The notes under the pieces are model-generated. The model was not told the DNA's origin. It saw only the letters and a program-made list of their open reading frames with translations, and did not search any database. From Bacillota bacterium (GTDB lineage Bacteria > Pseudomonadota > Gammaproteobacteria > Natronospirales > REEB76), in the NCBI GenBank assembly GCA_050261675.1, contig JBLNDO010000023.1, positions 74,261 through 138,260 of the forward strand: a DNA stretch of 64,000 bases. Reading direction: 5' to 3'. The translations under genes and the position numbers were made by a program. Each line of letters begins with the position of its first letter. Positions within the stretch are counted from its first letter, which is position 1. This document shows positions 1-64,000 of the stretch, piece by piece.

Positions 1-2
1 AG

Positions 3-551
3 ATGTACGACCGAGAACCCGTCAAGCTTTCCCGCGCCTGCGAAGCGGTGATGATCCCGGCCGGCACCCACGTGGTGATACCGGAGGGCACGGAAGTGAA
101 CGTGGCCCAGTCCCTGGGCGGCAGCTTCACGGTGTACGTGGACGGGAATCTCCTGCGCATCGCCGGCAAGGATGCGGATGCTTTGGGGCGCGAGGTGCAG
201 GAAGGCCCCAGTCTTCCCGAGAATCCCAGCGACGCCGACGTGGAGAAGCTCGTCTGGGACCAGTTGAAAACCTGTTACGACCCGGAGATCCCCATCAACA
301 TCGTGGACCTGGGTCTCGTCTACGAGTGCAAGCTCATCCCCGGTGACGGCGGCAAGAAAAAAGTGGGCGTGAAGATGACGCTCACCGCCCCCGGCTGCGG
401 CATGGGCAGCATCCTGGTGCAGGACGTGAAGGAAAAACTCGAGCAGGTGCCGCTGGTGCAGGCGGCGGACGTGGAACTGGTGTTCGACCCGCCCTGGAGC
501 CGCGACATGATGTCGGAAGAGGCAAAATTGCAAACGGGGATGTATTACTGA
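3..551 (+). CDS. sufT: SufT-like Fe-S cluster assembly protein (DUF59/MIP18 family)
   Basis: 182-aa ORF. C-terminal DUF59-type signature (CYDPEIPINIVDLGLVY ... LTAPGCGMG) sits behind an ~80-aa N-terminal extension typical of SufT. Its stop overlaps the start of the Rieske gene (TGATG at 549-553). Confidence 0.7.
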   Translation: MYDREPVKLSRACEAVMIPAGTHVVIPEGTEVNVAQSLGGSFTVYVDGNLLRIAGKDADALGREVQEGPSLPENPSDADVEKLVWDQLKTCYDPEIPINIVDLGLVYECKLIPGDGGKKKVGVKMTLTAPGCGMGSILVQDVKEKLEQVPLVQAADVELVFDPPWSRDMMSEEAKLQTGMYY

Positions 552-871
552 TGTCCGGCTGGGTGAATGTGGGCCCAGTGGAGGAAATCCCGCCGGGGAC
601 GCACAAGGTCATCGACGTGGACGACGTCCTGGTCGCGGTGTTCAACATCGAGGGGAATTTTTATGCCATCGAGGACGTCTGTACCCACGACGGCGGCATC
701 CTCACCGGCGGCCCGGTGAACGGCTGCATCATCACCTGCCCCCGCCATGGCGCGACCTTCGACGTGCGGACCGGCGAGGCCCTCTCCGCGCCCGCTTATG
801 AGCCGACAGCGAGCTTTCCCGTGCGGGTGGAAAACGGCATGGTGCAGGTCAAGGACGACCGCTGGGACTAG
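551..871 (+). CDS. Rieske [2Fe-2S] ferredoxin
   Basis: 106-aa ORF with Rieske ligand boxes C-T-H (CTHDGG) and C-P-R-H (CPRHGATF). Translationally coupled to the sufT-like gene. Confidence 0.8.
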
Positions 872-1491
872 ATGTCCGCCGGGACGTCGCTCTCGCCGAA
901 ATGATCCAGGTAGTCCGCGTGTGAGGCCTTGATCACCTCGTAGGCCTTGTCGTGGTTGTAGACGGCCTGGATATCCACTTTGTGGGCCTGACCTGGCACC
1001 CACTTATAGGTGCTGAAGTAATGCACCAGCCGCTCCACCATCACGTGGGGCAGATCCTCGAGTTCCCGGGCGTGACCCCACAGGTTGTCGCTGGCAAGCA
1101 CCGCGATGATCTTGTCGTCCGCCTCGCCGCTGTCGATCATCCGCAGGCCGCCGATGACCCGCGCGCTCATCAGCACCTCGGAGCGGGCGATGGGCCGCTC
1201 CGAGAACACGCAGATGTCCAGGGGATCCTTGTCCCCCGGCACGCCTGCGCCAGCGAGGCGCCCCACCCGCTCGCCACAATAGGTGCGCGGCACGAACCCG
1301 TAAAGCGCCGGCATATGGGCGGAACTGCGCTGCGGCCGGTCCACCCGCAGATAACCGGTACCCTTGTCCACTTCGTACTTCACCACGTCAAAAGGCGTGA
1401 TCTCTATATAAGCGTTGACCACGGCCGGCGCTTCCTCGCCCAGTTCCAGGCCGTGCCAGGGATGGGGGCGCCATTGGTTATAAGGCTTCAT
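868..1491 (-). CDS. ppa: Inorganic pyrophosphatase, family I
   Basis: 207-aa ORF with family I PPase acidic motifs ([34 protein letters not shown]). Confidence 0.85.
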
Positions 1492-1569
1492 CGCGAATCC
1501 ACGGGGACCACAGGGGGTGCAGGGGCGCGCATTCTACTGGTTCGGGCCGCCGCTTCCAAGGCGAGAGCT

Positions 1570-1860
1570 TCAATCCCGGTCATCGCGACGGGGCTCTTCC
1601 ACCTTGGAGACCGAGTATTCGCCTTCCAGGGTCACCCCGCCCTTCCGGCTTCCGGACGCAGCGCGTTTGGCCCATTGGCGGCGGCGCCACCAGAAGCGCA
1701 GGTAAAACACCACGAGCAGCACAGTGACGAGGCCGAGGACGGTGAGGAGCACGAACGTTCCCACCACGAAGGCCAGGCCGAATATGAGGACCAGCACCAG
1801 CACCGAGAGGAACCGGGAAACGGGGCCTTGGCTGGGCGGGAAACGGTAGACGAGCGGCAT
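1570..1860 (-). CDS. Small two-TM membrane protein, unknown function
   Basis: 96-aa ORF starting 4 nt after the GT9 stop. It has two strongly hydrophobic segments (FLSVLVLVLIFGLAFVV, VLLTVLGLVTVLLVVF). No recognisable family. Confidence 0.45.
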   Translation of the reverse strand: MPLVYRFPPSQGPVSRFLSVLVLVLIFGLAFVVGTFVLLTVLGLVTVLLVVFYLRFWWRRRQWAKRAASGSRKGGVTLEGEYSVSKVEEPRRDDRD

Positions 1861-1864
1861 TGGC

Positions 1865-2899
1865 TTAAGGGAAACGCTTGGCGATCTCCGTCGCCGCTGC
1901 CTTGATGTCGATGCGGCTCATGTCGCCTTCTTCCGCCTCCTCCGGCGGCATGAAAGCCAGGCGTTCCGTGGGCGGATTAACCGTCTGCCAGCGCAAGGCC
2001 GTGGAGGAACGCCGACGCGGGTAGAACGCGGCCGTCGGCACCCCCAGCGCCGCCGCGAGGTGCAACGGGCCGGTGGAGCCGCTGATGAAGAGGTCGGCGA
2101 AGGCAAGATGCTTGGCGAAGGGAATCAGGCCGTCCGTCGAAATGTGGACAGAGTGCGGAACCTTCTCCAGCATGCTGGCCAGCCGTTGGGCCTGGCCCTC
2201 CTCGCCGGGGCCCGCCGTGAGTACGAAATGGCGCTTCTTCGAGGCGAGCTTTCTTGCAAGCTCGGCATACTGGAGCAGCGAAAGATTGCTGGCAGAGCCC
2301 CCGTGGCCCGTATGCAGGAATATCAGTTTTTTCGTGGCAGAGAGCTTGTGTTTCCTGAGGAATCCCTGCTTCGCTTTCTTGACCTCGGCGGGCCTGAACG
2401 CGAGATAAGGCGGATTCACCGGTGCGGGTTTCTTGATCCCCAGGTCTTCCAGGAAGACCTGCACCATTTCCAGGTTGTACTCGTATTCCGGTTTCGCGGA
2501 TTGGGAACGCCGCTGGGCGATGCGCCGATTATAGAAAATCTGTGCCAGCTTGGTTGCCGGCGCATAGCGCGCTGGGATGCCCGCAGACCAGACTGCCAGC
2601 CCCGTGTCAAAGCGCGAGAACAGGGTGATGACGGCATCGAACTTCCTGGGCTTGAGCAGTTTCGCAAGGGCTTTGCCGTTCTTCCAGTCGCCCTTTAGCT
2701 TGGGATCGACGATGACCTCATCCACGTGAACGCAGGCCTTTGCGAGAGCCGCCGTATATTCCGGGACAAGGACGGCGAGATGCGCTGCCGGAAGGTTGGC
2801 GCGCAGCAGGGCGAGCGCAGGCCAGGCGAGCATGAAATCGCCTAACTTGTCGTTGCGTATCACCAGTATCTTCTGCTTGGTTTCCCCGGGTCGCGCCAT
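1865..2899 (-). CDS. Glycosyltransferase family 9 (ADP-heptose:LPS heptosyltransferase-like)
   Basis: 344-aa ORF. N-terminal KILVIRNDKLGDFMLAWPAL and C-terminal GSTGPLHLAAALGVPT motifs are typical of GT9. Confidence 0.75.
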   Translation of the reverse strand: MARPGETKQKILVIRNDKLGDFMLAWPALALLRANLPAAHLAVLVPEYTAALAKACVHVDEVIVDPKLKGDWKNGKALAKLLKPRKFDAVITLFSRFDTGLAVWSAGIPARYAPATKLAQIFYNRRIAQRRSQSAKPEYEYNLEMVQVFLEDLGIKKPAPVNPPYLAFRPAEVKKAKQGFLRKHKLSATKKLIFLHTGHGGSASNLSLLQYAELARKLASKKRHFVLTAGPGEEGQAQRLASMLEKVPHSVHISTDGLIPFAKHLAFADLFISGSTGPLHLAAALGVPTAAFYPRRRSSTALRWQTVNPPTERLAFMPPEEAEEGDMSRIDIKAAATEIAKRFP

Positions 2900-3093
2900 C
2901 GATCGCCCTTGTCAGGACTATCCCGGGGTCATTTTAAGGGATTTGCCCTGAAGCAAAGAAGCGACACCCGCCCCTCCGATAGTGCGGCATCCTGCTCTTT
3001 CTCGAAATTTGGGTTCCCTAGTTTGGAACCCGCGACTTCGGCTTACCGAAGCCGCGGGTGGTTCACCGTTGTCTATATCTTAGGCATTGGGTA

Positions 3094-5832
3094 TTACGGT
3101 GTGCAGGCTGAATTGGCGTTGATAGTGAGATTACCCTGGTACGCCAAGCCGTCCGGCATTTCGTCGACCGTCTCGGCGACGCCCCCCAAGGGGGTACTCA
3201 CCGACTGAACTACGCCGGAATTGAAGCCGCCGAAAGCCTGCCCCGGGCTCAGGCCGAGGTCCGCGAGGGGAACGGTGGTCACGATGATCCCGTCCGCGGA
3301 GTCGTAGAAACTGGAGGGGTCCGCCGGCTTCTCGCTCCCGGCGAGCACGAAACGCCCGTCCACGCCGCCGCTGCTGTTGGGCGCGGCGATGTAGGACTCG
3401 AAGCTCGGCGTCAGCGCACCCACCGGGTAGAACATGCGCACGCCGTGAACCTTGCCGTCCGGCTCCTTGAAGGACACGTACCAATAGGAGTCAGGCGGTT
3501 GCGTGGACTGCCCCGGGTCGGTGTTAACCTGGAAGCGCAGCTTCACGTTGCCGTCTGCGGCGAAGGGTTGTGCGAGCTCGAAGGACTGAAGGTCCGTGCC
3601 GGGCGTGCCCGTCAGGCTGTCGCCGGTCGCGTCCGTAAGGATCGTCGGCCCAGGCGGCGTGCAGGGATTCGCCGCAAGCGTGACCGCGAGCGCTATTTCG
3701 TTGCTGGCGGGACCCGTACCCTGCCCGTTGACCGCCCGGACAACGTAGAAGTATTGCCCCACGGAGGATTTCACTTTCGTATCCACGAAAGCGGTCTTGC
3801 TGCCGCTCACGGTGGCCAGTTTCTTCTCCGCCCCGGCGGACGTACCGCGCAGGATCACGTAGGCGCTGATGGAGGAGCCGCCGTTGTCCGGAGGAGTCCA
3901 GTTGAGGTTGGCCTGCGTCGCGGAACGCGTGCCCTGCAGGTACGGGGCTTGGGGCACGGCGGGCTCCACCGGGTCGAACTGTGACAGGAGCGTCTTGCCC
4001 CCCGTCTGGCGCGCCACCCGCTGGAAAGCCACGAAATCGTTCTTCGTGGGATCCGCGATGCAGGTCGCGGTGACGCAGCCGTCGTCGTAGCCGAAGAGCA
4101 CCCGGCCGTGATCGTCCATGGTCACTTCGTTGAAGTCCAGGAGGTTGCGGTTCGGTTCGTTGCCGCCGCTGTTCCAGATGCCGCCCGCCCCCTGCACGGG
4201 ATCATTCGGGGAAGCGTTCACTGTGGTCCAGGTCTTGCCGGAGTCGTAGGTGGTGGCGATGAAGAGGTACCAGAAACCCGGGTAGTCCAGCGATTCATGA
4301 TCGCCGCCGGCATCGCTGCCGAGAAAGCCGCAGGCAGCGCGTCCGGCGGAGCCGGCCACCGCCTCCGGGAACACCGCCATGATCACACCCACCGCAAGCC
4401 CGAGGTCCGTGTCGTTGCTCCAGGTGGCGCCGTGATCATGGCTCACCGCCGCATGCACATGATGCTCCGCGCCTTGCCCGTCCACGTAGCAGTAATAGAC
4501 CGCGTTGTCCTGACCGATGGCCATGGACGGATCCGTGGAACCGCCGCTGAAGGACTGGCTGTTGGGCACGGTGAAATTCGTCCAGGTGCTGCCCGCATCC
4601 AGGCTCACGGAGCCGCCTTGCACGGGGCCGCAGTCGGAAGCAGGAACGTACACTGCTCCGTCCGGGCCCACCTTGGCGTGGCCGTGCAGGCCGCCGCAGG
4701 CGGTGATGCCGTTGCCGAAGTAGATGGGTACGCCCGGGCCGAAGCTCGCGCCGCCGGAGTCGCTGCGTTGGCACATGGCCGGCCCGACCACGTCCTGGGA
4801 GCAGTAATAGACCGCGTTGGGGTAAAGCGGATTGGGCGCGGGCAGGAGTGAGGGATAGGGTCCGGCCACGATGGTTTCATGATCCGCGCCGCCGTTAGGC
4901 GGCGCGGCCGAGGCCTGGATCCAGCTCGTGCCGTCGTTGTCGGTGTAACCGAACAGAGCTTCCGCGCCGGTGGTCTGCATGGACTCGAAGCTGCGGCCCG
5001 CCGCCTGGTCCGTGAAGAGAATGGGGTCGAGGGTATCGGCGTTGATGATGCCCGGCGAGACGTCGGTCCACAGGGCCGGGCCTGCCATGGGCAACGGCGG
5101 GCTGCGGAGTTCGGGGGGCGTGAGCCGGAAGGTGTCGAGATCCGAGAGCGTCATGATGCTGTGGCTCTTGGGGTCGAAGCCGATGCTGAACTCGCCTGCG
5201 CTGCCCTGGGCGGCGGTGCCGGCCGGGGCGTAGAAGTTCTGGTAGCGGGGCACGCCGGGGGCGGTGGGCGTCGGCCCACCGAAGGCGGCTCCCCCGCCGC
5301 TCACCGGGCCCTGTATCAATTGGATGGTCACATGCACCGTCTCGCCGGTGGGCGTGAATGGCACCACGATGACCGTGAAGGTTTGGGTGCCGTTGAATGC
5401 CCGAATGGTGGTCACTTCGGGGTTCGCGGAACTCGCCGATTGTGCCTGGGCCGCTTCGGAGCCGTCGGTGGTGGTGACGCTGCCCGGATATATATAGAGA
5501 TCGTAGTCCGACGCGCCGGTACCGGAATCGGTCCACCCCAAAGAGAACTGAATCAGCATGCCAGGGTTGGTGGTGGTGAAATCCGAAGGCAGCGACACCG
5601 TGAGCGCGTACTCGTCACAGGGCTGTTGCGGGTTGTTGCACTCCGGCCCCGCGTCCACCAAGGGCACCGGCGTGGGGTTCGCCAGCGGGAAGGGTCCAGC
5701 TGTGTAGGTGAGCGGGCCGGAGGTGGCCGTAAGCGTACCGCTGGAGGGCGTGGCGGCTCTGATCCCACCCGCAACCGCTGCAAGCACGAAACCCAGGAAA
5801 ACAACGAGAATTTTCAGACTGCGACCTGACAT
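3094..5832 (-). CDS. Secreted BNR/Asp-box (sialidase-like beta-propeller) protein with FN3-like domain
   Basis: 912-aa ORF with a signal peptide (KILVVFLGFVLAAVAGG). Four Asp-box motifs are present (DNDGTSW, SLDAGSTWT, SHDHGATWS, TYDSGKTWT), plus an FN3-like segment (LNWTPPDNGGSSISAYVILRG...YFYVVRAVNGQG). Confidence 0.7.
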   Translation of the reverse strand: MSGRSLKILVVFLGFVLAAVAGGIRAATPSSGTLTATSGPLTYTAGPFPLANPTPVPLVDAGPECNNPQQPCDEYALTVSLPSDFTTTNPGMLIQFSLGWTDSGTGASDYDLYIYPGSVTTTDGSEAAQAQSASSANPEVTTIRAFNGTQTFTVIVVPFTPTGETVHVTIQLIQGPVSGGGAAFGGPTPTAPGVPRYQNFYAPAGTAAQGSAGEFSIGFDPKSHSIMTLSDLDTFRLTPPELRSPPLPMAGPALWTDVSPGIINADTLDPILFTDQAAGRSFESMQTTGAEALFGYTDNDGTSWIQASAAPPNGGADHETIVAGPYPSLLPAPNPLYPNAVYYCSQDVVGPAMCQRSDSGGASFGPGVPIYFGNGITACGGLHGHAKVGPDGAVYVPASDCGPVQGGSVSLDAGSTWTNFTVPNSQSFSGGSTDPSMAIGQDNAVYYCYVDGQGAEHHVHAAVSHDHGATWSNDTDLGLAVGVIMAVFPEAVAGSAGRAACGFLGSDAGGDHESLDYPGFWYLFIATTYDSGKTWTTVNASPNDPVQGAGGIWNSGGNEPNRNLLDFNEVTMDDHGRVLFGYDDGCVTATCIADPTKNDFVAFQRVARQTGGKTLLSQFDPVEPAVPQAPYLQGTRSATQANLNWTPPDNGGSSISAYVILRGTSAGAEKKLATVSGSKTAFVDTKVKSSVGQYFYVVRAVNGQGTGPASNEIALAVTLAANPCTPPGPTILTDATGDSLTGTPGTDLQSFELAQPFAADGNVKLRFQVNTDPGQSTQPPDSYWYVSFKEPDGKVHGVRMFYPVGALTPSFESYIAAPNSSGGVDGRFVLAGSEKPADPSSFYDSADGIIVTTVPLADLGLSPGQAFGGFNSGVVQSVSTPLGGVAETVDEMPDGLAYQGNLTINANSACTP

Positions 5833-6206
5833 GGCTGCTCACCCCGGCGTGCGTGTGTCGGGTACCCACCCGAATGCAAGTCACGCTAGGCCCGTAGTCG
5901 CATAGCCTCAATGAGGGAAACTCCTCATTTGGAACACAGAGATTCCCATGCCCGTTATGTCAAAGAATAACACCGCAATCCACGTCGTTGCGTACGCGCG
6001 GGCTTCGGCGTGCCCGCTCTCATGAGGAGGCCACAACGGTAAAATCAGGTGATTTCCTAATTACAAAACTGCCCGCGCGACCGCACACTTCGCGCAGGTC
6101 GTGTACCCCTCACGACCCGGGGTTAATGCTCCCCATTGACCCCATCGGTCAGGACGCAACATCCTGGCTCCAAACCGGATGAACTCCCTATCATCCGATT
6201 TGACTG

Positions 6207-6243
6207 GAAGCGCCTCTTTTGACGTAAGAGGCGCTTCTTTTTT
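6207..6243 (+). terminator. Rho-independent terminator (plus strand) inside the divergent intergenic region
   Basis: Perfect 12-bp stem gaagcgcctctt / aagaggcgcttc with loop ttgacgt, followed by TTTTTT (6238-6243). On the minus strand no T-run follows the hairpin. Confidence 0.6.
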
Positions 6244-6351
6244 GCCTGCAAGCCTAATGACTTGATGCCCGCGCATGACATATCCGGGCCGTTCACACCG
6301 CGTGCATTTCATCCTGGCGAATATCCGCCTCCATTCAGGGTAATCCCGCAA

Positions 6352-6372
6352 GTGATTCACGTAATCACCTGC
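6352..6372 (+). promoter_or_regulatory. Candidate operator/activator box GTGATTCACGTAATCACCTGC (inverted repeat GTGATT-N5-AATCAC)
   Basis: Matches the box at 10240-10260 in 20 of 21 positions. Lies 185 bp upstream of the 6557 start and abuts a -35-like TTGCCC (6373-6378), a 16-nt spacer and a -10-like TATCTT (6395-6400). Confidence 0.5.
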
Positions 6373-6556
6373 TTGCCCAGAATTCGAACGCGCGTATCTT
6401 TGAAAATACGGCCTATAAACCGCATCAGCGTCCGCAAAACCCTTCGTCGATATCACAAATGACATTGACGGATCCTGCGTCTTGCGTGCATCAGGGCGTT
6501 TGCGCGATGTCGCCATTGGCCCATGACCAGGAATTCCGAGTTAGGGAGGGCGAGCC

Positions 6557-9538
6557 ATGACCCGAGATAGCCTGACAAATCGTTTCAAGATCGCAGCCTC
6601 GGCTGCTCTTGCATTTACAGTTCTCGGCCTGGCCGGATGCCCGTCCGGATCCATGAGTCCCTCTTCACCGACCCAAGCGGACCGGTTCCCCGCGGCGATG
6701 GTGAGTTCCACCGTCGATTCCGGACTCATACTTACCATCGGCATTCCCAAAGGAGACATCGCCAAGCCGGATGGCAACCCCGTCATCCTCAGCACCGTGC
6801 CGGGAAGCGCCTCCACCCCGGCGCACGGTTACGCGCGCGTGGAGCAGGACAACCCCGCCGTGACCTACACCGGCAACTGGGTGGCCACCACTTCCCCCAC
6901 GGATTATTCCGGCGGCAGTGCGGCGGAATCGGTCAACGCCGGAGATGAATTCCACTATAACTTCACCGGCACGGCGGTACGCTGGGTCGGCTATCGCGGA
7001 ACGGACACAGGCATGGCCGATGTGTATATCGACGGCCTGATGGTCGGTAGCGTGGATACCTACAGCACCGCGCCTTATCCCCATGCAATGCTATTCACCG
7101 CTACTGGCCTCACCCCCGGCGGACATACCCTGACGGTGCAGGTGGAGGGCCTGCACAATTCTGCCTCGACGGGTTCAGCCGTCTGGGTGGATGCCCTCGA
7201 CGTGTCCGGACAGCCGGCGGCAACCTCTGCCAGCGTCATGCCCGAGTCCACGGGCAGCACCGTGACCACGCGCATCCAAGAGGATGATCCCGCCATCTCC
7301 TACAGCGGATCCTGGAGCAGCGAGTCGTCCGGGCTCCTGGGGCTGCCGCCGCAATACAGCGGCGGGTCGGCAGCGGTATCGTCGTCCGGCGGCTCCCAGG
7401 CCATCCTCACCTTCATCGGCACGGGTGTCAGCTGGATCGGCTACAAGGACACCCTCTCAGGCATCGCCGACGTGATCCTCGACGGCAGCCCCGTCGCCAC
7501 CGTGGACAGCTACGACACCTTGCCGGCTTCCCAGGCGACGCTCTACTCCGTCTCGGGCCTGACCAACGCGCGCCACAGCCTGACCATTCGGGTCACGGGC
7601 GGTCACAGCCTGCTTTCGCTGGGTTCGAACGTGACGGTGGACGCGTTCGACGTGCAGGCGCCACCTCCGGATACCACGCCGCCCACGGTGAGCATGACCG
7701 CGCCTGTGAACGGTGCAACCGTATCTAAAACCATCACCATCTCGGCGACCGCCTCCGACAACGTGGGCGTTACGAGCGTGCAATTCGAACTGGACGGCGC
7801 CGCCCTCGGCGGCAAACTGAGTTCCGCCCCCTATTCCATCTCCTGGGACAGCACGGCGGTCGCGAACGGCAGCCATACGCTGGCCGCCGTGGCCAGCGAC
7901 GCGGCCGGCAATCATTCCACGGCAACGCCGGTCACGGTGGAGGTGGCCAACCAGACCCAGCCGCCGCCCGACACCACGCCGCCCACGGTCAGCATGACCG
8001 CACCGGTCAACGGCGCCACGGTCTCCGGCACGGTCACCGTCTCCGCCGATGCCTCCGATAACGTGGGGGTGGCGGGCGTGCAGTTCCTGCTGGATGGCGC
8101 CGCCCTCGGCACCGAGGACACGAATGCGCCCTATTCGGTTTCCTGGAACACCGTCAATGTGCCGAACGGCACCCACCGGCTCAGCGCCATGGCCCGCGAT
8201 GCCTCGGGCAACACGAGCACCTCGGCCGCCGTGACCGTGACGGTAAGCAACGGCCCGCCGCCCGATACCACGCCGCCCGCGGTGAACATGACCGCACCGG
8301 CCAACGGTGCGACGGTCTCGGGCAACGTCACCGTGTCCGCCAACGCCTCGGATAACGTGGGGGTGGCGGGTGTGCAGTTCGAACTGGACGGGGCCGCCCT
8401 GGGCGCGGAAGTCACGAGCGCGCCTTACTCCATCTCCTGGAACAGCACCAGCGTCGCCAACGGCAGCCACAGCCTGACCGCCGTGGCCCGGGATGCGGCC
8501 GGTAACCACACGACCGCGACGCCGGTGAATGTCACCGTCAGCAACCAGAGCCAGCCGCCGCCTGACACCACGCCGCCCACGGTCTCCATGACTGCTCCGG
8601 CGAACGGCGCCACGGTCTCCGGCAACGTCACCGTGTCCGCCAACGCCTCGGACAACGTGGGCGTGGTAGGTGTGCAGTTCAAACTGGACGGCGCAAACCT
8701 GGGACCTGAGGACACCAGCGCGCCCTATTCCATCACCTGGAACAGCGCCGGCGCCAGCAACGGCAGCCACAGCCTGACCGCCGTGGCCCGGGACGCCGCC
8801 GGCAACAAGACCACCGCCACGTCCGTGACCGTCACGGTCTCCAACAGCAGCGGCGACACCACGCCGCCCACGGTGAGCATCACGGCACCCGCCAGCGGCT
8901 CCACCGTCACGGGCACTGTGACCGTCTCGGCCACCGCCTCCGACAATGTGGGGGTCGCGGGGGTGCAGTTCATGTTGGACGGCGCGGCCCTGGGCGCCGA
9001 GGACACCACCGCGCCCTATTCGGTCTCATGGAATACCACGAGCGCCAGCAACGGCGGCCACACACTCACGGCGGTTGCCCGCGACGCCGCCGGCAACCAT
9101 ACCACCTCCTCGCCGGTAAGCGTGACGGTGTCCAACAGCGGCGGCGGGGGAACCACCACCCGCATCGAACAGGACAATCCGGCGGTGGCGTACACGGGCA
9201 CCTGGGTCACCGCCAGCGACTCGAGCGTCAGCGGCGGCACCGCCACGGAATCGAACCAGGCGAACGCCACGGCGACGCTGACATTCAGCGGCACGGGCGT
9301 CACCTGGATCGGCTACAAGTGCGGCTGCGCAGCCGGCATCGCGGACGTATCGGTGGATGGCGGCGCGCCTACCCAGGTGGACAATTATTCGGCGACCACC
9401 GAGCCACAGGCGAAAGTGTTCAGCGTGAGCAATCTGCCGAAGGGTACCCACACCCTGAAGATCACTGTCACCGGCACCTTCGACCGTAACGGCAGCACGG
9501 CCTACGTGGTGGTGGACGCCTTCGACGTCACGGATTGA
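6557..9538 (+). CDS. Surface lipoprotein: 2 lectin-like modules + 5 Ig-like (Big_7-like) repeats + 1 lectin-like module
   Basis: 993-aa ORF with a lipobox (LGLAG|C). It has three copies of a ~125-aa module (R-[VI]-[EQ]-x-D-[ND]-P-A-[VI]-x-Y-[ST]-G-x-W ... SGG[ST]A ... F-x-G-T-[GA]-V-x-W-[IV]-G-Y ... D-V-x-[IVL]-D-G ... H-[ST]-L-[TK]-I ... V-D-A-[FL]-D-V). It also has five ~98-aa repeats (TTPPTVSxTAP..GATVSG.VTVSA.ASDNVGV.GVQF.LDG..LG...APYS..W.....NG.H.L.A.A.D.AGN). Confidence 0.85.
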   Translation: MTRDSLTNRFKIAASAALAFTVLGLAGCPSGSMSPSSPTQADRFPAAMVSSTVDSGLILTIGIPKGDIAKPDGNPVILSTVPGSASTPAHGYARVEQDNPAVTYTGNWVATTSPTDYSGGSAAESVNAGDEFHYNFTGTAVRWVGYRGTDTGMADVYIDGLMVGSVDTYSTAPYPHAMLFTATGLTPGGHTLTVQVEGLHNSASTGSAVWVDALDVSGQPAATSASVMPESTGSTVTTRIQEDDPAISYSGSWSSESSGLLGLPPQYSGGSAAVSSSGGSQAILTFIGTGVSWIGYKDTLSGIADVILDGSPVATVDSYDTLPASQATLYSVSGLTNARHSLTIRVTGGHSLLSLGSNVTVDAFDVQAPPPDTTPPTVSMTAPVNGATVSKTITISATASDNVGVTSVQFELDGAALGGKLSSAPYSISWDSTAVANGSHTLAAVASDAAGNHSTATPVTVEVANQTQPPPDTTPPTVSMTAPVNGATVSGTVTVSADASDNVGVAGVQFLLDGAALGTEDTNAPYSVSWNTVNVPNGTHRLSAMARDASGNTSTSAAVTVTVSNGPPPDTTPPAVNMTAPANGATVSGNVTVSANASDNVGVAGVQFELDGAALGAEVTSAPYSISWNSTSVANGSHSLTAVARDAAGNHTTATPVNVTVSNQSQPPPDTTPPTVSMTAPANGATVSGNVTVSANASDNVGVVGVQFKLDGANLGPEDTSAPYSITWNSAGASNGSHSLTAVARDAAGNKTTATSVTVTVSNSSGDTTPPTVSITAPASGSTVTGTVTVSATASDNVGVAGVQFMLDGAALGAEDTTAPYSVSWNTTSASNGGHTLTAVARDAAGNHTTSSPVSVTVSNSGGGGTTTRIEQDNPAVAYTGTWVTASDSSVSGGTATESNQANATATLTFSGTGVTWIGYKCGCAAGIADVSVDGGAPTQVDNYSATTEPQAKVFSVSNLPKGTHTLKITVTGTFDRNGSTAYVVVDAFDVTD
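7661..9140 (+). repeat. Five in-frame tandem DNA repeats (periods 300, 294, 300, 291 bp) encoding the Ig-like domains
   Basis: Repeat starts read at 7661, 7961, 8255, 8555 and ~8852 (cc[ag]cc[tg]cc.ga[tc]accacgccgccc[ag]cggt...). Long near-identical stretches are shared between copies. Confidence 0.9.
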
Positions 9539-9565
9539 AACAGTAAGCCAGCAAAGGAGCAGCTC

Positions 9566-10048
9566 ATGAAAAGAATCACCGCTCGCAGCATACGAAACAG
9601 CCTGGCGGGAATGATTTCAACGGTCACTCTGTTGCTCTGCCTAGGCACCGATGCCCAAGCTGCCGGCAGTCGCGTCGAAGACGGGGATATATCCATCGTC
9701 TACGGGGGCATCTGGTACACCGCCAGTTCGTCCGAACTGAGCGGCGGCTCCGGGCATGAATCCAATACCGTCGGATCCACGGCCTCGCTGGTATTCACCG
9801 GCACCGGCGTCACCTGGATCAGTTACACCTGTGCCTGCGAAGCGGGTATCTCAAACGTGTATATCGATGGCAAGTTTGCCGCCAGCGTGGATACTTATTC
9901 GCCCACGCCCCAGGCCCAGGTGCCCGTGTTTACGGCGAGCAATCTCACGCCGGGCGTGCACATCCTGACCATTGAAGTGACCGGCAAATTCGATCCGCGC
10001 GGTCAGACGGCCTATGTCATGATCGATGCTTTCGATGTCGTCGATTAG
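9566..10048 (+). CDS. Secreted single-module protein (one copy of the lectin-like module, CxC subtype)
   Basis: 160-aa ORF 27 nt downstream of the 993-aa gene. Signal peptide with AQA|AG cleavage site. The module reads RVEDGDISIVYGGIWY...SGGSGHES...FTGTGVTWISYTCACEAGISNVYIDG...HILTIEVTG...IDAFDVVD. Confidence 0.8.
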   Translation: MKRITARSIRNSLAGMISTVTLLLCLGTDAQAAGSRVEDGDISIVYGGIWYTASSSELSGGSGHESNTVGSTASLVFTGTGVTWISYTCACEAGISNVYIDGKFAASVDTYSPTPQAQVPVFTASNLTPGVHILTIEVTGKFDPRGQTAYVMIDAFDVVD

Positions 10049-10239
10049 CGGACCATCGATCACAATTTAAATAAAGGCGAGGCGTTATTCGCTTTGGGCA
10101 ATGTTCGAGGCGAATAGCACCGAGCTGCTTGTGCCTGCGTGAAAATCACCGCAGGTAAATCATTGACCCCCGCTTAGATCCCCCCGATTCGTGTATCAAA
10201 ACCCCCATAAATTTGCATTGCCTCAGGCTTATCCATCGG

Positions 10240-10260
10240 GTGATTCACGGAATCACCTGC
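10240..10260 (+). promoter_or_regulatory. Candidate operator/activator box GTGATTCACGGAATCACCTGC (second copy)
   Basis: Matches 6352-6372 in 20 of 21 positions. Lies 152 bp upstream of the 10412 start. A TTGCAA -35-like hexamer follows 4 nt downstream, and an AT-rich -10-like stretch (ttttatatg) lies 17-19 nt further on. Confidence 0.5.
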
Positions 10261-10411
10261 GTGTTTGCAAATGGTTTGGATGTAAATTTTATATGACTTT
10301 GATGAGTCGGTTTTGTAAACCGAAAACGATTCCAACTCATAGGTTGGAATGCCCCTGTAATGGGCTCTAATGCGTGCGCGCTCCTTAAGAGAGCGCATTT
10401 AGGAGCGCGGG

Positions 10412-11572
10412 ATGGAAATCACATATAGTAAGTGGCACCAGCGGCGACGCATGGCGTTTGCGTTTATATGGGTTATGGCAACCGGAGCCATCGCCGCTCC
10501 GCCGCCGCCAGGCTATACCCGTGTCGAGGAAACCGATGCCGCCGTCCAGTATTCAGGCACCTGGCAGAGCGCCGCGGACAGCAGCTACAGTGGGGGCACC
10601 GCGACGTACTCAACCCAGGTGGGAGCCACAGCGCAGTTGAGCTTCAGCGGTACCGCCGTGCAGTGGATCGGAGAACGCGGTCCCCACACGGGCCAGGCTC
10701 AGGTGTTCCTGGACGGCATCCACGTGGCCGACGTCAATACCGCCTCCAAACAGACCACGAGCCAGGCGGTACTTTACGTCGCAAGCGGCCTCACCCAAGC
10801 GAGCCATACGCTCACCATCCAGGTGAAGAAGATACAGAGCGCACCTCCCGGCCAACTGCAAGGCGTCTGGGTGGACGCCTTCGACGTGCTCCCGATTTCC
10901 ACCGATACCACTCCACCCACCGCCACCCTCACCGCGCCAACCGACGGCCGCACCATCTCGGGAACCGTGACCGTATCGGCGAACGCCTCGGACAACGTTG
11001 GGGTGACGAGCGTTCAGTTCGAGTTGGATAACGCCCCGCTGGGGGCGCCCGACACCACGGCCCCCTATTCCATCTCCTGGAGCACTACTGCCGTGTCCAA
11101 TGGTTCCCACACCCTAGTCGCGGTGGCGCGGGATGCCGCCGGTAACATCGGCACCTCCCAACCCGTGACCGTCACCGTGAACAACAGCGTGACGCGCATC
11201 GAACAGGACAACCCGGCGGTGGCCTACACCGGCGTTTGGGTTACCGCCAGCGATCCTACGGTGAGCGGCGGCACAGCCGCCGAATCCAACCAGGCCAACG
11301 CCACCGTAACCCTGACCTTCAAGGGCACCGGCGTCACCTGGATTGGCTACAAGTGTACCTGCGCCTCGGGCTATGCCGACGTGTCGGTGGATGGCGGCCC
11401 CGCGACACAGGTGGACGGTTATTCCGCGACGACGGAGCCCCAGGCACCCATGTTTACCGCCAGCAACCTTCTTGAGGGCACCCATACCCTCGTCATCACC
11501 GTGACAGGCCAATACGACCGTCAAGGCGATACCGCCTACGTCGTGGTAGATGCCTTCGATGTGACGCCTTGA
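10412..11572 (+). CDS. Secreted protein: lectin-like module + one Ig-like repeat + lectin-like module (CxC subtype)
   Basis: 386-aa ORF with a signal peptide (MAFAFIWVMATGAIA|AP). By my count its C-terminal module is ~82% identical (103/126) to the C-terminal module of the 993-aa protein. Confidence 0.85.
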   Translation: MEITYSKWHQRRRMAFAFIWVMATGAIAAPPPPGYTRVEETDAAVQYSGTWQSAADSSYSGGTATYSTQVGATAQLSFSGTAVQWIGERGPHTGQAQVFLDGIHVADVNTASKQTTSQAVLYVASGLTQASHTLTIQVKKIQSAPPGQLQGVWVDAFDVLPISTDTTPPTATLTAPTDGRTISGTVTVSANASDNVGVTSVQFELDNAPLGAPDTTAPYSISWSTTAVSNGSHTLVAVARDAAGNIGTSQPVTVTVNNSVTRIEQDNPAVAYTGVWVTASDPTVSGGTAAESNQANATVTLTFKGTGVTWIGYKCTCASGYADVSVDGGPATQVDGYSATTEPQAPMFTASNLLEGTHTLVITVTGQYDRQGDTAYVVVDAFDVTP

Positions 11573-11659
11573 GGCGCGTATATCAGGTCATTACCGGCAA
11601 GCGATTCCGGGGTTCACCCGATTCCTCGGAATTATCCCGCTGAACTATCCTCAGGGTTA

Positions 11660-12472
11660 TTGCACGGAACCCGGCGCCACCGGTTCCTGGCCGCTCCGTC
11701 GCCAACCCCGGGCCCGGAGAGCGAAGTGGACCCTCAAAGCCTATCCCGCACGTTGCCAGCGACGTTCAAAGCCCTGATCGCCACCGATGACGACGCGCTG
11801 ACGAGCGTCGAAAGCTCGGCGCTCAAGCAGTTGAACTTCGACACCGTCACCGCGCACGACAACGGCGAGATGCTGAATACCGTCAAGGAAGAGAAACCCG
11901 ATCTGGTGATTTTGGATGCGGCCCTCCCCGGGGGTGGGATCGATGCATGCCGCAAACTGCGCGAGGATCCCAACACCGCGGAAATTCCCATCATCATGGT
12001 CACCTCGGCGGACAACAACACCGAGAAGGTCGAGGCATTGGAAACCGGCGCGGACGACTGCGTCACACGGCCGGTGCAGGTGGACGTGCTGGTCGCTCAC
12101 ATCAAGGCGGTGACCCGGCGCGCCCTGCCAGATCTCCCGAGCAACCGCCTGCGCGCGGGCCCCATCGAGATGGACCTGGACCGCTGGACCGTGAGCATCG
12201 GCGGACAGCCCCTGGAACTCACCAAGAAGGAATTCCGCCTGCTGCAGGTGCTGCTGGAGGCGAAGGGCCGCGCCCTTACCCGCGATTTCCTGCTCCAGAA
12301 GGCCTGGTCCCACGCCACCATCCACGGGCTCGATACCCGCACCGTGGACGTCCACATCGGCCGGCTGCGGCGAAAACTGGGCAGCGCGGGCCAGTACATC
12401 ATCACCGTTCGCAACGTCGGCTTCCGCTTCGACATCCTTCCGGACTGGATAACGAGTTATCACTCGCCGTGA
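11660..12472 (+). CDS. OmpR/PhoB-family response regulator (REC + winged helix), no adjacent kinase
   Basis: Receiver motifs (ATDDD, DLVILDAALPG, IIMVTS) and a wHTH (LTKKEFRLLQVLL...VDVHIGRLRRKL...ITVRNVGFRF). The start codon is uncertain: TTG at 11660 gives a ~35-aa non-conserved leader. Confidence 0.8.
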   Translation: MHGTRRHRFLAAPSPTPGPESEVDPQSLSRTLPATFKALIATDDDALTSVESSALKQLNFDTVTAHDNGEMLNTVKEEKPDLVILDAALPGGGIDACRKLREDPNTAEIPIIMVTSADNNTEKVEALETGADDCVTRPVQVDVLVAHIKAVTRRALPDLPSNRLRAGPIEMDLDRWTVSIGGQPLELTKKEFRLLQVLLEAKGRALTRDFLLQKAWSHATIHGLDTRTVDVHIGRLRRKLGSAGQYIITVRNVGFRFDILPDWITSYHSP

Positions 12473-12819
12473 TGATCCTTTAAGTCCACGTCGGAGACGT
12501 GGGGTCTTTATGTGCGCCATTTTCGGGTATTTACCCGATACCTATGCGGCCCCGGGCCCCCGTAGAGTTTACTTAACTCGGGTACACGCCCGACTATTGT
12601 CTATTGACATATGACGGGGCAGGCGCCGGGCATGTGAACTATCATTGCGGATACTGCTTGTCGCGTTTTGATGCCCTGGGGTCTGCGCGGCTGCGGGGAA
12701 ACGGCAATGACGCAATGTCCGCCGCCTGCACCACCCAATGACCGCCACCGGGTTCGCCCCTTGAACCCAATTGCCATTGACGCACCCGCCCGCCGGGGAG
12801 ACGAACGAGGAGCAGCACG

Positions 12820-13743
12820 ATGAGCGACAAAAACACCAAAGGCCGCGACCGGGACCTGCAGCCCGAGAGAGGGGCACCGGCCGGTGCACCCAACGACGAA
12901 TCCCATGTCGAGGTACTGAGGGAGCTGGTGGCCCACCTGCGCCAGAACCGCACGCAACTGCGCGAGGTATGGGCGAGCCGCATCATGGGTTCGCGGTTCC
13001 TCACCGCCATGACCAACGAGGAAATCATGGCGGAAGCAAGTTCCGTGTACGACAACTACCTCGGCGCCCTGGAGACGGGCTCCATCGAAGCCCTCGAAGC
13101 CTACGCCCGAGACCTCTCCGAGCGCATCATCCCCCGCGGCGTCGAGACCCACGAAGTGGTGGGTATCGTGCTGCTGCTGCGCGACGTGCTGGCCCGCTCG
13201 CTGTTTTCCAAGTACGGCCAGAACCAGCAGATCCTGACGCGGGTGCTGGATGCCTACGAACCCGCGGCGAACCGCATCGCCACCACGGTGGCGGTGGGCT
13301 TCGTGCAGGAGCGCGAGCGCATCATCCGCCAGCAACAGGAAGCCATACGCGAGCTGTCCACGCCAGTGCTCGCGGTGCGCGAGCGCCTGTTGATCCTGCC
13401 GATCATCGGCATCCTCGACCCACAACGCGCGCGGCAATTGACCGAGCAGCTGTTGCGGGGCATTCGCATCAACCGCGCCCGGGTGGTGGTGATGGACCTG
13501 ACGGGTGTGCCGGCGGTGGACGCCGCCGTCGCCAACCACTTGGTGCAGACGGTGGAAGCCGCCCGCCTGGTCGGCGCCGACGTGATCGTCACCGGCCTCG
13601 CGCCGGAACTCGCCCAGACACTCGTGACCATCGGCGTCGACCTCGGCAAGATGGCCACGGTGGGCGACCTGCAAGGCGGCATCGAGGAAGCGGAAAAACT
13701 CCTGGGTTACAAAGTCGTACCGAGCGTCGAAGCCGCCGAATAA
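12820..13743 (+). CDS. rsbR: RsbR-like stressosome sensor (N-terminal non-haem-globin-like domain + STAS)
   Basis: 307-aa ORF preceded by a GAGGAG Shine-Dalgarno. The C-terminal STAS domain reads ELSTPVLAVRERLLILPIIGILDPQRARQL...VVVMDLTGVPAVDAAVANHLV...VIVTGLAPELAQTLV. Confidence 0.85.
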   Translation: MSDKNTKGRDRDLQPERGAPAGAPNDESHVEVLRELVAHLRQNRTQLREVWASRIMGSRFLTAMTNEEIMAEASSVYDNYLGALETGSIEALEAYARDLSERIIPRGVETHEVVGIVLLLRDVLARSLFSKYGQNQQILTRVLDAYEPAANRIATTVAVGFVQERERIIRQQQEAIRELSTPVLAVRERLLILPIIGILDPQRARQLTEQLLRGIRINRARVVVMDLTGVPAVDAAVANHLVQTVEAARLVGADVIVTGLAPELAQTLVTIGVDLGKMATVGDLQGGIEEAEKLLGYKVVPSVEAAE

Positions 13744-13752
13744 AGGACCGCC

Positions 13753-14136
13753 ATGGAAGTCCCTATACTAAAACAGCGCAATTACCTGATTGCGTCTGTA
13801 CAGGCGGTCCTGACCGACCAGGACCTCGTCAACCTCCGCGACCGGTTGGTCGCCCAGGTGGGGCGATACCGGTCTGTGGGCGTGATCCTCGACGTGACCG
13901 GCCTCGACGTCATGGATTCCTTTTCGGTGCGAACACTGCGCGACATGGCGCACATGATCCGGCTGCGCGGCGCCGACACCGTCATCGTAGGCATCCAGCC
14001 CGAAGTCGCATTCTCCATGGTGCAGCTCGGGTTGAGCCTCGAGGGTGTCCCCACCGCACTCGACCTGGAGGAAGGCCTGGCATACCTCGACGCGCGGCCG
14101 AAGCGCGTGAGTGCCGGTGCGATGAGCAATAAATGA
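13753..14136 (+). CDS. rsbS: RsbS-like STAS scaffold protein
   Basis: 127-aa single-STAS ORF (PILKQRNYLIASVQ...ILDVTGLDVMDSFSV...VIVGIQPEVAFSMVQLG) that keeps the D-S-F serine. Confidence 0.85.
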   Translation: MEVPILKQRNYLIASVQAVLTDQDLVNLRDRLVAQVGRYRSVGVILDVTGLDVMDSFSVRTLRDMAHMIRLRGADTVIVGIQPEVAFSMVQLGLSLEGVPTALDLEEGLAYLDARPKRVSAGAMSNK

Positions 14137-14591
14137 TCGAGCGACCCGACCCCCCTCCCCCGGACGCAGGGAAGGCGGCGGAACAGCAACAAGGCAGGAT
14201 CACGATCCCCATACGGGCCGTGGCGGACATCGTTACCGCGCGCCAGCATGGGCGGCAACTTGCGCTAAATTCCGGCTTCACGGAAACCGAATCCACGCTG
14301 ATCGCCACCATCATCTCCGAGCTGGCGCGCAACATCGTGCTTTATGCCGAGACCGGCGAGATCATCCTCGAGAAAGCCACCAACAGCGCCAGCCACCGCG
14401 GCATCACGATCGTCAGCCGCGACCAGGGGCCTGGCATTCCCGACGTACAGCGGGCATTGGTGGGTGGTTATTCGACCTCCGGCGGGCTGGGACTCGGGCT
14501 CTGCGGCGTGCGCCGCATGGTGGACGAGTTCTACATCGAGACGGGGGCCGGAAAGGGAACCACGGTCACGGCGAAGAAATGGCTGCAGTGA
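14133..14591 (+). CDS. rsbT: RsbT-like switch serine kinase (GHKL ATPase, anti-sigma regulatory factor type)
   Basis: 152-aa ORF whose start overlaps the rsbS stop (ATGA at 14133-14136). It has the N box (ELARNIVLYA), G1 (DQGPGI) and G2 (GGLGLGL). Confidence 0.85.
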   Translation: MIERPDPPPPDAGKAAEQQQGRITIPIRAVADIVTARQHGRQLALNSGFTETESTLIATIISELARNIVLYAETGEIILEKATNSASHRGITIVSRDQGPGIPDVQRALVGGYSTSGGLGLGLCGVRRMVDEFYIETGAGKGTTVTAKKWLQ

Positions 14592-15193
14592 TCGACAAAA
14601 AAGTCATCGAATCCGCCTCGGCGGTCTTCACCCTGCCGGGCCAAAGCGAGTCGGGAGACCGGCACGTCATCCTGCACCTGCCCCACGGCGCGTTAGTCGC
14701 GGTCATCGACGGGCTGGGACACGGCAGCGAAGCCGCGGCCGCGGCGCAGCGGGCCGTGGTGAACATAGAACAGTACGCGGAAGGCGATTCGCTCATCGCG
14801 CTGGTGAAGCGCTGCCATGCGGCGCTCGTCGGCACCCGCGGCGCGGTGATGAATCTGGCGGCGTTTGACACGCGCGAAGACACGCTCACCTGGCTCGGGA
14901 TCGGCAACGTGGAGGGCCGTATCCTGCTCAGGACCACGAACCCGGGCTATGCGCAGCAGGGCCTGTTGCTGCGCCCAGGGGTCGTTGGCCAGAAACTCCC
15001 CCGCTTGCAGACCTCGGTCACGCGCGTGCAGCGCGGCGACATGGTGATATTCGCCACCGACGGCATCGATCCCGACTTCGTCGAAGGCGTGCATACCGGC
15101 GACAGCACCCAGGAGATCGCCGAGCGCATCGTCACCCGTTATTGCAAGAAGAACGACGACGCCCTGGCGCTCGTCGTCAGGTACCTCGGTTGA
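14579..15193 (+). CDS. rsbX: RsbX-like PP2C/SpoIIE-family feedback phosphatase
   Basis: 204-aa ORF overlapping the rsbT end by 13 nt. Motifs are GDRHVI..., VIDGLGHGSEAA and IFATDGI. Confidence 0.8.
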   Translation: MAAVIDKKVIESASAVFTLPGQSESGDRHVILHLPHGALVAVIDGLGHGSEAAAAAQRAVVNIEQYAEGDSLIALVKRCHAALVGTRGAVMNLAAFDTREDTLTWLGIGNVEGRILLRTTNPGYAQQGLLLRPGVVGQKLPRLQTSVTRVQRGDMVIFATDGIDPDFVEGVHTGDSTQEIAERIVTRYCKKNDDALALVVRYLG

Positions 15194-15199
15194 AATGGG

Positions 15200-16141
15200 A
15201 TGCGCGACCCAGCCTCCCTCGATCTCGCAGGAATGTACAGGCAGGCACTCAAGCAATACCTGGCGAACGGCGGCGAAGCTCCGCTCCACCAGGCCTATGA
15301 GCTGGGACGGCAGGCGCTGGATTCCGGCATCGGCTTGCTCGGCCTGGTGAACATCCACCAGGAGGCGACGGCCAGCATGCTCAAGGATGCGAATGGAGAC
15401 GCCCTGCGCCGCTTTCGCGACGCCCACCACTTCCTGCTGGAAAGCATGGCGCCCTTCGAGATGATGCAGGTCGGCAACCGGGAATCTAACGCCGCGCTGC
15501 GCCGCCTGAACGCCATCCTGGAAGAGGAAGCGAAACGCATCGCCCACATCCTGCACGACGAGGCGGCGCAGCTGCTCGCCTCGGTATACCTCGAGCTCGC
15601 CGAGATACTCCGCGAGACGCCCCCGGCGCAGATCCGCTCCCACGTGGAGCGCATCACCTCCCACCTCGACCAGGTGCGCGAGCAGCTGCGGCGGCTCTCC
15701 CACGAGCTGCGTCCGCCCATATTGGACCAATTGGGCCTGTTGCCGGCGCTCCAGTTCCTGGCCGACGGCTTCCGCAAACGGAACAATCTCCAGGTCGAAC
15801 TGGAGAACGGCGTCACGGTCGATGGCCGACTGCCCCAGGGCATCGAAACCGCGCTCTACCGCGCCGTGCAGGAGGCACTCACCAACGTGGTTCGCCATGC
15901 CAATGCCCGTTGCGCCTGGATACGGGTATGGACCAACAAGGGAACCGTCTATTGCACCGTGCGGGACGACGGCGTCGGTTTTACACCCGCTACCGAAGGC
16001 GCCGACGTGCGCCCCCGGGGGCTGGGCCTGCTAGGCATACAGGAGCGCATCGGCAGCCTGCACGGCAACTTCAACGTGACCTCCATGCCCGGCGCAGGCA
16101 CGGAGCTTTACATCGGCATCCCACTTGGAGGCAACGTATGA
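15200..16141 (+). CDS. Cytoplasmic HisKA_3/HATPase histidine kinase with an RsbU_N-like N-terminal domain
   Basis: 313-aa ORF with no TM segment. It has the H box (AHILHDEAAQLL), N box (QEALTNVVRHA), G1 (DDGVGF) and G2 (GLGLLGIQER). The N-terminal ~90 aa (YRQALKQYLANGGEAPLHQAYELGRQALDSGIGLLGLVNIHQEA) resembles, from memory, the RsbT-docking N domain of RsbU. Confidence 0.8.
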   Translation: MRDPASLDLAGMYRQALKQYLANGGEAPLHQAYELGRQALDSGIGLLGLVNIHQEATASMLKDANGDALRRFRDAHHFLLESMAPFEMMQVGNRESNAALRRLNAILEEEAKRIAHILHDEAAQLLASVYLELAEILRETPPAQIRSHVERITSHLDQVREQLRRLSHELRPPILDQLGLLPALQFLADGFRKRNNLQVELENGVTVDGRLPQGIETALYRAVQEALTNVVRHANARCAWIRVWTNKGTVYCTVRDDGVGFTPATEGADVRPRGLGLLGIQERIGSLHGNFNVTSMPGAGTELYIGIPLGGNV

Positions 16142-16773
16142 TGACGCAAACCATACTACTAGCCGACGACCACTTCGTGTTCCAACAGGGCCTGAAGGCC
16201 CTATTGGAACGCGAGGGCTTCGATGTAGTGGCGGAAACCAAGGACGGCCACGAGGCGGTGCGCCTCAGCCGCCAACTCAGCCCCGATGTGGCGGTGCTCG
16301 ACATCGGCATGCCGCTCCTGAACGGCATCGACGCCGCCCGCCAGATCCTCAAGCAGAGCCCCGGCACCCAGGTGGTAGTGCTCACCATGTACGAGGAGGA
16401 TGCCTACGTGCTGGAAGCCCTGCGGGCCGGCATCCGCGGCTACGTGCTCAAGGCCCAGGCGGCGGCGGACCTGGTGGCCGCCATCCGCGAGGTATCGCGC
16501 GGGGCGGTGTACCTCAGCCCGGGCGTCTCCAAGACGGTGGTGGACGCCTACATGGGCAAATCCGAGCTGCCGCTCGACCCCCTCACCGACCGCGAGCGCC
16601 AGGTGCTGCAATTGGTGGCGGAAGGCAAGACCACGAAGGCGGTCGCCGACATCCTGGGCCTGAGCGTCAAGACCGCGGACTCACACCGCACCCGCATCAT
16701 GCAGAAGCTGGAAATCCACGAGACCGCGAGCTTGGTCCGCTATGCGATCCGCCGGGGGTTCATCAAGCCATGA
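16138..16773 (+). CDS. NarL/FixJ (LuxR-HTH) response regulator, copy 1
   Basis: ATG at 16138 overlaps the kinase stop (ATGA). Receiver domain (LLADDH, DVAVLDIGMP) plus a LuxR HTH (LTDRERQVLQLVAEGKTTKAVADILGLSVKTADSHRTRIMQKL). The ORF-track extension back to 15910 lies inside the kinase gene. Confidence 0.9.
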   Translation: MMTQTILLADDHFVFQQGLKALLEREGFDVVAETKDGHEAVRLSRQLSPDVAVLDIGMPLLNGIDAARQILKQSPGTQVVVLTMYEEDAYVLEALRAGIRGYVLKAQAAADLVAAIREVSRGAVYLSPGVSKTVVDAYMGKSELPLDPLTDRERQVLQLVAEGKTTKAVADILGLSVKTADSHRTRIMQKLEIHETASLVRYAIRRGFIKP

Positions 16774-16942
16774 GCTTGCCGGCCCCCATACGAACAATAT
16801 GTCCGGTTTACCTTCACCGGGTCCCAACCCCCATACGTACACCGTAATATTCCGGATTGCCTGTCGCGCGGCCGATATTTATAAGTTAAGTACCCGATCC
16901 CGGGTCCTAGAGAAAGCGGCTCCCGCAACATGGTCCAAACCG

Positions 16943-17356
16943 GTGCAGACCCCTCACAGCCACTGCGTCTTCCTGAAGCAACATAATTACCTGATCGTCT
17001 CCATCCAGACGCCCCTCACCGACGCGGAATTTTCCGCCCTAGGGGGGCAAGTCGCAGAGTTGATCATGAGCTACCACTCGAACGGCGCGGTATTGGACCT
17101 GTCGGGGTTGGACGTGGTGGATTCCTTCTCGGTGCACAACCTGAGGCGTCTGTGCGAGACGCTGCGACTCTATTCCGTGACCACGGTGATTACCGGAATA
17201 CGGCCCGCGATCGCGATCTCCATGGCCATCCGCGGCCTCGCACTCAGCCTGAAGGGCGTAACGATCGCGGCGGACTTGAGTGCCGCCGTGGAGCTGCTCG
17301 ACACGGCCGCGGGCTATCCGGCCACACCCGGAGAGTCCTATCCCAGCCTGCATTGA
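16943..17356 (+). CDS. Second, stand-alone RsbS-like STAS protein
   Basis: STAS core FLKQHNYLIVSIQTPLTD...VLDLSGLDVVDSFSV...VITGIRPAIAISMAIRG aligns with RsbS (13753-14136) at roughly 40-45% identity by eye. The start (GTG 16943) was chosen by alignment and is uncertain. A sigma70-like TTGCCT-17-TATAAG lies at 16857-16885. Confidence 0.7.
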   Translation: MQTPHSHCVFLKQHNYLIVSIQTPLTDAEFSALGGQVAELIMSYHSNGAVLDLSGLDVVDSFSVHNLRRLCETLRLYSVTTVITGIRPAIAISMAIRGLALSLKGVTIAADLSAAVELLDTAAGYPATPGESYPSLH

Positions 17357-17566
17357 TCACCGCTGTTCCCGTACGGGTATTCTCCCGATGGACTCTAAGG
17401 TTCCGCCCCGCCGGAAATACGCGTATTAACACGCCGAACTAAGGTGCTTGATTCACGATTTGCAGGTATTTACTCGATTCCTCGCATGGGGGCATTACCC
17501 CATAGTTTTCCGAAGCGCGTATCGTTTTCACGCGGAGTCGCCTTTTCTCCGCAGGAGACCAGACGG

Positions 17567-18196
17567 ATGCAGCGCATCTTGTTGGCTGACGATCACCCGA
17601 TGTTCCAGCAGGGGCTCAAGGCCCTGTTGGAACGCGAGGGCTTCGACGTGGTGGCGGAAGCCAAGGACGGCCACGAGGCAGTGCGCCTCGGGCGCCAACT
17701 CAGCCCCGACGTGGCGGTATTGGACATCGGCATGCCGCTCCTGAACGGCATCGACGCCGCCCGCCAGATCCTCAAGCAGAGCCCCGGCACCCAGGTGGTG
17801 GTGCTCACCATGTACGAGGAGGAGGCCTACGTGCTGGAGGCCCTGCGGGCCGGCATCCGTGGCTACGTGCTCAAGGCCCAGGCGGCAGCCGACCTGGTGG
17901 CCGCCATTCGCGAGGTATCGCGCGGGGCGGTGTACCTCAGCCCGGGCATCTCCAAGACGGTAGTGGATGCCTACATGGGCAAATCCGAGCTGCCGCCCGA
18001 CCCCCTTACCGACCGCGAGCGCCAGGTGCTGCAGCTCATCGCCGAGGGGAAGACCACCAAGCAGATCGCGGAGATCCTGGGCCTGAGCGTCAAGACCGCG
18101 GACTCCCACCGCACCCGCATCATGCAGAAACTCGAGATCCACGAGACCGCGAGCCTGGTCCGCTACGCCGTGCGCAGGGGTTTCATCAAGGCCTAA
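17567..18196 (+). CDS. NarL/FixJ (LuxR-HTH) response regulator, copy 2 (near-duplicate of copy 1)
   Basis: ATG at 17567 (MQRILLADDH). I counted 13 differences in ~204 residues aligned to copy 1, with long identical DNA stretches (for example gacatcggcatgccgctcctgaacggcatcgacgccgcccgccagatcctcaagcagagccccggcacccaggtgg). Confidence 0.9.
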   Translation: MQRILLADDHPMFQQGLKALLEREGFDVVAEAKDGHEAVRLGRQLSPDVAVLDIGMPLLNGIDAARQILKQSPGTQVVVLTMYEEEAYVLEALRAGIRGYVLKAQAAADLVAAIREVSRGAVYLSPGISKTVVDAYMGKSELPPDPLTDRERQVLQLIAEGKTTKQIAEILGLSVKTADSHRTRIMQKLEIHETASLVRYAVRRGFIKA

Positions 18197-18199
18197 ACG

Positions 18200-18895
18200 A
18201 TGCCCTCCAGGATGGAACCACACATGAACAGCGCCTTGCAGATCCCGGCACCGGTCGGGCAACAACCGGTACGGATCCTATTGGCGGACGATCACAGCAT
18301 ATTCCGCCAGTGCCTGTGCATGCTGTTGGAACGGGAGGGGTTCGAAGTGGTGGGTCAAGCCTCCGGGGGACAGGAGGCGGTGGGACTGGCGCAATCGCTG
18401 CATCCGGACGTGGTCATCCTCGACTACAGCATGCCGGACATGAACGGCATCGACACCGCCCGCGCCATGCAGAAAGCGGTGCCCGGGGCCCAGACGATCC
18501 TGCTGACCGCCCAGGAGGACAATGCCAACGCCATCGAGGCCCTGCGCGCCGGCATGCACGGTTATATCTACAAGTCGCAGACCGCCGAGGAGCTGGTGGG
18601 GACGGTGCGGGAAGTCGCGGGAGGGGCCATCCATTTCAGTGCGCGGCTACCGCCCATGGCCATCGAGAGCTACATCACGCACATGGGCCGCGAGTCCGAC
18701 CCGCTGACCGAGCGGGAACGGCAGGTCCTGCGGATGATCGCCACCGGCAACACCACGCGGGCGATCGCGAAGGAACTCGGCCTGAGCGCCAAGACCGTGG
18801 AATCCCATCGCAGCCGCATCATGCACAAGCTGCATCTGCACCGGGCCGCCGAACTGATCCGCTACGCCATCCGCCGCCAGCTCATCACCCCTTAA
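18200..18895 (+). CDS. NarL/FixJ (LuxR-HTH) response regulator, copy 3 (divergent)
   Basis: Starts 4 nt after copy 2. Receiver domain (ILLADDH, DVVILDYSMPDMNG) and HTH (LTERERQVLRMIATGNTTRAIAKELGLSAKTVESHRSRIMHKL). Confidence 0.85.
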   Translation: MPSRMEPHMNSALQIPAPVGQQPVRILLADDHSIFRQCLCMLLEREGFEVVGQASGGQEAVGLAQSLHPDVVILDYSMPDMNGIDTARAMQKAVPGAQTILLTAQEDNANAIEALRAGMHGYIYKSQTAEELVGTVREVAGGAIHFSARLPPMAIESYITHMGRESDPLTERERQVLRMIATGNTTRAIAKELGLSAKTVESHRSRIMHKLHLHRAAELIRYAIRRQLITP

Positions 18896-19265
18896 AACTC
18901 TCCCTGCACAAAACCACCTCGCTGTCACTCAGGGAAACCCTGAGTCGCTAACAGAACGCAACGCACGCTTTGTGTGATGCGGCTCACACTATCTATTTCG
19001 TTTACTAACAGTTGGGGTTTTTTTTAGAGTTCCGTTACACACGGCAGGTATATCTGCACGTGCCGGTAAGGTGTCTACCGCAGGGTCTCTACCCGAAGGA
19101 AAGCACCCGAACGTCATGATGCGGGATATACGGGCAACCGCCCCGATTCACGTTGTGACATAACGGCACTGGATCCGCAGGGCGACGCAACACGCCTTCA
19201 TGCCCAGTGACCTCCGGCAAGCGCGCTCGCAAGAGCACCCGAGCAATGCCACTGAGGTTACGAGC

Positions 19266-22200
19266 ATGACAACGTGTATCAGCCCCTTCCGCCGGTTCAG
19301 CCGGCTTATCGCAATCGGCGCCCTGGCGCTTGCATCGCTGTTCGCCGCGAGAGCGGTCTGCGCGGATACCGCCACAGGCGGCTTCCTGGAAAGCGACGAG
19401 ACCTCCGTGGTCCGCGGCCTGCTGAGCCAAAGCACGATCAACGGTTTCCTGCCGCAGCGCGGCGCATTCACCTTCCCGGCGCCCTACAACACCCAGGGCA
19501 TCCGCGTCACCAACTCGAGCGACTGTGGCGGGCAGGATTGCGTGGACATGATCTACTCGTACTGGCGCAACATGAGCAACAGCGCGGGCAGCAACACCAT
19601 GTACATCTTCATCGGCCTGGACCGCAACCGCGGCGGCCAGGGCCCGACACTATTCAGCTACGACAAGAGCACCGGGCAGCTGACCGAGGTGGGCCCGCTG
19701 TTCGACTCTTCCAGCTCGTACAGCTGGAACAGCGGCGAGGGCTGGTACTTCAGCTACGGCATGCCCACCAAGATCTACATGCAGGACGGCTCGAAGCTGT
19801 TGCGCTACGACGTGCTGGCGCACACTTTCGAGACCGTGTTCGATTCAACCAGCCAATACCCGAACACGGTCATCCGGCAGACCAACTCCAGCAACAACGA
19901 TGACGTGCACTCCGCGACCCTGGAGGACGCCAGCACCTGGCAGCCCACGGCCTGCATCGCCTACAAGGCGAGCACGAATCAGTTCTTCTACTTCGCCGTC
20001 CAGGGCCACTTCGACGAATGCCAGATCGACAAGAGCGGCCGCTACCTCGAGATCAAGGAAAAGCTGCCCAGCGATCCCTGCTCGAGTTGCGACGAGGACG
20101 ACGTGATCGAGGACCTGCAGGCCGGCACCGAAAAGGTGCTCTACGACCAAGCCGGCGCCGGCGGCCATTCCGACCTCGGCTACGGCACCATGGTGGCGGT
20201 GGACAACTGGAACAACTACGCCAATGCCTGGCGCTTGTGGGACCTGTCCTCACCGTTTCCGACCGCGCAGGGACAAGGCGGCGCCACGAACCTGGGCTTC
20301 GCCCAAGGCGGCCTTGTTTACCACAACCTGAGCTGGAGCGCGTTCAACCCCTCGCACATCAGCTATGAGAACGCGAACACTTCCGCGCCCGTGAGCCAGC
20401 AGTACGCCTGCGGCGGCGCGGTGAACACGACCATTGTGCCCCAGTCCAATGACATCATCTGTTTCCTGCTCAACCCGGCAGTCCCGGCTTCGTCGGAGCA
20501 GGCTCTGATCGTTGCTCCGGTCATGACGGACATGAGCGCCAGCGGCGGCAGCGCCACCTGCCCGAGCTGCGTGGCCTACGGCCAGGATCCCAAGGGCAAC
20601 CTGGACCCCACCGGCCAGTACTTCTTCTGGGTCAGCAACATGGGCGGCAGCCGGATGGATGCCTTCATCGTGAAGGTCCCATACCAACTCCTGACCGGCT
20701 CCAGCGGCACCGGCGGCACGAGCGGCGGCACCACTGACACCACGCCTCCGACCGTTTCCATCTCCAGTCCGGCGGCAGGCGCGTCCCTGACCGGCAGCGT
20801 CACGGTTTCCGCGAACGCATCCGACAATATCGGCGTGGCGAGCGTGCAGTTCAAGCTGGACGGCGCCAACCTCGGCTCCGCCCTCACCCAGGCGCCTTAC
20901 AGCCTCTCTTGGGATACCACCGCCGTGGCCGCGGGCACGCACACCCTGACCGCGGTGGCGACCGACACCTCCGGGAACACCGCGACCTCCTCGTCGGTGT
21001 CCGTGACGACGGTGCTGCCGGTGTTCCCGCCGACGATCTCGAGCGTCGCTTCCTCCGTCACCGGCTCGTCAAGCGCGAGCGTCAGCTGGACCACCGATCA
21101 GGCCAGCAATTCGCAGGTGGCCTTCGGCACCACCACGGCCTACGGCACCACCACCACGCTCAACACAAGCATGGTGACCTCGCACTCCATGAGCCTCTCG
21201 GGCCTCGCCGCGAGCACCACGTACCACTACCAGGTGATTTCGGCGAACTCGTCAGGCCAGCAGTCGGTGTCCGCGGACTACACGTTCACCACCCAGGCGG
21301 GCGGCAGCACGACCCTGCCCTCGACCACCGCCAACTGGCACCTGAACGCCACCAGTGGCACCACCGCCATCGACAGCTCGGGTAACGATCACACCGGTAC
21401 CCTGGTCAACGGCCCGGCCTGGACCGCCGGCGTCGCAGGTAACGGTCTCGCGTTCAACGGCACGAACCAGTACGTGACGGCGGCGAGCAAAGGCCTGAAC
21501 CTGTATCCGCTCACCGTGTCCGCGTGGTTCAAAACCTCGTCCACCAGCGGCCTGCACGGGCTCGTGAACAAATACAACGTCAGCTCCATGAACGGCTATC
21601 AGGTGTTCATGAGCAACGGCAACCTGTGCGCCTGGTACTTCCGTGACAGCGCCGACTACGTCTGGGACGGCAGCGGGTGCACCCTGAACACGTCGGGCTA
21701 CGCGGACAACCAGTGGCACATGGTGACCTACACCGTGAATTCCGCCGGCGGCAAGCTCTACGTGGACGGCGTCCTCAAGGCGAGCCGCGCCTGGACAGGC
21801 GTGGCAGGCGCCACCACCTCCGGTGCGGCCCTCAGCATGGCCCGCTATCCCGGGGTCAGCTCGCCGTATCTCGCCGCCACCCTGGACGAGGTGCGCCTGT
21901 ACAACAGCGCCCTCTCAGCGTCCCAGGTCGCCGCCCTCTATGCGAGCTTCCCGCTGGTGATGCCGGTGGCCTGGACCAACCTGGTGAACCTGACGGCGAA
22001 CGGCGGCAGCCTGACGAAGACCGGCGGCTGTGACGGTTGCGAGGACGCCACCGCCAATTCCCAGCAGCAGATCGCCCTGGGCGCGAGCGGCTACTTCGAG
22101 TTCACCGCCTCCGAGACCAACACGCTGCGCTATGCGGGCCTCACGAGCACCAGCTCCGGCCCCGGCTCAAGCAACATCGGCTACGCCATCCGGCTGCAGA

Positions 22201-22424
22201 GCGGCGATGCGGCGGTCTACGAGGGCGGTATCTACAAGACTGACGTGAGCTTCTCCTCCGGCGACGTGTTCCGCATCGCCGTGGGCGCCGGCGTGGTCAA
22301 CTACTACAAAAATGGGACTGTGTTCTACACCAGCAACACTGCTCCATCTTCGGCCCTGATAGCCTCGGCGGTGATCTGTAACATCAACGGCACCATCACG
22401 AGCGCCGTGATCAAGACCCAGTAG
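19266..22424 (+). CDS. Secreted multidomain protein: unassigned ~480-aa N-domain + Ig-like repeat + FN3-like + LamG/concanavalin-like + C-terminal domain
   Basis: ATG 19266 follows GAGG and opens a signal peptide (RLIAIGALALASLFAARAVCA). It has one Big_7-like repeat (TTPPTVSISSPAAGASLTGSVTVSANASDNIGVASVQFKLDG...) and an FN3-like segment (ASVSWTTDQASNSQVAFGTT...YHYQV). A LamG-like segment follows (GNGLAFNGTNQYV...LTVSAWFK...LDEVRLYNSALSASQV). Confidence 0.85.
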   Translation: MTTCISPFRRFSRLIAIGALALASLFAARAVCADTATGGFLESDETSVVRGLLSQSTINGFLPQRGAFTFPAPYNTQGIRVTNSSDCGGQDCVDMIYSYWRNMSNSAGSNTMYIFIGLDRNRGGQGPTLFSYDKSTGQLTEVGPLFDSSSSYSWNSGEGWYFSYGMPTKIYMQDGSKLLRYDVLAHTFETVFDSTSQYPNTVIRQTNSSNNDDVHSATLEDASTWQPTACIAYKASTNQFFYFAVQGHFDECQIDKSGRYLEIKEKLPSDPCSSCDEDDVIEDLQAGTEKVLYDQAGAGGHSDLGYGTMVAVDNWNNYANAWRLWDLSSPFPTAQGQGGATNLGFAQGGLVYHNLSWSAFNPSHISYENANTSAPVSQQYACGGAVNTTIVPQSNDIICFLLNPAVPASSEQALIVAPVMTDMSASGGSATCPSCVAYGQDPKGNLDPTGQYFFWVSNMGGSRMDAFIVKVPYQLLTGSSGTGGTSGGTTDTTPPTVSISSPAAGASLTGSVTVSANASDNIGVASVQFKLDGANLGSALTQAPYSLSWDTTAVAAGTHTLTAVATDTSGNTATSSSVSVTTVLPVFPPTISSVASSVTGSSSASVSWTTDQASNSQVAFGTTTAYGTTTTLNTSMVTSHSMSLSGLAASTTYHYQVISANSSGQQSVSADYTFTTQAGGSTTLPSTTANWHLNATSGTTAIDSSGNDHTGTLVNGPAWTAGVAGNGLAFNGTNQYVTAASKGLNLYPLTVSAWFKTSSTSGLHGLVNKYNVSSMNGYQVFMSNGNLCAWYFRDSADYVWDGSGCTLNTSGYADNQWHMVTYTVNSAGGKLYVDGVLKASRAWTGVAGATTSGAALSMARYPGVSSPYLAATLDEVRLYNSALSASQVAALYASFPLVMPVAWTNLVNLTANGGSLTKTGGCDGCEDATANSQQQIALGASGYFEFTASETNTLRYAGLTSTSSGPGSSNIGYAIRLQSGDAAVYEGGIYKTDVSFSSGDVFRIAVGAGVVNYYKNGTVFYTSNTAPSSALIASAVICNINGTITSAVIKTQ

Positions 22425-22440
22425 ACTGGGCTATTTTCCG

Positions 22441-22503
22441 CGGGACCTTGCCGTCTGCAGTAACCCTCGGGTTACGGATGGGCGGCAAGGTCCCGGTTTT
22501 TTT
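22441..22503 (+). terminator. Rho-independent terminator of the 19266-22424 gene
   Basis: 13-bp stem cgggaccttgccg (22441-22453) / cggcaaggtcccg (22483-22495) with a structured loop, then gTTTTTTT (22497-22503). The 3' arm overlaps the last codons of the convergent epimerase ORF. Confidence 0.55.
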
Positions 22504-23464
22504 CCACATGGGCCGTACGCTCCTGGAAACGCTCCAGGGCGAACCACTTGCGGTACCAGTCGACCGTCTCCTTCAAACCTTCCTTGAAACCCACCCGCGG
22601 CGCATAGCCGAGTAGCTCCCGCGCCTTGCCGATATCGGCCTGGGAGTGTTTCACGTCGCCGGTGCGCGACGGCTCGAAATGGGGCTTGAGCTGCTCGCCG
22701 AGGAAGTCCTCAAGCGCCTCCACCAGGTCCAGCAGGCTGCGGCGCTCGCCGCAGGCCACGTTGATGACCTCACCCGCGGCCCGCGGCGCGGTCGCGGCTG
22801 CGATGGTCGCGTCCACTGCGTTCGCGACATAGGTGAAATCCCGGGACTGGGTGCCGTCGCCGTAGATGACCGGAGCCAGGCCTTTCAAGCCGGCGTCGAT
22901 GAACCGCGGTATGACCGCCGCGTATTCCGACTTCGGATCCTGGCGCGGCCCGAACACGTTGAAGTAACGAACACAGGCGGTCTCGAGACCGAAGGCTTCC
23001 CAGTAGACGCGGCAATAGTGCTCGCCGGTGAGTTTCGAGACCGCATAGGGCGACGCAGGCGCCGGCTTAGCGTCCTCGCACTTCGGCAGCGTCGCCAGGT
23101 TGCCGTAGGCTGACGAGGATGCGGCATAGACAACGCGCTTGACGCCGGCCCGGCGGCTCGCATCCAGCACATTGAGGGTCCCGGTCTCGTTGACCGCGTG
23201 GGTGGCAAGGGGATCGCGGAGCGATCTCCCTACGGAAGCAAGCGCCGCCAGGTGGAAGACATGGTCCATGCCCTCCACCGCGCGCCAGACGCACCCCGGG
23301 TCACGGACATCCCCCTCCAGGAGCTCCACCGGCAGGCTCGCGACATTGTCGCGCTTGCCCGTGGAAAAGTCGTCCAAGACCCATACATCATGGCTCTGGT
23401 GCAACAGCGCGCGTGCCAGATGCGAGCCGATGAAGCCGGCTCCGCCTGTGATCAGACATTTCAT
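22472..23464 (-). CDS. NAD-dependent nucleotide-sugar epimerase (extended SDR, WbpP/TviC-like)
   Basis: Start MKCLITGGAGFIGSHL (ATG 23464). Catalytic YAVSK is present, with full-length extended-SDR architecture. Confidence 0.85.
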   Translation of the reverse strand: MKCLITGGAGFIGSHLARALLHQSHDVWVLDDFSTGKRDNVASLPVELLEGDVRDPGCVWRAVEGMDHVFHLAALASVGRSLRDPLATHAVNETGTLNVLDASRRAGVKRVVYAASSSAYGNLATLPKCEDAKPAPASPYAVSKLTGEHYCRVYWEAFGLETACVRYFNVFGPRQDPKSEYAAVIPRFIDAGLKGLAPVIYGDGTQSRDFTYVANAVDATIAAATAPRAAGEVINVACGERRSLLDLVEALEDFLGEQLKPHFEPSRTGDVKHSQADIGKARELLGYAPRVGFKEGLKETVDWYRKWFALERFQERTAHVEKNRDLAAHP

Positions 23465-23618
23465 GGCAGGTACCTCATGCTGAACGGAAAAACTGAGCCG
23501 CGACGGCGGCAAGCAGGACGCCGGTGACAGGCATCCACGGCTCAACGTGCGCAGGAAGGCGCGCCGATGGGCGAAGAACTAGGGGAACGGAATGCAGGAA
23601 GGAGAGGCGGTAACCCTT

Positions 23619-24074
23619 TCAGCGTCCGCTGACCTTGGTCTCGCGGTGATAATCGTCCTCCAGACGCACGATATCGTCTTCGCTGAGGACGTCGCCCTTC
23701 TGCACCTCGACGATGCATACGGGGACCGGCCCGGAATTCCCCAGGCGGTGAGCATCCCCCGCCGGGATGAACGCCGAGTCATGCAGGCCGAGCTCGACGG
23801 CACAGCCGCCGATCACGGCGTCCGCCCTGCCCGCCACGCACACCCAATATTCGCTGCGGTGACGGTGGTATTGGAGGCTGAGACGGTGCCCGGGGTGCAC
23901 CTCGATGAGCTTCACCTTGACGCCCTCAGCCTCATACAGCACCGTCCAGCTGCCCCAAGGCCGGGTCACAGGCTCGACAGGTGCCGTCAGCGCCGTTGGC
24001 GCAGGGTGGGCCTTGGAAGCGATATTCAGATCCAATTCCTGTTTCATGGGCGCTCCTCCGGTATCAGAGTTCAT
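23619..24074 (-). CDS. Cupin protein, type II phosphomannose isomerase C-terminal-domain-like
   Basis: RPWGSW...[31 protein letters not shown] is the PMI type II cupin signature. The start overlaps the glmS stop as ATGA (24074-24071). Confidence 0.7.
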
Positions 24075-25897
24075 TCGACGGTGACGGATTTGGCGAGGTT
24101 GCGGGGCTTGTCCACGTCGTTGCCGCGCTTCAGGGCGGTGTGATAGGCAAGCAGTTGCACCGGGATGGCGTGTACGACGGGCGAAAGGACGCCCGCGTGC
24201 CGCGGCGTGCGGATCACGTGCACGCCTTCACTCTCCGCGAACCGGCTGTCCTGGTCGGCGAACACGAAGAGTTCGCCGCCCCGGGCCCTGACCTCCTGCA
24301 TGTTGGATTTCAGCTTCTCCAGGAGGGCGTCGTTAGGGGCGATGATCACTACCGGCATTTCCCGATCCACGAGCGCCAGGGGGCCGTGCTTCAACTCGCC
24401 GGCGGGATAGGCCTCGGCGTGCACATAGGAGATTTCCTTGAGCTTGAGCGCCCCCTCGAGGGCGATGGGGTAATGCACGCCACGGCCCAGGAAGAGCGCG
24501 TGCTGGCGGTCCGCGAAGCGCTGCGCCCAGGCGCTGATCTGAGGCTCGAGGTTGAGCGCGTGCTGCACCGCCTCCGGCAGCTGCCGGAGGCAGAGGCCGT
24601 AGGCTTGCTCAGCGGCCGATTCCAGCAGGCCGCGGGTCTTCGCGAGAGTCACCGCCAGGATGAACAGGGAGACAAGCTGGGTCGTGAAGGCCTTGGTGGA
24701 GGCGACGCCGATCTCGGGCCCCGCCCGGGTGTGGAAGGTGAGCGCCGACGCCCGCGGTATGGCGCTTTCCGGCACGTTGCAGACGGACAGGGTGCGCTCC
24801 TGGCCGAGCGCCCTGGCGTGTTTCAGGGCTTCCAGGGTGTCCAGCGTCTCGCCGGACTGGGAGACGGTGACCACGAGCTGCCGGGGGTTCGGCACGCTCC
24901 GGCGGTAGCGGTATTCGCTTGCGATTTCCACGGATACCGGCAAACCGGCCAGTGCCTCGATCCAGTAACGCGCGGTGAGCCCCGCGTAATGGCTGGTCCC
25001 CGCTGCGAGCACCAGCACCGAATCCAGGTCGCCGAAGAGCTCCCCGGCGCCGGCGCCGAACTGGCTCGGGGCGAAGCCGGTTTCCAGCGCGGGCTTCGCG
25101 GTCTCGGCGAGCGCGGCGGGCTGCTCGTGGATCTCCTTCTGCATGTAATGCCGGTAGGAACCCAGTTCCAGGGCCGCCAGGGCCACGTCGCTCACATGCA
25201 CCCGGCGTTCCGTCGGCCGGCCGGCGCGGTCCACGACTGCCACACGCAAATCCCTCAGCTGCACCACGTCCCCGTCTTCCAGGTAGATCACCCGGCGGGT
25301 GGCGGAGAGTACCGCCGAAACGTCCGAGGCCAGGAAGTTCTCGCCTTCCCCGAGTCCCACCAGCAGCGGACAGCCCATGCGGGCGCCGGTGATCACATCT
25401 GGGTTCTTGAGGGAAAGCACGCCGATGGCATAGGCCCCCACGAGCTGACGTACCGCCTCGCGGGTGGCCCGGAACAGGTCGCCGTGCTGCTTCAGGTGCC
25501 AGTGGATGAGGTGGGCGATGACCTCGGTGTCGGTCTGGGACGAGAACGTGTAGCCCAATTCCTTGAGGCGCGCACGCTGCTCCTCATGGTTCTCGATGAT
25601 GCCGTTGTGCACCACCGCGATCTCGCCCATGGAGATGTGCGGGTGGGCATTGGACTCGGTCACGCCGCCGTGGGTGGCCCAGCGGGTGTGCCCGATGCCG
25701 GCCAGTCCCGCTAGCTTCTCCGTCCGCGCTCGGTCTCGCATCTCCGCCACGCGACCTACGCTGCGCACGCGGCGGATGCCACCATTCAGCACGGCGATGC
25801 CAGCCGAGTCGTAGCCGCGGTATTCGAGCCTCTGAAGGCCCTCGATCAATAACGGCACCACATTGCGCCCCGCCACCGCCGCCACTATCCCGCACAT
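24071..25897 (-). CDS. glmS: Glutamine--fructose-6-phosphate aminotransferase
   Basis: N-terminal MCGIVAAV (catalytic Cys2) and canonical C-terminus [13 protein letters not shown]. 608 aa from ATG 25897. Confidence 0.9.
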
Positions 25898-25922
25898 GCA
25901 CCCATCTCCATATTGCAACCGC

Positions 25923-27107
25923 TCAGCCGGCCCTCCGCTCCCAGGTAACCTGTTGCCGCCCGTTCAAGAAGCGGACGAAAGCCACCACCGTCGCCCAGTT
26001 CAAGAGGCAGAATGCGTAGGGCACGTTGAGGAAGAACGGACGGCGCGCTGCACCCCGCGTCAAGTAACCGAGAAAGGCGGCGATATAGAACGCCGCCTGG
26101 GCGGCGAACAGGCCGGTGTAATCGGGGTCAGCCAGAAGCAACAGGTTCGAGCCAAAGACCGCAGCCAGGCCCAAAGGGCTCAGTAGGCGGCAAGCCTTGT
26201 GGGAGACGGTCTGGACCCACAGCCGATTGCTGAACGGGTTCAGGAGCCAAGGCCGCAGGACAAGGAGCTGGAAATTGCCAGCGATGGTGCGCAGCTTGCG
26301 CATGAATTCCTCGCGCGCCGTCGCCGTCACCCAGTCATAGGCGCGGGCACGCGGCTCGAACAGCACGCGATAACCCTGGCGGACCACCTCCATGGGAATC
26401 AGCACGTCATCCAGGATCGTGACCGCGGGTATGGGCATAAAGAGCGAGCGGCGCAGGGCGTAGATCGCGCCGGTGACACCCACCGACGAATCGACGCGGC
26501 TCTCGTGCAAGCGCATGAACTTCTCGTAACGCCAGTAGAAGTCGACGCCCTTTCCGACCTCCGAGCGGCCTGGCCCATCCAGGAGCACCAGTTCGCCGCT
26601 CACGGCGCCCACCTCCGAGTCCGAAAAGCACTCGGCAAGCGCGCGCAGGGCATTGGCCTCGAACCGCTGCCTGACGTCGGCAAGCACCACGATCTCCCCC
26701 TTCGCCCGGGGAATTACATCGTTGAGCACCGCGCTCTTGCCGCGCCGCTGACTGAATTCGATCACCTGGACGTACTCGGAGTGGTAATTCCGTGCTTGCT
26801 CCGCCGTCGTGTCCGTGGAACCATCCGAAGCGAGGATCAGGTCGAGGCGGTCCCAGGGGTAATCCAGGTCCAGGAAATTCTCCAGGCGCTGCTGAATGCG
26901 CCGCGCCTCATTGTGTGCCACGACTACCAGGGTCATGCATGGCAGCAATGGGCTCGTCCGCAGTGGACGTGGGCTCAGCCACGACCACAGGCGGATGAGC
27001 AGCGGATATCCGATGTACGTGTAGAGCAGGAACGCGATCGACGTCCAGAAGACCGCGTACGCACCCGTGATGTCTACCATGACGCGCCCGACCTCAATGT
27101 TTGCCAA
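25923..27107 (-). CDS. Membrane-bound glycosyltransferase family 2
   Basis: N- and C-terminal TM segments flank a GT2 core ([11 protein letters not shown]...[12 protein letters not shown]...VLADVRQ). Start uncertain (27107 or 27080). Confidence 0.8.
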
Positions 27108-28842
27108 AACAGGAGGGGACGTTGTTCGCGAGCGATATGCCGCCGTAGGTCCTCAGGGCGGCACACAATTCATCGATATCGGCGCCGATGTCCTTGCCAT
27201 CGTCGCCGGCTGAATGGAAGTCGCTACCTGGCGCGAGCCGGTAATCTCCACTGGCGGCATCGATGAAATTGACGCCGGCGATGGTCCTCGGAAAATAGTT
27301 GCCGGACGGATAGGCTGCTGCGGGCGCGCCGATGATGACGTTCTTATGGACGTCGGCGTCCGGGAAATACACCTCCAAGGTCGCGTCGCCTACCCCGGTA
27401 TTGGTGCCGATGATGCCGTAGGCGTTGTGCGGGGCGATGTTGTCGGCGTACCTGAAACCGGAATGCGGATGTCCGTCGCTGAAGACGATGCTGCCGGTCT
27501 GCAGCGAGGTATTGTGCATCACGTGCACATCCAGAGTGCCGTCGTTCATCGCCAGCAGCACCCCCTGCCCCCACACCCCGCCCACGTCGTCGAACAGGTT
27601 GTTGGCGATCAAGATGCGCTGTGTCTGCCGGCTGGGGGCATTGTTGTCAAAGCCGAGGACGTTGACGCCATTCGCCACATGCCGGATCACGTTGTCGGTG
27701 AAGCTGACGTCCTGCACCACGGACCAGGGCGCGCTGCCGTTTTGGTCCCGCACCGTGAAAAGCACGGAGAAACCGTCCTGGGACTGCGCCCAGTTGTATT
27801 CGAACACGTTGCCCTCCACGAGCACGCGTTGGGCGTTCTTGAGCTCGAACAGGTTCTTGATGGTCCAATTGGTGCCCTGGTAACCCGGATCTCCGGACTT
27901 CCAGGCGAGCTGCTTGCTGAAATGGTTGCCGCGCACCTCGATGTCGGAGGGCACGAGATTCGGGATGCTCGGATCCTCCCCTCCGAACATCACGTTCTCA
28001 CCCGCGGCTTCCAGGTAGTCATCCGTGATCTTGAACGGGCCGGGGCCGTTCCAGGCCGAGAGCGCCTGGCTGTCTTCACCGGCCTCCTTGAAATCGGAGA
28101 GATAGGAATCAATGACGGCGATGTTCGCGCCGTTCATGGCCACGCCCCGCCGCGCACCCACCACGGGATCCCCGTGCAGGTAGCAGCGATCAAAGATGAT
28201 GTGGTGCGGCAGCGTCGCGATGTTGGTGTCCGCGTTGCCCAGGTTCACGAGGTTTTCCAGGAACGCCACCGCCGGCGTGGAACCGGCCGGCTCCCTTCCT
28301 CCGCCGTCGTGCCACAGATCATGCAGCCAGCCGAGGGCGCGCCGCATGGACATGGCGACGGGTGCGCCCGGGCGGATCTCCAGGCCGATGAAGCGGTAGT
28401 GGTGTGCGCCGTTGGCGGTCAGCATCACCGACTGGGACGCCGCTTCGAGCTTGGGCATGGCGGGCGCATCGGTGGGCGTCACCCGGCCGCCGGGGGGTGG
28501 CAGGGTGGACATGGCACTGGACTGGACTGTGATCCAGCCATCGCCGTGTTTCGCCGGCAGGGTAAAGGGGCCGGTGTAGACCGCGCCGGCCTGCAGCACG
28601 ATGAGGTCCCCCGGCGCGGCGTGGTCGAGTGCGGCTTGGAAGTCTCCGCCCGCGGCAACGTTCAGCGTCCTGCCCGTCGGGGCCACATAGCGCGTATCCA
28701 CGTACTGCCGGGGCGGCTCGGGATTATGGCGCGTCTCGACTTCCGCTGACGTGGTGTGGCAGCCGGGCGTGATCAGGACCGGACTGACAGCGCCGGACGC
28801 GAGGACGAAGGTGTAAAAGGCTCGGATGACGAGAGTGTGCAT
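27094..28842 (-). CDS. Lipoprotein with right-handed parallel beta-helix fold (polysaccharide lyase / C5-epimerase-like)
   Basis: ATG 28842 follows GGAGGAGG. Lipobox ITPG|C. Beta-helix repeat pattern (NNLFDDVGG..., HNTSLQTG..., ADNIAPHN...) with the tail GDYRLAPGSDFHSAGDDGKDIGA typical of this fold. Confidence 0.65.
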   Translation of the reverse strand: MHTLVIRAFYTFVLASGAVSPVLITPGCHTTSAEVETRHNPEPPRQYVDTRYVAPTGRTLNVAAGGDFQAALDHAAPGDLIVLQAGAVYTGPFTLPAKHGDGWITVQSSAMSTLPPPGGRVTPTDAPAMPKLEAASQSVMLTANGAHHYRFIGLEIRPGAPVAMSMRRALGWLHDLWHDGGGREPAGSTPAVAFLENLVNLGNADTNIATLPHHIIFDRCYLHGDPVVGARRGVAMNGANIAVIDSYLSDFKEAGEDSQALSAWNGPGPFKITDDYLEAAGENVMFGGEDPSIPNLVPSDIEVRGNHFSKQLAWKSGDPGYQGTNWTIKNLFELKNAQRVLVEGNVFEYNWAQSQDGFSVLFTVRDQNGSAPWSVVQDVSFTDNVIRHVANGVNVLGFDNNAPSRQTQRILIANNLFDDVGGVWGQGVLLAMNDGTLDVHVMHNTSLQTGSIVFSDGHPHSGFRYADNIAPHNAYGIIGTNTGVGDATLEVYFPDADVHKNVIIGAPAAAYPSGNYFPRTIAGVNFIDAASGDYRLAPGSDFHSAGDDGKDIGADIDELCAALRTYGGISLANNVPSCFGKH

Positions 28843-30146
28843 TGGCTTTCCTCCTCCACGGCGGGAGGCAACTGGACCATGCCGCGCGTGAGGTCTATGA
28901 CGGCGGTGCCCGGCGGGGCGGTGGCGAGTGCGGCGTCGGTCTCTTGGCCGCCGTTCCCCACCACCAGAAGTTCGGCGTGAGCCAGGAGATCGGTGGCATC
29001 CGCGCACATCAAGGAAGCGATGTGCGGTATTTCTTCCTCGATATAACGCCGGTTCGCGCCCATCAGCCGCGCCACCGCGACGTTGTGGTCGAGTATGCGC
29101 ACGTCACAACCCTTGCCGATGAGCGCTTCGACCACGGAGACCATGGGGCTTTCGCGGAGGTCGTCGGTGCCGGGCTTGAATGACAGGCCGATGACGCCGA
29201 TACGTTTCTTGCGGGTGGCGAGCACAGCGTCGATGGCACGGCGCACCTGCGAATCGTTGGATCGCAGGATGCTGCCGATCAAAGGCATCTCGACGTCGGT
29301 ATTCCGTGCCGCATAGGTCAGGGCGCGTACGTCCTTCGGCAGGCAGGATCCGCCGAAGGCGAACCCCGGCCTGAGGTAGGCCTCGGAGACGTTGAGCTTG
29401 TGGTCCATGCGAAATATGCGCATCACTTCCTGCGCATCCACTCCAAACCCAGAACAGGCGTCACCGATCTCGTTTGCGAAGCAGACCTTGAGGGCATGGA
29501 AGGCATTCGCAACGTACTTGATCATTTCCGCCGTGCGGATTGAGGTGTGGACGAACGGCGCTTCCACGTTCGCATAGAGTTCCTGCACCCGCGCAGCGGT
29601 CTCCGCGTCCTCGCACCCGACCAGCGTAAACGGCGGTTGCAGGAAGTCCTGCAGCGCACTACCTTCGCGGATGAACTCGGGGTTCACCACGACCTTGAGG
29701 CCGGCGCGAGAGCGGCGTCGCATGCCTCCGAGCAACGCCGGGATCACCACATTTTCCACCGTGCCTGGCAACACCGTGCTGCGCACGATCACGGTGTAGT
29801 TCCCGTCGTGCTCGTGCAGACCGTGGCCGATTTCGCGGCATACTTGGGCCAGGACTTCGACATTAAGCTGCCCATTTGGATGCCCCGGCGTGCCGACGCA
29901 GACGAGCGCCACGTCCGAGGCCGCGATCGCCTCGACGCTGGAAACGGTCGCACGCAGGCGTCCCATGGCGACCGTCGCAGCCAGAAGCGGCTCGAGCCCC
30001 GGCTCGACGATGGGCGAAGTTCCGGCGTTTATCATCGCCACCTTCTCCTCGTTCACGTCCACGCCCACCACCAGATGGCCTGCCTCCGCCAGCCGGGCGG
30101 CGCTCACGCAGCCCACGTAACCGAGTCCGAATATGCTGATGCGCAT
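28773..30146 (-). CDS. Nucleotide-sugar 6-dehydrogenase, GDP-mannose dehydrogenase (AlgD)-like
   Basis: MRISIFGLGYVGCVSAARLAEAGHLVVGVDVNEEKVAMINAGTSPIVEPGLEPLL closely matches the AlgD N-terminus as I remember it. The 3' end overlaps the next gene by ~70 nt. Confidence 0.75.
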   Translation of the reverse strand: MRISIFGLGYVGCVSAARLAEAGHLVVGVDVNEEKVAMINAGTSPIVEPGLEPLLAATVAMGRLRATVSSVEAIAASDVALVCVGTPGHPNGQLNVEVLAQVCREIGHGLHEHDGNYTVIVRSTVLPGTVENVVIPALLGGMRRRSRAGLKVVVNPEFIREGSALQDFLQPPFTLVGCEDAETAARVQELYANVEAPFVHTSIRTAEMIKYVANAFHALKVCFANEIGDACSGFGVDAQEVMRIFRMDHKLNVSEAYLRPGFAFGGSCLPKDVRALTYAARNTDVEMPLIGSILRSNDSQVRRAIDAVLATRKKRIGVIGLSFKPGTDDLRESPMVSVVEALIGKGCDVRILDHNVAVARLMGANRRYIEEEIPHIASLMCADATDLLAHAELLVVGNGGQETDAALATAPPGTAVIDLTRGMVQLPPAVEEESQCTLSSSEPFTPSSSRPALSVRS

Positions 30147-30171
30147 GATCTTGTGCCTCCCGACAGGGGTT

Positions 30172-30969
30172 TCAGGGCCGCCGGCCCAGCCGGGCGACCC
30201 GACCGGCGATTTCAGGGTATGCATCGCCCAGCGCCGCTTTGAGCGCCTTCTTCGCGTTCCATGCGAGCCACGCCCCGTAACGGGCGGCGGGCGACCCGCG
30301 TACGAGGCGCGCCGGATAATCCGCCGGGCAGCCGCGCCGCGCGGTGAAGCGCCCGAGCACCGTGCAGCCTGCGATCTCCCGCACCTGCGTTTCGGGCTCG
30401 GAGGTGAACAGAACGCTCAAACCCGCTTCCGCCGCGGCACGCGCCACGTGCGACGAGAAATATCCTCCGGGGACGGAGGCCATGGTCACGTCCGCACCCA
30501 GGATGTCCTGCAGCGCGCGCCGGCTATCGGACCATTCCCGCGACATCACACGCGGGGCGCAGGCCGAGAAACGGGCGGGATGGCTCACCGAATGGCTTCC
30601 GATCCCGTGGCCGCGCGCGTGCAGCTCGCGCAGGTGATGCTTTTGCAGGAATCCGCGCCGCCCGATGAACCCGGTGGTGACGAAGCAATGCCCGCGCCAA
30701 CCGCGCGCCTCGAGCCGGTCCGCCACGAGGCTGTGATACGACACACCACCGTCATCCACGGTTATCGCCACTGGTGTTCCCGGCCCCTCGCGATATGCGC
30801 CGGCGAGGAGCGCCGGAGGACACGGGAGTGCCGCTTCGAGTCCGGCGAGCTGGGCGTCGAAATCCGCGAGCGGTAGCTTGTATCGCGCCGCCCCCGCGCC
30901 GTCGAAACCGCTCTCCCCCGGGTCGTCCACGAAGACGTCGTGGAACAGGAGCGCCAGCAGCCTGTTCAC
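30172..30969 (-). CDS. Polysaccharide deacetylase (NodB-type) family protein
   Basis: Motifs are LLFHDV, ITVDDGGVSY and GHGIGSHSVSHP. The start overlaps the upstream stop as ATGA. Confidence 0.75.
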   Translation of the reverse strand: MNRLLALLFHDVFVDDPGESGFDGAGAARYKLPLADFDAQLAGLEAALPCPPALLAGAYREGPGTPVAITVDDGGVSYHSLVADRLEARGWRGHCFVTTGFIGRRGFLQKHHLRELHARGHGIGSHSVSHPARFSACAPRVMSREWSDSRRALQDILGADVTMASVPGGYFSSHVARAAAEAGLSVLFTSEPETQVREIAGCTVLGRFTARRGCPADYPARLVRGSPAARYGAWLAWNAKKALKAALGDAYPEIAGRVARLGRRP

Positions 30970-31742
30970 CGCATCGCTTCCTGGTGCGCGGCGCGTTTCC
31001 AGCGCAGGTAGGCGCTCAGCCAGGGTTGGCCCCAGGCGGCCGAGCGCCGGTGCCGGATGCGCAACGGCTCGGCGCGCCCGCGCCAGGCGGCGGTGAGTTT
31101 CGCGGCCACCACGTCCAGGTTCTCCAATACCACCCGATACTGCATGACAAGGTGGGACTCCTGGAGTTCATCGAACCGGTAGGAGGATTGCAGCAACACC
31201 GGTCCCGTATCCACGCCCTCGTCGATCTTCAGCAGGGTCATGCCGACGCGCTCCATGTCGCGATTCACGAGCGCCCAGAAACAACCGTGGGCGTTGCGGT
31301 ATTCAGGACAGATGCCCGGGTGCAGCACGTAGGTACCGCGGCTCGGCAACCGGAAGACCCCGGGTTTGAGCAGGGTCTTGCAACGAGCCAGAAGGACGTG
31401 TGGACGCGTCCATTTCAGGAACGCCTTAACCGCCTCGCCATTGGGTTCCCGGGTCACGAGCGTCATGACGCCCGCGGGATCCACGGGATATCGGTTCTTC
31501 AGGCGGGCGACTTCCGCCCCGATCCAGGCTTCATCACGGCGCGCCTGCCACAGGCGGTAATAGAGGCGGAAAGCCAACACATCGAGAAAGCGCAGCAGGC
31601 CCACGCGACGGATCTCCCGCCCAATCCGTTCGAAAATCCGCCGTCGGGGTTCACGCAGGCGAATGACGCCCACGAGGTGCATGCTGCTCGCGAGCCAGGC
31701 CGTAAGCCCCTCCGTGTCGATACGATCGCCCTCGTGGCACAT
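30966..31742 (-). CDS. Formyltransferase-fold protein
   Basis: HPGICPEYRNAHGCFWAL...GMTLLKIDEGVDTGPVLLQ matches the formyl-transferase N-domain pattern (HPS-LP-yRG ... iD-G-DtG-il). The start was set at ATG 31742 to avoid a 118-nt overlap and is uncertain. Confidence 0.6.
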   Translation of the reverse strand: MCHEGDRIDTEGLTAWLASSMHLVGVIRLREPRRRIFERIGREIRRVGLLRFLDVLAFRLYYRLWQARRDEAWIGAEVARLKNRYPVDPAGVMTLVTREPNGEAVKAFLKWTRPHVLLARCKTLLKPGVFRLPSRGTYVLHPGICPEYRNAHGCFWALVNRDMERVGMTLLKIDEGVDTGPVLLQSSYRFDELQESHLVMQYRVVLENLDVVAAKLTAAWRGRAEPLRIRHRRSAAWGQPWLSAYLRWKRAAHQEAMR

Positions 31743-31779
31743 GAGTACTACACGCGGCCGGTCGTGCCGGTGACGCAGG

Positions 31780-32982
31780 CTAGCCAAGGGCAGCCTCGCA
31801 GCAGGCGCCGAATTCGCGCGCCACCTGGCTCCACGCGTAACGCTCACGGGTAAGGCGCTGCCCCGCTTCGCCAAGCTCGCGGCGGCGCGCAGGATCACGC
31901 AGCAGGCTCACCACGGCGGCGGCAAACGCGGCGGGGTCGTCCGCCCGCAGGTAGTGCTGGTCCGGTTCGAGCGGCAGGCCTTCCACGCCGACCGCCGTGG
32001 AGACCACGGCCTTGCCCATGGACAGGGCCTCGAACACCTTGAGCCGTGTGCCGCCGCCGACCCGCAGCGGCACCACGTAGACCGCCGCCGCATCGATGAA
32101 AGGGCGCACGTCTTCCACCGTGCCGGTGACTCGCACGCCGGCGCTTACGGCCGCTTCGCACAGAGCCGCGCTCGGATTGCGCCCCACTACCGTGAGCGTC
32201 GTACCCGGAACCTCCCGGCGCACGGTTGGAAGGATATCGGAGATGAAGTGCCGGACGGCGTCCTCGTTCGGGTGCCAGTCCATGGAACCCGTGAACACCA
32301 GCTCCCCAGGCGCCTCGGGTGCGCCGTCGGGCTTGAAGTAATCCACATCCACCCCGGTCGGAACGCTGCGCAATGCGGCCTCCGGCGCCTCCCGGTGGAG
32401 CAATTCCCGGTCCTGGGGGGACACGGCGACCGTAAGCCGCGCCGCGCGGCAGACCCTGGCCTCGTAACGGCGCATCTTGCGCCATTCGATCCCGAGCAGG
32501 AGGCGGCGCCAGACCTGCGATTGCATCGCGGCGAGGCGTTTCAGAATCAGGTATTCCACGTTATGGGCGAAAAACACCACCGGCACGCCGCCCGTCAGCG
32601 GAACGTTGGGCGCGGCGAAGGCAAAATCGGCGATGCATAGATCGACTTGTCCGGACGCCAGCAGCCGCTCGACCTCGCGCCGCAGCGCCGGCACGCGGTA
32701 TTTCCACACGTCCACGGGCATCGGCGAGAACCAGGAACGGAGCAACATCCAAGGGAAACGGAAGCTATGCCACTTGGGAACCGTGTGTGGGAAGGAAAAC
32801 ACCCGCTTGCAACCGCTCAAGCGCCGATAAAGTTCCGCGGGGTCGTCTCCGGGCCCGTGCGTGGTGAGCACACTGACCGCATGGGTGCGCGCAAGCTCCG
32901 TCAGGATGTTGAGGCTGCGCAGCCGCCCTCCGCTGTTGGGCGGCCAGAGCCCGCCGACCTTGACCCAGAGGATCCGCATCAT
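31780..32982 (-). CDS. Glycosyltransferase family 4 (GT-B)
   Basis: Start MMRILWVKVGGLWPPNSGG (ATG 32982, ATGA overlap with the asnB-like stop). C-terminal GT4 motif VVPLRVGGGTRLKVFEALSMGKAVVST. Confidence 0.8.
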   Translation of the reverse strand: MMRILWVKVGGLWPPNSGGRLRSLNILTELARTHAVSVLTTHGPGDDPAELYRRLSGCKRVFSFPHTVPKWHSFRFPWMLLRSWFSPMPVDVWKYRVPALRREVERLLASGQVDLCIADFAFAAPNVPLTGGVPVVFFAHNVEYLILKRLAAMQSQVWRRLLLGIEWRKMRRYEARVCRAARLTVAVSPQDRELLHREAPEAALRSVPTGVDVDYFKPDGAPEAPGELVFTGSMDWHPNEDAVRHFISDILPTVRREVPGTTLTVVGRNPSAALCEAAVSAGVRVTGTVEDVRPFIDAAAVYVVPLRVGGGTRLKVFEALSMGKAVVSTAVGVEGLPLEPDQHYLRADDPAAFAAAVVSLLRDPARRRELGEAGQRLTRERYAWSQVAREFGACCEAALG

Positions 32983-34907
32983 GCCGCGGCGCTCAACGCC
33001 GCTTCCTGAAGGCTGTCGCCCAGCACGGCTTCCGGTGCTTCGCCCTCCAGGAATAGCCGCTGCCACATCTCGAGATTCATGAGCAACCACAGCCGGTCGC
33101 CGTGGTCGGAGGTCCCGCTGCGGTGCTCGGTAACCAGTTGCCGGAGCATCGCTGCGTTGAACAGGCCGCGGTCCAGGGCCCGTGGGCCCACCACCAGCTC
33201 GTCCAGGAGGCCGGCATAACGGTCGCGCAGCCACTGCCCCACCGGTACCGGGAAGCCCATCTTGCGGCGGGTCAGAATCTCCTCCGGCAGAAGATCCTGG
33301 ACGGCCGCGCGCAGCACGGCCTTGGTCCGCCAACCTTGCAGCTTGTGCTTGCCCGGGATGGCGGCGGCATATTCCACGAACTCATGGTCGAGGAACGGCA
33401 CGCGGCTCTCGATGGAGGCCGCCATGCTCATCTGGTCCTGCTTCATGAGCAGTTCCACCATGTAGGTCTGCATGTCGGCATGGCTCATGCGCTCCAGCGT
33501 GCCGCCCGGCGCCCGGTCGTAGTGGCGCAGGCAGTCTTCATAGGGGTCATGGCCCGGTACATCGGCCAGCAGCAGGCGCTGCAGGGCCTCGGGGAAAACC
33601 GCGAAATTCTCGTAGAAGAGCCCGCGCGGGCCCGGGGGCGGGACGAGGAAACTGCGTTCCGCGTAGCGGCGCAAGCGGCGTGGCAGGCGCTGCACCAGGC
33701 GGCTGATGTTCTCGCGTAGGTGCGCGGGCACCGCCGCCCAATATGGCCGCCCCAGGCGCTCGTTCCAGGCGGTGACCCGATAGCGGTTGTAGCCAAGGAA
33801 CAGCTCGTCGGAACCCTCGCCGGTGAGCACGACCTTGACATGTCCCGCGGCGAGGCGCGAGACAAAGTACAGGCAGATGCTCGACGGGAAAGCGATAGGT
33901 TCGTCCTCGTGCCAGACCATGCGCGGCAGCGCACCGAGGAAATCGCCGGCGGACACCATCAGGTCGCGGTGTTCGGCTCCCACGGCGCGCGCCATGAGAC
34001 GGGCATAACCGAGCTCGTTGTAACCCTGCTCTGCGAATCCGACGGCGAAGCTCTGCAGGCGGCCCTGCATCATCGGCGCCATCAGAGCCGCAATCGCGCT
34101 GGAATCAATGCCGCCCGAGAGGAACAACCCCAGGGGCACGTCGCTCATGAGGTGCGAACGGACCGCCTCCTCCAGTCTCCGGCGAAGCTCGGAGGCGTGA
34201 ACCTCGAAGGGGATGCTGTCCGGATGGAGTTTGTCGGGCAGGCTCCAATAGCTGCGCTGGCGGAACCCGTTGGCCGGCGTCCACGTCAGGGTGTGTGCGG
34301 GCAGCAGTTTGTGCACGTTCCGGAAAAAGGTCTCGCCGCCGGCGACATAACGATTCGCAAGGAACTCAGACAGGATGGAGGTGTTCAGTGCGGGCGGAAC
34401 ACCGCCTGCCGCGAGGATGGCCTTGATCTCGGAGCCAAACAGGACTTCCTCCTCCGTGACCGCGTAGTAGAGCGGCTTGATGCCGAGCCGGTCGCGCGCC
34501 AGAAAGAGTTTCTGCGGGCCTTCCTCCCAGATGGCGAACGCAAACATCCCCCGCAAGTGCCGCACGCAATCCTCGCCGTACGCCTCGTAGGCGCGAAGGA
34601 TGACCTCGGTGTCGGATTGGGTCGAGAAGCGGTAGCCGCGCGCCATGAGTTCGCCGCGCAATTCCCGGAAGTTGTATATCTCGCCGTTGTAGGCGATCCA
34701 CGTGCCTTGCACGCCCTGCATGGGCTGCCGCCCGCCGCCGATGTCGATGATGGAGAGCCGGCTGTGGGCGAATCCCGCCCTGCCCCGCGCGATCGTCCCG
34801 GCGTCGTCGGGGCCGCGGTGATGCAGCACGGCACGCATCCTCTCCAGCCGCGCCTGTTCCACCTCACGGCGTGGGTCGAGTTCCACTATTCCGGCTATAC
34901 CGCACAT
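32979..34907 (-). CDS. Asparagine synthetase B-type glutamine amidotransferase (copy 1)
   Basis: MCGIAGI N-terminal nucleophile and PP-loop LSGGIDSSAIAALM. 642 aa. Confidence 0.9.
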   Translation of the reverse strand: MCGIAGIVELDPRREVEQARLERMRAVLHHRGPDDAGTIARGRAGFAHSRLSIIDIGGGRQPMQGVQGTWIAYNGEIYNFRELRGELMARGYRFSTQSDTEVILRAYEAYGEDCVRHLRGMFAFAIWEEGPQKLFLARDRLGIKPLYYAVTEEEVLFGSEIKAILAAGGVPPALNTSILSEFLANRYVAGGETFFRNVHKLLPAHTLTWTPANGFRQRSYWSLPDKLHPDSIPFEVHASELRRRLEEAVRSHLMSDVPLGLFLSGGIDSSAIAALMAPMMQGRLQSFAVGFAEQGYNELGYARLMARAVGAEHRDLMVSAGDFLGALPRMVWHEDEPIAFPSSICLYFVSRLAAGHVKVVLTGEGSDELFLGYNRYRVTAWNERLGRPYWAAVPAHLRENISRLVQRLPRRLRRYAERSFLVPPPGPRGLFYENFAVFPEALQRLLLADVPGHDPYEDCLRHYDRAPGGTLERMSHADMQTYMVELLMKQDQMSMAASIESRVPFLDHEFVEYAAAIPGKHKLQGWRTKAVLRAAVQDLLPEEILTRRKMGFPVPVGQWLRDRYAGLLDELVVGPRALDRGLFNAAMLRQLVTEHRSGTSDHGDRLWLLMNLEMWQRLFLEGEAPEAVLGDSLQEAALSAAA

Positions 34908-34923
34908 GGCACGGCTCCTCGTT

Positions 34924-37161
34924 TCATTCCGACATCAGGGGCGTGATGCCCAACTCGCCCTCGTGTTCCACGGTGATCTGCCGGTCGTCGACCCGAATCG
35001 TCTCCCGCCCACCGTCGAACACGAGCTTCGAAAGCCCCTCGGCCTGCACCACCGCGACCGCCGGTGGCTCGCCGCCCTCCTCAGCCGGAATCAGCAGCGT
35101 TACGATGCTGAGGGGCAGGCGGGTTAGCGTGCCGTAGCAAAGCAGCGGTGCCGGCGCGCGTAACCCGTAATCCGGCGAGACCCAAGCGCGGATGGGCTCG
35201 ACCTCGCCTTCATGGATACTGGTTTCCAGTGTGGCCGTCGAGAAGGGACGGACGAGAAGTCCGCGGCCGTCGGGCGCAGCGGCACGCATCCACCCGTTTC
35301 CGCCGCGGGACAGCGAGACCGTGCCGAATTGGAACAGCAAATCCACCTGGTGCACATCCGCGGCCAGGAGATCATCCACCACCACCCAGTAACGCGGCTT
35401 CACGAACAACACACGGCGCCGGTGCCGCACGGGGTCGCGCAGGCGGCCGTAGGCGTCGTGCACGGCATCGGCGTAATCGAATCGCGGCGCGGAACGCCAT
35501 GCCAGGAGCTCGGCCGCCGGCCGTTTGCGCCAGGAAAACGGCCCGGCGGGGGCCGCTTGGCTTTGCCGGTCGATCACCACGGTGTTGTGGGCGGCACTGC
35601 CACGAAAATGGTCGCGCCAGTTCGCGTGGGCCGTGTAGCAATATGTCCCGGGGTCCACCAACAATGGGTGACCGAACGGACTGCACTGCACGCTGAGCAG
35701 ATCCGCATGACCGTGACCGCCGCTCACGCTGCAGCCGAGCGGTCCCACGTCGAACAACAGTTGCGGGGCATCCGGTTCCCAGCCTCCCTGCATCACCGCC
35801 CAGCCGCCGTCGGCGAATAGCCTTGACGGTGGGTGAGGCGGCGGCCGCGCCTCGAGCGCATCGAAGGCTTCACATCCCGCGGGACCCAGCAGCCAGGCGG
35901 TCTCGGGCGCCCTGCCACGCGCCGCCCAGGCGTAATCGGCGCGCTTGAAGAACGCAGCCGACAGCGCGAGCACATCGCGGCAGTCGTCGGCACCACGCGG
36001 GGAAAGCGGCAGGAGGCGCCCGCCGTCCGTATCGCCGATCTGGGGCATGCTGCCGTCGGGCCGGCAAATCGCCAGCAAATAATCCACCACCCGGCAGACC
36101 TGCGCCTGGGCGTCCTTTGGGACGGGTATGCCGTTGCGGGCGGCAAGCACCAGAAAATGCAGGTAAATTTCCGCGGTATAGCGCTGATAGCAGGTGGATT
36201 GCTCGAAATAGACGCCGTCAGACAACACCTGCCGCGGCAGCTGCTCGAGCAACACTCGCATGCCAAGCTTCAGCCAGCGTTGCGCCCGCGGCAACTCCGG
36301 CAACAGCACGCCCGCGTAGAAAAGCCCCAGGGCCTCACCCGTCAGATGCGTGTTGGGTGAAAAATAATGAGACAGATACCGCTCCACGTGCCCCGCGTGT
36401 GCGCACATCGATTCGAGCATGTCTGCGTACAAGGCCGGCGTGAGCGCCGCGGAATCGCGAAACAGGTTGAGGGCCCAGCACCAGCTGATCATGCGATAGG
36501 ACACTTCCAGGCTGCTGGCCCAGTTGATGCCCATCCCCGGGGGGTTGGCCCGGATCCAGTCGCGCACGCAAGCGGCGAACATCGACGCATAGCGTTCGTC
36601 GCCGCTCAACCGGTAGGCTTGACCAAGCTCGACCAGCCACTGGTGGCGGTTGAGTTCCCAAGTGACCTTGCTGTCACCGACGCTCTCCATGTCGAGCGGA
36701 TCGATGCGGCTCCAATGCACGAGCGGCGCTCGCTTTCCCGATACCGCGTCCCGGTGCCAATCGATGGGATGGCCGAGGAACAGTGCACGATGGCCGAGCA
36801 ACCGGAAACTGTAGCTGCAAACTGCGTCCGCAGCGGCAAGGATGCGCGCACGCGCCTCCGGCATTTCGGAGATGAACAACCCCGGCAGGCGCTGATCGCC
36901 GACCCCGGCAAAAAAGCGCTCCGCGCCATTGCGTCTGAAGGCACCGAGGCGCGCATGCGCATCGTCCCGGATCGCCGAGCGGCCCGGCTCCCTCGCGGTG
37001 ACATGCGGCGACCAGGCGGGCGCTGAATACGCCTCTTGCGACCCGATGCCTGCGTCACCGGGCGCACCCACCGCCAAACGATCGATGGAGCGCGAAACTT
37101 CCTGCCAGCCGCGGTTGGCCAGATCCCGCAAATCCGCATGCAGCACGCGCGACAGCCTCAT
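34924..37161 (-). CDS. Heparinase II/III-like (polysaccharide lyase-like) protein
   Basis: GGHGHADLLSVQCSPFG...LVDPGTYCYT...HNTVVID is the Hepar_II_III signature. The N-terminal alpha-toroid-like region has W/H-rich helices. Start chosen at ATG 37161 (ATGA overlap with the upstream stop); ATG 37191 is also possible. Confidence 0.75.
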   Translation of the reverse strand: MRLSRVLHADLRDLANRGWQEVSRSIDRLAVGAPGDAGIGSQEAYSAPAWSPHVTAREPGRSAIRDDAHARLGAFRRNGAERFFAGVGDQRLPGLFISEMPEARARILAAADAVCSYSFRLLGHRALFLGHPIDWHRDAVSGKRAPLVHWSRIDPLDMESVGDSKVTWELNRHQWLVELGQAYRLSGDERYASMFAACVRDWIRANPPGMGINWASSLEVSYRMISWCWALNLFRDSAALTPALYADMLESMCAHAGHVERYLSHYFSPNTHLTGEALGLFYAGVLLPELPRAQRWLKLGMRVLLEQLPRQVLSDGVYFEQSTCYQRYTAEIYLHFLVLAARNGIPVPKDAQAQVCRVVDYLLAICRPDGSMPQIGDTDGGRLLPLSPRGADDCRDVLALSAAFFKRADYAWAARGRAPETAWLLGPAGCEAFDALEARPPPHPPSRLFADGGWAVMQGGWEPDAPQLLFDVGPLGCSVSGGHGHADLLSVQCSPFGHPLLVDPGTYCYTAHANWRDHFRGSAAHNTVVIDRQSQAAPAGPFSWRKRPAAELLAWRSAPRFDYADAVHDAYGRLRDPVRHRRRVLFVKPRYWVVVDDLLAADVHQVDLLFQFGTVSLSRGGNGWMRAAAPDGRGLLVRPFSTATLETSIHEGEVEPIRAWVSPDYGLRAPAPLLCYGTLTRLPLSIVTLLIPAEEGGEPPAVAVVQAEGLSKLVFDGGRETIRVDDRQITVEHEGELGITPLMSE

Positions 37162-38288
37162 GCCGAATCTCCACGGTATACTGCGGCCCACTCCGCGGAA
37201 AGCCGCGACCAGGTGTAGCGCCGGAGTTCACCCTTGGCACGCCGGGCGATGCGCCGTGCGCGGGACGGCTGCTCCAGGAGGGATGTGACCGCCCGCGCCA
37301 TGGCGGCCGGGTCGTCGGCCGGCACCAGTAGCCCCGCCTCCCCGCCACAGGCCATCGCAGCGATGTCGCCGGTTCCGGTGGTCACCACCGGCACACCCGC
37401 TGCAAAGGCCTCGAGCAGCGAGACCGGCTGGTTGTCCACTATTGCGGCGTTCAGAAAGATGTCCGCGTCGGCGTACAACCGTGGAACCGCATCGGGCTCA
37501 ACGCGTCCCAGGAACCGGACACCGTCCAACCCGAGTTCCGAGACACGCGCGCGCAAGCGCGGTTCATCGCTGCCGTATCCGGCAATCGCGAGGGTCGCGT
37601 CTGGATAGCTCGGCTTGAGGAGTGCGAACGCCTCGATCACCGTCTCCACCCGGTAGGGCCGCTCCAGGTTGCGCATGGAAAGCAGCCGCGGCCGCAGGCT
37701 CCGTCGCTCCCGGTAGACGAAGCGGGTGACATCCACCACGTTCGGCACCACCTTCACCCGATGACCGTGGCGCGCGAAGACTTCCTTAAGGTAACGGGAC
37801 GGCACCACGATCTCGTGGGCAAGCCGCAGCCAAGGGTGCACGCGAAGCCCCCAGCGGCCCAGGTGGTCCTCCGCTTCGCCGCTGTGGTAGTGCAGAACGA
37901 CACGCTTCCCGAAAAGCCGTGCCGCCAACAAGGCCGGTGCCGGCGCCAACAGGAAGGACCAGTAGGCAGCGGAGAAGACATGAACGACGTCAGTGCGGCG
38001 CAAAGCGAAGAGACTCGGCAGGTAAAGGAGCTGGTTGAGGAACGTGCGCAGATACCGTACCCGGCGCAGCCAGCGTAGCGGCGCGGGGAACGGAGGATTC
38101 ACCGGCAAAAAGCGCACCGTGTACCCGTCACGCTGCAACCGCTCGAGAAGCGCGCAGGCCTGCACTCCCTGGCCTCCCAATATCTCCAGACTTGCGGCCA
38201 CAAGAGTGATCCGCGGAAGCCGCGGGGCATACGGTATGGGAGCGTCCGCGGCGACCTCGGTGCGATCCGTCACTGCGCTAGACCTCAT
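37158..38288 (-). CDS. Glycosyltransferase family 4 (GT-B)
   Basis: ITLVAASLEILGGQGVQ... and LNAAIVDNQPVSLLEAFAAGVPVVTT (E-x7-E region). ATGA overlap with the upstream stop. Confidence 0.8.
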   Translation of the reverse strand: MRSSAVTDRTEVAADAPIPYAPRLPRITLVAASLEILGGQGVQACALLERLQRDGYTVRFLPVNPPFPAPLRWLRRVRYLRTFLNQLLYLPSLFALRRTDVVHVFSAAYWSFLLAPAPALLAARLFGKRVVLHYHSGEAEDHLGRWGLRVHPWLRLAHEIVVPSRYLKEVFARHGHRVKVVPNVVDVTRFVYRERRSLRPRLLSMRNLERPYRVETVIEAFALLKPSYPDATLAIAGYGSDEPRLRARVSELGLDGVRFLGRVEPDAVPRLYADADIFLNAAIVDNQPVSLLEAFAAGVPVVTTGTGDIAAMACGGEAGLLVPADDPAAMARAVTSLLEQPSRARRIARRAKGELRRYTWSRLSAEWAAVYRGDSA

Positions 38289-39442
38289 GGATGATGCCTG
38301 CGTTCCGGGAATGAATCGGCGAGGTCCAGCCTGAAAGCATGGGTCTCTCCGTTGTGCAGGCCGACACCCGCGATTTCACCGCGGATGTTGATGGCACGGG
38401 CTTCCGTGAGCACCCATCCGGAATTGAGCGGGATCAGCGTGTTGAGATCCACAACCTTGCCGAAACTCCACAGGACGGCATGCGAATTGCCGCTGCCGGC
38501 GCCAGACCAGCCCACCGCCATCCCCAGTGCGTTGACGGCGAGTGCCGCGCTGTTGGCATCGCCTGGGAGTGTGCCTAGGTCGCGCATCGTGCCTGCATCC
38601 CAGATAAACGCCCGGGACACAGAAGCGTCGGCGGTGCCGGACCAGCCCACCACCTGCCCCTTCCAATTGACCGCCAGCGCGGTGCTGGACGTCTGCCCGG
38701 CGAGGACGCCAAGACCGGTGCGCGCACCGTATTGCCAGAGACTCGCCTCGCGATCGAAAGAGGATGTGCCGAGCAGCCCCGCATCCGCGGCGTAATCGCC
38801 CGCCATCACGCCAAGGTCATTCACGCCAAACAGCCGGCTGATGGACCAATCACCGGCGCCGCCGCCCAGGTCCTGCATCTGCCCGTCCTGCCACAGTACG
38901 GCATGCAGCACCCAGGACCCACGGATCGTCTCGGAAGCACCCGTCACCCAACCAAAATCGTTTATCCCGAAGCCAGTACTCATGCCGTAGCGGTCATTGA
39001 AGGAACAGGGGCAAAACAGCGCGCCCAGGCTGTGCATGACCCCTTGATCCCAGATGAAGCCCTGCATGATCTCGGGGAAAGAGGGCCCGAATTCGTTGAT
39101 GCCGCTGACTCCGGTCACCTGGCTGCGATCATTGATTGCGGTGGCATAGCTGCTAAGCCCGCCATTGAGCACGCCGAGGTCCTGCAGCGTGCCGTTCGCA
39201 TACAGGAAGGCGTGGCGGCTGCCATCCGGCAGGCCGGCCCAACCCACCACCTGGCCCTGGTCGTTCATCCCCAGAGCGTCGCTCGATACACCACCGAGCG
39301 TGCCGAGATCGGTAACGAGGTAGCGCGGCGCCGGAAGCCCCCGGCTCATCATCGTCGGCGACATCATTAGGAATGTGAGACCCAATATACCGGCGGCAAT
39401 TCTCTTGAAATGCTCGGGATGGTGATTCAAGGTTTTCTCCAT
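38285..39442 (-). CDS. Secreted HAF-type extracellular repeat protein
   Basis: Signal/TM (IAAGILGLTFLMMSP), then repeated units A.G[IMV]ND.GQV.G...HAF[LI][YW] (HAFLY, HAVLW, RAFIW, HAVLW, HAFRL). No PEP-CTERM tail. Confidence 0.7.
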   Translation of the reverse strand: MEKTLNHHPEHFKRIAAGILGLTFLMMSPTMMSRGLPAPRYLVTDLGTLGGVSSDALGMNDQGQVVGWAGLPDGSRHAFLYANGTLQDLGVLNGGLSSYATAINDRSQVTGVSGINEFGPSFPEIMQGFIWDQGVMHSLGALFCPCSFNDRYGMSTGFGINDFGWVTGASETIRGSWVLHAVLWQDGQMQDLGGGAGDWSISRLFGVNDLGVMAGDYAADAGLLGTSSFDREASLWQYGARTGLGVLAGQTSSTALAVNWKGQVVGWSGTADASVSRAFIWDAGTMRDLGTLPGDANSAALAVNALGMAVGWSGAGSGNSHAVLWSFGKVVDLNTLIPLNSGWVLTEARAINIRGEIAGVGLHNGETHAFRLDLADSFPERRHHP

Positions 39443-39450
39443 ACGGCGAT

Positions 39451-40479
39451 TCACGGCCGATAGCGATAGCGCAGCATCAAGGGCAAGACCAGCAGGTAGA
39501 GGCCTTTCTGCATGATGAAGCTGAAATAACTGCGCCAAGATTCATCCGGCGCTATCTTCTGCACGGGCTTGAGGCGCAAGTCGTTGCCGGCGATCTGGTG
39601 CCCCTGCTTCAACAAGTGGCCGGCGCCGGCGGCGTAATCAATGCGAGGCACGCCGAGCAGGTCCGCGACGCCGCTGAGCGCCACGTCGGGGTTCCTGGTG
39701 TAGTCCTCGTAGCGCAGGAACAGACTGGGTCCGTGAAGTTGCCGCCTGACGCGTTCGCAGAAGTAATTCACCAATGCCCAGGTACCTGCGAACCGCAGGT
39801 TGCTCCTGCGTTTCACGTTGGCAAAGGGACCATCCTTGGGGCGCTCGCGGTACGGGATGCGCAGAGAATAGGCGACGCCGCGAACGTCCCGCACCAGATG
39901 AAGCAACCTCAGGTCGAGGCCCGCAACCCGCGACAAAGCCAGAGCACGCGCCGGGTTTTTGGAAGAATCGACGATTATGGAAGCGCCGGAAAGCCGCGCG
40001 ATGGTGCTGAACAGCGCCAGGGTGTATTCCGCATAACGTGAGAATTTTCGACCGCGGTAGGACAGGCCGTTGAATGGCAGGAACAGGGCGCGCAGGCGCT
40101 CGTAGCGGTGCTGCAACCTGCGATACTCGCCCTGGGAGAACCGCGGCACGGTTGCGCTCCATTCGCGCATCACGCCGCGCCAGAAGCCGCATTCCCCGGC
40201 CTTCAGGGTGCAGGCGCAATACTCTTCGTCGGAATTCGCGGATTGCAGCAGGTTGCCGAGTTCTCCACAGGAGAATACCCCGGGGTAGGCCCCGATCAGG
40301 CGGTCCAATAGGGTCGAACCGCTGCGACCGTCGCCGGCTATGTAGATCACCTTGACGCGGGTGTCACCGCCGGCCGAAGCCGGCGGCGAGTGCTCGGCGG
40401 GCGCTTGCACACCCCGTGCGGCGACGTCATTCACGACAAATTGAGCGTTGTTTTGCATAAATCGGCCCCGGAATGGCAT
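39451..40479 (-). CDS. Sulfotransferase family protein
   Basis: PAPS 5'-phosphosulfate-binding loop YIAGDGRSGSTLLDRL, then a later RxxSxxxR-like region (VRDVRGVAYSLR). Start uncertain (40479 or 40458). Confidence 0.7.
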   Translation of the reverse strand: MPFRGRFMQNNAQFVVNDVAARGVQAPAEHSPPASAGGDTRVKVIYIAGDGRSGSTLLDRLIGAYPGVFSCGELGNLLQSANSDEEYCACTLKAGECGFWRGVMREWSATVPRFSQGEYRRLQHRYERLRALFLPFNGLSYRGRKFSRYAEYTLALFSTIARLSGASIIVDSSKNPARALALSRVAGLDLRLLHLVRDVRGVAYSLRIPYRERPKDGPFANVKRRSNLRFAGTWALVNYFCERVRRQLHGPSLFLRYEDYTRNPDVALSGVADLLGVPRIDYAAGAGHLLKQGHQIAGNDLRLKPVQKIAPDESWRSYFSFIMQKGLYLLVLPLMLRYRYRP

Positions 40480-40497
40480 GGCGATACGCGGCGCCTT

Positions 40498-42411
40498 TCA
40501 GACACCGACGGCGGCAGGCACAACGGTCGTCGCAGGTGTTGGCCGCCGACCTGGCGGCGCATCCAGGAAGCTGCGGCACCATAATTCAAAAGAAATGAGG
40601 GTCCAAAGCTGCAGTCCAAGATCCCGGCCGCGTTCGTGGATCGCGAGCAACTGCTCGATATAGCGCGTATCGAAGATCTCCCGCCGACGACTGGTATCCG
40701 ATAACAGAAGCTCGCGGACGAACCCCGACAAGTGCCCGCGGAACCACAGCCCCAGCGGTGCAGCGAACCCGTGCTTCGGCTTGTCGATGATCTCGTCAGG
40801 AAGAATGCCGCGCATAGCCCGCTTGAAGATGCTCTTGGATTCACCGTCCCTCAGCCGCAATTCCGGCGGGATAGTGGCGGCGAACTCCACCAGCTTGTGG
40901 TCCAGCAAGGGGACGCGGGCTTCCAGGGAGTGCGCCATGCTCATCCGGTCGACCTTGGTGAGTATGTCCAGCGGCAGATAGCTCTGCAGATCCCAGTGCT
41001 GGACGGCGGATAGCCAGTCGGCATCTGCACTCTGCAGGAACATCCGTGCGTCTCTCCAGGGATCGTCGGCCGCCATCAGGGCGGCGGGTTCCGGCCTGAA
41101 CAGCCGGCTTCTCTGATCCCCTTTGAAAAGGGTGGAGGCGTCCAGATAGCGCTCCGGCCCCGAAAGTGCGATGTGCCGCAGGAAATTGCGTCCCTTGGCG
41201 CCTTCGGGCAGCGCCTTTCCGACAAGCCCTAGCACGCGGCGCAGGGGGCCCGGTACATATTCGTAAAGCCGTTCCCGGCTCTCGACGCGGTACTTATCGT
41301 AGCCGGCGAACAATTCGTCGCCACCGTCGCCCGAGAGCACTACCTTGACCTCCTCCGCCGCAAGCTTGGACACCATATAGGTCGGTATCGCGGAGGAATC
41401 GCCGAAGGGTTCGTCCAGGTGCCAGGCGATGCACTCCACCAGATCCTCGATACCGGGCTTGAGGATCAGTTCCGTGTGTTCGGTGCCGAACTGCCGCGCC
41501 ACGCGCCTCGCCGAAGCGCTCTCGTCATAGCGCGATTCTTCGAAGCCGATGGAGAAGGTCTTGACGGGCCGTTCGCTGCGATGTGCCATGAATGCCACCA
41601 CCGAGCTCGAATCCAGTCCTCCGCTCAGAAAGGCCCCGAGCGGCACATCGCTGACCAGGTGCAGCTCAACTGACTCCTCCATCAGCTCGCGGAGGCGCTC
41701 CGCGAAATACTCCTCTCCATGCTCGCGGTCGGGCTCGAAGCTCACATCCCAGTACCGGCTTAACCGCCGATGCCCGTCGATGCGCAGACTGAGTGTGTGC
41801 CCCGGCGGGAGCTTGTGTACGCCCTTGATGATGCTTTCCGTCCCGGGGGTAGAGAGGCTGGTGAATAGGTGATTGACGGCACCCCAGTTCAGGTCGCGCG
41901 GCACCTCCGGCAGTTGCAATAACGCCTTCAGTTCGGATGCGAAAATAAGGCGCCCCCCCGTTTCCGTGTAATACAGCGGCTTGATCCCAAGCCGATCGCG
42001 GGCCAGGAAAAGGGTCATGCGGTGCTCGTCCCATATGGCGAAGCTGTACATGCCCCGCAGCCTGCTCACGCAGGATTCACCGTATTCCTCGTAGAGGTGC
42101 ACCAGTGTCTCGGTGTCGGTGGCGGTGTAAAAGCGGTGACCTTGCCGCTCCAGGTCGGCGCGTAACTCCCGATAGTTGTAGATCTCGCCGTTCAGGACCA
42201 CATGAATAGAGCCGTCCTCGTTGCGCACCGGTTGATGTCCGGTCTTGAGGTCGATGATGCTGAGGCGTCGCATGCCGAGCCCGGCACGTTCGTGCAGGTA
42301 GTATCCGGCATCGTCAGGTCCGCGATGCCGCATCGCCTCGCACATGGCTTCGATCTCGCGTGGGTACACCGCACGAGCGCCGTGGCTAAAGATGCCGGCT
42401 ATCCCGCACAT
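40498..42411 (-). CDS. Asparagine synthetase B-type glutamine amidotransferase (copy 2)
   Basis: MCGIAGIF and PP-loop LSGGLDSSSVVAFM. 637 aa. Confidence 0.9.
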   Translation of the reverse strand: MCGIAGIFSHGARAVYPREIEAMCEAMRHRGPDDAGYYLHERAGLGMRRLSIIDLKTGHQPVRNEDGSIHVVLNGEIYNYRELRADLERQGHRFYTATDTETLVHLYEEYGESCVSRLRGMYSFAIWDEHRMTLFLARDRLGIKPLYYTETGGRLIFASELKALLQLPEVPRDLNWGAVNHLFTSLSTPGTESIIKGVHKLPPGHTLSLRIDGHRRLSRYWDVSFEPDREHGEEYFAERLRELMEESVELHLVSDVPLGAFLSGGLDSSSVVAFMAHRSERPVKTFSIGFEESRYDESASARRVARQFGTEHTELILKPGIEDLVECIAWHLDEPFGDSSAIPTYMVSKLAAEEVKVVLSGDGGDELFAGYDKYRVESRERLYEYVPGPLRRVLGLVGKALPEGAKGRNFLRHIALSGPERYLDASTLFKGDQRSRLFRPEPAALMAADDPWRDARMFLQSADADWLSAVQHWDLQSYLPLDILTKVDRMSMAHSLEARVPLLDHKLVEFAATIPPELRLRDGESKSIFKRAMRGILPDEIIDKPKHGFAAPLGLWFRGHLSGFVRELLLSDTSRRREIFDTRYIEQLLAIHERGRDLGLQLWTLISFELWCRSFLDAPPGRRPTPATTVVPAAVGV

Positions 42412-42445
42412 TGCATATTGCTCCTTGAGGATCGTGACCTGCGGC

Positions 42446-43525
42446 TCAGGCCGCGTGATGCAGCCCGCATCTTGCTGCGAAATCGAACACCCCGTTGACT
42501 TGGCAACTCATCACCGAAGGTGAAAACCGCCCGAAAGCGTCCAGGCAGGCGTTTTCCCACAATAGTCGCCGCGGAACGGTGAGTTGAGGGTGGGCGGGAT
42601 CACGGTGTGCGCAGGTGGTGTAGCCGAACCGGTACCCCGCCCCTGCCGCCGCCGAGGCGACCGCCGCATCGAAACGGCCATCTGGATAGGCGAGATGCAA
42701 TGGTGCCTCGCCCAGGTGTTCCGTGATTTCGCGCATCGATCCCTCGAGTTCTTCCGCCACCCTGCCCGCGCTTTCGTTGGTAAGCAGCGCATGGCTGCAT
42801 GTGTGCGAGCCTGTGCGTATGCCCGCACGACGCATCTCGGCGAGCATGCTCCAGTCCATGGACCGCAGTTCCACCACCGTCGATTCCGGAAGCTCCACTT
42901 GGCGGCGCAACACTCGTATGATGCGGAGCAATTCCGCTTGGCCGAGCGTGCCGAACAAGGTGCGCATCAGTACCCGTGGATCCACTGAGCCCGCATCCAA
43001 GCCAGCCGGCGGGCTCGCTTGCGCCTCGTTGAGAACCGCTCGCAGCTGCCTGCGAGGGTCGCGCCAGGCGGAGACCGCCCTCGCCAACAGCAGATACAGC
43101 TCATCGTGGATCTGGAGGCGGGAGCTGCCCACGAGATCGGTGACCACGAAGACGACGGCCGGTATGCCCTTGCGCTTCAGCAGCGGGAAAGCCAGTTCGT
43201 AAACGTCCCGGTAGCCGTCGTCGAAGCTGATCAACGCTACCGGCTTCCCTCCGGCGCGATCGCCGCGCAACCACCGGTCCATTTGATCAGGGTCAGCGTA
43301 TGCATACTGCTGCCCAATCCAGTCGAGATGCTTCTCGAGTGTGGCCACGCTGATGAGCATGGAGGGCATGTACCCCCCAGAGTGGACGCGGAAGTCCTCC
43401 ACCACCCGGTGATAACCGATGACGAGCGGCAAGGCCGGGCACCCTCGCCTCGCACCCAGCCAGCGCGCTACGCCGGTACGCTGCAGCGCCACGGCCGCGG
43501 CCGCCTTGACCAGGCCCCGCATCAT
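42446..43525 (-). CDS. Polysaccharide deacetylase (NodB-type)
   Basis: Motifs are ALISFDDGYRDVYELAFPLLKRKGIPAVVFV and GIRTGSHTCSH. Confidence 0.8.
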   Translation of the reverse strand: MMRGLVKAAAAVALQRTGVARWLGARRGCPALPLVIGYHRVVEDFRVHSGGYMPSMLISVATLEKHLDWIGQQYAYADPDQMDRWLRGDRAGGKPVALISFDDGYRDVYELAFPLLKRKGIPAVVFVVTDLVGSSRLQIHDELYLLLARAVSAWRDPRRQLRAVLNEAQASPPAGLDAGSVDPRVLMRTLFGTLGQAELLRIIRVLRRQVELPESTVVELRSMDWSMLAEMRRAGIRTGSHTCSHALLTNESAGRVAEELEGSMREITEHLGEAPLHLAYPDGRFDAAVASAAAGAGYRFGYTTCAHRDPAHPQLTVPRRLLWENACLDAFGRFSPSVMSCQVNGVFDFAARCGLHHAA

Positions 43526-43547
43526 GGCGTGTTGGCCACAGGGGGCA

Positions 43548-45047
43548 TCATGCGCGCCGGTTCCCGCCGGCCCATGTGCCGGTCACCTGCAGCCACTGCA
43601 GGATCGTGCGCCTCTCACCCGCACTCAACGGCCCACAGAACCACAGCAGCAAACCGTAACTCAATGCGTACAGCGTTCCCAGAATAAGGAGCCCGGGCAG
43701 CGTCGGCAGCTGGAGGGCCGATTCCAGCAGCAGGCATGGCAATCCCGCGCCCGCTGCGATGGCGAGGATCGATAGGAGATTTCTCCAGGGCAGCACATGG
43801 GAGAATCCGCAGCGCAGGATGGCGGTGACGCGGGCGAGGGCCGCGCATTTTGCGACCGCCGTGGCGAGCAGGGTCACCGATACCGCACCCACAAGACCGA
43901 AGCGTGACAGCAGCGGAACGATGGCGAGAGCCACCACCGCGAGGCGTAACAGGTTGAGTACTACCAGGAAGCGGGTGTCGGCATGAACGCGAAGCACACT
44001 GTCGGTCATGATCGCGGCGAACAGCATGCTGAGGCTCCATAGCATGAAGAGCGGCGCGCTCGCCGCATAATTCGAGGTAAAAAGCAGGACGATAAGCTTG
44101 TTCGCGGTCACCACCAGGACCCCCACCAGCGGTGCGAACAGGAGGGTCAGTTTGCGCGTGGTATCGAGCCAGAGATCCAGGGCTTCCTCGTTGCGGTTAT
44201 CGCGCAGGTCCTCGCCCATCTTCACCATCATCACACTGCTGGTGGACGTCATCATGAACTCCACCAACGGGATCTGCAGGCAGCCCACGGAATAAATTGC
44301 GAACGTTGCGGCGTCAAAATGATAGGAAACCACGTACATGTGGAGGTTGTTCTGCAGCGTTTCGATGGAAACCGCGAGCGCGAACGGCAGCGCATACGCC
44401 AGATGCTTTTTCATGAGCGTCGCATCGAACCGCAGACCTTCGGAAAACTCGCGACGCAGATAAAGCGCTACGGCACCGAAGCGCACGGCTGCAAAGGCCA
44501 GAGCGCCGAGAAAAAGTGCCCCCAGGCTGCGAAACAGCAACGCGGGCAGGAGATAAAGCACCGACCGTACCAGATCGGACAGCGCATAGGCCCCGAATGC
44601 GAAGAGATGACGCTTGCGGGTAATCATGACGATCTCGAAGACCGCCGTGACCAACATCAACAACAGGTAGGTACCGATCAGCGGTAGGTAGGTCACGAGT
44701 TGCGGATTTTTGAATCCGCGGCCTACCGCCTTCTCATTGATCCACAACAGCCCGAGACAGGCTAAACCTGAGAGCGCCAGCACCAGCACCGCATTCGTCA
44801 CATATCCGCCGCGATCGGCAGGTGCACTGGGCAGGAAGTAGTACAGGCTCTCCGCCATGCCGAGTTGCCCAATTCCGTAAAGGGTGGTGTAGATCAGGAA
44901 AAGCTGCTTGTAGGTGCCGAACTCCGTCTGGCTGAAGATCCGTACCAGCACCACGGGTATGGCGAACGAAACGACGAATCCGAGCGTCCGCCCGGACACG
45001 AGCATGAACGCGGGCCTGAACACCGACCCCGGCGTTTTCCCATCCAT
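43548..45047 (-). CDS. Wzx-type oligosaccharide flippase (polysaccharide biosynthesis protein, MOP superfamily)
   Basis: ~12 predicted TM segments. The N-terminal GRTLGFVVSFAIPVVLVRIFSQTEFGTYKQ is typical of this family. Start ATG 45047 abuts the upstream stop (TGATG). Confidence 0.75.
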   Translation of the reverse strand: MDGKTPGSVFRPAFMLVSGRTLGFVVSFAIPVVLVRIFSQTEFGTYKQLFLIYTTLYGIGQLGMAESLYYFLPSAPADRGGYVTNAVLVLALSGLACLGLLWINEKAVGRGFKNPQLVTYLPLIGTYLLLMLVTAVFEIVMITRKRHLFAFGAYALSDLVRSVLYLLPALLFRSLGALFLGALAFAAVRFGAVALYLRREFSEGLRFDATLMKKHLAYALPFALAVSIETLQNNLHMYVVSYHFDAATFAIYSVGCLQIPLVEFMMTSTSSVMMVKMGEDLRDNRNEEALDLWLDTTRKLTLLFAPLVGVLVVTANKLIVLLFTSNYAASAPLFMLWSLSMLFAAIMTDSVLRVHADTRFLVVLNLLRLAVVALAIVPLLSRFGLVGAVSVTLLATAVAKCAALARVTAILRCGFSHVLPWRNLLSILAIAAGAGLPCLLLESALQLPTLPGLLILGTLYALSYGLLLWFCGPLSAGERRTILQWLQVTGTWAGGNRRA

Positions 45048-46246
45048 CACGGCTCCGGATACAGGAACTGCTGCGGCCAATGCACCACACGCTTGAGCCC
45101 GCGCCGGATATCCACCGCGCGACGGCAGAAAGTCCCTTCGACGCCCGGCGGGTAGCAATCGAACCTCACCAGGTCACGGCCACCCCGCGCCCACAGGAAC
45201 TTATATTCCTCATCGCCGTGCAGGAGGTCATATTCGTCCGCGCCCTCTTCGAGGGCCCTCTGGATGCCGAAGGCCATGGCCACGAGCCCCACGCTGTGAT
45301 TGCGGTAGGCGGGGTCGAAGCCCGACTGGTAGAAATAGAACGCCCTGCCATACCGGAATGCATAGAGCGAAGCTGCGGGCTTTCCGTCCAGGTTTAGCAT
45401 GAACAAACGCAACCACCCGCGCTGCAGCGCGATACGGGTGAACGCATCGTGAAATTCCATGATGCCTTCCCCATCCAGGGCATCGGAGCCACGCCGGCCG
45501 GCCCAACGCAGGCGATGCAACCGGGCAAACAGCGGCAGGCATTCCCGGCGTTGTGCTTCGGAACGCACCTGCTGGAATTCAACCTGGAAGGACGCAGCCA
45601 GTCGCCGCAGCCTTCGGCGAACATTCTGCCGGTGTGCCGATCCGACGCCCGCGAGATACGAATCCCAACTATGCCCGGCCAGGTCGAGATATGGACACAC
45701 ATCGGTGATGGCAAGGCTCGCGGCCCATCCTGCCTTCTGCAGCCGCGCGGCGACCCGGCTGGAGAACCTGGAGCCAGCTCTGACCTGCCTTAGCTCTAAA
45801 ACACGTCCGCATCCGGCAAGGTGGTCTGCTACAGCCTCGAGGACATCTTCTTCCGTTCCGCGCCGGACGATGAAATCCAGATAATCGGAACCCACCGCAC
45901 CCATGCCCAGGAATTCCAGCGCCTCGAACGGCAGCAGTCGCTCAGGCTGGCGCGGCCTGACCACGAGTGGTGCGATCGCGAGCAACTGGCCGGCACGGCG
46001 CACTGTGAACAGATGGAGACGCCGTTCACCCGCCAGATGCTCCCACCAGGTGTGCAGCCACTCCCAGGTGAGGAACAGGCAATCGGCATAGCTATCCTGC
46101 AGGAGTTCATCCCACTCCCGCTGCATGAGCGCGAACCGGCTCGGATCCTCTATCCACTCCACCTCCAGGGCGTCCGGCGACACGGTCGCGAAGGTCGGGC
46201 GCGATCGAAGCAAGGGTGCGGGGGAACTGTTTGGATATAGCAGCAT
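45047..46246 (-). CDS. FemAB/CelD-like GNAT-fold acyl/aminoacyl transferase
   Basis: 399-aa ORF. FLTWEWLHTWWEHL... and the C-terminal YFYQSGFDPAYRNHSVG...YDLLHGDEEYKFLWA match the CelD/BcsL-FemAB-like family pattern. Confidence 0.65.
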   Translation of the reverse strand: MLLYPNSSPAPLLRSRPTFATVSPDALEVEWIEDPSRFALMQREWDELLQDSYADCLFLTWEWLHTWWEHLAGERRLHLFTVRRAGQLLAIAPLVVRPRQPERLLPFEALEFLGMGAVGSDYLDFIVRRGTEEDVLEAVADHLAGCGRVLELRQVRAGSRFSSRVAARLQKAGWAASLAITDVCPYLDLAGHSWDSYLAGVGSAHRQNVRRRLRRLAASFQVEFQQVRSEAQRRECLPLFARLHRLRWAGRRGSDALDGEGIMEFHDAFTRIALQRGWLRLFMLNLDGKPAASLYAFRYGRAFYFYQSGFDPAYRNHSVGLVAMAFGIQRALEEGADEYDLLHGDEEYKFLWARGGRDLVRFDCYPPGVEGTFCRRAVDIRRGLKRVVHWPQQFLYPEP

Positions 46247-46299
46247 GCTTGCGTCTCAACGGCCGGAGACACAGCGCTCCGGCGTGGCGTGCGGCGTTT

Positions 46300-47475
46300 T
46301 CAACCGAGTATGGAGCTGATCCACCATTCACCCTCAAGCCGGGTGAGGAAGGCCTCTCCCGCTTCGAGGGTGTGCAGGATATCCGCGTCCCGGGAATGCA
46401 GCATTAACCAGGCGTCCCCGGCGTGGTGGAAGAGGCAGGATTGTTCCGCGAGGTTGCGGAAAAGCGCCGGGTCCACCTGTCCGGTGACGGCGATAGCTCC
46501 CTGCTCCTTCGCCTCGTAAAACAGGTGGTCGAGGACGGCGTCGACTGAATCGCGGCCGGCGGCCAGTTGTGCCACTTCCACCACACCGTTCGGCCGCATG
46601 AAATACAGGTACCAACCCCGCACCCCGCCGGCGCCATCGCGCACGACTGTTTTGCGGAAACTTCCATAGCGGCTGTTCGTCGTGAGAGTCCGCATCAGCC
46701 AATCTGCGCCATGGGGTTCGTAGATCGGCTTGAGCGAGCGATCTCCGGTGAAATGCGGGAGGCTGTCGCACAGAACTTGTGGGTCCAATTCTGCCGGGCT
46801 CGTACCCTCGGGTTCCTGCAGCCGGAGATAACTGCCTGAGATATGCGGCGCCACCAGATCCATGAACCGGCAAGCAGGCTCCAGGAGCCACGCCGCAGTT
46901 GTCGGCAGACCTCGGTTCTTCAGAAACGACAGGATATAGCGCCCCGGTTGCAGCGGCCGCGTCCAGCGCAAGCCATATAACAGGGAAGCATGCCCGCCGG
47001 CGCTCTCCCAGATGCGGCGCGAGACGTTGTTCACTTCCGCGAGCGACAGGTCCTGCGGGCCCGAAAAGAAACGCTTCACCAGGTGGACCGCCGCCAGCGT
47101 GGCGCGCCGCCCGGGTTCGACCATGAAGCTGTGGGTGACTGCCGCGGTGATGCGCCGGCCCTTGAACCACATGGGGCGGGGCAGCACGCCGACGCAGCCG
47201 ATCACCTCGCCGTCCGCCTCGAACACGAGCGAAGGCAGATCGTCCGTACGCCAAGGGTTGTCGAGCAGTATCTTCTCCAGGTTCGCCTGCAGGCTGCGTT
47301 CCCGCCCGCGGTACTTGTCGCCGTACACACAGGAATGCAGGCGCACGATGCCGTGGATGTCGCGCGCTTCCAGTGGGCGCACGTACCCCGCGAGGTGGTC
47401 CTGGAGGCTCCAGGATTGGATGGGAGCGAGGATCACGTTACCCTCCTCTGAGATCTGTGTCCTAGCGGCCCGCAC
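46300..47475 (-). CDS. Two-domain GNAT-like acetyltransferase (Eis-like architecture), tentative
   Basis: 391-aa ORF. The N-terminal GNAT core reads FEADGEVIGCVGVLPRPMWFKGRRITAAVTHSFMVEPGRR. The remainder is unassigned. Confidence 0.5.
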   Translation of the reverse strand: MRAARTQISEEGNVILAPIQSWSLQDHLAGYVRPLEARDIHGIVRLHSCVYGDKYRGRERSLQANLEKILLDNPWRTDDLPSLVFEADGEVIGCVGVLPRPMWFKGRRITAAVTHSFMVEPGRRATLAAVHLVKRFFSGPQDLSLAEVNNVSRRIWESAGGHASLLYGLRWTRPLQPGRYILSFLKNRGLPTTAAWLLEPACRFMDLVAPHISGSYLRLQEPEGTSPAELDPQVLCDSLPHFTGDRSLKPIYEPHGADWLMRTLTTNSRYGSFRKTVVRDGAGGVRGWYLYFMRPNGVVEVAQLAAGRDSVDAVLDHLFYEAKEQGAIAVTGQVDPALFRNLAEQSCLFHHAGDAWLMLHSRDADILHTLEAGEAFLTRLEGEWWISSILG

Positions 47476-47773
47476 GTCGTCCCCCGATGCCGCCCACGGG
47501 GCGTTGCACGCGCTCTCTCGCGCCGCCGCCCACAGCCAGCTTGGCGAGATGTTCCGCGATGCTCGCCGTGGTCCTGAATTTTTCCAAATCGATGTCCTCG
47601 AGTGTGAACTTGACGCCGAATTCCTTCTCGATGTGGAGAAGCATGTTCACGAACGTAAGCGAGTCCATGACGCCGCTCTTGAGCAGGTCGACATCTGGGG
47701 AAGGCACCGGTAGTCCGAGCTTGTGCTCAAACAGCCGTTCCACCCTATTGAGCAATTGCGCGCCCGTAGTCAC
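47462..47773 (-). CDS. Acyl/peptidyl carrier protein
   Basis: Phosphopantetheine site LKSGVMDSLTFVNMLLHIEKEFG (D-S-L). The start (GTG 47773) is uncertain; the ORF-track start at 47836 would overlap the upstream gene by 90 nt. Confidence 0.75.
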   Translation of the reverse strand: MTTGAQLLNRVERLFEHKLGLPVPSPDVDLLKSGVMDSLTFVNMLLHIEKEFGVKFTLEDIDLEKFRTTASIAEHLAKLAVGGGARERVQRPVGGIGGRRAGR

Positions 47774-48281
47774 TGTTTTTCTCTCTATGCTCGCTCGCCA
47801 ATAAATCGAACCATAAGCGGTCGAACGGATTCCCATCTATGTAGTGGCAGCGGCGCTGGCGGCCGATGGGCCTGAAGTGCAGCCGCCTGAGCGCCCGAAG
47901 CGATGCGTAATTGCACTCCACCGCCCAGGCATTGATGCACTCCAGTCCGCATTCGTCGAAGCCGAGAGTCAGCATCGCCGCTGAGGCGCGGTGCGCGTAA
48001 CCCTTCGCCGAATAACGCCTCTCGCCGAGTACGGTCCAGAGCACGCCGGTTCGGAAATCGGCATTCATGTTACTGAGACCGACGACGCCGATCGGCGCGT
48101 CGCCGTCGTCGGAGGTAAAAACCCGGATGGCGTGGGATGCCTTGTGCGCCATGACCTTGAGCGCCAAGGCTCCGATGCGCTGTTCACCGCCGAAGTCCAG
48201 CCACCGGTAATTGCGCTCCTCGCCCAGCCAGCCGGCGGCGAGGTCGATGAGGCGATCAGTGTGCAGGGGTACCAGCTGCAT
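47745..48281 (-). CDS. GNAT N-acetyltransferase (RimJ/RimL-like)
   Basis: MQLVPLHTDRL...IGVVGLSNMNADFRTGVLWTVLGERRYSAKGYAHRASAAMLTLGFDECGLECINAWAVECNYASLRALRRLHF. Confidence 0.75.
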   Translation of the reverse strand: MQLVPLHTDRLIDLAAGWLGEERNYRWLDFGGEQRIGALALKVMAHKASHAIRVFTSDDGDAPIGVVGLSNMNADFRTGVLWTVLGERRYSAKGYAHRASAAMLTLGFDECGLECINAWAVECNYASLRALRRLHFRPIGRQRRCHYIDGNPFDRLWFDLLASEHREKNSDYGRAIAQ

Positions 48282-49866
48282 CTCGTATCCAGGTTTCCTT
48301 GAGCCTGCGTCGGTCGATCTTGCCGGCGGCGTTGCGGGGTAAGGCATCCAACGCCCACCATTGACTCGGAATCATATATTCCGGAAGCATCCGGCTAAGG
48401 CGCGTGCGCAGGGCCGAGGTGGTGACTCCATCCCGGTCCTTGGGGACATAGGCACAGCACACCTTGTGACCCTCGAAACTGTCTCCTGGGAGGGCGATCA
48501 CCGCGCACTCGCGCAGTTCGTCCACGCTGTTGAGGGCCGTCTCGATCTCTCCGAGCTCGATGCGATAGCCCCGACTCTTGATTTGTGTGTCCTCGCGCCC
48601 GACGAAATAGATCAGCCCGTCTTCTCCCCGATAGGCCAAGTCGCCGGTCCGGTACACCCGCTTCGGCCTGCCGTCGGCATCCGTAATCGTCAGGAACGCT
48701 TTCACGGTGTGCTGCGGGTCGCGCCAGTAGCCTGCACTTAGGCCCGCCCCTGCGATGTACAGATCGCCGGTCTCCTGCGCCGGGAGGGGCTTGAATTCCC
48801 GGTCCAGCACCAGCAGTTCCTCCCCCTCGCAGGGGCGACCGATGGGAATCGGCGTTGTCTCATTCGGCGGAAAGCTGTCCACCGTGTAGTAGCTGCTGGC
48901 GATGGTCGCTTCAGTAGGGCCGTAAAGATTGGTGAAGGCCGCATGCGGCAGGCGCTTCATCCAATAGAGAAGCACCGACGTCGGCAACACCTCTCCGCAC
49001 CAGAGCACGCGCCTGAGTTCGGGGAAATCGCAGGAGTCCACCACATCGAACTTCGCCATGTAGCTGAGCGCGGCAGGCACCGAAAACCATTGGGTGATTC
49101 CGGATGCCCGGATCCAGTCCGCCATGCGCTGCGGCAGCAGGTTGCACTCCGGCGGTACGAGGTGCAATTCCGCACCCGCGGCGAAACTGCCGAAGATGTC
49201 GAACATCGACAGGTCGAAAGACAGCGGCGGATGCCCGGAAAGCCGGTCGGATGCGTCGAGCCGGAAGTAACGCTTCGCCCATTCGACGAAGGCAAGGACG
49301 TTGGCGTGACTGATGACTACGCCCTTGGGAGTACCCGTCGAGCCGGACGTGAACAGGATGTGTGCCGCATCGGAACTCCTGTGCGAGCTGTTCACCGGCC
49401 CGGGCGGCATACCCTGGACGTCCGCGTGCCCGAATGCCGGCGATAGCTCGGCCGGCGCGCCGCCCCGCGGGTCAACCCAGCCGATGCGCGGACTGCCGCC
49501 CCCAGGCTGACCGAGCAACTCCATCAGCAGCGCGGCTGTGTCCCCGGCGGCGATCAGACAGCGCGGTTCGCAAGAGGCTACGATCTTCGCGAGGCGCGAC
49601 ACGGGCCCCGAAGGGTCCAGGGGCACGTAGAGGCAGCCCGCCTTGTAGATTCCCACCAGGCTCGCGATCGCCAGCGGCGATTTCGGCATCAGCAGGCACA
49701 CCCGGTCACCCCGGGCGCACCCCTGCTCGCGTAGCGTGCGCGCCAGCCGGTTTGACCAGGTCTCCAGTTCGCCGTAGCTCAGACGTTCGTCCTGGAGGAC
49801 CACGGCGGCCACATCGGCACGTTGCTGCGCCTGCTCGCTCACCCAGTCAGGCAGGAGTCGCGCCAT
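48256..49866 (-). CDS. Adenylate-forming enzyme (AMP-dependent ligase, DltA/NRPS A-domain-like)
   Basis: Core motifs LFTSGSTGTPKGV, YGPTE, YRTGDLAY and NAAGKIDRRRL. Start ATG 49866 (MARLLPDWV...). Confidence 0.85.
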   Translation of the reverse strand: MARLLPDWVSEQAQQRADVAAVVLQDERLSYGELETWSNRLARTLREQGCARGDRVCLLMPKSPLAIASLVGIYKAGCLYVPLDPSGPVSRLAKIVASCEPRCLIAAGDTAALLMELLGQPGGGSPRIGWVDPRGGAPAELSPAFGHADVQGMPPGPVNSSHRSSDAAHILFTSGSTGTPKGVVISHANVLAFVEWAKRYFRLDASDRLSGHPPLSFDLSMFDIFGSFAAGAELHLVPPECNLLPQRMADWIRASGITQWFSVPAALSYMAKFDVVDSCDFPELRRVLWCGEVLPTSVLLYWMKRLPHAAFTNLYGPTEATIASSYYTVDSFPPNETTPIPIGRPCEGEELLVLDREFKPLPAQETGDLYIAGAGLSAGYWRDPQHTVKAFLTITDADGRPKRVYRTGDLAYRGEDGLIYFVGREDTQIKSRGYRIELGEIETALNSVDELRECAVIALPGDSFEGHKVCCAYVPKDRDGVTTSALRTRLSRMLPEYMIPSQWWALDALPRNAAGKIDRRRLKETWIRDAAGTPAH

Positions 49867-50866
49867 TCGCCTGCTCCAAGGCGTTGTGGAACGCCTGGCC
49901 GATATGGTCGAGTTCTTCCGGTACCTGCGGCACATCGGTGATGAAGGTGCGATAGCCGTGAGCGATGTAGCCGGCGAGTTCTTCACCCACTTCCCGGTAG
50001 CTGCCCACGAGGTATGGGCACATGGTCTTGTAGTTCTCGAAGGGGACCAGCCAGTAAGGCGTCTCGCCCTTGTAGGCCGCGAGCCCCGAAAGCTGCTTGT
50101 GCCACACCGAATCGGTAACCCGCATGGCGAGCTGGTGGGCCAATTGCCCCTGGCGGTCTTCAGGGAACCGTGCGTGCGCCGCCTCCCAGGCTGCGTCGCT
50201 CCGTTCACGGCTGATGATGCCGATGCGTATGCCGGATTCGATTCCGCCATCCGCTTGTCCGGCGTAATCCTGGACGGGCTTGGGGTATTCGATGGCGGTG
50301 GCGCCCAATTCCCGCGCAGCGGCCATGCCCGCCTCCGAAGAGCCTGACATGAATACGCCGGGAAAGAGATCCGGCGGGCAGGCCGGTGCGAGCTTAAGGT
50401 TCTCGATCCGGTAGAACTCCCCTTTCAGACTGACGGGGCCCGCACCGCTCAACAGCTGCTTGATGATGTTGGTGTATTCCATCAGCCTCGCATAGCGCCG
50501 GTCATGGGCAGTCTCGTCTCCGAGCGCGGTCAGGTCGTTCTTGAATCCTCCCGCGACCATGTTCAGATACACACGACGGCCGCGCAGGTTGGCGATGGAT
50601 GCAATGGTCTTGGCCACCGTGTAAGGGTGTGCATAAACCGGCTGCACGGCCACCAGCGGGCACAACGATGCGGTGTGTTCAATGATGAAGTTTGCGATCA
50701 GCCAAGGGTCGTACTGGAGGTTGTCGGAGTAAACCAATATCCCGCGGCAGCCGGCACGCTCGCTCCACTGCGCTACCTCGATCACCCGACGCACGTAACC
50801 TGCGTCGGCGCCCGCAGGAGCGGGCGGACAGGTGGAAAACAGTTCGATGTCATGCGCGTTTTGCAT
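49847..50866 (-). CDS. LLM-class (luciferase-like) flavin-dependent oxidoreductase
   Basis: 339-aa ORF with a TIM-barrel LLM pattern (GILVYSDN...DPWLIA...RVYLNMVAGGF). Confidence 0.75.
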   Translation of the reverse strand: MQNAHDIELFSTCPPAPAGADAGYVRRVIEVAQWSERAGCRGILVYSDNLQYDPWLIANFIIEHTASLCPLVAVQPVYAHPYTVAKTIASIANLRGRRVYLNMVAGGFKNDLTALGDETAHDRRYARLMEYTNIIKQLLSGAGPVSLKGEFYRIENLKLAPACPPDLFPGVFMSGSSEAGMAAARELGATAIEYPKPVQDYAGQADGGIESGIRIGIISRERSDAAWEAAHARFPEDRQGQLAHQLAMRVTDSVWHKQLSGLAAYKGETPYWLVPFENYKTMCPYLVGSYREVGEELAGYIAHGYRTFITDVPQVPEELDHIGQAFHNALEQANGATPA

Positions 50867-52139
50867 GGGTTCCGTTACCTCCCTGCGTCTTCGCGTCCAA
50901 CAGTTCGAAATACAGGTCTTGTGTGCGCCCCACCACTACCTCGAAGGAGAACTCCCGGACGACGCGCTCGCGTGCCTGGGCTCCCAGCTGCGCTGCAAGC
51001 GAGGGATTCTTGAGCAACATGCAGACGGCCCCGGCGATCGCGTCGATGTCCCCGGGAGGCGCGAGGAGGCCGTGCCGGCGCGCCTCGATGACTTCCGGGG
51101 TTCCGCCCACCCGGGTGGCCACCACCGGTACGCCCGCGGCCATGGACTCCAGCAAGGTGTTCGAGACCCCTTCGCTGAATGAAGGCAGCACCGAGACAGC
51201 GGCGGCGGAAAGGATCTCTGGTATGTCCTCGCGCATGCCCGTGAAAAAAAAGCATTCACCGAGCCCGAGCGCGCTGACGCGTTCCTCCAGCTTGCGCCGG
51301 TAGATGGGGTCGACCTTGAAATCCCCGTCCCCGCGCGTATAGGCTTCGCCGACCGCCAGGAAACAGGCTTCTGGGCACTGCGCGTGTATGCGCGCGGCGG
51401 CCTCGAGGAAGGACTCGCTGCCCTTCTTGGGGTTGAGCCGCGAGAGCATGACCACAAGAGGTGCATGCATCGGCAGGCCCAGTTCCCTCCGCAGGGCGAC
51501 GCCATTGTTGCGCGCGCCGTAGCGTGCGACATCGACACCGTTGCGGATAACGGTGATCTTGTCTTCCGCGTAGCCATCCGCCACCAGCCAATCACGTATC
51601 GCGGCGGCGTTGACCACGATCCGATCTGCGAGCTTGCATATCCACCGCTGCGCCCGCAGCTGCGCAGGCCGGAGGTAAATGCCGAGATCGCGAATAGAGG
51701 CAATGACACAGGGCACGCCTGCGAGCTTGGCGGCAGGTATGCTGAAGACGTTGCCGTAGAAATTGTAGCTGTGCATGATCTGTATGCGGTCACGGCGCAA
51801 CGCCTTCATGAACAGCCGCTGTTGGCGGAATGCGTTGAACTCGTAGAAACTGCGCAATGGATACTCGGCCACCGCCACGCCCTGCCCTTGCTCGACTTCC
51901 GCGATCAGCTCCCCCCACCGGCTGAGGCACCCGTAACTCAGATCGAATCTCGAACGGTCGATGCGCCGGGTGAGGTTGACCACCTGCTTCTCGGTCCCGC
52001 CGATGCCGAACAGCGTCAGGAACTTGAGAAGGCGGATGCGTTCGGCGGGAGAGGACGGCGGCATCCTCGCTCCGGCTTCGGGTAATACCGCCGGGATGAC
52101 GGGCATCCTGGGCCGCCGGGTGGTCGAGGCGCCGTTCAT
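50850..52139 (-). CDS. Glycosyltransferase family 4 (GT-B)
   Basis: FGIGGTEKQVVNL... and SVLPSFSEGVSNTLLESMAAGVPVVATRVGG (E-x7-E). ATGA overlap with the upstream stop. Confidence 0.8.
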   Translation of the reverse strand: MNGASTTRRPRMPVIPAVLPEAGARMPPSSPAERIRLLKFLTLFGIGGTEKQVVNLTRRIDRSRFDLSYGCLSRWGELIAEVEQGQGVAVAEYPLRSFYEFNAFRQQRLFMKALRRDRIQIMHSYNFYGNVFSIPAAKLAGVPCVIASIRDLGIYLRPAQLRAQRWICKLADRIVVNAAAIRDWLVADGYAEDKITVIRNGVDVARYGARNNGVALRRELGLPMHAPLVVMLSRLNPKKGSESFLEAAARIHAQCPEACFLAVGEAYTRGDGDFKVDPIYRRKLEERVSALGLGECFFFTGMREDIPEILSAAAVSVLPSFSEGVSNTLLESMAAGVPVVATRVGGTPEVIEARRHGLLAPPGDIDAIAGAVCMLLKNPSLAAQLGAQARERVVREFSFEVVVGRTQDLYFELLDAKTQGGNGTHAKRA

Positions 52140-53467
52140 GCCGCGGCAGGCCGGGAGGCATCGCCGGACGGCGCGATGGATGCGTGCGACACGGCGATAT
52201 TCCGGGCCGCTATGGCGAGACCCGCGATGTAATAGAAATAGAACTGATAGGCATCCGGATAGAAAAAAGCCGCTACCACGAACCCCGCGAGGCTCACTCC
52301 CAGGCCCTGGGTTAGGCAGTGGAGGTCGAAGACATCAGGGTCCGCGGCCGAGGCGCGATGCGCCTCGCCGATCCCCCTCACGACGGTGCGCAACAGCAGG
52401 AGAAACAGCACGAGCCCGGGTAGTCCCAGGTCCGCCGCATATTCAAGATAGACGTCGTGCACTTCCGTCCAGGTTGCACCGCGTGCTTCGTTCAGTGCCA
52501 GGATGTTCATGCCCAGGCCGGCACCCGTCAGCGGGTGGCTCGCCACGAACTTCATGGCTTCGATTGAATCGCCGAGCCGGGCCTGGGCCGAGCCGGTCTC
52601 GTCGGCCTGTATGTCGGTGATGGTCCCCAGGCGATCGAGATAAGCGGATGGCAGCAGCGGCACGCACAACAGCGCGCCGCCTATGACGACCGCCGCCAGC
52701 ATGCGCTGCCGCCGCTTGACGAGGATGTAGAGGTACGCAAAGCACACCACCCCGAGAGTGAGAAAGCCGGCGCGGGAGAAGGTGGCGATGATCGCGATGG
52801 CATCCAGGCACACGGTGCCCGCCAGCAGCCAACGCAACGCCGGCCGGCGGGTGATAAATATGAGAGCCGCGGTCAGCGGCAGTATCAGGTTCAACATCAG
52901 CGCAAGATCGTTGGGGTTGCCGGTCAGCGCCACACCGTAGCCCTGGATGCGATCCAGGCCATGAGACAGCTCCTCGCTGTGGAATCCACCGGAAAAGAAA
53001 CTCCGGACGGCAGAGGCGGACAGGGGGACGGCGATCAGGCTCAGGATCCAGGCCGTGGCCTTTAGCTTCGGCACACTGTCGACCGCGTTCGCCAGCAGCC
53101 AGAAAACCACCAGCGCCTTGAAATATATTTCACCGAACATCGCCAGGCTGCCGCCCGGCCAATAGGACAGCGGCACGCCCGCGAGCGCCCACGCCGCGAG
53201 ACAGATCACGAGCACAGTATCAGTGGTGAACCGCAGGACCGCCTCGCGCCGGTATAACCGGGTAAACACATAGGCCGCGCCTGCGAGCCCGGCGCTCAGA
53301 AACGCGAGATGCAGTGGCTCCAGTGCCGGGATGAAATACTGGGGCGCGAGCAACAGTACGATGGTGAACGCCATCAGCGCCCAGAATGGCAGCGCGCCGC
53401 CCAGGCCCGTCCGCGGCGCGACAGGTGTGGACGCTCGCCACCAGGCGGTTTCGGTTCCGACGGACAT
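52136..53467 (-). CDS. Wzy/O-antigen-ligase-like polymerase
   Basis: 443-aa polytopic membrane protein (about 10 or more TM segments) with a large loop (SRAGFLTLGV...RLGDSIEAMKFVASHPLTGAGLG) typical of the Wzy_C family. Confidence 0.7.
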   Translation of the reverse strand: MSVGTETAWWRASTPVAPRTGLGGALPFWALMAFTIVLLLAPQYFIPALEPLHLAFLSAGLAGAAYVFTRLYRREAVLRFTTDTVLVICLAAWALAGVPLSYWPGGSLAMFGEIYFKALVVFWLLANAVDSVPKLKATAWILSLIAVPLSASAVRSFFSGGFHSEELSHGLDRIQGYGVALTGNPNDLALMLNLILPLTAALIFITRRPALRWLLAGTVCLDAIAIIATFSRAGFLTLGVVCFAYLYILVKRRQRMLAAVVIGGALLCVPLLPSAYLDRLGTITDIQADETGSAQARLGDSIEAMKFVASHPLTGAGLGMNILALNEARGATWTEVHDVYLEYAADLGLPGLVLFLLLLRTVVRGIGEAHRASAADPDVFDLHCLTQGLGVSLAGFVVAAFFYPDAYQFYFYYIAGLAIAARNIAVSHASIAPSGDASRPAAA

Positions 53468-53495
53468 CAGCGGTACTCCTAGTTGCGCTCACGGA

Positions 53496-54806
53496 TCACA
53501 GGCGTATGACCTCCGCCTTGGTCTCGTGGATGCCCCAGGTGGCGTTGCGCGTGTCGACCACCAGGGACGCGGCATCGGCGATGTGGCGGTAATCGAACTC
53601 CCGATGGTCGGTCAGGATCAGGACGCAGTCGGAAGACCTGATGCGCTCGTCATCGGCGGCCACGGCCGTAAGCCGCGTCCCATTGAACGCCACGGTGGGG
53701 ACATGCGGATCCGCGTAGCTGACATCGGCGCCTTTCTGGCGCAACTGGTCTATCACTTCAAGCGCGGGGGATTCGCGCACATCGCCGACCCCAGGCTTGT
53801 ACGCCACTCCGAGCGCCAGAACCTTCGCCCCGTTGATGGAGCGCTGCCGCTGGTTCAGGGCGTCCGTGATCATCTGCACCACCCGCGCGGGCATCGACTG
53901 GTTGATCTCCTCTGCCAGATGGATGAACCGCGCGTCGTAGCCGTTGAGTCGCATCTTCCAGGCAAGATAGGCCGAATCGATGCCGATACAGTGCCCGCCC
54001 ACCCCCGGTCCCGGATGGAACGGCATGAAGCCAAAGGGCTTGGTGGCGGCAGCGTCGATGACCTCGCGGGTGTTGACCCCGAGGCGGCGGCACATGAGGG
54101 CCAGTTCGTTGGCAAGCGCGATGTTCACGTTGCGGAACACGTTCTCGTAGAGCTTGGCCATTTCCGCCACGCGCGGGCTCGACACTTCGAGGACTTTCGG
54201 CACGATTTTCGAATATAGAAGCGCCGCAATTCGCGAGCATTCCCGGGTAACGCCGCCGACGACTTTGGGAATGTCGCGCACCTTGAATAGGGGATTCGCG
54301 GGGTCGATACGCTCCGGCGAGAACGCCAGGAAGAAATCGACACCCGCCTCGCCGCCGTTTCCGGAATACATCGGCAGCAGTATTTCCTCCGTGGTACCCG
54401 GATAGGTAGTGGACTCCAGCACTACCAGCTGTCCCGGATGCAGGCGCTGGCTCACTTCAGACGCAGCAGCCATCACGTAAGAGATGTCCGGATCCTTGGT
54501 CTTGCGTAGCGGGGTCGGCACGCAGATGATCGCCACATCGGCCCGAGACAACACCTCGAAATCGGTGGTCGCCGCATAGCGGCCAGCGTCCCGCATGCCT
54601 TTCAAGTCCGCGTCTGCAACGTCGTCGATTGGGGAGCAGCCTCGGTTCAGATCTGCGACCTTTTCGTGGCTCGTGTCGAGTCCCGTAACCTTGAAACCGC
54701 TTCGCGCGAACTCCATCGCGAGCGGCAGGCCAACGTAACCCTGGCCGATGACGACGATATGGGCGGCGCGCTTCTCTATGCGCTCAGACAAGGCTTGTGC
54801 GTTCAT
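53496..54806 (-). CDS. UDP-N-acetylhexosamine 6-dehydrogenase-like (TviB/WbpA/WecC family)
   Basis: Start ATG 54806. Rossmann motif VIGQGYVGLPLAMEFA and catalytic region GGHCIGID. Confidence 0.85.
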   Translation of the reverse strand: MNAQALSERIEKRAAHIVVIGQGYVGLPLAMEFARSGFKVTGLDTSHEKVADLNRGCSPIDDVADADLKGMRDAGRYAATTDFEVLSRADVAIICVPTPLRKTKDPDISYVMAAASEVSQRLHPGQLVVLESTTYPGTTEEILLPMYSGNGGEAGVDFFLAFSPERIDPANPLFKVRDIPKVVGGVTRECSRIAALLYSKIVPKVLEVSSPRVAEMAKLYENVFRNVNIALANELALMCRRLGVNTREVIDAAATKPFGFMPFHPGPGVGGHCIGIDSAYLAWKMRLNGYDARFIHLAEEINQSMPARVVQMITDALNQRQRSINGAKVLALGVAYKPGVGDVRESPALEVIDQLRQKGADVSYADPHVPTVAFNGTRLTAVAADDERIRSSDCVLILTDHREFDYRHIADAASLVVDTRNATWGIHETKAEVIRL

Positions 54807-54817
54807 TTCGGTGGTCC

Positions 54818-55888
54818 TTATGCCGCCAGGTTCAGCAGTGCCCTGGCAAGTTTGATGGGATGGTGGCGCGCCTTGCTTGCATCGCCGAGAAGATCGCATC
54901 CCACGACGCGATAACCCAGTGATTCGATCCGCACGACGTCAGCAGCGATGGGTGCGGCGCCCCGTGCGGCATAGCGCCGCACATGCTCCGTCGACAAGGC
55001 CGTGTTGTTGAGCAATACGTCATGGATAGGCAATTCGGGCGCGTGCTCGCGCAAGGCGATGAGCATGTCCGAAGCGCTATAGCCGTCGGTCTCGCCCGGT
55101 TCCGTCATGAGGTTCATCACCACGACCACCCGTGCGCCCGAAGCGGCGATGGCGCGGGCCATGCCCTGCACCAGCAGCACCGGTATGAGACTGGTATAGA
55201 GGCTACCCGGCCCAATCACGACGAGATTCGAGGCGGCGATCGCTTCCAATACCTGCGGCAGCGCCCGCGTGCCAGGCGGCAACAACGAAATACGCTGGAT
55301 GCGGCGCCGCGCGGCGGCGATGCGGGACTCACCCTTGCGGCGGCTCCCGTCCACGTATTCCGCCTCCAGCTCTACATCGTCCGCTGTTGCCGGCAACACT
55401 TGGCCACGGACTGCGAGCAGCCGCGCAGCGCGCTCGATGCCGCGGTTGAAGTCCTTTTCCAGGAGGGTGAGCGCGGTGAGCATGAGGTTGCCCAGGCTGT
55501 GTCCGCCGACCGTTCCGTCGAAGCGAAAATCAAACAGCGCCCGAAGCGTGGGGTCTGCGTCGGACAATGCCAGCAGGCAGTTGCGGATGTCGCCCGGTGC
55601 GAGCATGTTGAATTGACGCCGCAGGTCGCCGGAACTGCCGCCGTCGTCGGCGACCGTGACTACGGCGGTGAGCCGCCCGTCCTTCACCCCGTTCGGCCCC
55701 TCCTCGGGGAAATGCAAGGCGCGCATCCCCTGCAGCAGAACCGCAAGCCCCGTGCCGCCGCCGAGCGCGATGATCCGCGCCGTCGGCAAAGGTGCCTCGA
55801 CACCCGGCTGCGTGACATCGGGCCTTGTCGAATGTCCAAGCGCTGTTTCAAGCATCGTCAACCGCCCGCTGCCCGGATTTACATGCAA
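54818..55888 (-). CDS. YvcK/CofD-family (UPF0052) protein
   Basis: Signatures are IIALGGGTGLAVLL, VTVADDGGSSGDLRR and PGDIRNCL. Start uncertain (55888 or 55855). Confidence 0.75.
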   Translation of the reverse strand: MHVNPGSGRLTMLETALGHSTRPDVTQPGVEAPLPTARIIALGGGTGLAVLLQGMRALHFPEEGPNGVKDGRLTAVVTVADDGGSSGDLRRQFNMLAPGDIRNCLLALSDADPTLRALFDFRFDGTVGGHSLGNLMLTALTLLEKDFNRGIERAARLLAVRGQVLPATADDVELEAEYVDGSRRKGESRIAAARRRIQRISLLPPGTRALPQVLEAIAASNLVVIGPGSLYTSLIPVLLVQGMARAIAASGARVVVVMNLMTEPGETDGYSASDMLIALREHAPELPIHDVLLNNTALSTEHVRRYAARGAAPIAADVVRIESLGYRVVGCDLLGDASKARHHPIKLARALLNLAA

Positions 55889-55903
55889 ATACGCGTCCCG
55901 TTT

Positions 55904-57067
55904 TCAGGGAGCATGACTGAGATTGCGTGAAGCGAGGTCGGCGCCGCGACGCGAGGCAGGCCGGCGGTGCTTGGATTGCAGCGCTTGTGCGAGGCCCGGT
56001 AACACGGGCGCGGGTTCGGGCGCTGCGGCCTCGAGTTCCGGCCCCGGCGTCGGCAGAGGGACTCGTGCGGGGTGGTGGGGTCCCAGAAAAACGACCTTGA
56101 CCGTCTCGAGGAATATGCGCAGATCCAGCAAGGGCGAATAGTGCTTGATGTAATACAAGTCGTAACGCAGTTTTTCCATCTCTTCATCCAAGCCGTTGGC
56201 GTACTTGTAACGCACCTGCGCCCACCCGGTGATGCCAGGGCGGATCGAAGAGCGCAACGAGTAATACGGGATCTGTTCGCCGCACTGCGGCGTATTCCGC
56301 GATACCAGGATGAAGAGCTCGCGATTGCTCACCGGGTGTGGACGCGGACCCACGAGGTTCATGTCGCCGCGTATGACGTTGACGAACTGTGGCAATTCAT
56401 CCAGCCTGAACTTCCGTATCCAGCGGCCGACGCGCGTGATCCGGTCAGCGTTGTCTTCGACCCATTCGCTGTGGGGGCGGGTCGTTTCACGCATGCTGCG
56501 GAACTTGAGGAGCTTGAAGCGCCGTCCGCCCAGGCCGACCCTGTCCTGCACGAACAGCACGGAGCCGCGAGATTCGATCCGTATGAGCGCCGCGATGAGC
56601 CCCATGGCCGGCAGGCACAGGACGAACCCCAGGCAGGCGAACAGGACACTGGTCATACGGGCGAACAGCAAGGCCGCCCGCGCCGGGCGGAACTCGCTCG
56701 AGAAAAGCACCGTCCCCGCGGGCAGGGACTCGATGGCAAGCTTGCCCGTGAGCCTTTCGTAGGCTTCGACGCCGCTTTCCACCACCAACTTGCTGTCGGC
56801 CTGGCTCTCCACCAACAGGTCCGCGGGCAGGTTCCCGTGCTGCTCATCGGGGGCCACGACGATCCGCTCCGGAGACCAGTCCGCGAGGATGCATTGCAGG
56901 TCCTCCACCGTTCCGAGGTGCGGGCACGCGAAGCCGCCGAGGTCTGCGTCCTTCGCCTCGCTGATGACGCCCAAGACCTGGTAGCGGCCCGGACCGCGGC
57001 GCAGGCATTCTGCCGCTATTTCACGGGCCAACATGCCGGTGCCTAGAATGATCACGCGTTCGGTCAT
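55904..57067 (-). CDS. Polyprenyl-phosphate sugar-phosphate transferase (priming glycosyltransferase, Bac_transf family)
   Basis: C-terminal catalytic domain reads KFRSM...DELPQFVNVIRGDMNLVGPRPH...PGITGWAQV...YDLYYIKHYS. Confidence 0.85.
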   Translation of the reverse strand: MTERVIILGTGMLAREIAAECLRRGPGRYQVLGVISEAKDADLGGFACPHLGTVEDLQCILADWSPERIVVAPDEQHGNLPADLLVESQADSKLVVESGVEAYERLTGKLAIESLPAGTVLFSSEFRPARAALLFARMTSVLFACLGFVLCLPAMGLIAALIRIESRGSVLFVQDRVGLGGRRFKLLKFRSMRETTRPHSEWVEDNADRITRVGRWIRKFRLDELPQFVNVIRGDMNLVGPRPHPVSNRELFILVSRNTPQCGEQIPYYSLRSSIRPGITGWAQVRYKYANGLDEEMEKLRYDLYYIKHYSPLLDLRIFLETVKVVFLGPHHPARVPLPTPGPELEAAAPEPAPVLPGLAQALQSKHRRPASRRGADLASRNLSHAP

Positions 57068-57084
57068 GCTCGTCTCTGACGGGG

Positions 57085-58020
57085 TCAGCGGGGTTGTTTC
57101 ATCAGCGGCGGCGGGTTGCGTCGCCCATTTCGGGACGCCCCCTCGCGTGGCACGGTGTACCCGCGCCCGCGCTTCGCCGTGGGCTTGCCGTAACCGTAAT
57201 AGCCGTAGTAACGGCGCGGCATCAGGTCGGAGCCGTTGAAGACGATCCCCAGAAGCTTCTCGGACCCCATCAAGTTGAGGGCCTCTTCCAGCATGCTGCG
57301 GGGCGTTCGATGCGCGGCGACCACCATCAGGACGCCGTCCACCTGCTTCGCGATGACGCGGCTGTCGGACACCGGCACCGCCGGCGGCGCGTCGAGGATC
57401 ACATAGTCGTAGCTTCGCTGCGCCTCTGCGAGTAACGCACCGAAACGCGGAGAGCGGAGCACTTCGTACGGGGCTGCCGGGGCGTGCGTGCCGGTGAAAA
57501 CCACGCTGAGGTTGGAACCGGGTAGCTGTCTCGCAACGTGGCGCAACGACAGTGACCCGTTGAGAACGACGTCGGTAACCCCCTTCCCGTCCGTCTTGCC
57601 GGGCCGCAGGCTGGCCTTGAGGCTGGCGGATTCGCGCCTCAGATCCACGTCCATGAGCAGCACTCCTACGCTGGTCGCCTGGGCGAGTGCCGCGGCCAGG
57701 TTGAGGGCGGTGAGCGATTTGCCGTCCCCGGCTGCGGGGCTGCAGACGGCGATGGAGAACCCCCGGCTGGGGACGCGCTTTTCTTCCAGCACGTAGCGCA
57801 GCATCCGGTACTGCTCGGCTTCGAAGCAGTCCGGGTCCGCAAGGCTTACCACGTGCCGGTCGATGCGCCTGGGCACGAGTTCGTGCTGCCCGCGCTCCAC
57901 GACCGGCTTCGACCCGGCTGATTTCCCGACTGCGGGCGATCCCGCGGGGATCGACTCATTCGGTATGGTGCTGGCATTGTTTTCAGTCACGGCGAGATTC
58001 CATTGCTTCACGTCGCTCAC
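57085..58020 (-). CDS. BY-kinase-type ATPase (chain-length regulator tyrosine kinase)
   Basis: Walker A (SPAAGDGKSLTALNLA), A' (VLLMDVDLRR) and B (YVILDAPP), plus a C-terminal tyrosine cluster (RRYYGYYGYG). The start (GTG 58020, 1 nt after the upstream stop) is uncertain. Confidence 0.75.
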   Translation of the reverse strand: MSDVKQWNLAVTENNASTIPNESIPAGSPAVGKSAGSKPVVERGQHELVPRRIDRHVVSLADPDCFEAEQYRMLRYVLEEKRVPSRGFSIAVCSPAAGDGKSLTALNLAAALAQATSVGVLLMDVDLRRESASLKASLRPGKTDGKGVTDVVLNGSLSLRHVARQLPGSNLSVVFTGTHAPAAPYEVLRSPRFGALLAEAQRSYDYVILDAPPAVPVSDSRVIAKQVDGVLMVVAAHRTPRSMLEEALNLMGSEKLLGIVFNGSDLMPRRYYGYYGYGKPTAKRGRGYTVPREGASRNGRRNPPPLMKQPR

Positions 58021-58021
58021 C

Positions 58022-59509
58022 TCACGAATGGTGTCGCGACAGAGACCAGACGAGCGCCTGGTTCCCATGGCCCACGAAATGGGATACACCCGCCACGACG
58101 CCGAGCGCCACGACCAACGAAGCCGCGGCGGTGGTGAGCCGCAATCTTCGTTTCCATACATCGCGTGGCGTGACGATCATGGGAATGCTTGCCAACACCG
58201 GTACACGGGTGAACGAGCGCAACTCGTCGACGGTGTGGAAGGACGTGTCGAATTGTTCGGCCGTAAATACCGCCGCTGCCGAAAGTGCCAGGCACAATAT
58301 CAGCCCGATCGCGAGCAGCCGCATCCGGGCCGGGCCCGAGGCATCCGTGGGAACGACGGCGGGTTCCAGGACGCGGTATTGGCCGCCCAGCCCGGCCTGC
58401 GGTGCTTCTGCAAGCCGCGCCTGCTCGTAGCGCTTGAGCAGGGAGGAATAGACGTCCTGGGTTTCGTTGTATCCCTGCGTCAGGGCCTGAAGTTGCTGGG
58501 AAAGTAGGGGGATATTGTCAATGCGCTGCTGGTAAATGGCGATCTCGCCGCGCAGGCGTTTTTGTTCGGCGGCATAGCCGCCGGGCTCGCCCGCGTGAGC
58601 GTCCGTGGCCGCGCCTGCGGTCTTGTCGCTCCCGTTGGCTTTGGCGCGTTTCAGCGTCGCGATCTGCGTTTCGAGGCGCACCACATCCGGATATCTATCG
58701 GTATAACGCGAGCGTAACGCCGCCAGCTGTTGCTCAAGCTGCGCGAGGTCCGTGGTCTGCGTTTCTGCGGGAGCCACGCCACTGCGGCCATCGGCCAGCA
58801 TCTCGTTGGAGATGCTTTGTTGCAGTTCGGTATTGAGTTGCTGCAAGGTAGCCAGGTTCGCCGCTTCCTGCTGTGGCAACTCGCCGACGTGGGCGGTCTC
58901 GAACGAGTTGACTGCCTGCGCCTGGCTGTCGAGCTTCTGCTTGATCTGGGCAAGCTGCGCCGCCAGGGAGCTCACCGTCTCCGAGGCCTGGCTGGTGCGC
59001 ATCTTGTTGTTTTCGTCTACGTACAAACCAGCCAAGGCGTTCGTCACACGAGCGACGACCTGAGGGTCCCATCCCTGGTAGCTCAAGGTGAAGGCGAAGG
59101 TGGGATCCTGGCCCCATTGTTGTTGGTCTTCGACCTTCCGGTCGAGCCGGATATCGCTGCGCATGCGAGCGAGCACCGTCTCGTTAGACGTTTCACTGCG
59201 CATATGCGGATACAAGCCATACCGCGTGATCAGGTCCAGCAGGCGCTCACGGCTCAAAACCTGCTCGCTCACGGAATCCAGCCGGTTTTGAGGCACGGCC
59301 GCGTCCTGTGGTGCCGGAGCGGTTCCCTGGTTGACGAGGATGGTTGCGGTTGCGGTGTAGACGTCGGGCAGCGAGAACACGAGGCTGCCAACCGCAACGA
59401 ATGCCAGGGTGAATACGCAGATCGCCAGAAATCGCCTGCGCTTCCATAGCACGCTCAGCGTCTCGAGACCTGTACTTGCCTTCCGATGATCATGGAGTGG
59501 TGTCTGCAT
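58022..59509 (-). CDS. Wzz-type polysaccharide chain-length determinant (two TM + long coiled coil)
   Basis: ATG 59509 follows GAGG. N-terminal TM (FLAICVFTLAFVAVGSLVF), then PDVYTATATILV, a long Q/A/L-rich coiled coil and a C-terminal TM (LLAIGLILCLALSAAAVF). Confidence 0.75.
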   Translation of the reverse strand: MQTPLHDHRKASTGLETLSVLWKRRRFLAICVFTLAFVAVGSLVFSLPDVYTATATILVNQGTAPAPQDAAVPQNRLDSVSEQVLSRERLLDLITRYGLYPHMRSETSNETVLARMRSDIRLDRKVEDQQQWGQDPTFAFTLSYQGWDPQVVARVTNALAGLYVDENNKMRTSQASETVSSLAAQLAQIKQKLDSQAQAVNSFETAHVGELPQQEAANLATLQQLNTELQQSISNEMLADGRSGVAPAETQTTDLAQLEQQLAALRSRYTDRYPDVVRLETQIATLKRAKANGSDKTAGAATDAHAGEPGGYAAEQKRLRGEIAIYQQRIDNIPLLSQQLQALTQGYNETQDVYSSLLKRYEQARLAEAPQAGLGGQYRVLEPAVVPTDASGPARMRLLAIGLILCLALSAAAVFTAEQFDTSFHTVDELRSFTRVPVLASIPMIVTPRDVWKRRLRLTTAAASLVVALGVVAGVSHFVGHGNQALVWSLSRHHS

Positions 59510-59528
59510 GAACGTCGCCTCGCCGCCT

Positions 59529-60161
59529 CTAAGGGACCATGATGATGTCGCCGGGGTGGACGTAGAAGAGTTCGTCACCGCCCTGCTTCGACACTGCCGC
59601 GTTGTAATCGAAGACGATGCGTTTTTTGACGCCACCTTCGTCTCGCAGGATCACGATGTTCGACGCCGAAGCGAACGGGCTGAGTCCTCCGGCCTGCGCC
59701 AGCACGTCCAGCACTGTTGACTGGCCTTTGAGTTCGTAACGGCCCGGTGTCTTGACTTCGCCTAATACGGAAACCGCAAAGCTGTGGACCTCCTGAACGA
59801 CCACAGACACTTCCGGATCCGCCATGTATTGCTTGAGCTTCTCGCCCAGGCTTTTCTGCAGCTGCATGGGCGTTTGCCCGCTGGCCTGAACATCGCTAAG
59901 GAGCGGATAGGAAATCATCCCGTCCGGCCTCACTGTCACGACACGATCCAGGCTGTTATCTTTCCACACGGAAATGTGCAACACGTCGCCGGGACCTATG
60001 AGATATTCCGCGGCGGCGCACGTTTCCCCACGGCAGGGCGCGCTCGCGGGCGACGCTGGGTCAGCCGAGCAGGCCTGCAACTGCCAGGCAAGCAGCGGAC
60101 AGGCGACGAGATACACGAACAATCGTGACCGCACGCTTCCTCCTGTTTTCACCTTCGACAT
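59529..60161 (-). CDS. Wza-like polysaccharide export lipoprotein (Poly_export + SLBB)
   Basis: Lipobox LQA|C. Motifs are YLIGPGDVLHISVW, RPDGMISYPL and VLGEVKTPGRYEL. Confidence 0.85.
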   Translation of the reverse strand: MSKVKTGGSVRSRLFVYLVACPLLAWQLQACSADPASPASAPCRGETCAAAEYLIGPGDVLHISVWKDNSLDRVVTVRPDGMISYPLLSDVQASGQTPMQLQKSLGEKLKQYMADPEVSVVVQEVHSFAVSVLGEVKTPGRYELKGQSTVLDVLAQAGGLSPFASASNIVILRDEGGVKKRIVFDYNAAVSKQGGDELFYVHPGDIIMVP

Positions 60162-60163
60162 GG

Positions 60164-61351
60164 TCAGTGCCTCGGTGCCGGCCAGAGCGTTTCGAAGGGC
60201 GAGCTTTGGCGCTCCGCAAAATTCCCCGTGGTTGTCGGGAACGAGAACACCAGCCCCAGGTAAACGACACGATCCAGGATCTCGGGATTGCCGATGCCGC
60301 CCAACAAGCCGCGCTGGCGATTGAATTGGTACGACCCGACCGCTGAAGTATCCCGCGCGAGCTTGTAGCTCAGATTGAGGTCAAAGCGCGTTACGTCCGC
60401 CTCTGACGTCCCGGTCTTGTCACTCGAGTAACTTGGGACGAGTTGCAGCTCATAGTCGGCGGCAAACTTGAAATCCAGGAGCGCTGTTGCGGTCTTTATG
60501 TCCACCGTTCCCGCTTGCCCGATCACCACGCTCTTGCTGCGAACATAATCGAGGGAAAGATTCCCGGTCTCGAGGGTATGCCTCAGCCCGGCGTGGGCAT
60601 CGACGGACCACGATCCTTCCGTATCGCGCGGCCCCACCGCGAGGATCACGCTGGTGTCGGGGCTGAGTGCGTGTGTCCACCCCCCCACAATCGCCTCGGA
60701 ATCAACCGTGTCCCCGAGTCCGAAGTCGTACTGGGTTCGGGTGTAGTCCATCGTTAGCGTGTCGCGCCGGCTGAGAAGCTGCTCCAACCCTACGTCAGCT
60801 GTATCAACCCGCGTAGTCGGGGTTCCGAAGAGTTCGTAGCGCGTTGCGGTGTAACCCAGGTTGCCGGTCGTAAGTTCGCTGAACGCGTATTTCAGGGACG
60901 GCGTGAGGGTCAGAACCCGGGCATGTTCCCGGCCGGGCTCGACCACGGTGCCCGGCGCCAATTCCGACAGCGAATTGGTGCTGGTGTAATCGCCTTCCAG
61001 TGCCAAACTGAGCCGCGACGAAGCTTGGTAGCGGAGGTTGAGCGCCGCGTTGCGGCGTGCTTCATTGCTGTCGAGCCCGGTGTAATGCGCATAGCGCTCT
61101 GCATCGACGGTATAGAAACTTGCCAGCGTCAGTGTTTCGGACTCAAAGCCGGCCTCAAGTGCGGGGCTGAACCGCCAAAGATAATCTGCTTGCGGGTCCG
61201 TCGGCGTGGAAAATAGGTTGTCGTCATGGGCCCTACCGATGGAAAACGCAGGGATGACGTAAAAACTCGTATCCCCGAATGCCCGTGTGGCCGGCACGAC
61301 GGCACAAACCGCGATGGAGAAGGCTGCCCAACGGGCGCACGCTGATGCCAT
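60164..61351 (-). CDS. Predicted outer-membrane beta-barrel protein (EPS-export associated)
   Basis: Signal peptide (AAFSIAVCAVVPATRAFG|D). Many amphipathic beta-strand-like segments are rich in Y/F/T/L (LNLRYQASSRLSLALEGDYT, LDFKFAADYELQLVPSYS). It sits directly upstream of the Wza-like gene. Confidence 0.5.
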   Translation of the reverse strand: MASACARWAAFSIAVCAVVPATRAFGDTSFYVIPAFSIGRAHDDNLFSTPTDPQADYLWRFSPALEAGFESETLTLASFYTVDAERYAHYTGLDSNEARRNAALNLRYQASSRLSLALEGDYTSTNSLSELAPGTVVEPGREHARVLTLTPSLKYAFSELTTGNLGYTATRYELFGTPTTRVDTADVGLEQLLSRRDTLTMDYTRTQYDFGLGDTVDSEAIVGGWTHALSPDTSVILAVGPRDTEGSWSVDAHAGLRHTLETGNLSLDYVRSKSVVIGQAGTVDIKTATALLDFKFAADYELQLVPSYSSDKTGTSEADVTRFDLNLSYKLARDTSAVGSYQFNRQRGLLGGIGNPEILDRVVYLGLVFSFPTTTGNFAERQSSPFETLWPAPRH

Positions 61352-61409
61352 GGGTATCCCTTGTTTTTACGGCTGCCATCCGCAATGCCGCGGGATTCCT
61401 GCCAATAGT

Positions 61410-62027
61410 TCAGGCCGCCGTTACCAGTGCGCAGTCCACCTCCACTGCCAGGCTCCTGCGCAGCATCTCGATGGATAACACCAGCAGCCCGGTTTTGGGC
61501 TTGGATTGGACGAAAATACCCTCGACATTCGCAAGCGGGCCGCTGAGGATGCGCACCGTCTGCCCCACGCGCAAGTATGGATAGGGCATCCTGGGTTCGT
61601 CCGACTGGTTGACCCGGCGGACCGCCTCGATTTCCTCGTCGCTCACCGTTGCGAGCTTGTCCCAACGCTCACCCAATATCCTCACGAGGCCCTTCGACTT
61701 GCAGATGTCCAGATAACTCGCTTTGTCGATGGCGTGCCGGATGAAGAGGTAGCCTGGAAAAAGCGGAGCGCGGTACAGGCAGCGCGCCTGCTTGCGCCGC
61801 GACCATTTGTCCACCGTCGGCAAGAGAATTTCGTAACCCTTCGAATACAACTGATCGTGCACCAATTGCTCGCAGTTACTCCGGGTCCAGAGCACATGCC
61901 AGCACGGTCCGCCCTCAGGCGTGTGCCCAGGTTCGATGCAGGCGGAACCCGTCAACGCATGCTGTTGGTCCTGATCGACGATGGTGGCCAATGCTTCGCC
62001 CTTTTGGTCGCTTCCAAAGCAAACCAT
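61410..62027 (-). CDS. NusG/RfaH-family specialised transcription antiterminator (NGN + KOW)
   Basis: WHVLWTRSNCEQLVHDQL...LLPT...PLFPGYLFIR (NGN) and GQTVRILSGPLANVEGIFV (KOW). It is the first gene of the minus-strand cluster. Confidence 0.8.
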   Translation of the reverse strand: MVCFGSDQKGEALATIVDQDQQHALTGSACIEPGHTPEGGPCWHVLWTRSNCEQLVHDQLYSKGYEILLPTVDKWSRRKQARCLYRAPLFPGYLFIRHAIDKASYLDICKSKGLVRILGERWDKLATVSDEEIEAVRRVNQSDEPRMPYPYLRVGQTVRILSGPLANVEGIFVQSKPKTGLLVLSIEMLRRSLAVEVDCALVTAA

Positions 62028-62404
62028 TGCAAGAATCCCTCAACCCATGTCTCTGCAACGACATTCACCCCGGAATTTCTGGGCGGTTCGCCGCCCCGCG
62101 TGCCCGGTAATTGAACGATGCTCGGACTGTGCGCCCATTACTCCATGTGGCCGGAATTCATCCAATCGGGGAAATACCCCGTTCGGCGAAGGTAAACACT
62201 TGAACGCAGATGCGAAGGGAAAAGACGCGACAATAACTCGTCCGCGCCCACTACAATAAAATTGCCGCGCACCGTGGAAGCACACCGTATTAGTCGATGA
62301 AGATGCGGCGAGATCAGCCGCCGAATGTTTGCGAGTTTATGACCACCATGGCCGCGCACCCGATATATCAGGTGTATTACCGATAGACAACCCTTACAAC
62401 CCGA

Positions 62405-63118
62405 ATGGAGAATCACCTACAGACTCGGTCGCAGGGCATCGCCGCCACGCTCAACGTTATGCAGATCGATACACAAGGCAAGACGGGGAATCAGACGCCG
62501 TCGGCGCCTGAAATCTACAATGAAAATGACACGGTGAATCGCCGCGAGCGGCTGCTGCTTTCGGCAAAACACGAGATGGCATCCGTCGGTTACGAACGTG
62601 CGAGCCTCGAGGCCATCGCAAGCGGGGCAAGCCTGCCCCCATCCGAATTGCACATACACTTCAGCGGCAAACCCGAGATGCTGGAGGCGGTCTTCAATTC
62701 CGTATGGGAGCCGCTGAATTCCCGCATTGCCGACATCGTCATGGCCTCGGTGAGCACCCGCCATGCGGTGATGGCGGTTCTCTCCGCCATACTGCATATC
62801 CTGGATAGGGATGAGGATCTTGCGAGGCTGCTGCTCTTCGAAAGCCGCCGCCAACACGGCAACAATGCGGAGATCAGGCAATCAAAGGGGTTCAGGGATT
62901 TTACATCCCTCCTCGCTCATGTGGTCGAACGCGGGCAGAAGGACGGAAGCTTCATCACCTCACTGCGCGCACCGGTCATTGCATCCGCCCTGCTTGGGAC
63001 CGCGGAAGGCATGATCCGTGACCGCATGATCGCCCTGATGCTCGGCGAATCCATACCGTTCACCGAGTCCGACCTGCGCGTCGCTTTCGAAGCCGCCGTC
63101 TCCGGGTTTGCGCCCTGA
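62405..63118 (+). CDS. TetR-family transcriptional regulator
   Basis: N-terminal HTH RRERLLLSAKHEMASVGYERASLEAIASGASLPPSELHIHFSGKPEML. Divergent from the EPS cluster. Confidence 0.85.
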   Translation: MENHLQTRSQGIAATLNVMQIDTQGKTGNQTPSAPEIYNENDTVNRRERLLLSAKHEMASVGYERASLEAIASGASLPPSELHIHFSGKPEMLEAVFNSVWEPLNSRIADIVMASVSTRHAVMAVLSAILHILDRDEDLARLLLFESRRQHGNNAEIRQSKGFRDFTSLLAHVVERGQKDGSFITSLRAPVIASALLGTAEGMIRDRMIALMLGESIPFTESDLRVAFEAAVSGFAP

Positions 63119-63394
63119 ATCCCCGGCGGTCGCATAGTCAAAAACCAGCTCTGTTTACATTTGCACGAGGCCAGGATTTACGAAAAGTTTATCCAGGCTT
63201 TCGCCCGCCGTTACATGGGTGCGCTCCAATAAGCATAAGGGGCTAATTCGGACAGTGCGCCAGTACCACGCTTCGTGCGTTGTTCATTGATTAGGACGGC
63301 CTAATCTCGCCCTCCACATCCATCCCGTAGCGAACGCAAGAAGCCGCCGCTGCAAAAGGGCCGGAATAGTCCGGCCAGCCCACGAGGAGATGCG

Positions 63395-64000
63395 GTGAAA
63401 ATTAACGCGAACTTAAGCGAGGTGGCAGTTGCTGCCACCCTGGCGGGAATTCTTTCTCTGGGAATGCCAGACTTGTGCAGCGCGGATGCACCCGGAGGAT
63501 TCGTCGAATTCGACAGCAGCACTGCTGTGCGGCCAATGCTCACGCAGTCACAAATCACTGGCTTTGTACCCTCGAGTCGCGGCAGTTTCAGCTTCCCTGC
63601 ACCCTACAACACCCAGGGTCTCCGCGTGACGCAATCGAGCGATTGCGGCGGCCAGGATTGCGTCGATATGACGTATTCCTACTGGCGCAATATGAGTAAT
63701 AGCGCCGGCAGCAACACCATGTACATCCTGGTGGGGCTGGACAAGAATCGCGGCGGCGCGGGACCTACCTTGTTCAGTTACGACAAGGTGACTGGTGCGG
63801 TCACCGACATGGGTGCGCTGTTCCCAGCCAACAGTTCCTATGCCGGGCACAGTACCGAGGGCATGTATTTCAGTTACAGCCTGCCCACAAAGATCTATCT
63901 TATTGACGGGACCCGGCTACTGCGCTTCGACGTGCTCACCCATGCCTTCGAGACGGTGTTCGACGTTTCTTCCCAATACCCGAACACCGTACTTCATCAG
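63395..64000 (+). CDS. Secreted protein, paralog of the N-domain of the 19266-22424 product (3' end outside window)
   Basis: Not in the ORF track. GTG 63395 follows GAGGAGA. Own translation: VKINANLSEVAVAATLAGILSLGMPDLCSADAPGGFVEFD...FSFPAPYNTQGLRVTQSSDCGGQDCVDMTYSYWRNMSNSAGSNTMYILVGLDKNRGG..., roughly two-thirds identical to residues ~40-240 of the 19266 gene product. The frame stays open to the window end. Confidence 0.8.
   Translation, partial: MKINANLSEVAVAATLAGILSLGMPDLCSADAPGGFVEFDSSTAVRPMLTQSQITGFVPSSRGSFSFPAPYNTQGLRVTQSSDCGGQDCVDMTYSYWRNMSNSAGSNTMYILVGLDKNRGGAGPTLFSYDKVTGAVTDMGALFPANSSYAGHSTEGMYFSYSLPTKIYLIDGTRLLRFDVLTHAFETVFDVSSQYPNTVLHQ

Follow-up and report, generated by a model that had tools for sequence, protein, structure and literature searches.

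Two Copies of a 21-bp Box and a Recurrent Operator in a Gram-Negative Stressosome Locus: Candidate Promoter-Proximal Sites for Local Response Regulators

Introduction

The sites recognized by LuxR-type activators at class II promoters (lux boxes) are reportedly 20-bp palindromes centered at approximately −42.5, and class II-type sites of GerE/LuxR-NarL dimers in general are expected near −41.5 to −44.5, beside a weak −35. NarL and NarP are said to bind heptamers of the TACYYMT type, which occur as 7-2-7 inverted pairs and in other arrangements. The CRP/FNR box is TGTGA-N6-TCACA. Activators of the PhoB type typically bind where the −35 element would be, and the tandem dimers formed by winged-helix proteins need a repeat period of ~10 to 11 bp.

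Stressosome loci equipped with two-component output modules are already known in Gram-negative bacteria (PMC10014275). In Vibrio vulnificus, the rsbR-rsbS-rsbT-rsbX genes are followed by genes encoding a sensor kinase and a response regulator, with no sigma-B cascade (PMC10014275; Pane-Farre et al. 2005, cited therein), and the output of this module is presumed to affect c-di-GMP (PMC10014275). The targets of Gram-negative stressosomes are largely unknown, the sole in vivo work having been performed in V. vulnificus (PMC10014275).

Here, we analyze a 64-kb stretch of DNA (64,000 nucleotides, referred to as the window) from an uncultured soil gammaproteobacterium, in which a 21-bp box is found upstream of two genes encoding Ig-like proteins in the vicinity of a stressosome module, and compare it with related metagenomic loci (designated by L numbers).

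Results

Gene content and synteny

The genes relevant to this study are the following.

6557-9538, + strand: BigA, a secreted protein containing five Big_7 Ig domains
9566-10048, + strand: 160-aa protein of no known family, located between BigA and BigB (BigA operon, 6557-10048)
10412-11572, + strand: BigB, a secreted Ig-like protein containing one Big_7 domain
11660-12472, + strand: OmpR/PhoB-type response regulator, candidate ligand of the box
15200-16141, + strand: RsbU_N-HisKA_3 histidine kinase
16138-16773, 17567-18196, and 18200-18895, + strand: NarL/FixJ-type regulators RR1, RR2, and RR3, respectively, candidate ligands of the box
~62 kb to 24 kb, − strand: exopolysaccharide (EPS) operon of roughly 38 kb, the first gene of which (61410-62027) encodes a NusG/UpxY-like antiterminator

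The gene for the OmpR-type regulator is followed by a stressosome module encoding RsbR-, RsbS-, RsbT-, and RsbX-like proteins (STAS, STAS, HATPase_c_2, and SpoIIE, respectively), and an additional STAS protein is encoded among the three NarL/FixJ-type regulators. A third large Big protein (Big_7/LamG) is encoded downstream of the NarL-type genes. The promoter of this third Big gene carries a conserved TGTGA-N6-TCACA box (~18966-18981).

More than 12 metagenomic loci, mostly labeled uncultured Gammaproteobacteria, share this arrangement as a whole in synteny; the label "Bacillota bacterium" attached to the NCBI record of an identical protein is probably a mislabel. Synteny of the Big genes with the genes for the kinase, the three NarL-type regulators, and the OmpR-type regulator was seen in L002, L006, L009 to L013, L042, L043, and L045. 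The OmpR-type gene is invariably found immediately after the Big genes; L010 has kept it though this locus contains neither BigA nor BigB. The true start codon of the OmpR-type gene is probably located downstream of 11660, since a start at that position would be too close to the −10 element predicted at 11646-11651; the orthologues align from residue 18-37 onward.

Two copies of a 21-bp box

The two copies of the box and the elements surrounding them are as follows.

6352-6372, + strand: box A, GTGATTCACGTAATCACCTGC, at the upstream edge of the predicted promoter of the BigA operon (6557-10048)
10240-10260, + strand: box B, GTGATTCACGGAATCACCTGC, at the upstream edge of the predicted BigB promoter
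6339-6348, + strand: upstream unit of promoter A, GGGTAATCCC
6373-6400, + strand: predicted promoter A, read from the sequence; −35 TTGCCC (6373-6378), N16, and −10 TATCTT (6395-6400)
10261-10288, + strand: predicted promoter B, supported by comparison with L035; −35 GTGTTT (10261-10266), N16, and −10 TAAATT (10283-10288)

The initial annotation of the window had described the same 21-mer at 6352-6372 and 10240-10260, with a single difference and with a perfect GTGATT-N5-AATCAC inverted repeat in each copy, 150 to 185 bp upstream of the start codons at 6557 and 10412. The sequence and the coordinates were confirmed (consensus GTGATTCACG[T/G]AATCACCTGC, with two copies in 64 kb differing at one position), as was the perfect 6-5-6 repeat in both boxes, which extends in box B to a perfect 8-3-8 dyad (GGTGATTC-ACG-GAATCACC, spanning 10239-10257). 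The distance between the end of the box and the ATG is 184 nt for box A (ATG at 6557) and 151 nt for box B (ATG at 10412). Boxes A and B are the sole matches to the consensus in the 64-kb window at up to three mismatches, and no match was obtained in 100 dinucleotide-preserving shuffles. The flanks had been considered dissimilar, but the likeness between the two regions in fact covers ~41 nt with 80% identity (6335-6375 versus 10223-10263, compared via the identical locus L001). Identity reaches 20 of 21 positions within the 21-mer versus ~65% in the remainder of the common 41 nt, which argues that the whole 21-mer, including its left arm, is under constraint.

Several other readings of the box were rejected. 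A REP-like or dispersed repeat, put forward in the initial annotation as the finding that would defeat its proposal, was discarded because there are only two copies in 64 kb and because the matches in the JGI metagenome collection are unrelated: the 19-mer core GATTCACGKAATCACCTGC was found in five contigs, in unrelated and mostly coding contexts, with neither Big nor stressosome genes nearby, and we read these five matches as chance level. The box is of the GTGA-N9-TCAC type, not TGTGA-N6-TCACA, and is not a CRP/FNR site. A sigma-54 reading was abandoned, as there is no GG-N10-GC in register at the box region, and so was an ECF-type −35/−10 reading, as no conserved hexamer is present 16 to 17 nt past ACCYGC. 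The 8-mer T[TC]ACC[CT]GC was dropped as a diagnostic motif, being too noisy for this purpose with an enrichment of only ~2-fold in crude intergenic DNA. No T-run follows box A or box B.

Predicted promoters A and B

The sequence suggests two promoters, A and B, that have the same organization: the box, an abutting weak −35 hexamer, 16 nt, and a −10 element of the TAnnTT type. In the orthologous BigB promoter of L035 (72% identity between the proteins), GATTCACGGAATCACCTGC-TTGTTC-N16-TAACTT occupies the same positions, and box B through the −10 forms one conserved block with that locus. The register of promoter A is the same as that of the comparatively supported promoters associated with the locus operator described below, and its transcription would start near 6407. 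The −35 hexamers are poor, and both promoters are therefore likely to need an activator. A strict sigma-70 consensus scan found no promoter in the box region, as expected for weak −35 elements in an activator-dependent reading. Judging from the predicted −35 and −10 elements, the proximal 12-mer of the box would be centered at approximately −42.5 and the full dyad at approximately −47.

These observations support the activator-type geometry proposed in the initial annotation, each box marking the upstream boundary of a predicted sigma-70-like promoter whose −35 is weak. The TTGC-type −35 hexamers that it had placed within 0 to 4 nt of the boxes hold for promoter A, in which TTGCCC abuts the box; for promoter B, the abutting GTGTTT (TTGTTC in L035) is favored, and TTTGCA/TTGCAA, located 3 to 4 nt downstream, is less likely.

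An operator recurring across the locus

The sequence GGGTATTTACCCGAT, which includes the palindrome GGGTA-TT-TACCC(GAT), recurs across the locus and is referred to as the type-1 operator. The half-sites of this 12-bp palindrome are located 2 bp apart. The operator always stops 2 nt short of a weak −35, from which 17 to 18 nt separate a TAnnnT-like −10. The sites found in the window, apart from that of the small-RNA promoter (see below), are listed here with the promoters to which they belong.

12525-12539, + strand: type-1 operator of the stressosome (RsbR) operon promoter, perfect match to GGGTATTTACCCGAT
12539-12568, + strand: RsbR promoter; −35 TACCTA (12539-12544), N18, and −10 TAGAGT (12563-12568)
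11608-11622, + strand: type-1-like operator of the OmpR/PhoB-type gene promoter, CGGGGTTCACCCGAT; −35 TTCCTC, N18, and −10 TATCCT (11646-11651)
11582-11596, + strand: second type-1-like site of the OmpR/PhoB-type gene promoter
17375-17389, 17464-17478, and 17489-17503, + strand: clustered type-1 sites preceding the RR2 gene
19083: type-1 site in the 5' region of the third Big gene
62165-62179, − strand: type-1 operator of the EPS operon, GGGTATTTCCCCGAT, 22 bits, 138 nt upstream of the NusG/UpxY-like gene

In 6 loci, sites similar to GGGTATTTACCCGAT precede RsbR orthologues at a fixed distance from the −10; in 8 loci, such sites precede the small RNA, whose start is fixed by its conserved first hairpin. 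The promoters of the RsbR orthologues of L010, L011, L012, L022, and L034 keep the operator, with TA(A/G)(A/G)GT located 22 to 23 nt downstream. The type-1-like operator of the OmpR-type gene is conserved in L010, L045, L046, L047, and L048. In L021 and L024, the operator motif adjoins a kinase and NarL-type pair, and no OmpR-type gene was detected in these two loci.

A position weight matrix (PWM) built from the sites of the relatives only was used to scan the window (128,000 positions). Sixteen sites reached at least 12 bits, versus 1.8 expected, and nearly all of them belong either to the EPS operon or to promoter regions within this locus. A sigma-B reading of the motif, with GGGTAT as the −10, was rejected since the conserved CAnAnT lies 7 nt before the first hairpin of the small RNA, the start of which is ~45 nt downstream of GGGTAT, and since the sequence between the two is not conserved.

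A candidate small RNA upstream of BigA

Two features are located upstream of box A.

6047-6061, + strand: type-1 operator of the small-RNA promoter, AGGTGATTTCCTAAT, PWM score of 14 bits, overlapping positions 6049-6064
6096-6243, + strand: candidate small RNA of ~148 nt, with four stem-loops and an intrinsic terminator (6206-6243)

The sequence AGGTGATTTCCTAAT is orthologous to AGGTAATCACCCAAT (L042), AGGTCATCACCCAAT (L043), AGGTAATGACCCAAT (L045), and GGGTATTTACCCGCT (L002). In these four loci, the operator is followed by a −35, 16 to 17 nt, and a CAnAnT −10 lying 7 nt before a conserved hairpin, and this common layout of operator, −35, −10, and hairpin in the aligned relatives identifies 6047-6061 as the operator of the small-RNA promoter. 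The degenerate copy of the box that had been noticed at 6049-6064 on the side of the BNR gene does exist, but it belongs to this operator of a + strand promoter and is not a site specific to the BNR gene.

The small RNA, which is also visible in L042, L043, and L045, has C-rich loops (ACCCCU, CCCC, and CUCCCU). These loops resemble anti-Shine-Dalgarno sequences. RNAalifold analysis of a five-locus alignment of the small RNA identified 47 pairs, 21 of which display compensatory double changes. In Rfam, no family reached the gathering threshold for the small RNA or for the box, and the best match of a permissive search (MmgR/suhB, 17.5 bits versus a cut-off of 41) covers only the last hairpin and the terminator of the small RNA; no tRNA or tmRNA was found. 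This candidate small RNA is previously undescribed. In the window, a 7-nt match links it to the ribosome-binding site of BigA (CUCCCUA/UAGGGAG). The BigA leader of L002 has no comparable site, and this pairing therefore stays a lead only.

The box compared to the type-1 operator

Scored with the operator PWM, the proximal 12-mer of box A (6359-6370) obtained 10 to 12 bits (ranks 15/21 of 128,000 positions), and box B obtained 8.9 bits (rank 34). Overall, the boxes scored 7 to 12 bits versus 18 to 26 bits for canonical sites. Relative to the −35, the proximal 12-mer ACGTAATCACCT and the type-1 operator share one register, as seen by comparing ACGTAATCACCT-GC-TTGCCC (box) with GGGTATTTACCC-GA-TACCTA (RsbR promoter) and GGGTATTTACCC-GC-TACGAA (small-RNA promoter of L002). 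This 12-mer has one good half only. The good half-sites of the box, GGTGA and TCACC, are 9 bp apart versus 2 bp in the type-1 operator, and a dimer bound in the canonical mode cannot therefore contact both of them. Relative to the type-1 operator, the box is non-canonical. Two neighboring sequences also bear on the comparison: ATCGGGTGA, just left of the arm of box B, is a perfect match to the left half of the locus operator, and the upstream unit GGGTAATCCC of promoter A aligns with GGGGATTATCCCC-type palindromes in relatives and scores 7.1 bits on the − strand.

Conservation in related Big promoters

Ten promoters of the BigA/BigB type were aligned without gaps, the −35 serving as the anchor. 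At least 8 of the 10 have ATTC.CG...T.ACCTGC-TTG in common. Box A is orthologous, without gaps, to CGAATTCCCGACTTTACCTGC (L043 and L036) and to similar elements in 9 related promoters, the counterpart in L006 being GCAAATGCCGGGTTTACCCGC; the elements of L043, L036, and L006 have no dyad symmetry, and the conserved columns of the alignment are asymmetric. The motif shared by the ten ungapped promoters indicates that the 21-mer is a lineage version of a conserved promoter-upstream element. Judging from this alignment, the widely conserved part is solely the −35-proximal one and the dyad is restricted to a small clade, so that the inverted repeat highlighted in the initial annotation is not what the orthologues retain. 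The −35-proximal part is presumably the functional core, and the palindrome a lineage-specific overlay.

The dyad is absent from 6 of the 10 orthologous Big promoters, which fold weakly with unrelated pairs. Strong dyads are present only in the small AATCACC clade, and their geometry varies within this clade.

Box A (window): 5-nt spacer, predicted hairpin of −7.3 kcal/mol
Box B (window): 3-nt loop, predicted hairpin of −13.0 kcal/mol
L002: same arms, 17 nt apart, predicted hairpin of −18.7 kcal/mol
L035: different 10-3-10 palindrome with its center 8 to 9 nt upstream, predicted hairpin of −12.0 kcal/mol

Among 33 related loci searched for the exact box or for its arms, only L002 and L013 contained similar dyads. 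Extra relatives recovered via the 160-aa protein provided no more palindromic copies of the box; the small RNA and type-1 operators were present in further loci among them. The binding of a dimeric HTH protein to the exact palindrome, which had been regarded as obvious, is not established, because the dyad is not conserved and its spacing or center shifts in the closest relatives, the partner arm being 17 nt away in L002 and the center being different in L035.

Discussion

Which protein reads the box

Taken together, the comparisons make it fairly probable that a local response regulator binds the box and thereby activates two weak sigma-70-type promoters, a NarL-type regulator being favored and an OmpR-type regulator being possible. 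We infer activation (rather than repression), the transcription starts, and the identity of the binder. In the proposed mechanism, the stressosome (RsbR/S/T/X) would control the histidine kinase containing the RsbU_N domain, which would phosphorylate a NarL-type response regulator. Once phosphorylated, this regulator would bind beside the −35 and recruit RNA polymerase, unless this role falls to the neighboring OmpR/PhoB-type regulator as a second tier; either way, the polysaccharide genes and those for Ig-like surface or matrix proteins would be switched on. The box would act at two promoters, one for the BigA operon and one for BigB. A NarL-type regulator is favored because the box in the window is dyad symmetric, because it resembles the palindromic locus operator, and because this operator travels with the kinase and NarL-type pair in L021 and L024, where the OmpR-type gene was not detected. 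None of the four regulators varies in its recognition helix between clades with different box variants, and covariation cannot therefore name the binder. The three LuxR-HTH regulators originally designated as the nearest candidates thus gain from the co-conservation of HTH response regulators in more than 12 related loci and from the presence of a related operator in the same register, but they share their candidacy with the OmpR/PhoB-type regulator, and no helix covaries with the box.

An OmpR/PhoB-type regulator is a serious alternative for the motif class of the Big promoters. The box would then be the site of the protein encoded at 11660-12472, and the NarL-type regulators would bind GGGTA-TT-TACCC, including at the promoter of the OmpR-type gene, whose product would activate the Big promoters as the second tier. 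The element of the Big promoters is indeed a distinct class (ATTC.CG...T.ACCTGC), asymmetric in most relatives and found at BigA/BigB promoters only; the OmpR-type gene comes directly after the Big genes and has type-1-like operators in its own promoter; the place of the −35 is the usual one for PhoB-type activators; and a weak CCG...C(C/T)G repeat with a 10-bp period is present in the aligned promoters. However, the only clear direct repeat in the window, GATTCACG/GAATCACC, has a period of 8 bp versus the ~10 to 11 bp needed, the perfect dyads of boxes A and B better suit a symmetric HTH dimer, and L010 retains the OmpR-type gene without BigA or BigB. On this evidence, we assign to the OmpR-type reading a low, though appreciable, probability.

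Two further explanations concern the dyad itself. The palindrome may have no function, only the proximal part being important. It would then result from a template-switch (quasi-palindrome) mutation, a known mutational process, that perfected an ancestral, weakly symmetric promoter element, with duplication or gene conversion later carrying it from one promoter to the other. A common origin is suggested by the ~41-nt likeness between the two regions, the promoter of BigB in L035 resembles an A-type promoter (AGGCGAATTCCG...) with ~13 extra nt, and the dyad is lineage restricted, with a center that moves between close relatives. The near identity of the 21-mer relative to the rest of the 41 nt and the perfect match of ATCGGGTGA to the left half of the operator argue against this explanation, which we regard as improbable. 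Alternatively, instead of being a duplex operator with a fixed spacing, the dyad could work by forming a hairpin or cruciform, either in DNA or, should transcripts begin upstream of it, in RNA. All four promoters of the AATCACC clade keep strong dyads despite differing geometry (−7.3 to −18.7 kcal/mol), and arms that persist while their spacing shifts are expected under selection for pairing. Set against this are the six orthologous promoters that lack the dyad, a stem not followed by a U-tract, the lack of an Rfam match, the asymmetry of the conserved columns, and the conserved −35 and −10, whose location downstream of the box implies that it is probably not transcribed from promoters A and B. 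A hairpin function of the box is unlikely, and we grant it only a very small probability.

A putative stressosome regulon

The site of a local, preferably NarL-type, response regulator can be placed in a wider scheme, in which the box and the GGGTA-TT-TACCC operators would form the direct regulon of a Gram-negative stressosome (RsbR/S/T/X, RsbU_N kinase, and NarL-type regulator), the box, with its half-sites 9 bp apart, being read by another paralogue (RR3 or the OmpR-type regulator) than the type-1 operator, in a two-tier cascade. We put this scheme forward tentatively, as possible rather than probable. If true, the outputs of the regulon would comprise Ig-like matrix or adhesin proteins, the ~38-kb EPS operon, autoregulation of the sensor genes, and the new small RNA. 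Taken alone, the box is a commonplace regulator site close to a promoter, in a soil gammaproteobacterium that is uncultured. What makes it valuable is the circuit to which it points, namely, a stressosome module ending in DNA-binding regulators, with a conserved operator and readable targets. The output of the stressosome is directly testable here, even without culturing the organism, and the putative regulon and the small RNA are more valuable leads than the box.

Comparison with known systems

The box resembles the lux box in being a palindrome of ~19 to 21 bp that abuts or overlaps a weak −35, with GerE-type HTH regulators nearby, and recruitment of the polymerase would be the activation mechanism expected by analogy. 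It differs from the lux box in that the local regulators are phosphorylation-dependent response regulators and not acyl-homoserine-lactone receptors, in that only the proximal 12-mer, and not the dyad center of the full box, is predicted at the class II position, and in that its sequence is unrelated to ACCTGTAGGATCGTACAGGT. With respect to NarL/NarP, the locus operator GGGTA-TT-TACCC has TACCC half-sites 2 bp apart, RR1 to RR3 match NarL-family profiles, and the tolerance of NarL for varied heptamer arrangements would fit the variable spacing observed here. However, the TAC ends of the locus operator face inward, in an inverted orientation relative to the 7-2-7 pairs, all of the local regulators fall short of the NarL and NarP equivalog cut-offs, and the half-sites of the box are TCACC, not TACCC. 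The box also carries the GTGA...TCAC arms of CRP/FNR sites, but these are 9 nt apart instead of 6. Finally, as in V. vulnificus, the stressosome genes of this locus are followed by genes for a kinase and regulators in a Gram-negative host. Unlike in V. vulnificus, the outputs are DNA-binding regulators of the NarL type, for which an operator and targets (Ig-like proteins, the EPS operon, and a small RNA) can be inferred.

Promoter operators and the inferred regulon

A conserved palindromic operator of the GGGTA-TT-TACCC type, GGGTATTTACCCGAT, recurs in the window in a fixed register relative to weak -35 hexamers. Its sites precede the stressosome operon, the regulator genes, a candidate small RNA and the exopolysaccharide (EPS) operon.

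Operator sites and the EPS region
11608-11622, operator
12525-12539, operator
17375-17503, operator
19083-19097, operator
62165-62179, minus strand, operator
23.9-62.0 kb, minus strand, large EPS biosynthesis and export operon
61410-62027, NusG/UpxY-like antiterminator gene, first in the EPS operon
62405-63118, TetR gene, divergent from the EPS operon

Orthologous sites are present in the related loci L002, L006, L010 to L012, L016, L017, L021, L022, L024, L034, L036, L042, L043 and L045. The set of promoters with this operator makes it possible to infer the regulon of a Gram-negative stressosome that has a two-component output. Among the proteins encoded by the EPS operon are glycosyltransferases, two asparagine-synthase-like proteins, polysaccharide deacetylases, a sulfotransferase and heparinase II/III-like, Wzz/GNVR and UDP-glucose dehydrogenase proteins.

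The BNR/fn3 gene (3094-5832, minus strand) has a palindrome-like sequence, GGGTACCCACCCGAA / GGGTGGGTACCCGAC, approximately 25 nt 5' of its ATG, at 5857-5874. This sequence matches the locus operator only weakly (7 to 8 bits).

Gene starts and taxonomic assignment

The mechanically called open reading frame of the OmpR/PhoB-type regulator starts at a TTG (11660) just 9 nt past the predicted -10 hexamer (11646-11651), and alignments with orthologues begin at residues 18 to 37 at the earliest. The true start codon is probably located 50 to 110 nt downstream of 11660 (region 11660-11760).

The NCBI proteins identical to P0001 and P0121, both encoded in the window, carry the label "MAG: Bacillota bacterium." This label is probably wrong, since the syntenic relatives among genome representatives all carry the label Gammaproteobacteria or Pseudomonadota, and a gene for a lipopolysaccharide heptosyltransferase lies in the window at 1865-2899.

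Conserved elements near the Big genes

A conserved CRP/FNR-type box, TGTGA-N6-TCACA (GTGTGATGCGGCTCACAC, ~18964-18981), lies in the promoter region of the third Big gene, a Big_7/LamG gene at 19200-22424. After the box come TTTACT-N18-TAGAGT and additional blocks of conserved sequence extending to ~19121. This conservation is common to the window, L002, L010 and L006. Between the 160-amino-acid gene and box B, the palindrome upstream of BigB, an imperfect hairpin (CCTGCGTGAAAATCACCGCAGG, 10130-10160) holds another AATCACC together with the mini-palindrome GTGA-AAA-TCAC; there is no U-tract after this hairpin.

Candidate small RNA

A candidate small RNA of ~148 nt is preceded by an operator of the above type and matches no Rfam family.

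Candidate small RNA and relatives
Window, 6096-6243, plus strand
L002, ~5998-6150
L006, ~2556-2705
L010, 6078-6220
L036, 3583-3730
L042, ~6062-6212
L043, ~6478-6625
L045, ~5457-5600

It is flanked by a divergent gene (GT9 or BNR/fn3) on one side and by Big or regulator genes on the other. Its architecture comprises four stem-loops and then an intrinsic terminator, with compensatory changes at 21 of the 47 pairs in a comparison of five sequences. The loops are C-rich (ACCCCU, CCCC and CUCCCU), similar to anti-Shine-Dalgarno sequences.

Follow-up and report, generated by a model that had tools for sequence, protein, structure and literature searches.

The locus studied here lies in a window of 64 kb (the whole stretch of DNA that was analysed). 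It contains an rsbRSTX operon, a histidine kinase and three response regulators of the LuxR/NarL type; between the first two of these regulators lies the gene for a divergent RsbS paralogue, which we call S2, the canonical RsbS of the operon being S1. The nearest relatives of the locus are found in Gammaproteobacteria MAGs, and the organisms are uncultured soil bacteria. The genes and features are the following:

11660-12472, + strand: OmpR-type regulator
12820..13743, + strand: RsbR, with a weak RsbRD_N match and a STAS domain (Pfam)
13753..14136, + strand: S1, canonical RsbS of the rsbRSTX operon
14133..14591, + strand: RsbT-type serine kinase (HATPase_c_2)
14579..15193, + strand: RsbX-type PP2C (SpoIIE) phosphatase
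15200..16141, + strand: histidine kinase with an N-terminal RsbU_N (E 9e-13), then HisKA_3 and HATPase_c
16138..16773, + strand: RR1, LuxR/NarL-type response regulator, 94% identical to RR2
16857..16885, + strand: promoter-like element of putative function, TTGCCT (16857-16862)-N17-TATAAG (16880-16885), 58 nt upstream of the S2 GTG
16943..17356, + strand: S2, divergent RsbS paralogue of 137 aa with a GTG start, a TGA stop and a single STAS domain
17374..17387, no strand: inverted repeat CGGGTATTCTCCCG, candidate LuxR/NarL-type operator, located before RR2 and 18 nt past the S2 stop codon
17463..17476, no strand: second, degenerate copy of the palindrome, CAGGTATTTACTCG, in a conserved block upstream of RR2
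17567..18196, + strand: RR2, LuxR/NarL-type response regulator, directly downstream of S2
18200..18895, + strand: RR3, more distant LuxR/NarL-type response regulator
19200-22424, + strand: large secreted Big_7/Laminin_G protein

RsbU_N is the domain by which RsbT activates RsbU in Bacillus, i.e. the domain on which RsbT docks. Modules of rsbRSTX with two-component outputs, some of which carry RsbU_N, are on record in the available part of a survey of such modules (PMC9237108). Based on the RsbU_N kinase and on this literature, the stressosome output at the locus is taken to be the kinase together with the three NarL/LuxR-type regulators. The loci found via S1 show the combination of rsbRSTX, RsbU_N kinase and LuxR-type regulator to be widespread, with soil MAGs from many phyla carrying it. 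Neither a second RsbT-like kinase (HATPase_c_2) nor a second PP2C is present within the 64 kb window; since there is no other such kinase, RsbT (14133..14591) is the sole local candidate partner of S2.

The gene for S2 follows rsbT at a distance of 2.3 kb and has RR1 and RR2 as its neighbours, and the canonical slot between rsbR and rsbT is occupied by S1. The GTG is the only in-frame start which retains strand β1, and the same GTG is kept in the orthologues. In Pfam, STAS is the only domain of the protein (PF01740, E 3.5e-9, 36.8 bits against a cut-off of 22.6). S2 and S1 are 46% identical over 111 aa (BLASTP, E 3e-30), and the alignment includes the motifs LKQ.NYLI.S.Q, GLDV[VM]DSFSV and [TV]GI[RQ]P; the candidate phospho-serine is Ser61, within LDLSGLDVVDSFS. 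The C-terminal tail (residues 126-137) ends in YPSLH and is predicted to be disordered in the AF2 model. A protein identical to S2 is annotated in an NCBI MAG; looking up its exact sequence returned no contig on record. An earlier, sequence-only reading of this DNA had described a single-STAS protein related to RsbS, which shares with it the KQ-NYLI-S-Q start, the DVxDSFSV serine loop and the TG/VG-I-[RQ]-P helix, and which is set off by gaps of 170 and 210 bp between duplicated regulators; the domain and all three motifs are as it described, the gaps measure 169 nt (after the RR1 stop at 16773) and 210 nt (before the RR2 start at 17567), and the 94% identity of the RR1 and RR2 proteins bears out the duplication.

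Identity, distribution and history of S2

Based on the profile of S2 orthologues, the best matches in the PDB are RsbS proteins (Listeria 6qcm_A, B. subtilis 6jhk, Moorella 2vy9/3zxn) with E 3e-17 to 2e-15; RsbR STAS domains are matched more weakly (E 5e-8 to 7e-4), and the SpoIIAA-type TM1442 is matched at E 7e-3. The AF2 model of S2 (mean pLDDT 76, pTM 0.73) contains four strands and five helices. With this model, Foldseek returns B. subtilis RsbS (6jhk) at the top, with a target-normalised TM of 0.91 and an rmsd of 1.3-1.6 Å, and then Moorella RsbS; ranks 1-5 are all RsbS structures, and SpoIIAA is about 20% identical to S2 in the fold search. The serine of B. subtilis RsbS that RsbT phosphorylates, Ser59, has Ser61 as its aligned counterpart in S2. 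Because both the profile and the fold matches favour RsbS and Ser61 aligns with Ser59, S2 is an RsbS-type protein and not an RsbV-type one; it is closer to RsbS than to RsbR or to SpoIIAA/RsbV. An RsbV/SpoIIAA anti-anti-sigma identity was also considered and rejected: neither an RsbW/SpoIIAB-type anti-sigma kinase nor a sigma factor is found in the 64 kb window, the NCBIfam model ant_ant_sig does not match S2 (NCBIfam holds no specific RsbS model), and the match in the PDB is weak.

Intact syntenic orthologues of S2 are found at at least eight independent loci. The near ones, at 59-64% identity, are those of a JGI contig (L001), GCA_037025745.1 (L002/L003), an ENA bin (L005/L006/L007) and two metagenome contigs (L088 and L089); more divergent copies are found in L013, L018 and the P0177 contig. 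The gene order around the orthologues is R-S-T-X-kinase-RR1-[S2]-RR2-RR3-Big_7 protein. A scan of genome contigs with the S2 profile gave no matches, and the relatives were reached via the canonical RsbS; in metagenomes, the wide S2 alignment picked up only four loci, two of which are S2. Among 1.84 billion representatives clustered at 50% identity, about 10 full-length clusters (P0026-P0035) score as S2 over S1. The S2 family is thus small, rare and internally diverse, and the reading frame, the STAS fold and the serine loop are retained in members which are less than 50% identical to each other.

S2 is a real gene. Among the closest relatives the proteins are 59-65% identical, pairwise dN/dS is 0.24-0.41 and the Z of (dS-dN) is 3.1-4.1, with dN/dS significantly below 1 in all six pairs, so S2 is under purifying selection. 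Degradation of the frame in close relatives, which the sequence-only reading said would defeat its idea, is not what is seen: the frame is intact in most relatives carrying S2, and dN/dS is below 1.

In the tree built from RsbR, RsbT, RsbX and the kinase, the S2-bearing loci (the window, L001, L002 and L005) are sister to L010/L011, which lack S2. Progressively outside these are found L013 (with S2), L015/L017 (without) and L018 (with), and beyond them L019-L022 and L025 (all without). S2 itself is monophyletic (99% bootstrap) on a long branch beside the S1 family, and its internal order mirrors that of the locus tree. The simplest history would be that S2 arose once and was later lost completely on two or more occasions. 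In L010/L011, where S2 is absent, the spacer between RR1 and RR2 is about 110 nt long and the RR2-proximal block is still there; S2 is also absent from L015/L017. In L095, a TGA stands at the position of the Cys16 codon, owing to a nonsense mutation or else to an error in sequencing; selenocysteine at this TGA is very unlikely, as the window carries Tyr at that position. Based on the absences and on the nonsense codon, S2 is dispensable and its contribution is non-essential.

In L092/L093 the order is kinase-S2-regulator, with one regulator and no RR1. The sequence-only reading had placed S2 as an insertion between the duplicated regulators; this is true of the window and does not extend to L092/L093, where S2 lies between the kinase and the single regulator. 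What stays constant is therefore that S2 belongs to the output module and immediately precedes an RR2-type gene, not that it lies between duplicates. In the tree, RR1 groups with the RR2 of the window itself, a sign of possible gene conversion between the two, and the duplication that gave RR1 and RR2 is dated to about the same node as the origin of S2. This timing is compatible with a segmental duplication in which S-T-X-kinase-RR was copied and T-X-kinase was then deleted, although such a source for S2 is speculation. Counter to it, L092 carries S2 without RR1; the gaps from RR1 to S2 and from S2 to RR2 are too short for remnants to be recognised. The best explanation of the comparative pattern seems to be that S2 is a functional, lineage-restricted paralogue derived from the RsbS of the rsbRSTX/RsbU_N-kinase/LuxR-regulator module, probably inherited vertically beside the RR2-type gene.

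Rates of change and surfaces of S2 and S1

The identities and dN/dS values of three proteins of the locus, compared across the four closest genomes, are the following:

S1: identity 94-95%, dN/dS 0.03-0.07
RsbR: identity 94-99%, dN/dS 0.02-0.08
S2: identity 59-65%, dN/dS 0.24-0.42

No gene of the locus evolves faster than S2, whose dN/dS is about six to eight times that of S1. The contact residues of B. subtilis RsbS (PMC6760441) were mapped by homology onto the S2/S1 alignment with 12 S2 sequences; these contacts come from the crystal lattice and a model of B. subtilis RsbS, which is 33% identical, and not from a structure of this complex. In the phospho-loop (residues 50-62), S2 matches the S1 consensus at 10 of 13 positions, and conservation of the loop is 0.91 within S2 and 0.89 within S1; the RsbS-type paralogue with an intact serine loop, as read from the DNA earlier, is thus borne out. 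In the ring interface, which contacts the neighbouring STAS dimers in the shell, S2 matches the S1 consensus at 6 of 17 positions and is changed at the other 11. The changes include two charge reversals (D67R and E100K/R), and substitutions are seen at positions which are invariant in S1 across phyla (M71T, R73Q, R75Y, F90I and L106V/I). The dimer interface matches the S1 consensus at 7 of 10 positions, and Asp107, which is implicated in the contact with RsbR, is kept in 11 of the 12 S2 sequences. The best explanation of these differences would be that S2 has escaped the extreme constraint under which canonical RsbS is kept in the shell of the stressosome.

The serine is retained in 11 of the 12 aligned S2 sequences and in nine of the ten family cluster representatives. 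The exceptions, L018 and P0033, are distinct sequences of one subclade and have Asp-Ala-Phe, with Ala replacing the serine. The S59A variant of B. subtilis RsbS still binds RsbT and blocks signalling, i.e. it is a constitutive RsbT antagonist. Based on the natural Ala variants and on this behaviour, binding, rather than phosphotransfer, looks to be the conserved property of S2. Conserved features which are specific to S2 and absent from S1 are Cys8, Cys16 and Cys71 (position 16 is Tyr in the window); the C-terminus YPS[LVI]H is kept in the nearer S2 clade and not in the wider family.

Promoter-like and palindromic elements

The TATAAG and a TTGCC-like box are kept upstream of S2 in L001, L002, L005 and L006; in L001 and L005, a TG stands one base before the TATAAG, which resembles an extended -10. 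The sequence-only reading had proposed a sigma70-like TTGCCT-17-TATAAG: the element is present and conserved in these four loci, but it goes unscored in a strict sigma-70 scan, as its -10 hexamer has a G at the end. That S2 is encoded apart from rsbRST and behind a conserved promoter-like element of its own agrees with that reading. No Shine-Dalgarno sequence is visible before the GTG; given this and the -10 box ending in G, the expression of S2 may be low. On the + strand, neither the RR1-S2 gap nor the stretch after S2 contains an intrinsic terminator, and an Rfam scan of 16700-17650 is negative. A conserved hairpin in the 5'-UTR of S2 was considered and set aside, as its consensus energy is only -3.6 and it has no convincing covariation.

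The inverted repeat after S2 is perfect (CGGGTA-NN-TACCCG) in L001 and L005, and orthologous palindrome sites are found in L001, L002, L005 and L013. The window contains 10 matches to CGGGTA-NN-TACCCG, where 2.3 are expected; six are located in intergenic regions of the stressosome locus, and the intergenic sites include 12524 and 12579 (upstream of rsbR), 17374, 17463 and 19082. The conserved block around 17463..17476 is also present in L010 and L011, which lack S2. It is plausible that the palindrome serves as a LuxR/NarL operator. No regulator motif is reliably found upstream of S2, the enriched palindrome being located in front of RR2 and rsbR and after S2. A second motif, GGTGRTTY, is also enriched in the window (10 against 3.1 expected), and a GGTGRTTT box is found about 45 nt upstream of the -10 of S2 in L001, L002 and L005. 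This box was rejected as evidence of feedback: its copy at the S2 promoter of the window is degenerate, and the output genes of the relatives lack it.

Possible roles of S2 and relation to known systems

S2 is a real, RsbS-type gene under purifying selection, with synteny and loop kept and with the putative shell-packing positions diverged. The role that we prefer, at a little under an even chance, is that of an accessory antagonist or substrate of RsbT, which is located outside the stressosome core or loosely on it and tunes the signalling from RsbT to the kinase. S2 keeps the STAS fold and the RsbT-target serine loop and would have let go of shell packing; it would capture RsbT and, in most lineages, would be phosphorylated by RsbT and reset by RsbX. 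This capture would raise the threshold, or shorten the time, for free RsbT to dock on the RsbU_N of the kinase; the kinase docked by RsbT would drive the three LuxR-type regulators, and S2 would buffer the pool of free RsbT. We infer that S2 binds RsbT, that it is free of the core and that it affects signalling. The idea of a decoy for RsbT, proposed in the sequence-only reading, fits the retention of the phospho-loop while the putative core-packing positions changed, and the Ala found in one subclade. Side observations that lean towards the accessory antagonist are the single RsbT and the single RsbX in the window, the promoter-like element of S2 itself and the 169- and 210-nt gaps; leaning the other way, the kept positions of the dimer interface (7 of 10) and Asp107 are compatible with incorporation in the core, and the possibly low expression of S2, its losses and the failure to find a reliable regulator motif upstream of it also count against this role.

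Incorporation in the core is the basis of another, rather unlikely, explanation, in which S2 is an alternative core subunit whose dimers replace some of the S1 dimers and so alter the RsbR:RsbS ratio, the capacity for RsbT or the kinetics of its release. RsbR paralogues mix within Bacillus stressosomes. The RsbR:RsbS stoichiometry is variable in Listeria mutants (bioRxiv 10.1101/2025.03.04.640944), which favours a subunit of this kind, as do the fold and length of S2, which are those of RsbS, its dimer interface and Asp107. However, ring contacts which are invariant in S1 are changed in S2, two charge reversals among them, the six- to eightfold dN/dS is hard to square with the same multi-interface packing, and RsbR, at 94-99% identity, shows no matching co-variation. 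The separate, conserved promoter-like element and the constant location of S2 within the output module, immediately before an RR2-type regulator, would also suit an inducible negative feedback, in which the LuxR-type output regulators activate the S2 promoter and S2 titrates RsbT, analogous to the feedback by RsbX and distinct from it. The decoy part of this explanation draws on all the evidence for the accessory antagonist, and its inducible part on the GGTGRTTT box about 45 nt upstream of the -10 in three loci; yet that box is degenerate in the window and not found at the output genes of relatives, and the CGGGTA-NN-TACCCG palindrome is found after S2 rather than before it, ahead of RR2 and rsbR, so we consider an inducible decoy distinctly unlikely.

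The constant neighbourhood of an RR2-type gene, which in L092/L093 becomes a position between the kinase and the only regulator, could instead point to a role downstream of RsbT or beside it, with S2 as a sink for phosphate, in competition with S1-P and RsbR-P for RsbX, or as a STAS partner of the histidine kinase or RR2. The S2-specific cysteines (Cys8, Cys16, Cys71) and the YPS[LVI]H of the nearer clade might serve such a role. We regard it as improbable: the most conserved part of S2 is the kinase-target loop which it has in common with S1, the YPSLH tail is not retained in the wider family, and we know of no precedent for an RsbS-type STAS protein that binds a response regulator. Least probable of all, and hardly to be expected, is that S2 is a functionless, decaying duplicate of rsbS. 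Its rate, the fastest in the locus, its loss on at least two occasions, the nonsense codon in L095 and the missing Shine-Dalgarno sequence are what a decaying gene would display, but dN/dS is significantly below 1 in six of six pairs, the frame, the STAS fold and the serine loop are intact in members that are less than 50% identical, and both the position and the promoter-like element are conserved.

A further-reaching form of the accessory-antagonist role, which we think unlikely, would make S2 a new class of protein, i.e. a free anti-RsbT STAS protein of the output module. There would then be a second partner-switch acting on RsbT (stressosome-bound S1 against soluble S2), which would be independent of phosphorylation in the Ala lineages, might respond to redox via the S2 cysteines, and would provide a tunable threshold or an input independent of RsbR.

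Stressosomes are usually described with many RsbR sensors and a single RsbS. A full-text literature search for an RsbS paralogue or a second RsbS turned up nothing beyond RsbR paralogues and terms such as 'RsbS2' that denote stoichiometry; the conserved second RsbS in the output module is thus undescribed within the limits of the literature searched, and the sequence-only reading, which was aware of no described role for such paralogues, stands. A second RsbS is not among the eleven downstream architecture types in the available part of the rsbRSTX survey (PMC9237108). S2 would bear on how the release of RsbT is buffered and reset in the widespread systems that do not use sigma-B (rsbRSTX with a two-component output). 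If its loop is indeed kept and its shell-packing surface is not, S2 would be a natural experiment in which the scaffold role of RsbS is split from its role as RsbT antagonist; it is also a concrete component for studying the thresholding of stressosome output, for which the natural Ser-to-Ala variants are built-in controls.

Among known proteins, S2 is most like RsbS (B. subtilis 6JHK, Listeria 6QCM, Moorella MtS 2VY9), the scaffold and RsbT antagonist. Both consist of a single STAS domain of about 120 residues, RsbS is the best match of S2 in sequence and fold, the D-S-F serine loop of S2 aligns with Ser59, and the locus encodes RsbR, RsbT and RsbX. Unlike RsbS, S2 is a second copy located outside rsbR-rsbS-rsbT, among response regulators and behind its own promoter-like element. 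Its conservation is 59-65%, where that of the canonical RsbS is 94-95%, and at the ring interface 11 of 17 positions differ. Further differences are additional conserved cysteines, a C-terminal tail predicted to be disordered and, in one subclade, Ala for the serine; S2 has also been lost in sister lineages.

The RsbR paralogues (RsbRA-RD and YtvA), a known route of stressosome diversification, are likewise extra STAS proteins encoded off the core operon which modulate the output, as is proposed for S2. They differ in that they carry N-terminal sensor domains and are core subunits, whereas S2 has no sensor domain, and its profile is far weaker on the RsbR STAS (E 1e-4 to 1e-8) than on RsbS (1e-17). 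RsbV/SpoIIAA, of the sigB output module in Bacillus, is a free single-STAS protein (S2 is proposed to be free) whose serine can be phosphorylated and whose gene follows that of the RsbT target, and a soluble antagonist that binds a kinase is how S2 is proposed to work; the similarity of S2 to it is much weaker (TM1442, E 7e-3), and the locus has no RsbW/SpoIIAB kinase or sigma factor. Concerning the locus as a whole, the closest counterparts are the rsbRSTX modules with non-sigma outputs, such as those of V. vulnificus (VvD1/D2) and those with RsbU_N downstream proteins, in the available part of PMC9237108: they share a minimal rsbRSTX followed by a two-component output, and the kinase here has RsbU_N. 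S2 is a STAS paralogue inside an already known signalling design.

Distinctive residues and variants of the second RsbS

The divergent second RsbS (S2) and the canonical RsbS of the rsbRSTX operon (S1) are located in the window as follows:
16943-17356, plus strand: S2
13753-14136: S1

S2 has the conserved cysteines Cys8 and Cys71, to which Cys16 is added in relatives; S1 contains none of these. Proteins of the nearer S2 clade also share an invariant YPS[LVI]H at the C-terminus (residues 133-137 of the window S2), which ends a tail predicted to be disordered. These S2-specific cysteines and YPS[LVI]H might provide a redox input or serve as a docking motif. In the S2 orthologue of locus L095 (JGI 3300020122 contig), the conserved Cys16 codon is replaced by a TGA at 5524-5526 (QRN*LIV), and for this reason the gene caller gave just a 94-aa C-terminal fragment (P0012); the TGA is either a nonsense mutation or a sequencing error.

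There is also variation at the phosphorylatable serine, which is replaced by Ala (DAFS) in one S2 subclade. At L092 and L093, the S2 gene is directly flanked by the RsbU_N kinase (a histidine kinase with an N-terminal RsbT-docking domain) and a single LuxR regulator, and RR1, the LuxR/NarL-type response regulator that precedes S2 in the window, is absent. The relatives L019, L020 and L021, which lack S2, have, on the opposite strand, an additional gene for an RsbT-like kinase, adjoining a homologue of the 19200 secreted protein; this may be an alternative route to adding a pathway partner.

Variant genes in relatives
S2-family genes (Ala subclade or kinase-adjacent entry):
L018, 13198-13614
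L092, 1206-1589
L093, 1226-1609
Extra RsbT-like kinases, minus strand:
L019, 5050-5565
L020, 5680-6096
L021, 3932-4399

Duplicated regulators and a repeated palindrome

The two LuxR/NarL-type regulators flanking S2, RR1 (16138-16773) and RR2 (17567-18196), share 94% protein identity. In the regulator tree, the window RR1 groups with the window's own RR2 and not with RR1 orthologues, which suggests that in this genome the two have recently undergone gene conversion spanning S2.

An inverted repeat, CGGGTA-NN-TACCCG, is present at 10 sites in the window (2.3 expected), six of them intergenic within the stressosome locus.

Six of the CGGGTA-NN-TACCCG sites in the window
5859-5872
12524-12537
12579-12592
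17374-17387
17463-17476
19082-19095

L001, L002, L005 and L013 have orthologous sites 5' of rsbR and in the S2-RR2 interval. The palindrome is probably an operator for one of the LuxR/NarL regulators; if so, both the stressosome operon and RR2-RR3 (RR3 being the third regulator) would be autoregulated.

Flanking genes and spread of the module

Large secreted Big_7/Laminin_G/fn3-like repeat proteins and polysaccharide genes lie on both sides of the stressosome/two-component locus (3094-11572 and 19200-22424). Since this arrangement is kept in relatives, they are likely its regulated outputs, acting at the cell surface or matrix. A perfect inverted repeat, GGTGATTC-N3-GAATCACC (10239-10257), precedes the gene at 10412, which encodes a secreted protein, by about 155 nt. 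GGTGATTY is overrepresented in the window (10 copies, 3.1 expected), mostly close to Big_7 genes; this enrichment was not found at the equivalent genes of the relatives.

The source MAG is labelled 'Bacillota bacterium' by NCBI; the closest loci by RsbS (91-97% identity; whole window, P0001) are all soil Gammaproteobacteria MAGs. The label may be wrong. Across the kinase-linked module (L008-L087), canonical RsbS shows 70-97% identity among MAGs assigned to Gammaproteobacteria, Acidobacteriota, Bacteroidota, Nitrospirota, Gemmatimonadota, Verrucomicrobiota and others, and such unusually high identity for these distances suggests strong constraint, horizontal spread of the module as a unit, or both.

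Follow-up and report, generated by a model that had tools for sequence, protein, structure and literature searches.

The window analysed here, a stretch of 64,000 nucleotides, carries two paralogous genes on the plus strand that stand on either side of a large minus-strand polysaccharide (EPS) cluster (Table 1). The first gene, copy 1, occupies an open reading frame of 19200..22424 (+) and starts at the ATG at 19266, with a GAGG ribosome-binding site 8 nt 5' of it; a promoter and terminator scan around the gene remained at chance level. The cluster next to it, described in the first-pass annotation as a 40-kb EPS locus, is a genuine Wzx/Wzy-type locus of ~39.5 kb (22472-62027), with the hallmarks of this type: a Bac_transf priming transferase, a Polysacc_synt_3 flippase, Wzy_C, Wzz+GNVR, an AAA_31/ParA tyrosine-kinase ATPase, and a Wza-like exporter. 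A TetR gene (62405-63118), missing from the first-pass annotation, sits between copy 2 and the distal end of the locus. Several candidate readings were discarded. Comparison with the relative L079 shows that the ORFs 12601..13674 (-) and 14693..15898 (-) are not genes and lie antisense to the plus-strand STAS/RsbW/SpoIIE genes, and a 637-aa ORF considered as a membrane polymerase lacks transmembrane segments and corresponds to the 582-aa lipoprotein-like beta-helix candidate.

Table 1. Features of the window around the two propeller genes
Feature	Coordinates	Strand	Remarks
912-aa secreted protein	3094..5832	-	Weak BNR/sortilin and FN3 signals
Regulatory block, conserved upstream of the propeller gene	11660..18895	+	OmpR-type RR, STAS, STAS, RsbW-like kinase, SpoIIE phosphatase, RsbU_N-HisKA_3 histidine kinase, LuxR RR, STAS, LuxR RR, LuxR RR
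Copy 1 gene	19266..22424	+	1052-aa secreted multidomain protein, identical to NCBI MGE5624327.1
Sec-type signal peptide of copy 1	19266..19364	+	MTTCISPFRRFSRLIAIGALALASLFAARAVCA, next residue D; assigned by eye; hydrophobic segment aa 14-32
Propeller N-domain of copy 1, aa 30-495	19353..20750	+	Uncatalogued family, modelled as a seven-bladed beta-propeller
Big_7 bacterial Ig-like domain of copy 1, aa 495-563	20748..20954	+	Pfam
FN3-like domain of copy 1, aa 594-676	21045..21293	+	Pfam
Laminin_G_3/concanavalin-A-like domain of copy 1, aa 731-889	21456..21932	+	Pfam
Second unassigned domain of copy 1, aa 896-1052	21951..22421	+	ConA-like/SPRY jelly-roll, conserved KTGGCDGCxD motif
Proximal EPS cassette, kept beside propeller genes across phyla	22472..38288	-	Epimerase/dehydratase, ManC-type cupin, GlmS-like, GT2, beta-helix lipoprotein, NDP-sugar dehydrogenase, deacetylase, formyltransferase, GT4 (stp1-like), AsnB-like amidotransferase, heparinase II/III-like, GT4
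Beta-helix lipoprotein-like gene, 582 aa	27094..28842	-	Probable right-handed beta-helix, no family assignment
Distal EPS locus part, not conserved with the propeller	38285..62027	-	HAF-repeat protein, sulfotransferase, second AsnB, deacetylase, flippase, FemAB-like, GNATs, adenylation enzyme, luciferase-like, GT4, Wzy_C, dehydrogenase, CofD, priming transferase, tyrosine-kinase ATPase, Wzz, Wza-like, porin-like OMP, UpxY/RfaH-like antiterminator
Copy 2, first 202 codons	63395..64000	+	Partial ORF at the window end

The product of copy 1 is a modular protein known at NCBI as a 'LamG-like jellyroll fold domain-containing protein' and nothing more. Pfam located all three accessory domains that had been suspected from the sequence, i.e., Big_7, FN3-like, and LamG/ConA-like; in the FN3-like region, Pur_ac_phosph_N scored above its cutoff and fn3 just below. 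The Big_7 unit had been thought to be of the same type as those of the proteins encoded at 6557 and 10412, which it matches at 63-68% identity. A fifth domain at the C-terminus, overlooked previously, had no match in sequence and profile searches of PDB, Pfam, and NCBIfam, and occurs together with the propeller in 45 of the 78 genome loci.

Copy 2 runs off the end of the window, and its full-length product was recovered as P0014 (NCBI MGE5624362.1, 626 aa). The partial ORF is 69% identical to copy 1 over 176 aa (E 6e-88), in line with the two-thirds identity initially estimated for the pair, and no further propeller copy was found within the window by tblastn. P0014 consists of the propeller, a Big_7 domain, a Gly/Pro/Ser linker, and a GlyGly-CTERM-like tail (GGGVLGLGELSLLWLLLASKRRRRSVH) that displays the three parts of this type of C-terminus: a Gly-Gly motif, a hydrophobic helix, and a basic cluster. 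A comparable tail of polyGly, helix, and R/K residues ends about 20 of the 25 listed members of the ~600-aa class. The GlyGly-CTERM model TIGR03501 did not match P0014, and P0006 reached 10.6 bits, short of the cutoff at 15.5; the matches of P0017 and P0020 stay far under cutoff and cover nothing but the C-terminal ends of GlyGly-CTERM protein models. No rhombosortase candidate was noticed among the annotated genes of the window.

The N-terminal domain shared by both copies had been left without a family, and database searches were indeed empty: Pfam reported no domain, Pectate_lyase22 included, in aa 1-494 of copy 1 even at E<=10, residues ~30-490 had no significant HMM match in Pfam-A 2025 or NCBIfam 20.0, and neither the single sequence nor a profile matched a PDB sequence, those of PL22 included, at E<=10. 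A literature search on the family or its neighboring genes likewise returned nothing relevant. Whether the domain is a propeller or has a lyase fold had been posed as a question for structure prediction. In the AlphaFold (AF2) model (pLDDT 88.8, pTM 0.89), residues ~30-490 form ~28 strands arranged as seven four-stranded blades, i.e., a seven-bladed beta-propeller whose family had not been catalogued before. By Foldseek, the two best PDB matches are both PL22 oligogalacturonate lyases (3C5M and 3PE7, E ~2e-11), which score ~3,000-fold better than generic propellers, with GH74 propellers also among the matches; the resemblance to PL22 is moderate, with TM-scores of 0.54/0.65, an rmsd of 8 Å, and ~10% identity. 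The best structural match of all, ahead of PL22, is an unnamed viral protein, A0A8E5NQ64.

The family is discrete, with 1,091 representatives (about 1,100 clusters at 50% identity), and 78 of its genome loci, every one from a MAG, were examined. Within its modular proteins, the propeller is the one constant module, fused only to non-catalytic Big_7, FN3, LamG, and ConA-like partners. Across 102 representatives no more than 50% identical, every blade has conserved polar residues of its own, and no pattern of them recurs from blade to blade. The polar core comprises R80, K134, E251, H301, D303, H364, Q379, E396, D447, N458, R463, and D465 (copy 1 numbering); conservation reaches 89% for H215, 95% for H301, 86% for H364, and 87% for Q379, and R80 and R463 are also conserved. 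Three Cys pairs (87/92, 230/252, and 382/399) are retained as well. Judging from strand topology only, the conserved residues would group at one face of the propeller.

Phages have recruited the same domain. One phage propeller forms the C-terminal end of a giant protein with relatives among jumbo-phage proteins and, more remotely, among annotated virion structural proteins; in an N4-like phage, the propeller is again C-terminal, in a protein that adjoins a gene with a weak tail-fibre match. The phage copies lose the cysteines and keep the polar core, which is almost invariant down to 33% identity. A tblastn search of deposited phage genomes with the propeller domain gave no match, an annotated N4-like relative offered no informative synteny, and no propeller of this family is described in the phage records searched. 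The C-terminal position in a giant virion-structural-related protein is shared with phage tail-fibre and tailspike modules; characterised phage depolymerases are mostly trimeric beta-helices.

In bacteria, the propeller gene keeps constant company. At least three cassette genes, convergent with it and in conserved order, were found in 49 of the 78 loci, spanning at least eight phyla; the neighborhood was seen in Gammaproteobacteria, Acidobacteriota, Rokubacteria, NC10, Nitrospirota, Verrucomicrobiota, Binatia, and others. The conserved cassette includes a GT2, the unannotated beta-helix lipoprotein (43/78 loci), a nucleotide-sugar dehydrogenase (39 loci), a GT4, an AsnB-like amidotransferase (40 loci), and a heparinase II/III-like protein. 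On the opposite side, partner-switching and two-component regulators are often present, and the propeller gene itself is often repeated in tandem arrays of 2-3 paralogs with variable add-ons. The partnership is limited to copy 1 and the proximal ~15 kb, rather than the whole 40 kb. The best models for the window's GT4, both AsnB-like proteins, the Wza-like exporter, and the OMP come from XrtA/PEP-CTERM EPS loci, a class to which the present locus was considered to belong and from which it was rejected: window proteins fell under the curated cutoffs of TIGR03087, TIGR03108, TIGR03027, and TIGR03016, no exosortase (also sought among the unassigned proteins) or PEP-CTERM protein was found in the window, and the anchored paralog ends in a GlyGly-CTERM-like signal instead of a PEP-CTERM.

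The propeller is thus found beside one cassette across phyla and at the tips of phage tail proteins; therefore, it most likely binds or cuts the sugar polymer made by that cassette. The idea that the paralogs are dedicated to the neighboring polysaccharide is strongly backed by this cross-phylum synteny, by PL22 being the best solved fold, and by recruitment into phage tail or structural proteins. With its dehydrogenase and AsnB-like genes, the cassette points to a polymer that contains uronic acid or uronamide, and residues of these kinds are the only substrates of lyases. We favor, at about even odds (roughly 0.5), a propeller that is a glycan-cleaving module, probably a lyase, of secreted and anchored proteins acting on the uronic-acid-containing EPS of the cassette. 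In the most likely mechanism, the protein would be exported by Sec and then form its three disulfides. A single polar site, with residues supplied by successive blades (H215, H301, H364, and Q379, plus R80, K134, E251, D303, E396, D447, N458, R463, and D465) and possibly a metal, would bind the polymer and cleave it, most probably by beta-elimination as in PL22, and the enzyme would be kept on the glycan by its Ig-like and FN3 modules and its pair of ConA-like modules. Copy 1, the long form, would be released; its gene has a fixed place next to the cassette, downstream of the partner-switching and two-component regulators. Copy 2, the short form, would be held at the cell surface by its GlyGly-CTERM-like signal.

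Known systems offer partial parallels. PL22 Ogl (3PE7 from Yersinia enterocolitica, 3C5M from Vibrio parahaemolyticus) has the seven-bladed propeller in common with the present domain, together with a presumed link to uronic-acid glycans. Abbott and colleagues reportedly described, in 2010, a PL22 Mn2+ site made up of three His and one Gln, alongside an Arg and a His that serves as catalytic base; by sequence, the three conserved His and the Gln of the present family could form such a metal site. Ogl is a cytoplasmic single-domain enzyme that uses oligogalacturonates as substrate, whereas the present domain is ~90 residues larger, carries a signal peptide and three Cys pairs predicted to form disulfides, and is fused to extracellular-type binding modules. 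Glycan-cleaving enzymes encoded in the EPS locus of their own substrate are familiar from AlgL, PslG, PelA, BcsZ, and PgaB. The likeness lies in an extracytoplasmic candidate glycan-processing protein fixed beside biosynthetic genes, a synteny observed here; these enzymes belong to other folds and families, and the propeller gene differs in being convergent to the biosynthetic operon rather than inside it, co-directional with regulators, and often present in 2-3 tandem copies with secreted and anchored forms. The PL24 and PL25 ulvan lyases and the PL42 rhamnose-glucuronate lyase likewise perform beta-elimination on uronate polymers with a propeller fold, using His/Tyr/Arg catalytic sets and no obligatory metal (PMC8377490). 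None of the PL24, PL25, PL42, or PL11 propeller lyases is among the 50 best fold matches listed, and no sequence relation to them was found.

Several observations weigh against a lyase. The domain has no sequence-level tie to PL22 or any CAZy-type family; the cassette already includes two candidate polysaccharide-cleaving or -modifying proteins, the heparinase II/III-like and beta-helix proteins; and AsnB-type amidation could take away the free carboxylates that lyases normally use. Surface anchoring and an Ig/FN3/LamG toolkit are equally typical of adhesins, and phage tail tips may be pure binders. These points lend themselves to a non-catalytic, lectin-like propeller in scaffold or adhesin proteins, with copy 2 tying the EPS to the surface and copy 1 cross-linking it. 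Vibrio cholerae RbmC/Bap1 provide the precedent, as secreted beta-propeller matrix proteins with lectin-type add-ons encoded beside the vps EPS genes. Accessory modules that are all of binding type, and tandem paralogs with variable add-ons, fit such a role. However, the conserved residues occur as single copies in the blades, with many His, Asp, Glu, Arg, and Lys among them and no repeated sugar-binding motif, and the near invariance of the polar core in phages also speaks against a binder. RbmC/Bap1 have eight-bladed FG-GAP/VCBS-type propellers with repeated Ca sites, and neither they nor any lectin appear among the 50 best fold matches listed, where the top solved fold is an enzyme. We consider a pure binder less likely than a cleaving module, yet plausible.

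The evidence for an enzyme is shared by a glycan-active propeller of other chemistry, such as a glycoside hydrolase, an esterase/deacetylase, or an epimerase. E251, D303, E396, D447, and D465 could equally make the acid/base pair of a hydrolase, GH74 propellers are among the fold matches, and the heparinase II/III-like protein may already provide the lyase activity. The best fold matches are nonetheless PL22 and not GH propellers, and uronate cassettes that include a dehydrogenase favor lyase chemistry; we regard these other activities as improbable.

In the relative L079, the anchored and the long form are arranged in tandem to one side of the EPS genes, so the bracketing seen in the window reflects a local, lineage-specific rearrangement of the paralogs and is no scar of acquisition. 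The first-pass annotation had offered, as an alternative, that the pair was left over from a duplication framing the acquisition of the locus. The copies do flank it on the same strand, but such an origin, with the whole 40 kb acquired horizontally, is very improbable, given that in L079 an ortholog of the window's 912-aa protein stands between the two paralogs, that the five anchored short-form copies among the 78 loci are all solitary with flanks devoid of cassette genes, that the DNA upstream of copy 1 and copy 2 is unrelated and similarity ends at the coding sequence, that the copies are only 61-69% identical with different architectures, that GC is flat across the locus (0.62-0.67), and that its borders showed no tRNA, integrase, or IS element.

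No principle is overturned by these findings, as cognate processing enzymes in EPS loci are an established theme. They do correct an annotation practice, in that the NCBI names of both window proteins are taken from accessory domains only and pass over a propeller that is absent from Pfam, NCBIfam, and PDB sequences and yet spans ~1,100 sequence clusters; the partner cassette adds a second large unannotated family, the beta-helix. Tentatively, the propeller may found a new polysaccharide-lyase (CAZy-type) family, as the signature enzyme of an undescribed, regulator-coupled uronate/uronamide EPS system in at least eight mostly uncultured phyla, captured by phages as a tail-tip depolymerase. If the activity is confirmed, this would mean a new CAZyme family and a new type of phage depolymerase. 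The carriers belong to lineages of soil and sediment, and next to nothing is known of their matrix polymers; a concrete candidate, be it enzyme or binder, for which both the residue set and the partner cassette are defined brings this polymer system within experimental reach.

Copy 1, the 1052-residue protein, is encoded by an intact open reading frame (19200..22424, plus strand), with a GAGG motif at the right distance 5' of the ATG at 19266, and its product is identical to NCBI MGE5624327.1. The open frame of copy 2 spans 202 residues, 69% identical to copy 1 over 176 residues (E 6e-88), and searching the window by tblastn with the entire protein located the N-terminal region in these two copies only. 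The first-pass annotation thus correctly recognized two paralogs with a common N-terminal domain. It was also right about the Big_7, FN3-like and LamG modules, all placed by Pfam, about the likeness of this Big_7 to the units of the 6557 and 10412 proteins (63-68% identity by tblastn), and about the unassigned N-domain: residues 1-494, like residues 896-1052, have no match among PDB sequences or, even at E<=10, in Pfam or NCBIfam. Its otherwise correct description of copies and locus overlooked a fifth domain (residues 896-1052) and a TetR gene standing between the EPS locus and copy 2.

Features of the window, of the conserved cassette and of the propeller proteins
Feature	Position	Strand	Remarks
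912-aa secreted protein	3094-5832	-	weak BNR/sortilin-type and FN3 signals, no firm family
Adjacent secreted trio	6557-9538, 9566-10048, 10412-11572	+	common ~125-aa CE2_N-like module, Big_7 repeats
Regulator block	11660-18895	+	partner-switching set (two STAS, RsbW-like kinase, SpoIIE phosphatase, further STAS) interleaved with RsbU_N-HisKA_3 histidine kinase, three LuxR-type response regulators, OmpR-type regulator
Rejected ORFs	12601-13674 (357 aa), 14693-15898 (401 aa)	-	antisense to real STAS/RsbW/SpoIIE genes
Copy 1	19266-22424	+	1052 aa
Big_7	copy 1 aa 495-563		Pfam
FN3-like domain	copy 1 aa 594-676		Pfam
Laminin_G_3	copy 1 aa 731-889		Pfam
EPS locus	22472-62027	-	Wzx/Wzy-type
Arn-like gene set	28773-31898, with 22472-23545 and 25923-27107	-	dehydrogenase, polysaccharide-deacetylase-family, formyltransferase-domain, GT2, epimerase/dehydratase
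582-aa lipoprotein-like protein	27094-28842	-	beta-helix-type repeats
Unusual decoration genes (distal half)	38285-40479, 45047-50866	-	HAF-repeat secreted protein, sulfotransferase, FemAB-like acyltransferase, GNATs, stand-alone amino-acid adenylation domain, luciferase-like monooxygenase, CofD-like transferase
Copy 2 (partial)	63395-64000	+
Convergent cassette: epimerase			first gene
Convergent cassette: GT2			52/78 loci
Convergent cassette: 582-aa unassigned protein			43/78 loci
Convergent cassette: nucleotide-sugar dehydrogenase			39/78 loci
Convergent cassette: deacetylase + formyltransferase			sometimes present (pair in only 10-13 loci)
Convergent cassette: GT4			38/78 loci
Convergent cassette: AsnB-like amidotransferase			40/78 loci
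Convergent cassette: heparinase II/III-like protein			26/78 loci
Convergent cassette: second GT4			last gene
After propeller, 120 closest proteins: Big_7 only			commonest form, ~600 aa
After propeller, 120 closest proteins: nothing
After propeller, 120 closest proteins: FN3-LamG
After propeller, 120 closest proteins: aa 896-1052 domain			alone or combined

Among 5.8 billion proteins searched, more than 1,100 proved to be relatives of the N-domain; the closest share 75-82% identity with it, and every one is called hypothetical or named for an accessory domain. The family is bounded: when 1.84 billion cluster representatives were searched exhaustively with a profile, 1,091 passed E<=1e-3 and 414 passed E<=1e-30. 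An AlphaFold2 model from a 38-sequence alignment is all-beta (pLDDT 88.8, pTM 0.89), and its ~28 strands imply seven four-stranded blades. The structural comparison suggested in the first-pass annotation yielded a beta-propeller whose best PDB match is a lyase. The top two Foldseek hits, 3C5M and 3PE7, are both PL22 oligogalacturonate lyases (E ~2e-11, TM 0.54/0.65, 10-11% identity), followed by TolB, WD40, kelch and GH74 propellers from E ~6e-8. The domain shares the PL22 fold but differs from PL22 in sequence and cellular location; it is no demonstrable member of that family. Three conserved His and a Gln (H215, H301, H364, Q379) make a candidate metal site, of the kind known in PL22. The best structural match of all is a BFVD entry, A0A8E5NQ64; this viral protein of 1,172 aa has no name and aligns at E 2e-16, with an rmsd of 4.6 A and 15% identity.

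In an alignment of 102 near-full-length representatives with pairwise identities of at most 50%, the positions reaching >=85% conservation include R80, T82, D86, W100, N104, K134, S163, Y171, H215, E251, D255, H301, D303, D313, H364, N369, Q379, E396, Y438, D447, W455, N458 (100%), R463 and D465 (copy 1 numbering), and the cysteine pairs 87/92, 230/252 and 382/399 are conserved as well. The conserved polar residues differ from blade to blade with no repeated motif, and lie mostly at strand ends or in inter-strand loops. Blade-specific polar residues in such positions are the usual signature of a single site at the central-channel mouth, and we infer one such site in the propeller.

Propeller relatives occur in 214 matched stretches in a scan of one genome per species, and the best 78 loci, all from MAGs, were surveyed for context. 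Represented among them are Gammaproteobacteria (Pseudohongiella, Porticoccaceae, Lysobacterales), Acidobacteriota/Vicinamibacterales, Rokubacteria, NC10/Methylomirabilota, Nitrospirota, Verrucomicrobiia, Binatia, Polarisedimenticolia and others. When all window proteins were compared with the 78 loci by tblastn, a recurrent order emerged: regulators on one side (OmpR-type response regulator, STAS proteins, RsbW-like kinase, SpoIIE phosphatase, RsbU_N-HisKA_3 kinase, and two to three LuxR-type response regulators), then one to three tandem propeller genes, then a convergent cassette. At least three cassette genes are found in 49 of the 78 loci, with truncated flanks in most others, and cassette plus regulators in 22. 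The window's regulator block is kept beside the propeller and cassette across several phyla, in 22 loci or more, which suggests that the EPS system is under stress-type control. The two rejected minus-strand ORFs match other loci by tblastn because the sense genes are conserved; long antisense ORFs are a trap in this 64% GC sequence.

The minus-strand cluster described earlier as an EPS locus is indeed of the Wzx/Wzy type. It opens with an UpxY/RfaH-like antiterminator and encodes a porin-like outer-membrane protein, Wza-like exporter, Wzz, tyrosine-kinase ATPase, priming transferase, Wzy_C and flippase, along with GT2/GT4 enzymes, two nucleotide-sugar dehydrogenases, two AsnB-like amidotransferases, deacetylases, acyltransferases, an adenylation enzyme, a sulfotransferase and a heparinase II/III-like protein. 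The distal genes (Wzy, Wzz, kinase, priming transferase, flippase, etc.) are essentially absent from the flanks of the 78 loci. The distal decoration genes hint at an amino-acyl- or sulfate-decorated polymer. The Arn-like set recalls the Ugd/ArnA/ArnD/ArnC logic for a formylated amino-pentose, with no ArnB-type aminotransferase seen beside it. The cassette GT4 and amidotransferases resemble XrtA/PEP-CTERM system families at scores below cutoff, with no exosortase alongside. The 582-aa cassette protein has a lipoprotein-like N-terminus and beta-helix-like repeats, lacks transmembrane helices, and matches nothing in Pfam, NCBIfam or PDB sequences. It belongs to a very large family, with 7,414 of 8,000 scored candidates passing E<=1e-10, whose members are uniformly 'hypothetical', with PF13229 Beta_helix precomputed for some of them. 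The protein is a candidate second uncatalogued polysaccharide lyase/epimerase. The source MAG is labelled 'Bacillota bacterium', yet its close relatives are without exception gammaproteobacterial MAGs, GC content is 64%, and the locus codes for Wza-like and porin-like outer-membrane export proteins as well as a GlyGly-CTERM-like signal; the label is probably wrong.

Three loci (L002-L004) are orthologous to the window, with the same order and the full copy 1 architecture; their genomes carry anchored short-form copies on separate contigs, with no cassette genes within the retrieved flanks, 0.7-9.6 kb downstream. On a 110-kb contig (L079), regulators are followed by P0006 (an anchored form of 633 aa and, at 75%, the nearest relative of copy 2), then by a 912-aa gene (12343-15081), a 1041-aa copy 1 ortholog, and convergent epimerase/ManC/GlmS genes. 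The 912-aa gene is 79% identical to that of the window, and its different position marks a rearrangement; because it sits between the paralogs in L079, the 912-aa protein may be part of the same secreted toolkit. The secreted trio, whose CE2_N-like modules are 40-56% identical between copies, keeps its order in L079. The proposal that a duplication framed acquisition of the locus is unsupported, as the L079 paralogs are tandem on one side of the EPS genes, the DNA 5' of copies 1 and 2 is unrelated, and GC is flat across the locus. The N-domains of the two L079 paralogs (genes at 10001-11902 and 15659-18784) are 95% identical, against 61% over the full domain for the window pair, and the C-terminal architectures of the two L079 proteins differ, which suggests recent gene conversion between tandem copies in that lineage.

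In every one of the 120 closest proteins the propeller stands at the N-terminus; the modules after it vary and are non-catalytic. More distant proteins, up to 1,755 aa, add only further Big_7/FN3/LamG units and no catalytic domain. The model of residues 896-1052 is a ConA-like/SPRY jelly-roll (pLDDT 95.4), read as a putative second lectin-type module because its similarity to GH16, PL7, SPRY and VIP36 lectin folds is equally weak. Proteins of the ~600-aa class carry polyGly near the C-terminus, followed by a hydrophobic helix and a basic cluster, the architecture of the GlyGly-CTERM rhombosortase signal, at scores below cutoff for the NCBIfam GlyGly-CTERM models. The full downstream paralog was recovered as P0014 (NCBI MGE5624362.1, 626 aa): it matches the copy 2 fragment at 201 of 202 residues, the one difference being the GTG start, and shares a 170,530-bp contig with copy 1 and P0269, which is 100% identical to the window's beta-helix protein. 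Copy 2 thus consists of propeller, Big_7, linker and GGGVLGLGELSLLWLLLASKRRRRSVH tail; copy 1 lacks a GlyGly-CTERM-like signal.

Seven IMG/VR contigs encode propeller relatives (33-41% identity), with no cassette or regulator genes nearby, and two are clearly phage. L086 (45% GC) has a large terminase that shares 61% identity with the enzymes of N4-like Schitoviridae. Its propeller makes up the C-terminal part of an ORF of 571 aa, and a gene with a weak tail-fibre match lies two ORFs upstream of that ORF. In L085 (40% GC), the propeller lies at the C-terminal end of an ORF of 3,088 aa or more, whose initial ~2,515 residues resemble giant proteins of Xanthomonas and Stenotrophomonas jumbo phages (~41% identity) and, distantly, annotated virion structural proteins. 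In phages, modules that bind or depolymerise host surface glycans reside at the distal tips of structural proteins. The phage copies retain R80, K134, E251, H301, D303, H364, Q379, E396, Y438, K443, D447, N458, R463 and D465 and lack all three cysteine pairs, which fits a need for the disulfides only in exported bacterial proteins. The other five (L080-L084, 67-72% GC), classed as viral, encode propeller-only proteins of ~420-450 aa missing the first and third pairs; these contigs may hold prophage cargo or be bacterial sequence wrongly assigned to viruses.

Propellers that process or bind glycans and are encoded next to their own EPS genes are of a known kind. The family, conserved cassette, regulator coupling, secreted/anchored dichotomy and phage link appear undescribed, with no description found in the libraries and literature searched. 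Five lines of evidence point to recognition of a specific surface polysaccharide: fixed synteny with a dehydrogenase- and amidotransferase-containing cassette, export signals and disulfides, lectin-type accessory modules, a lyase as nearest solved fold, and phage tail-tip recruitment that keeps the polar core. We put at roughly three in four the probability that the propeller acts on the cassette's glycan; whether it cleaves that glycan is evenly balanced, and its assignment as a lyase is tentative. A non-catalytic binder is possible, and the cassette holds other candidate processing proteins (heparinase II/III-like, beta-helix). Catalysis by the propeller is the favoured reading, most likely as beta-elimination on uronate residues.
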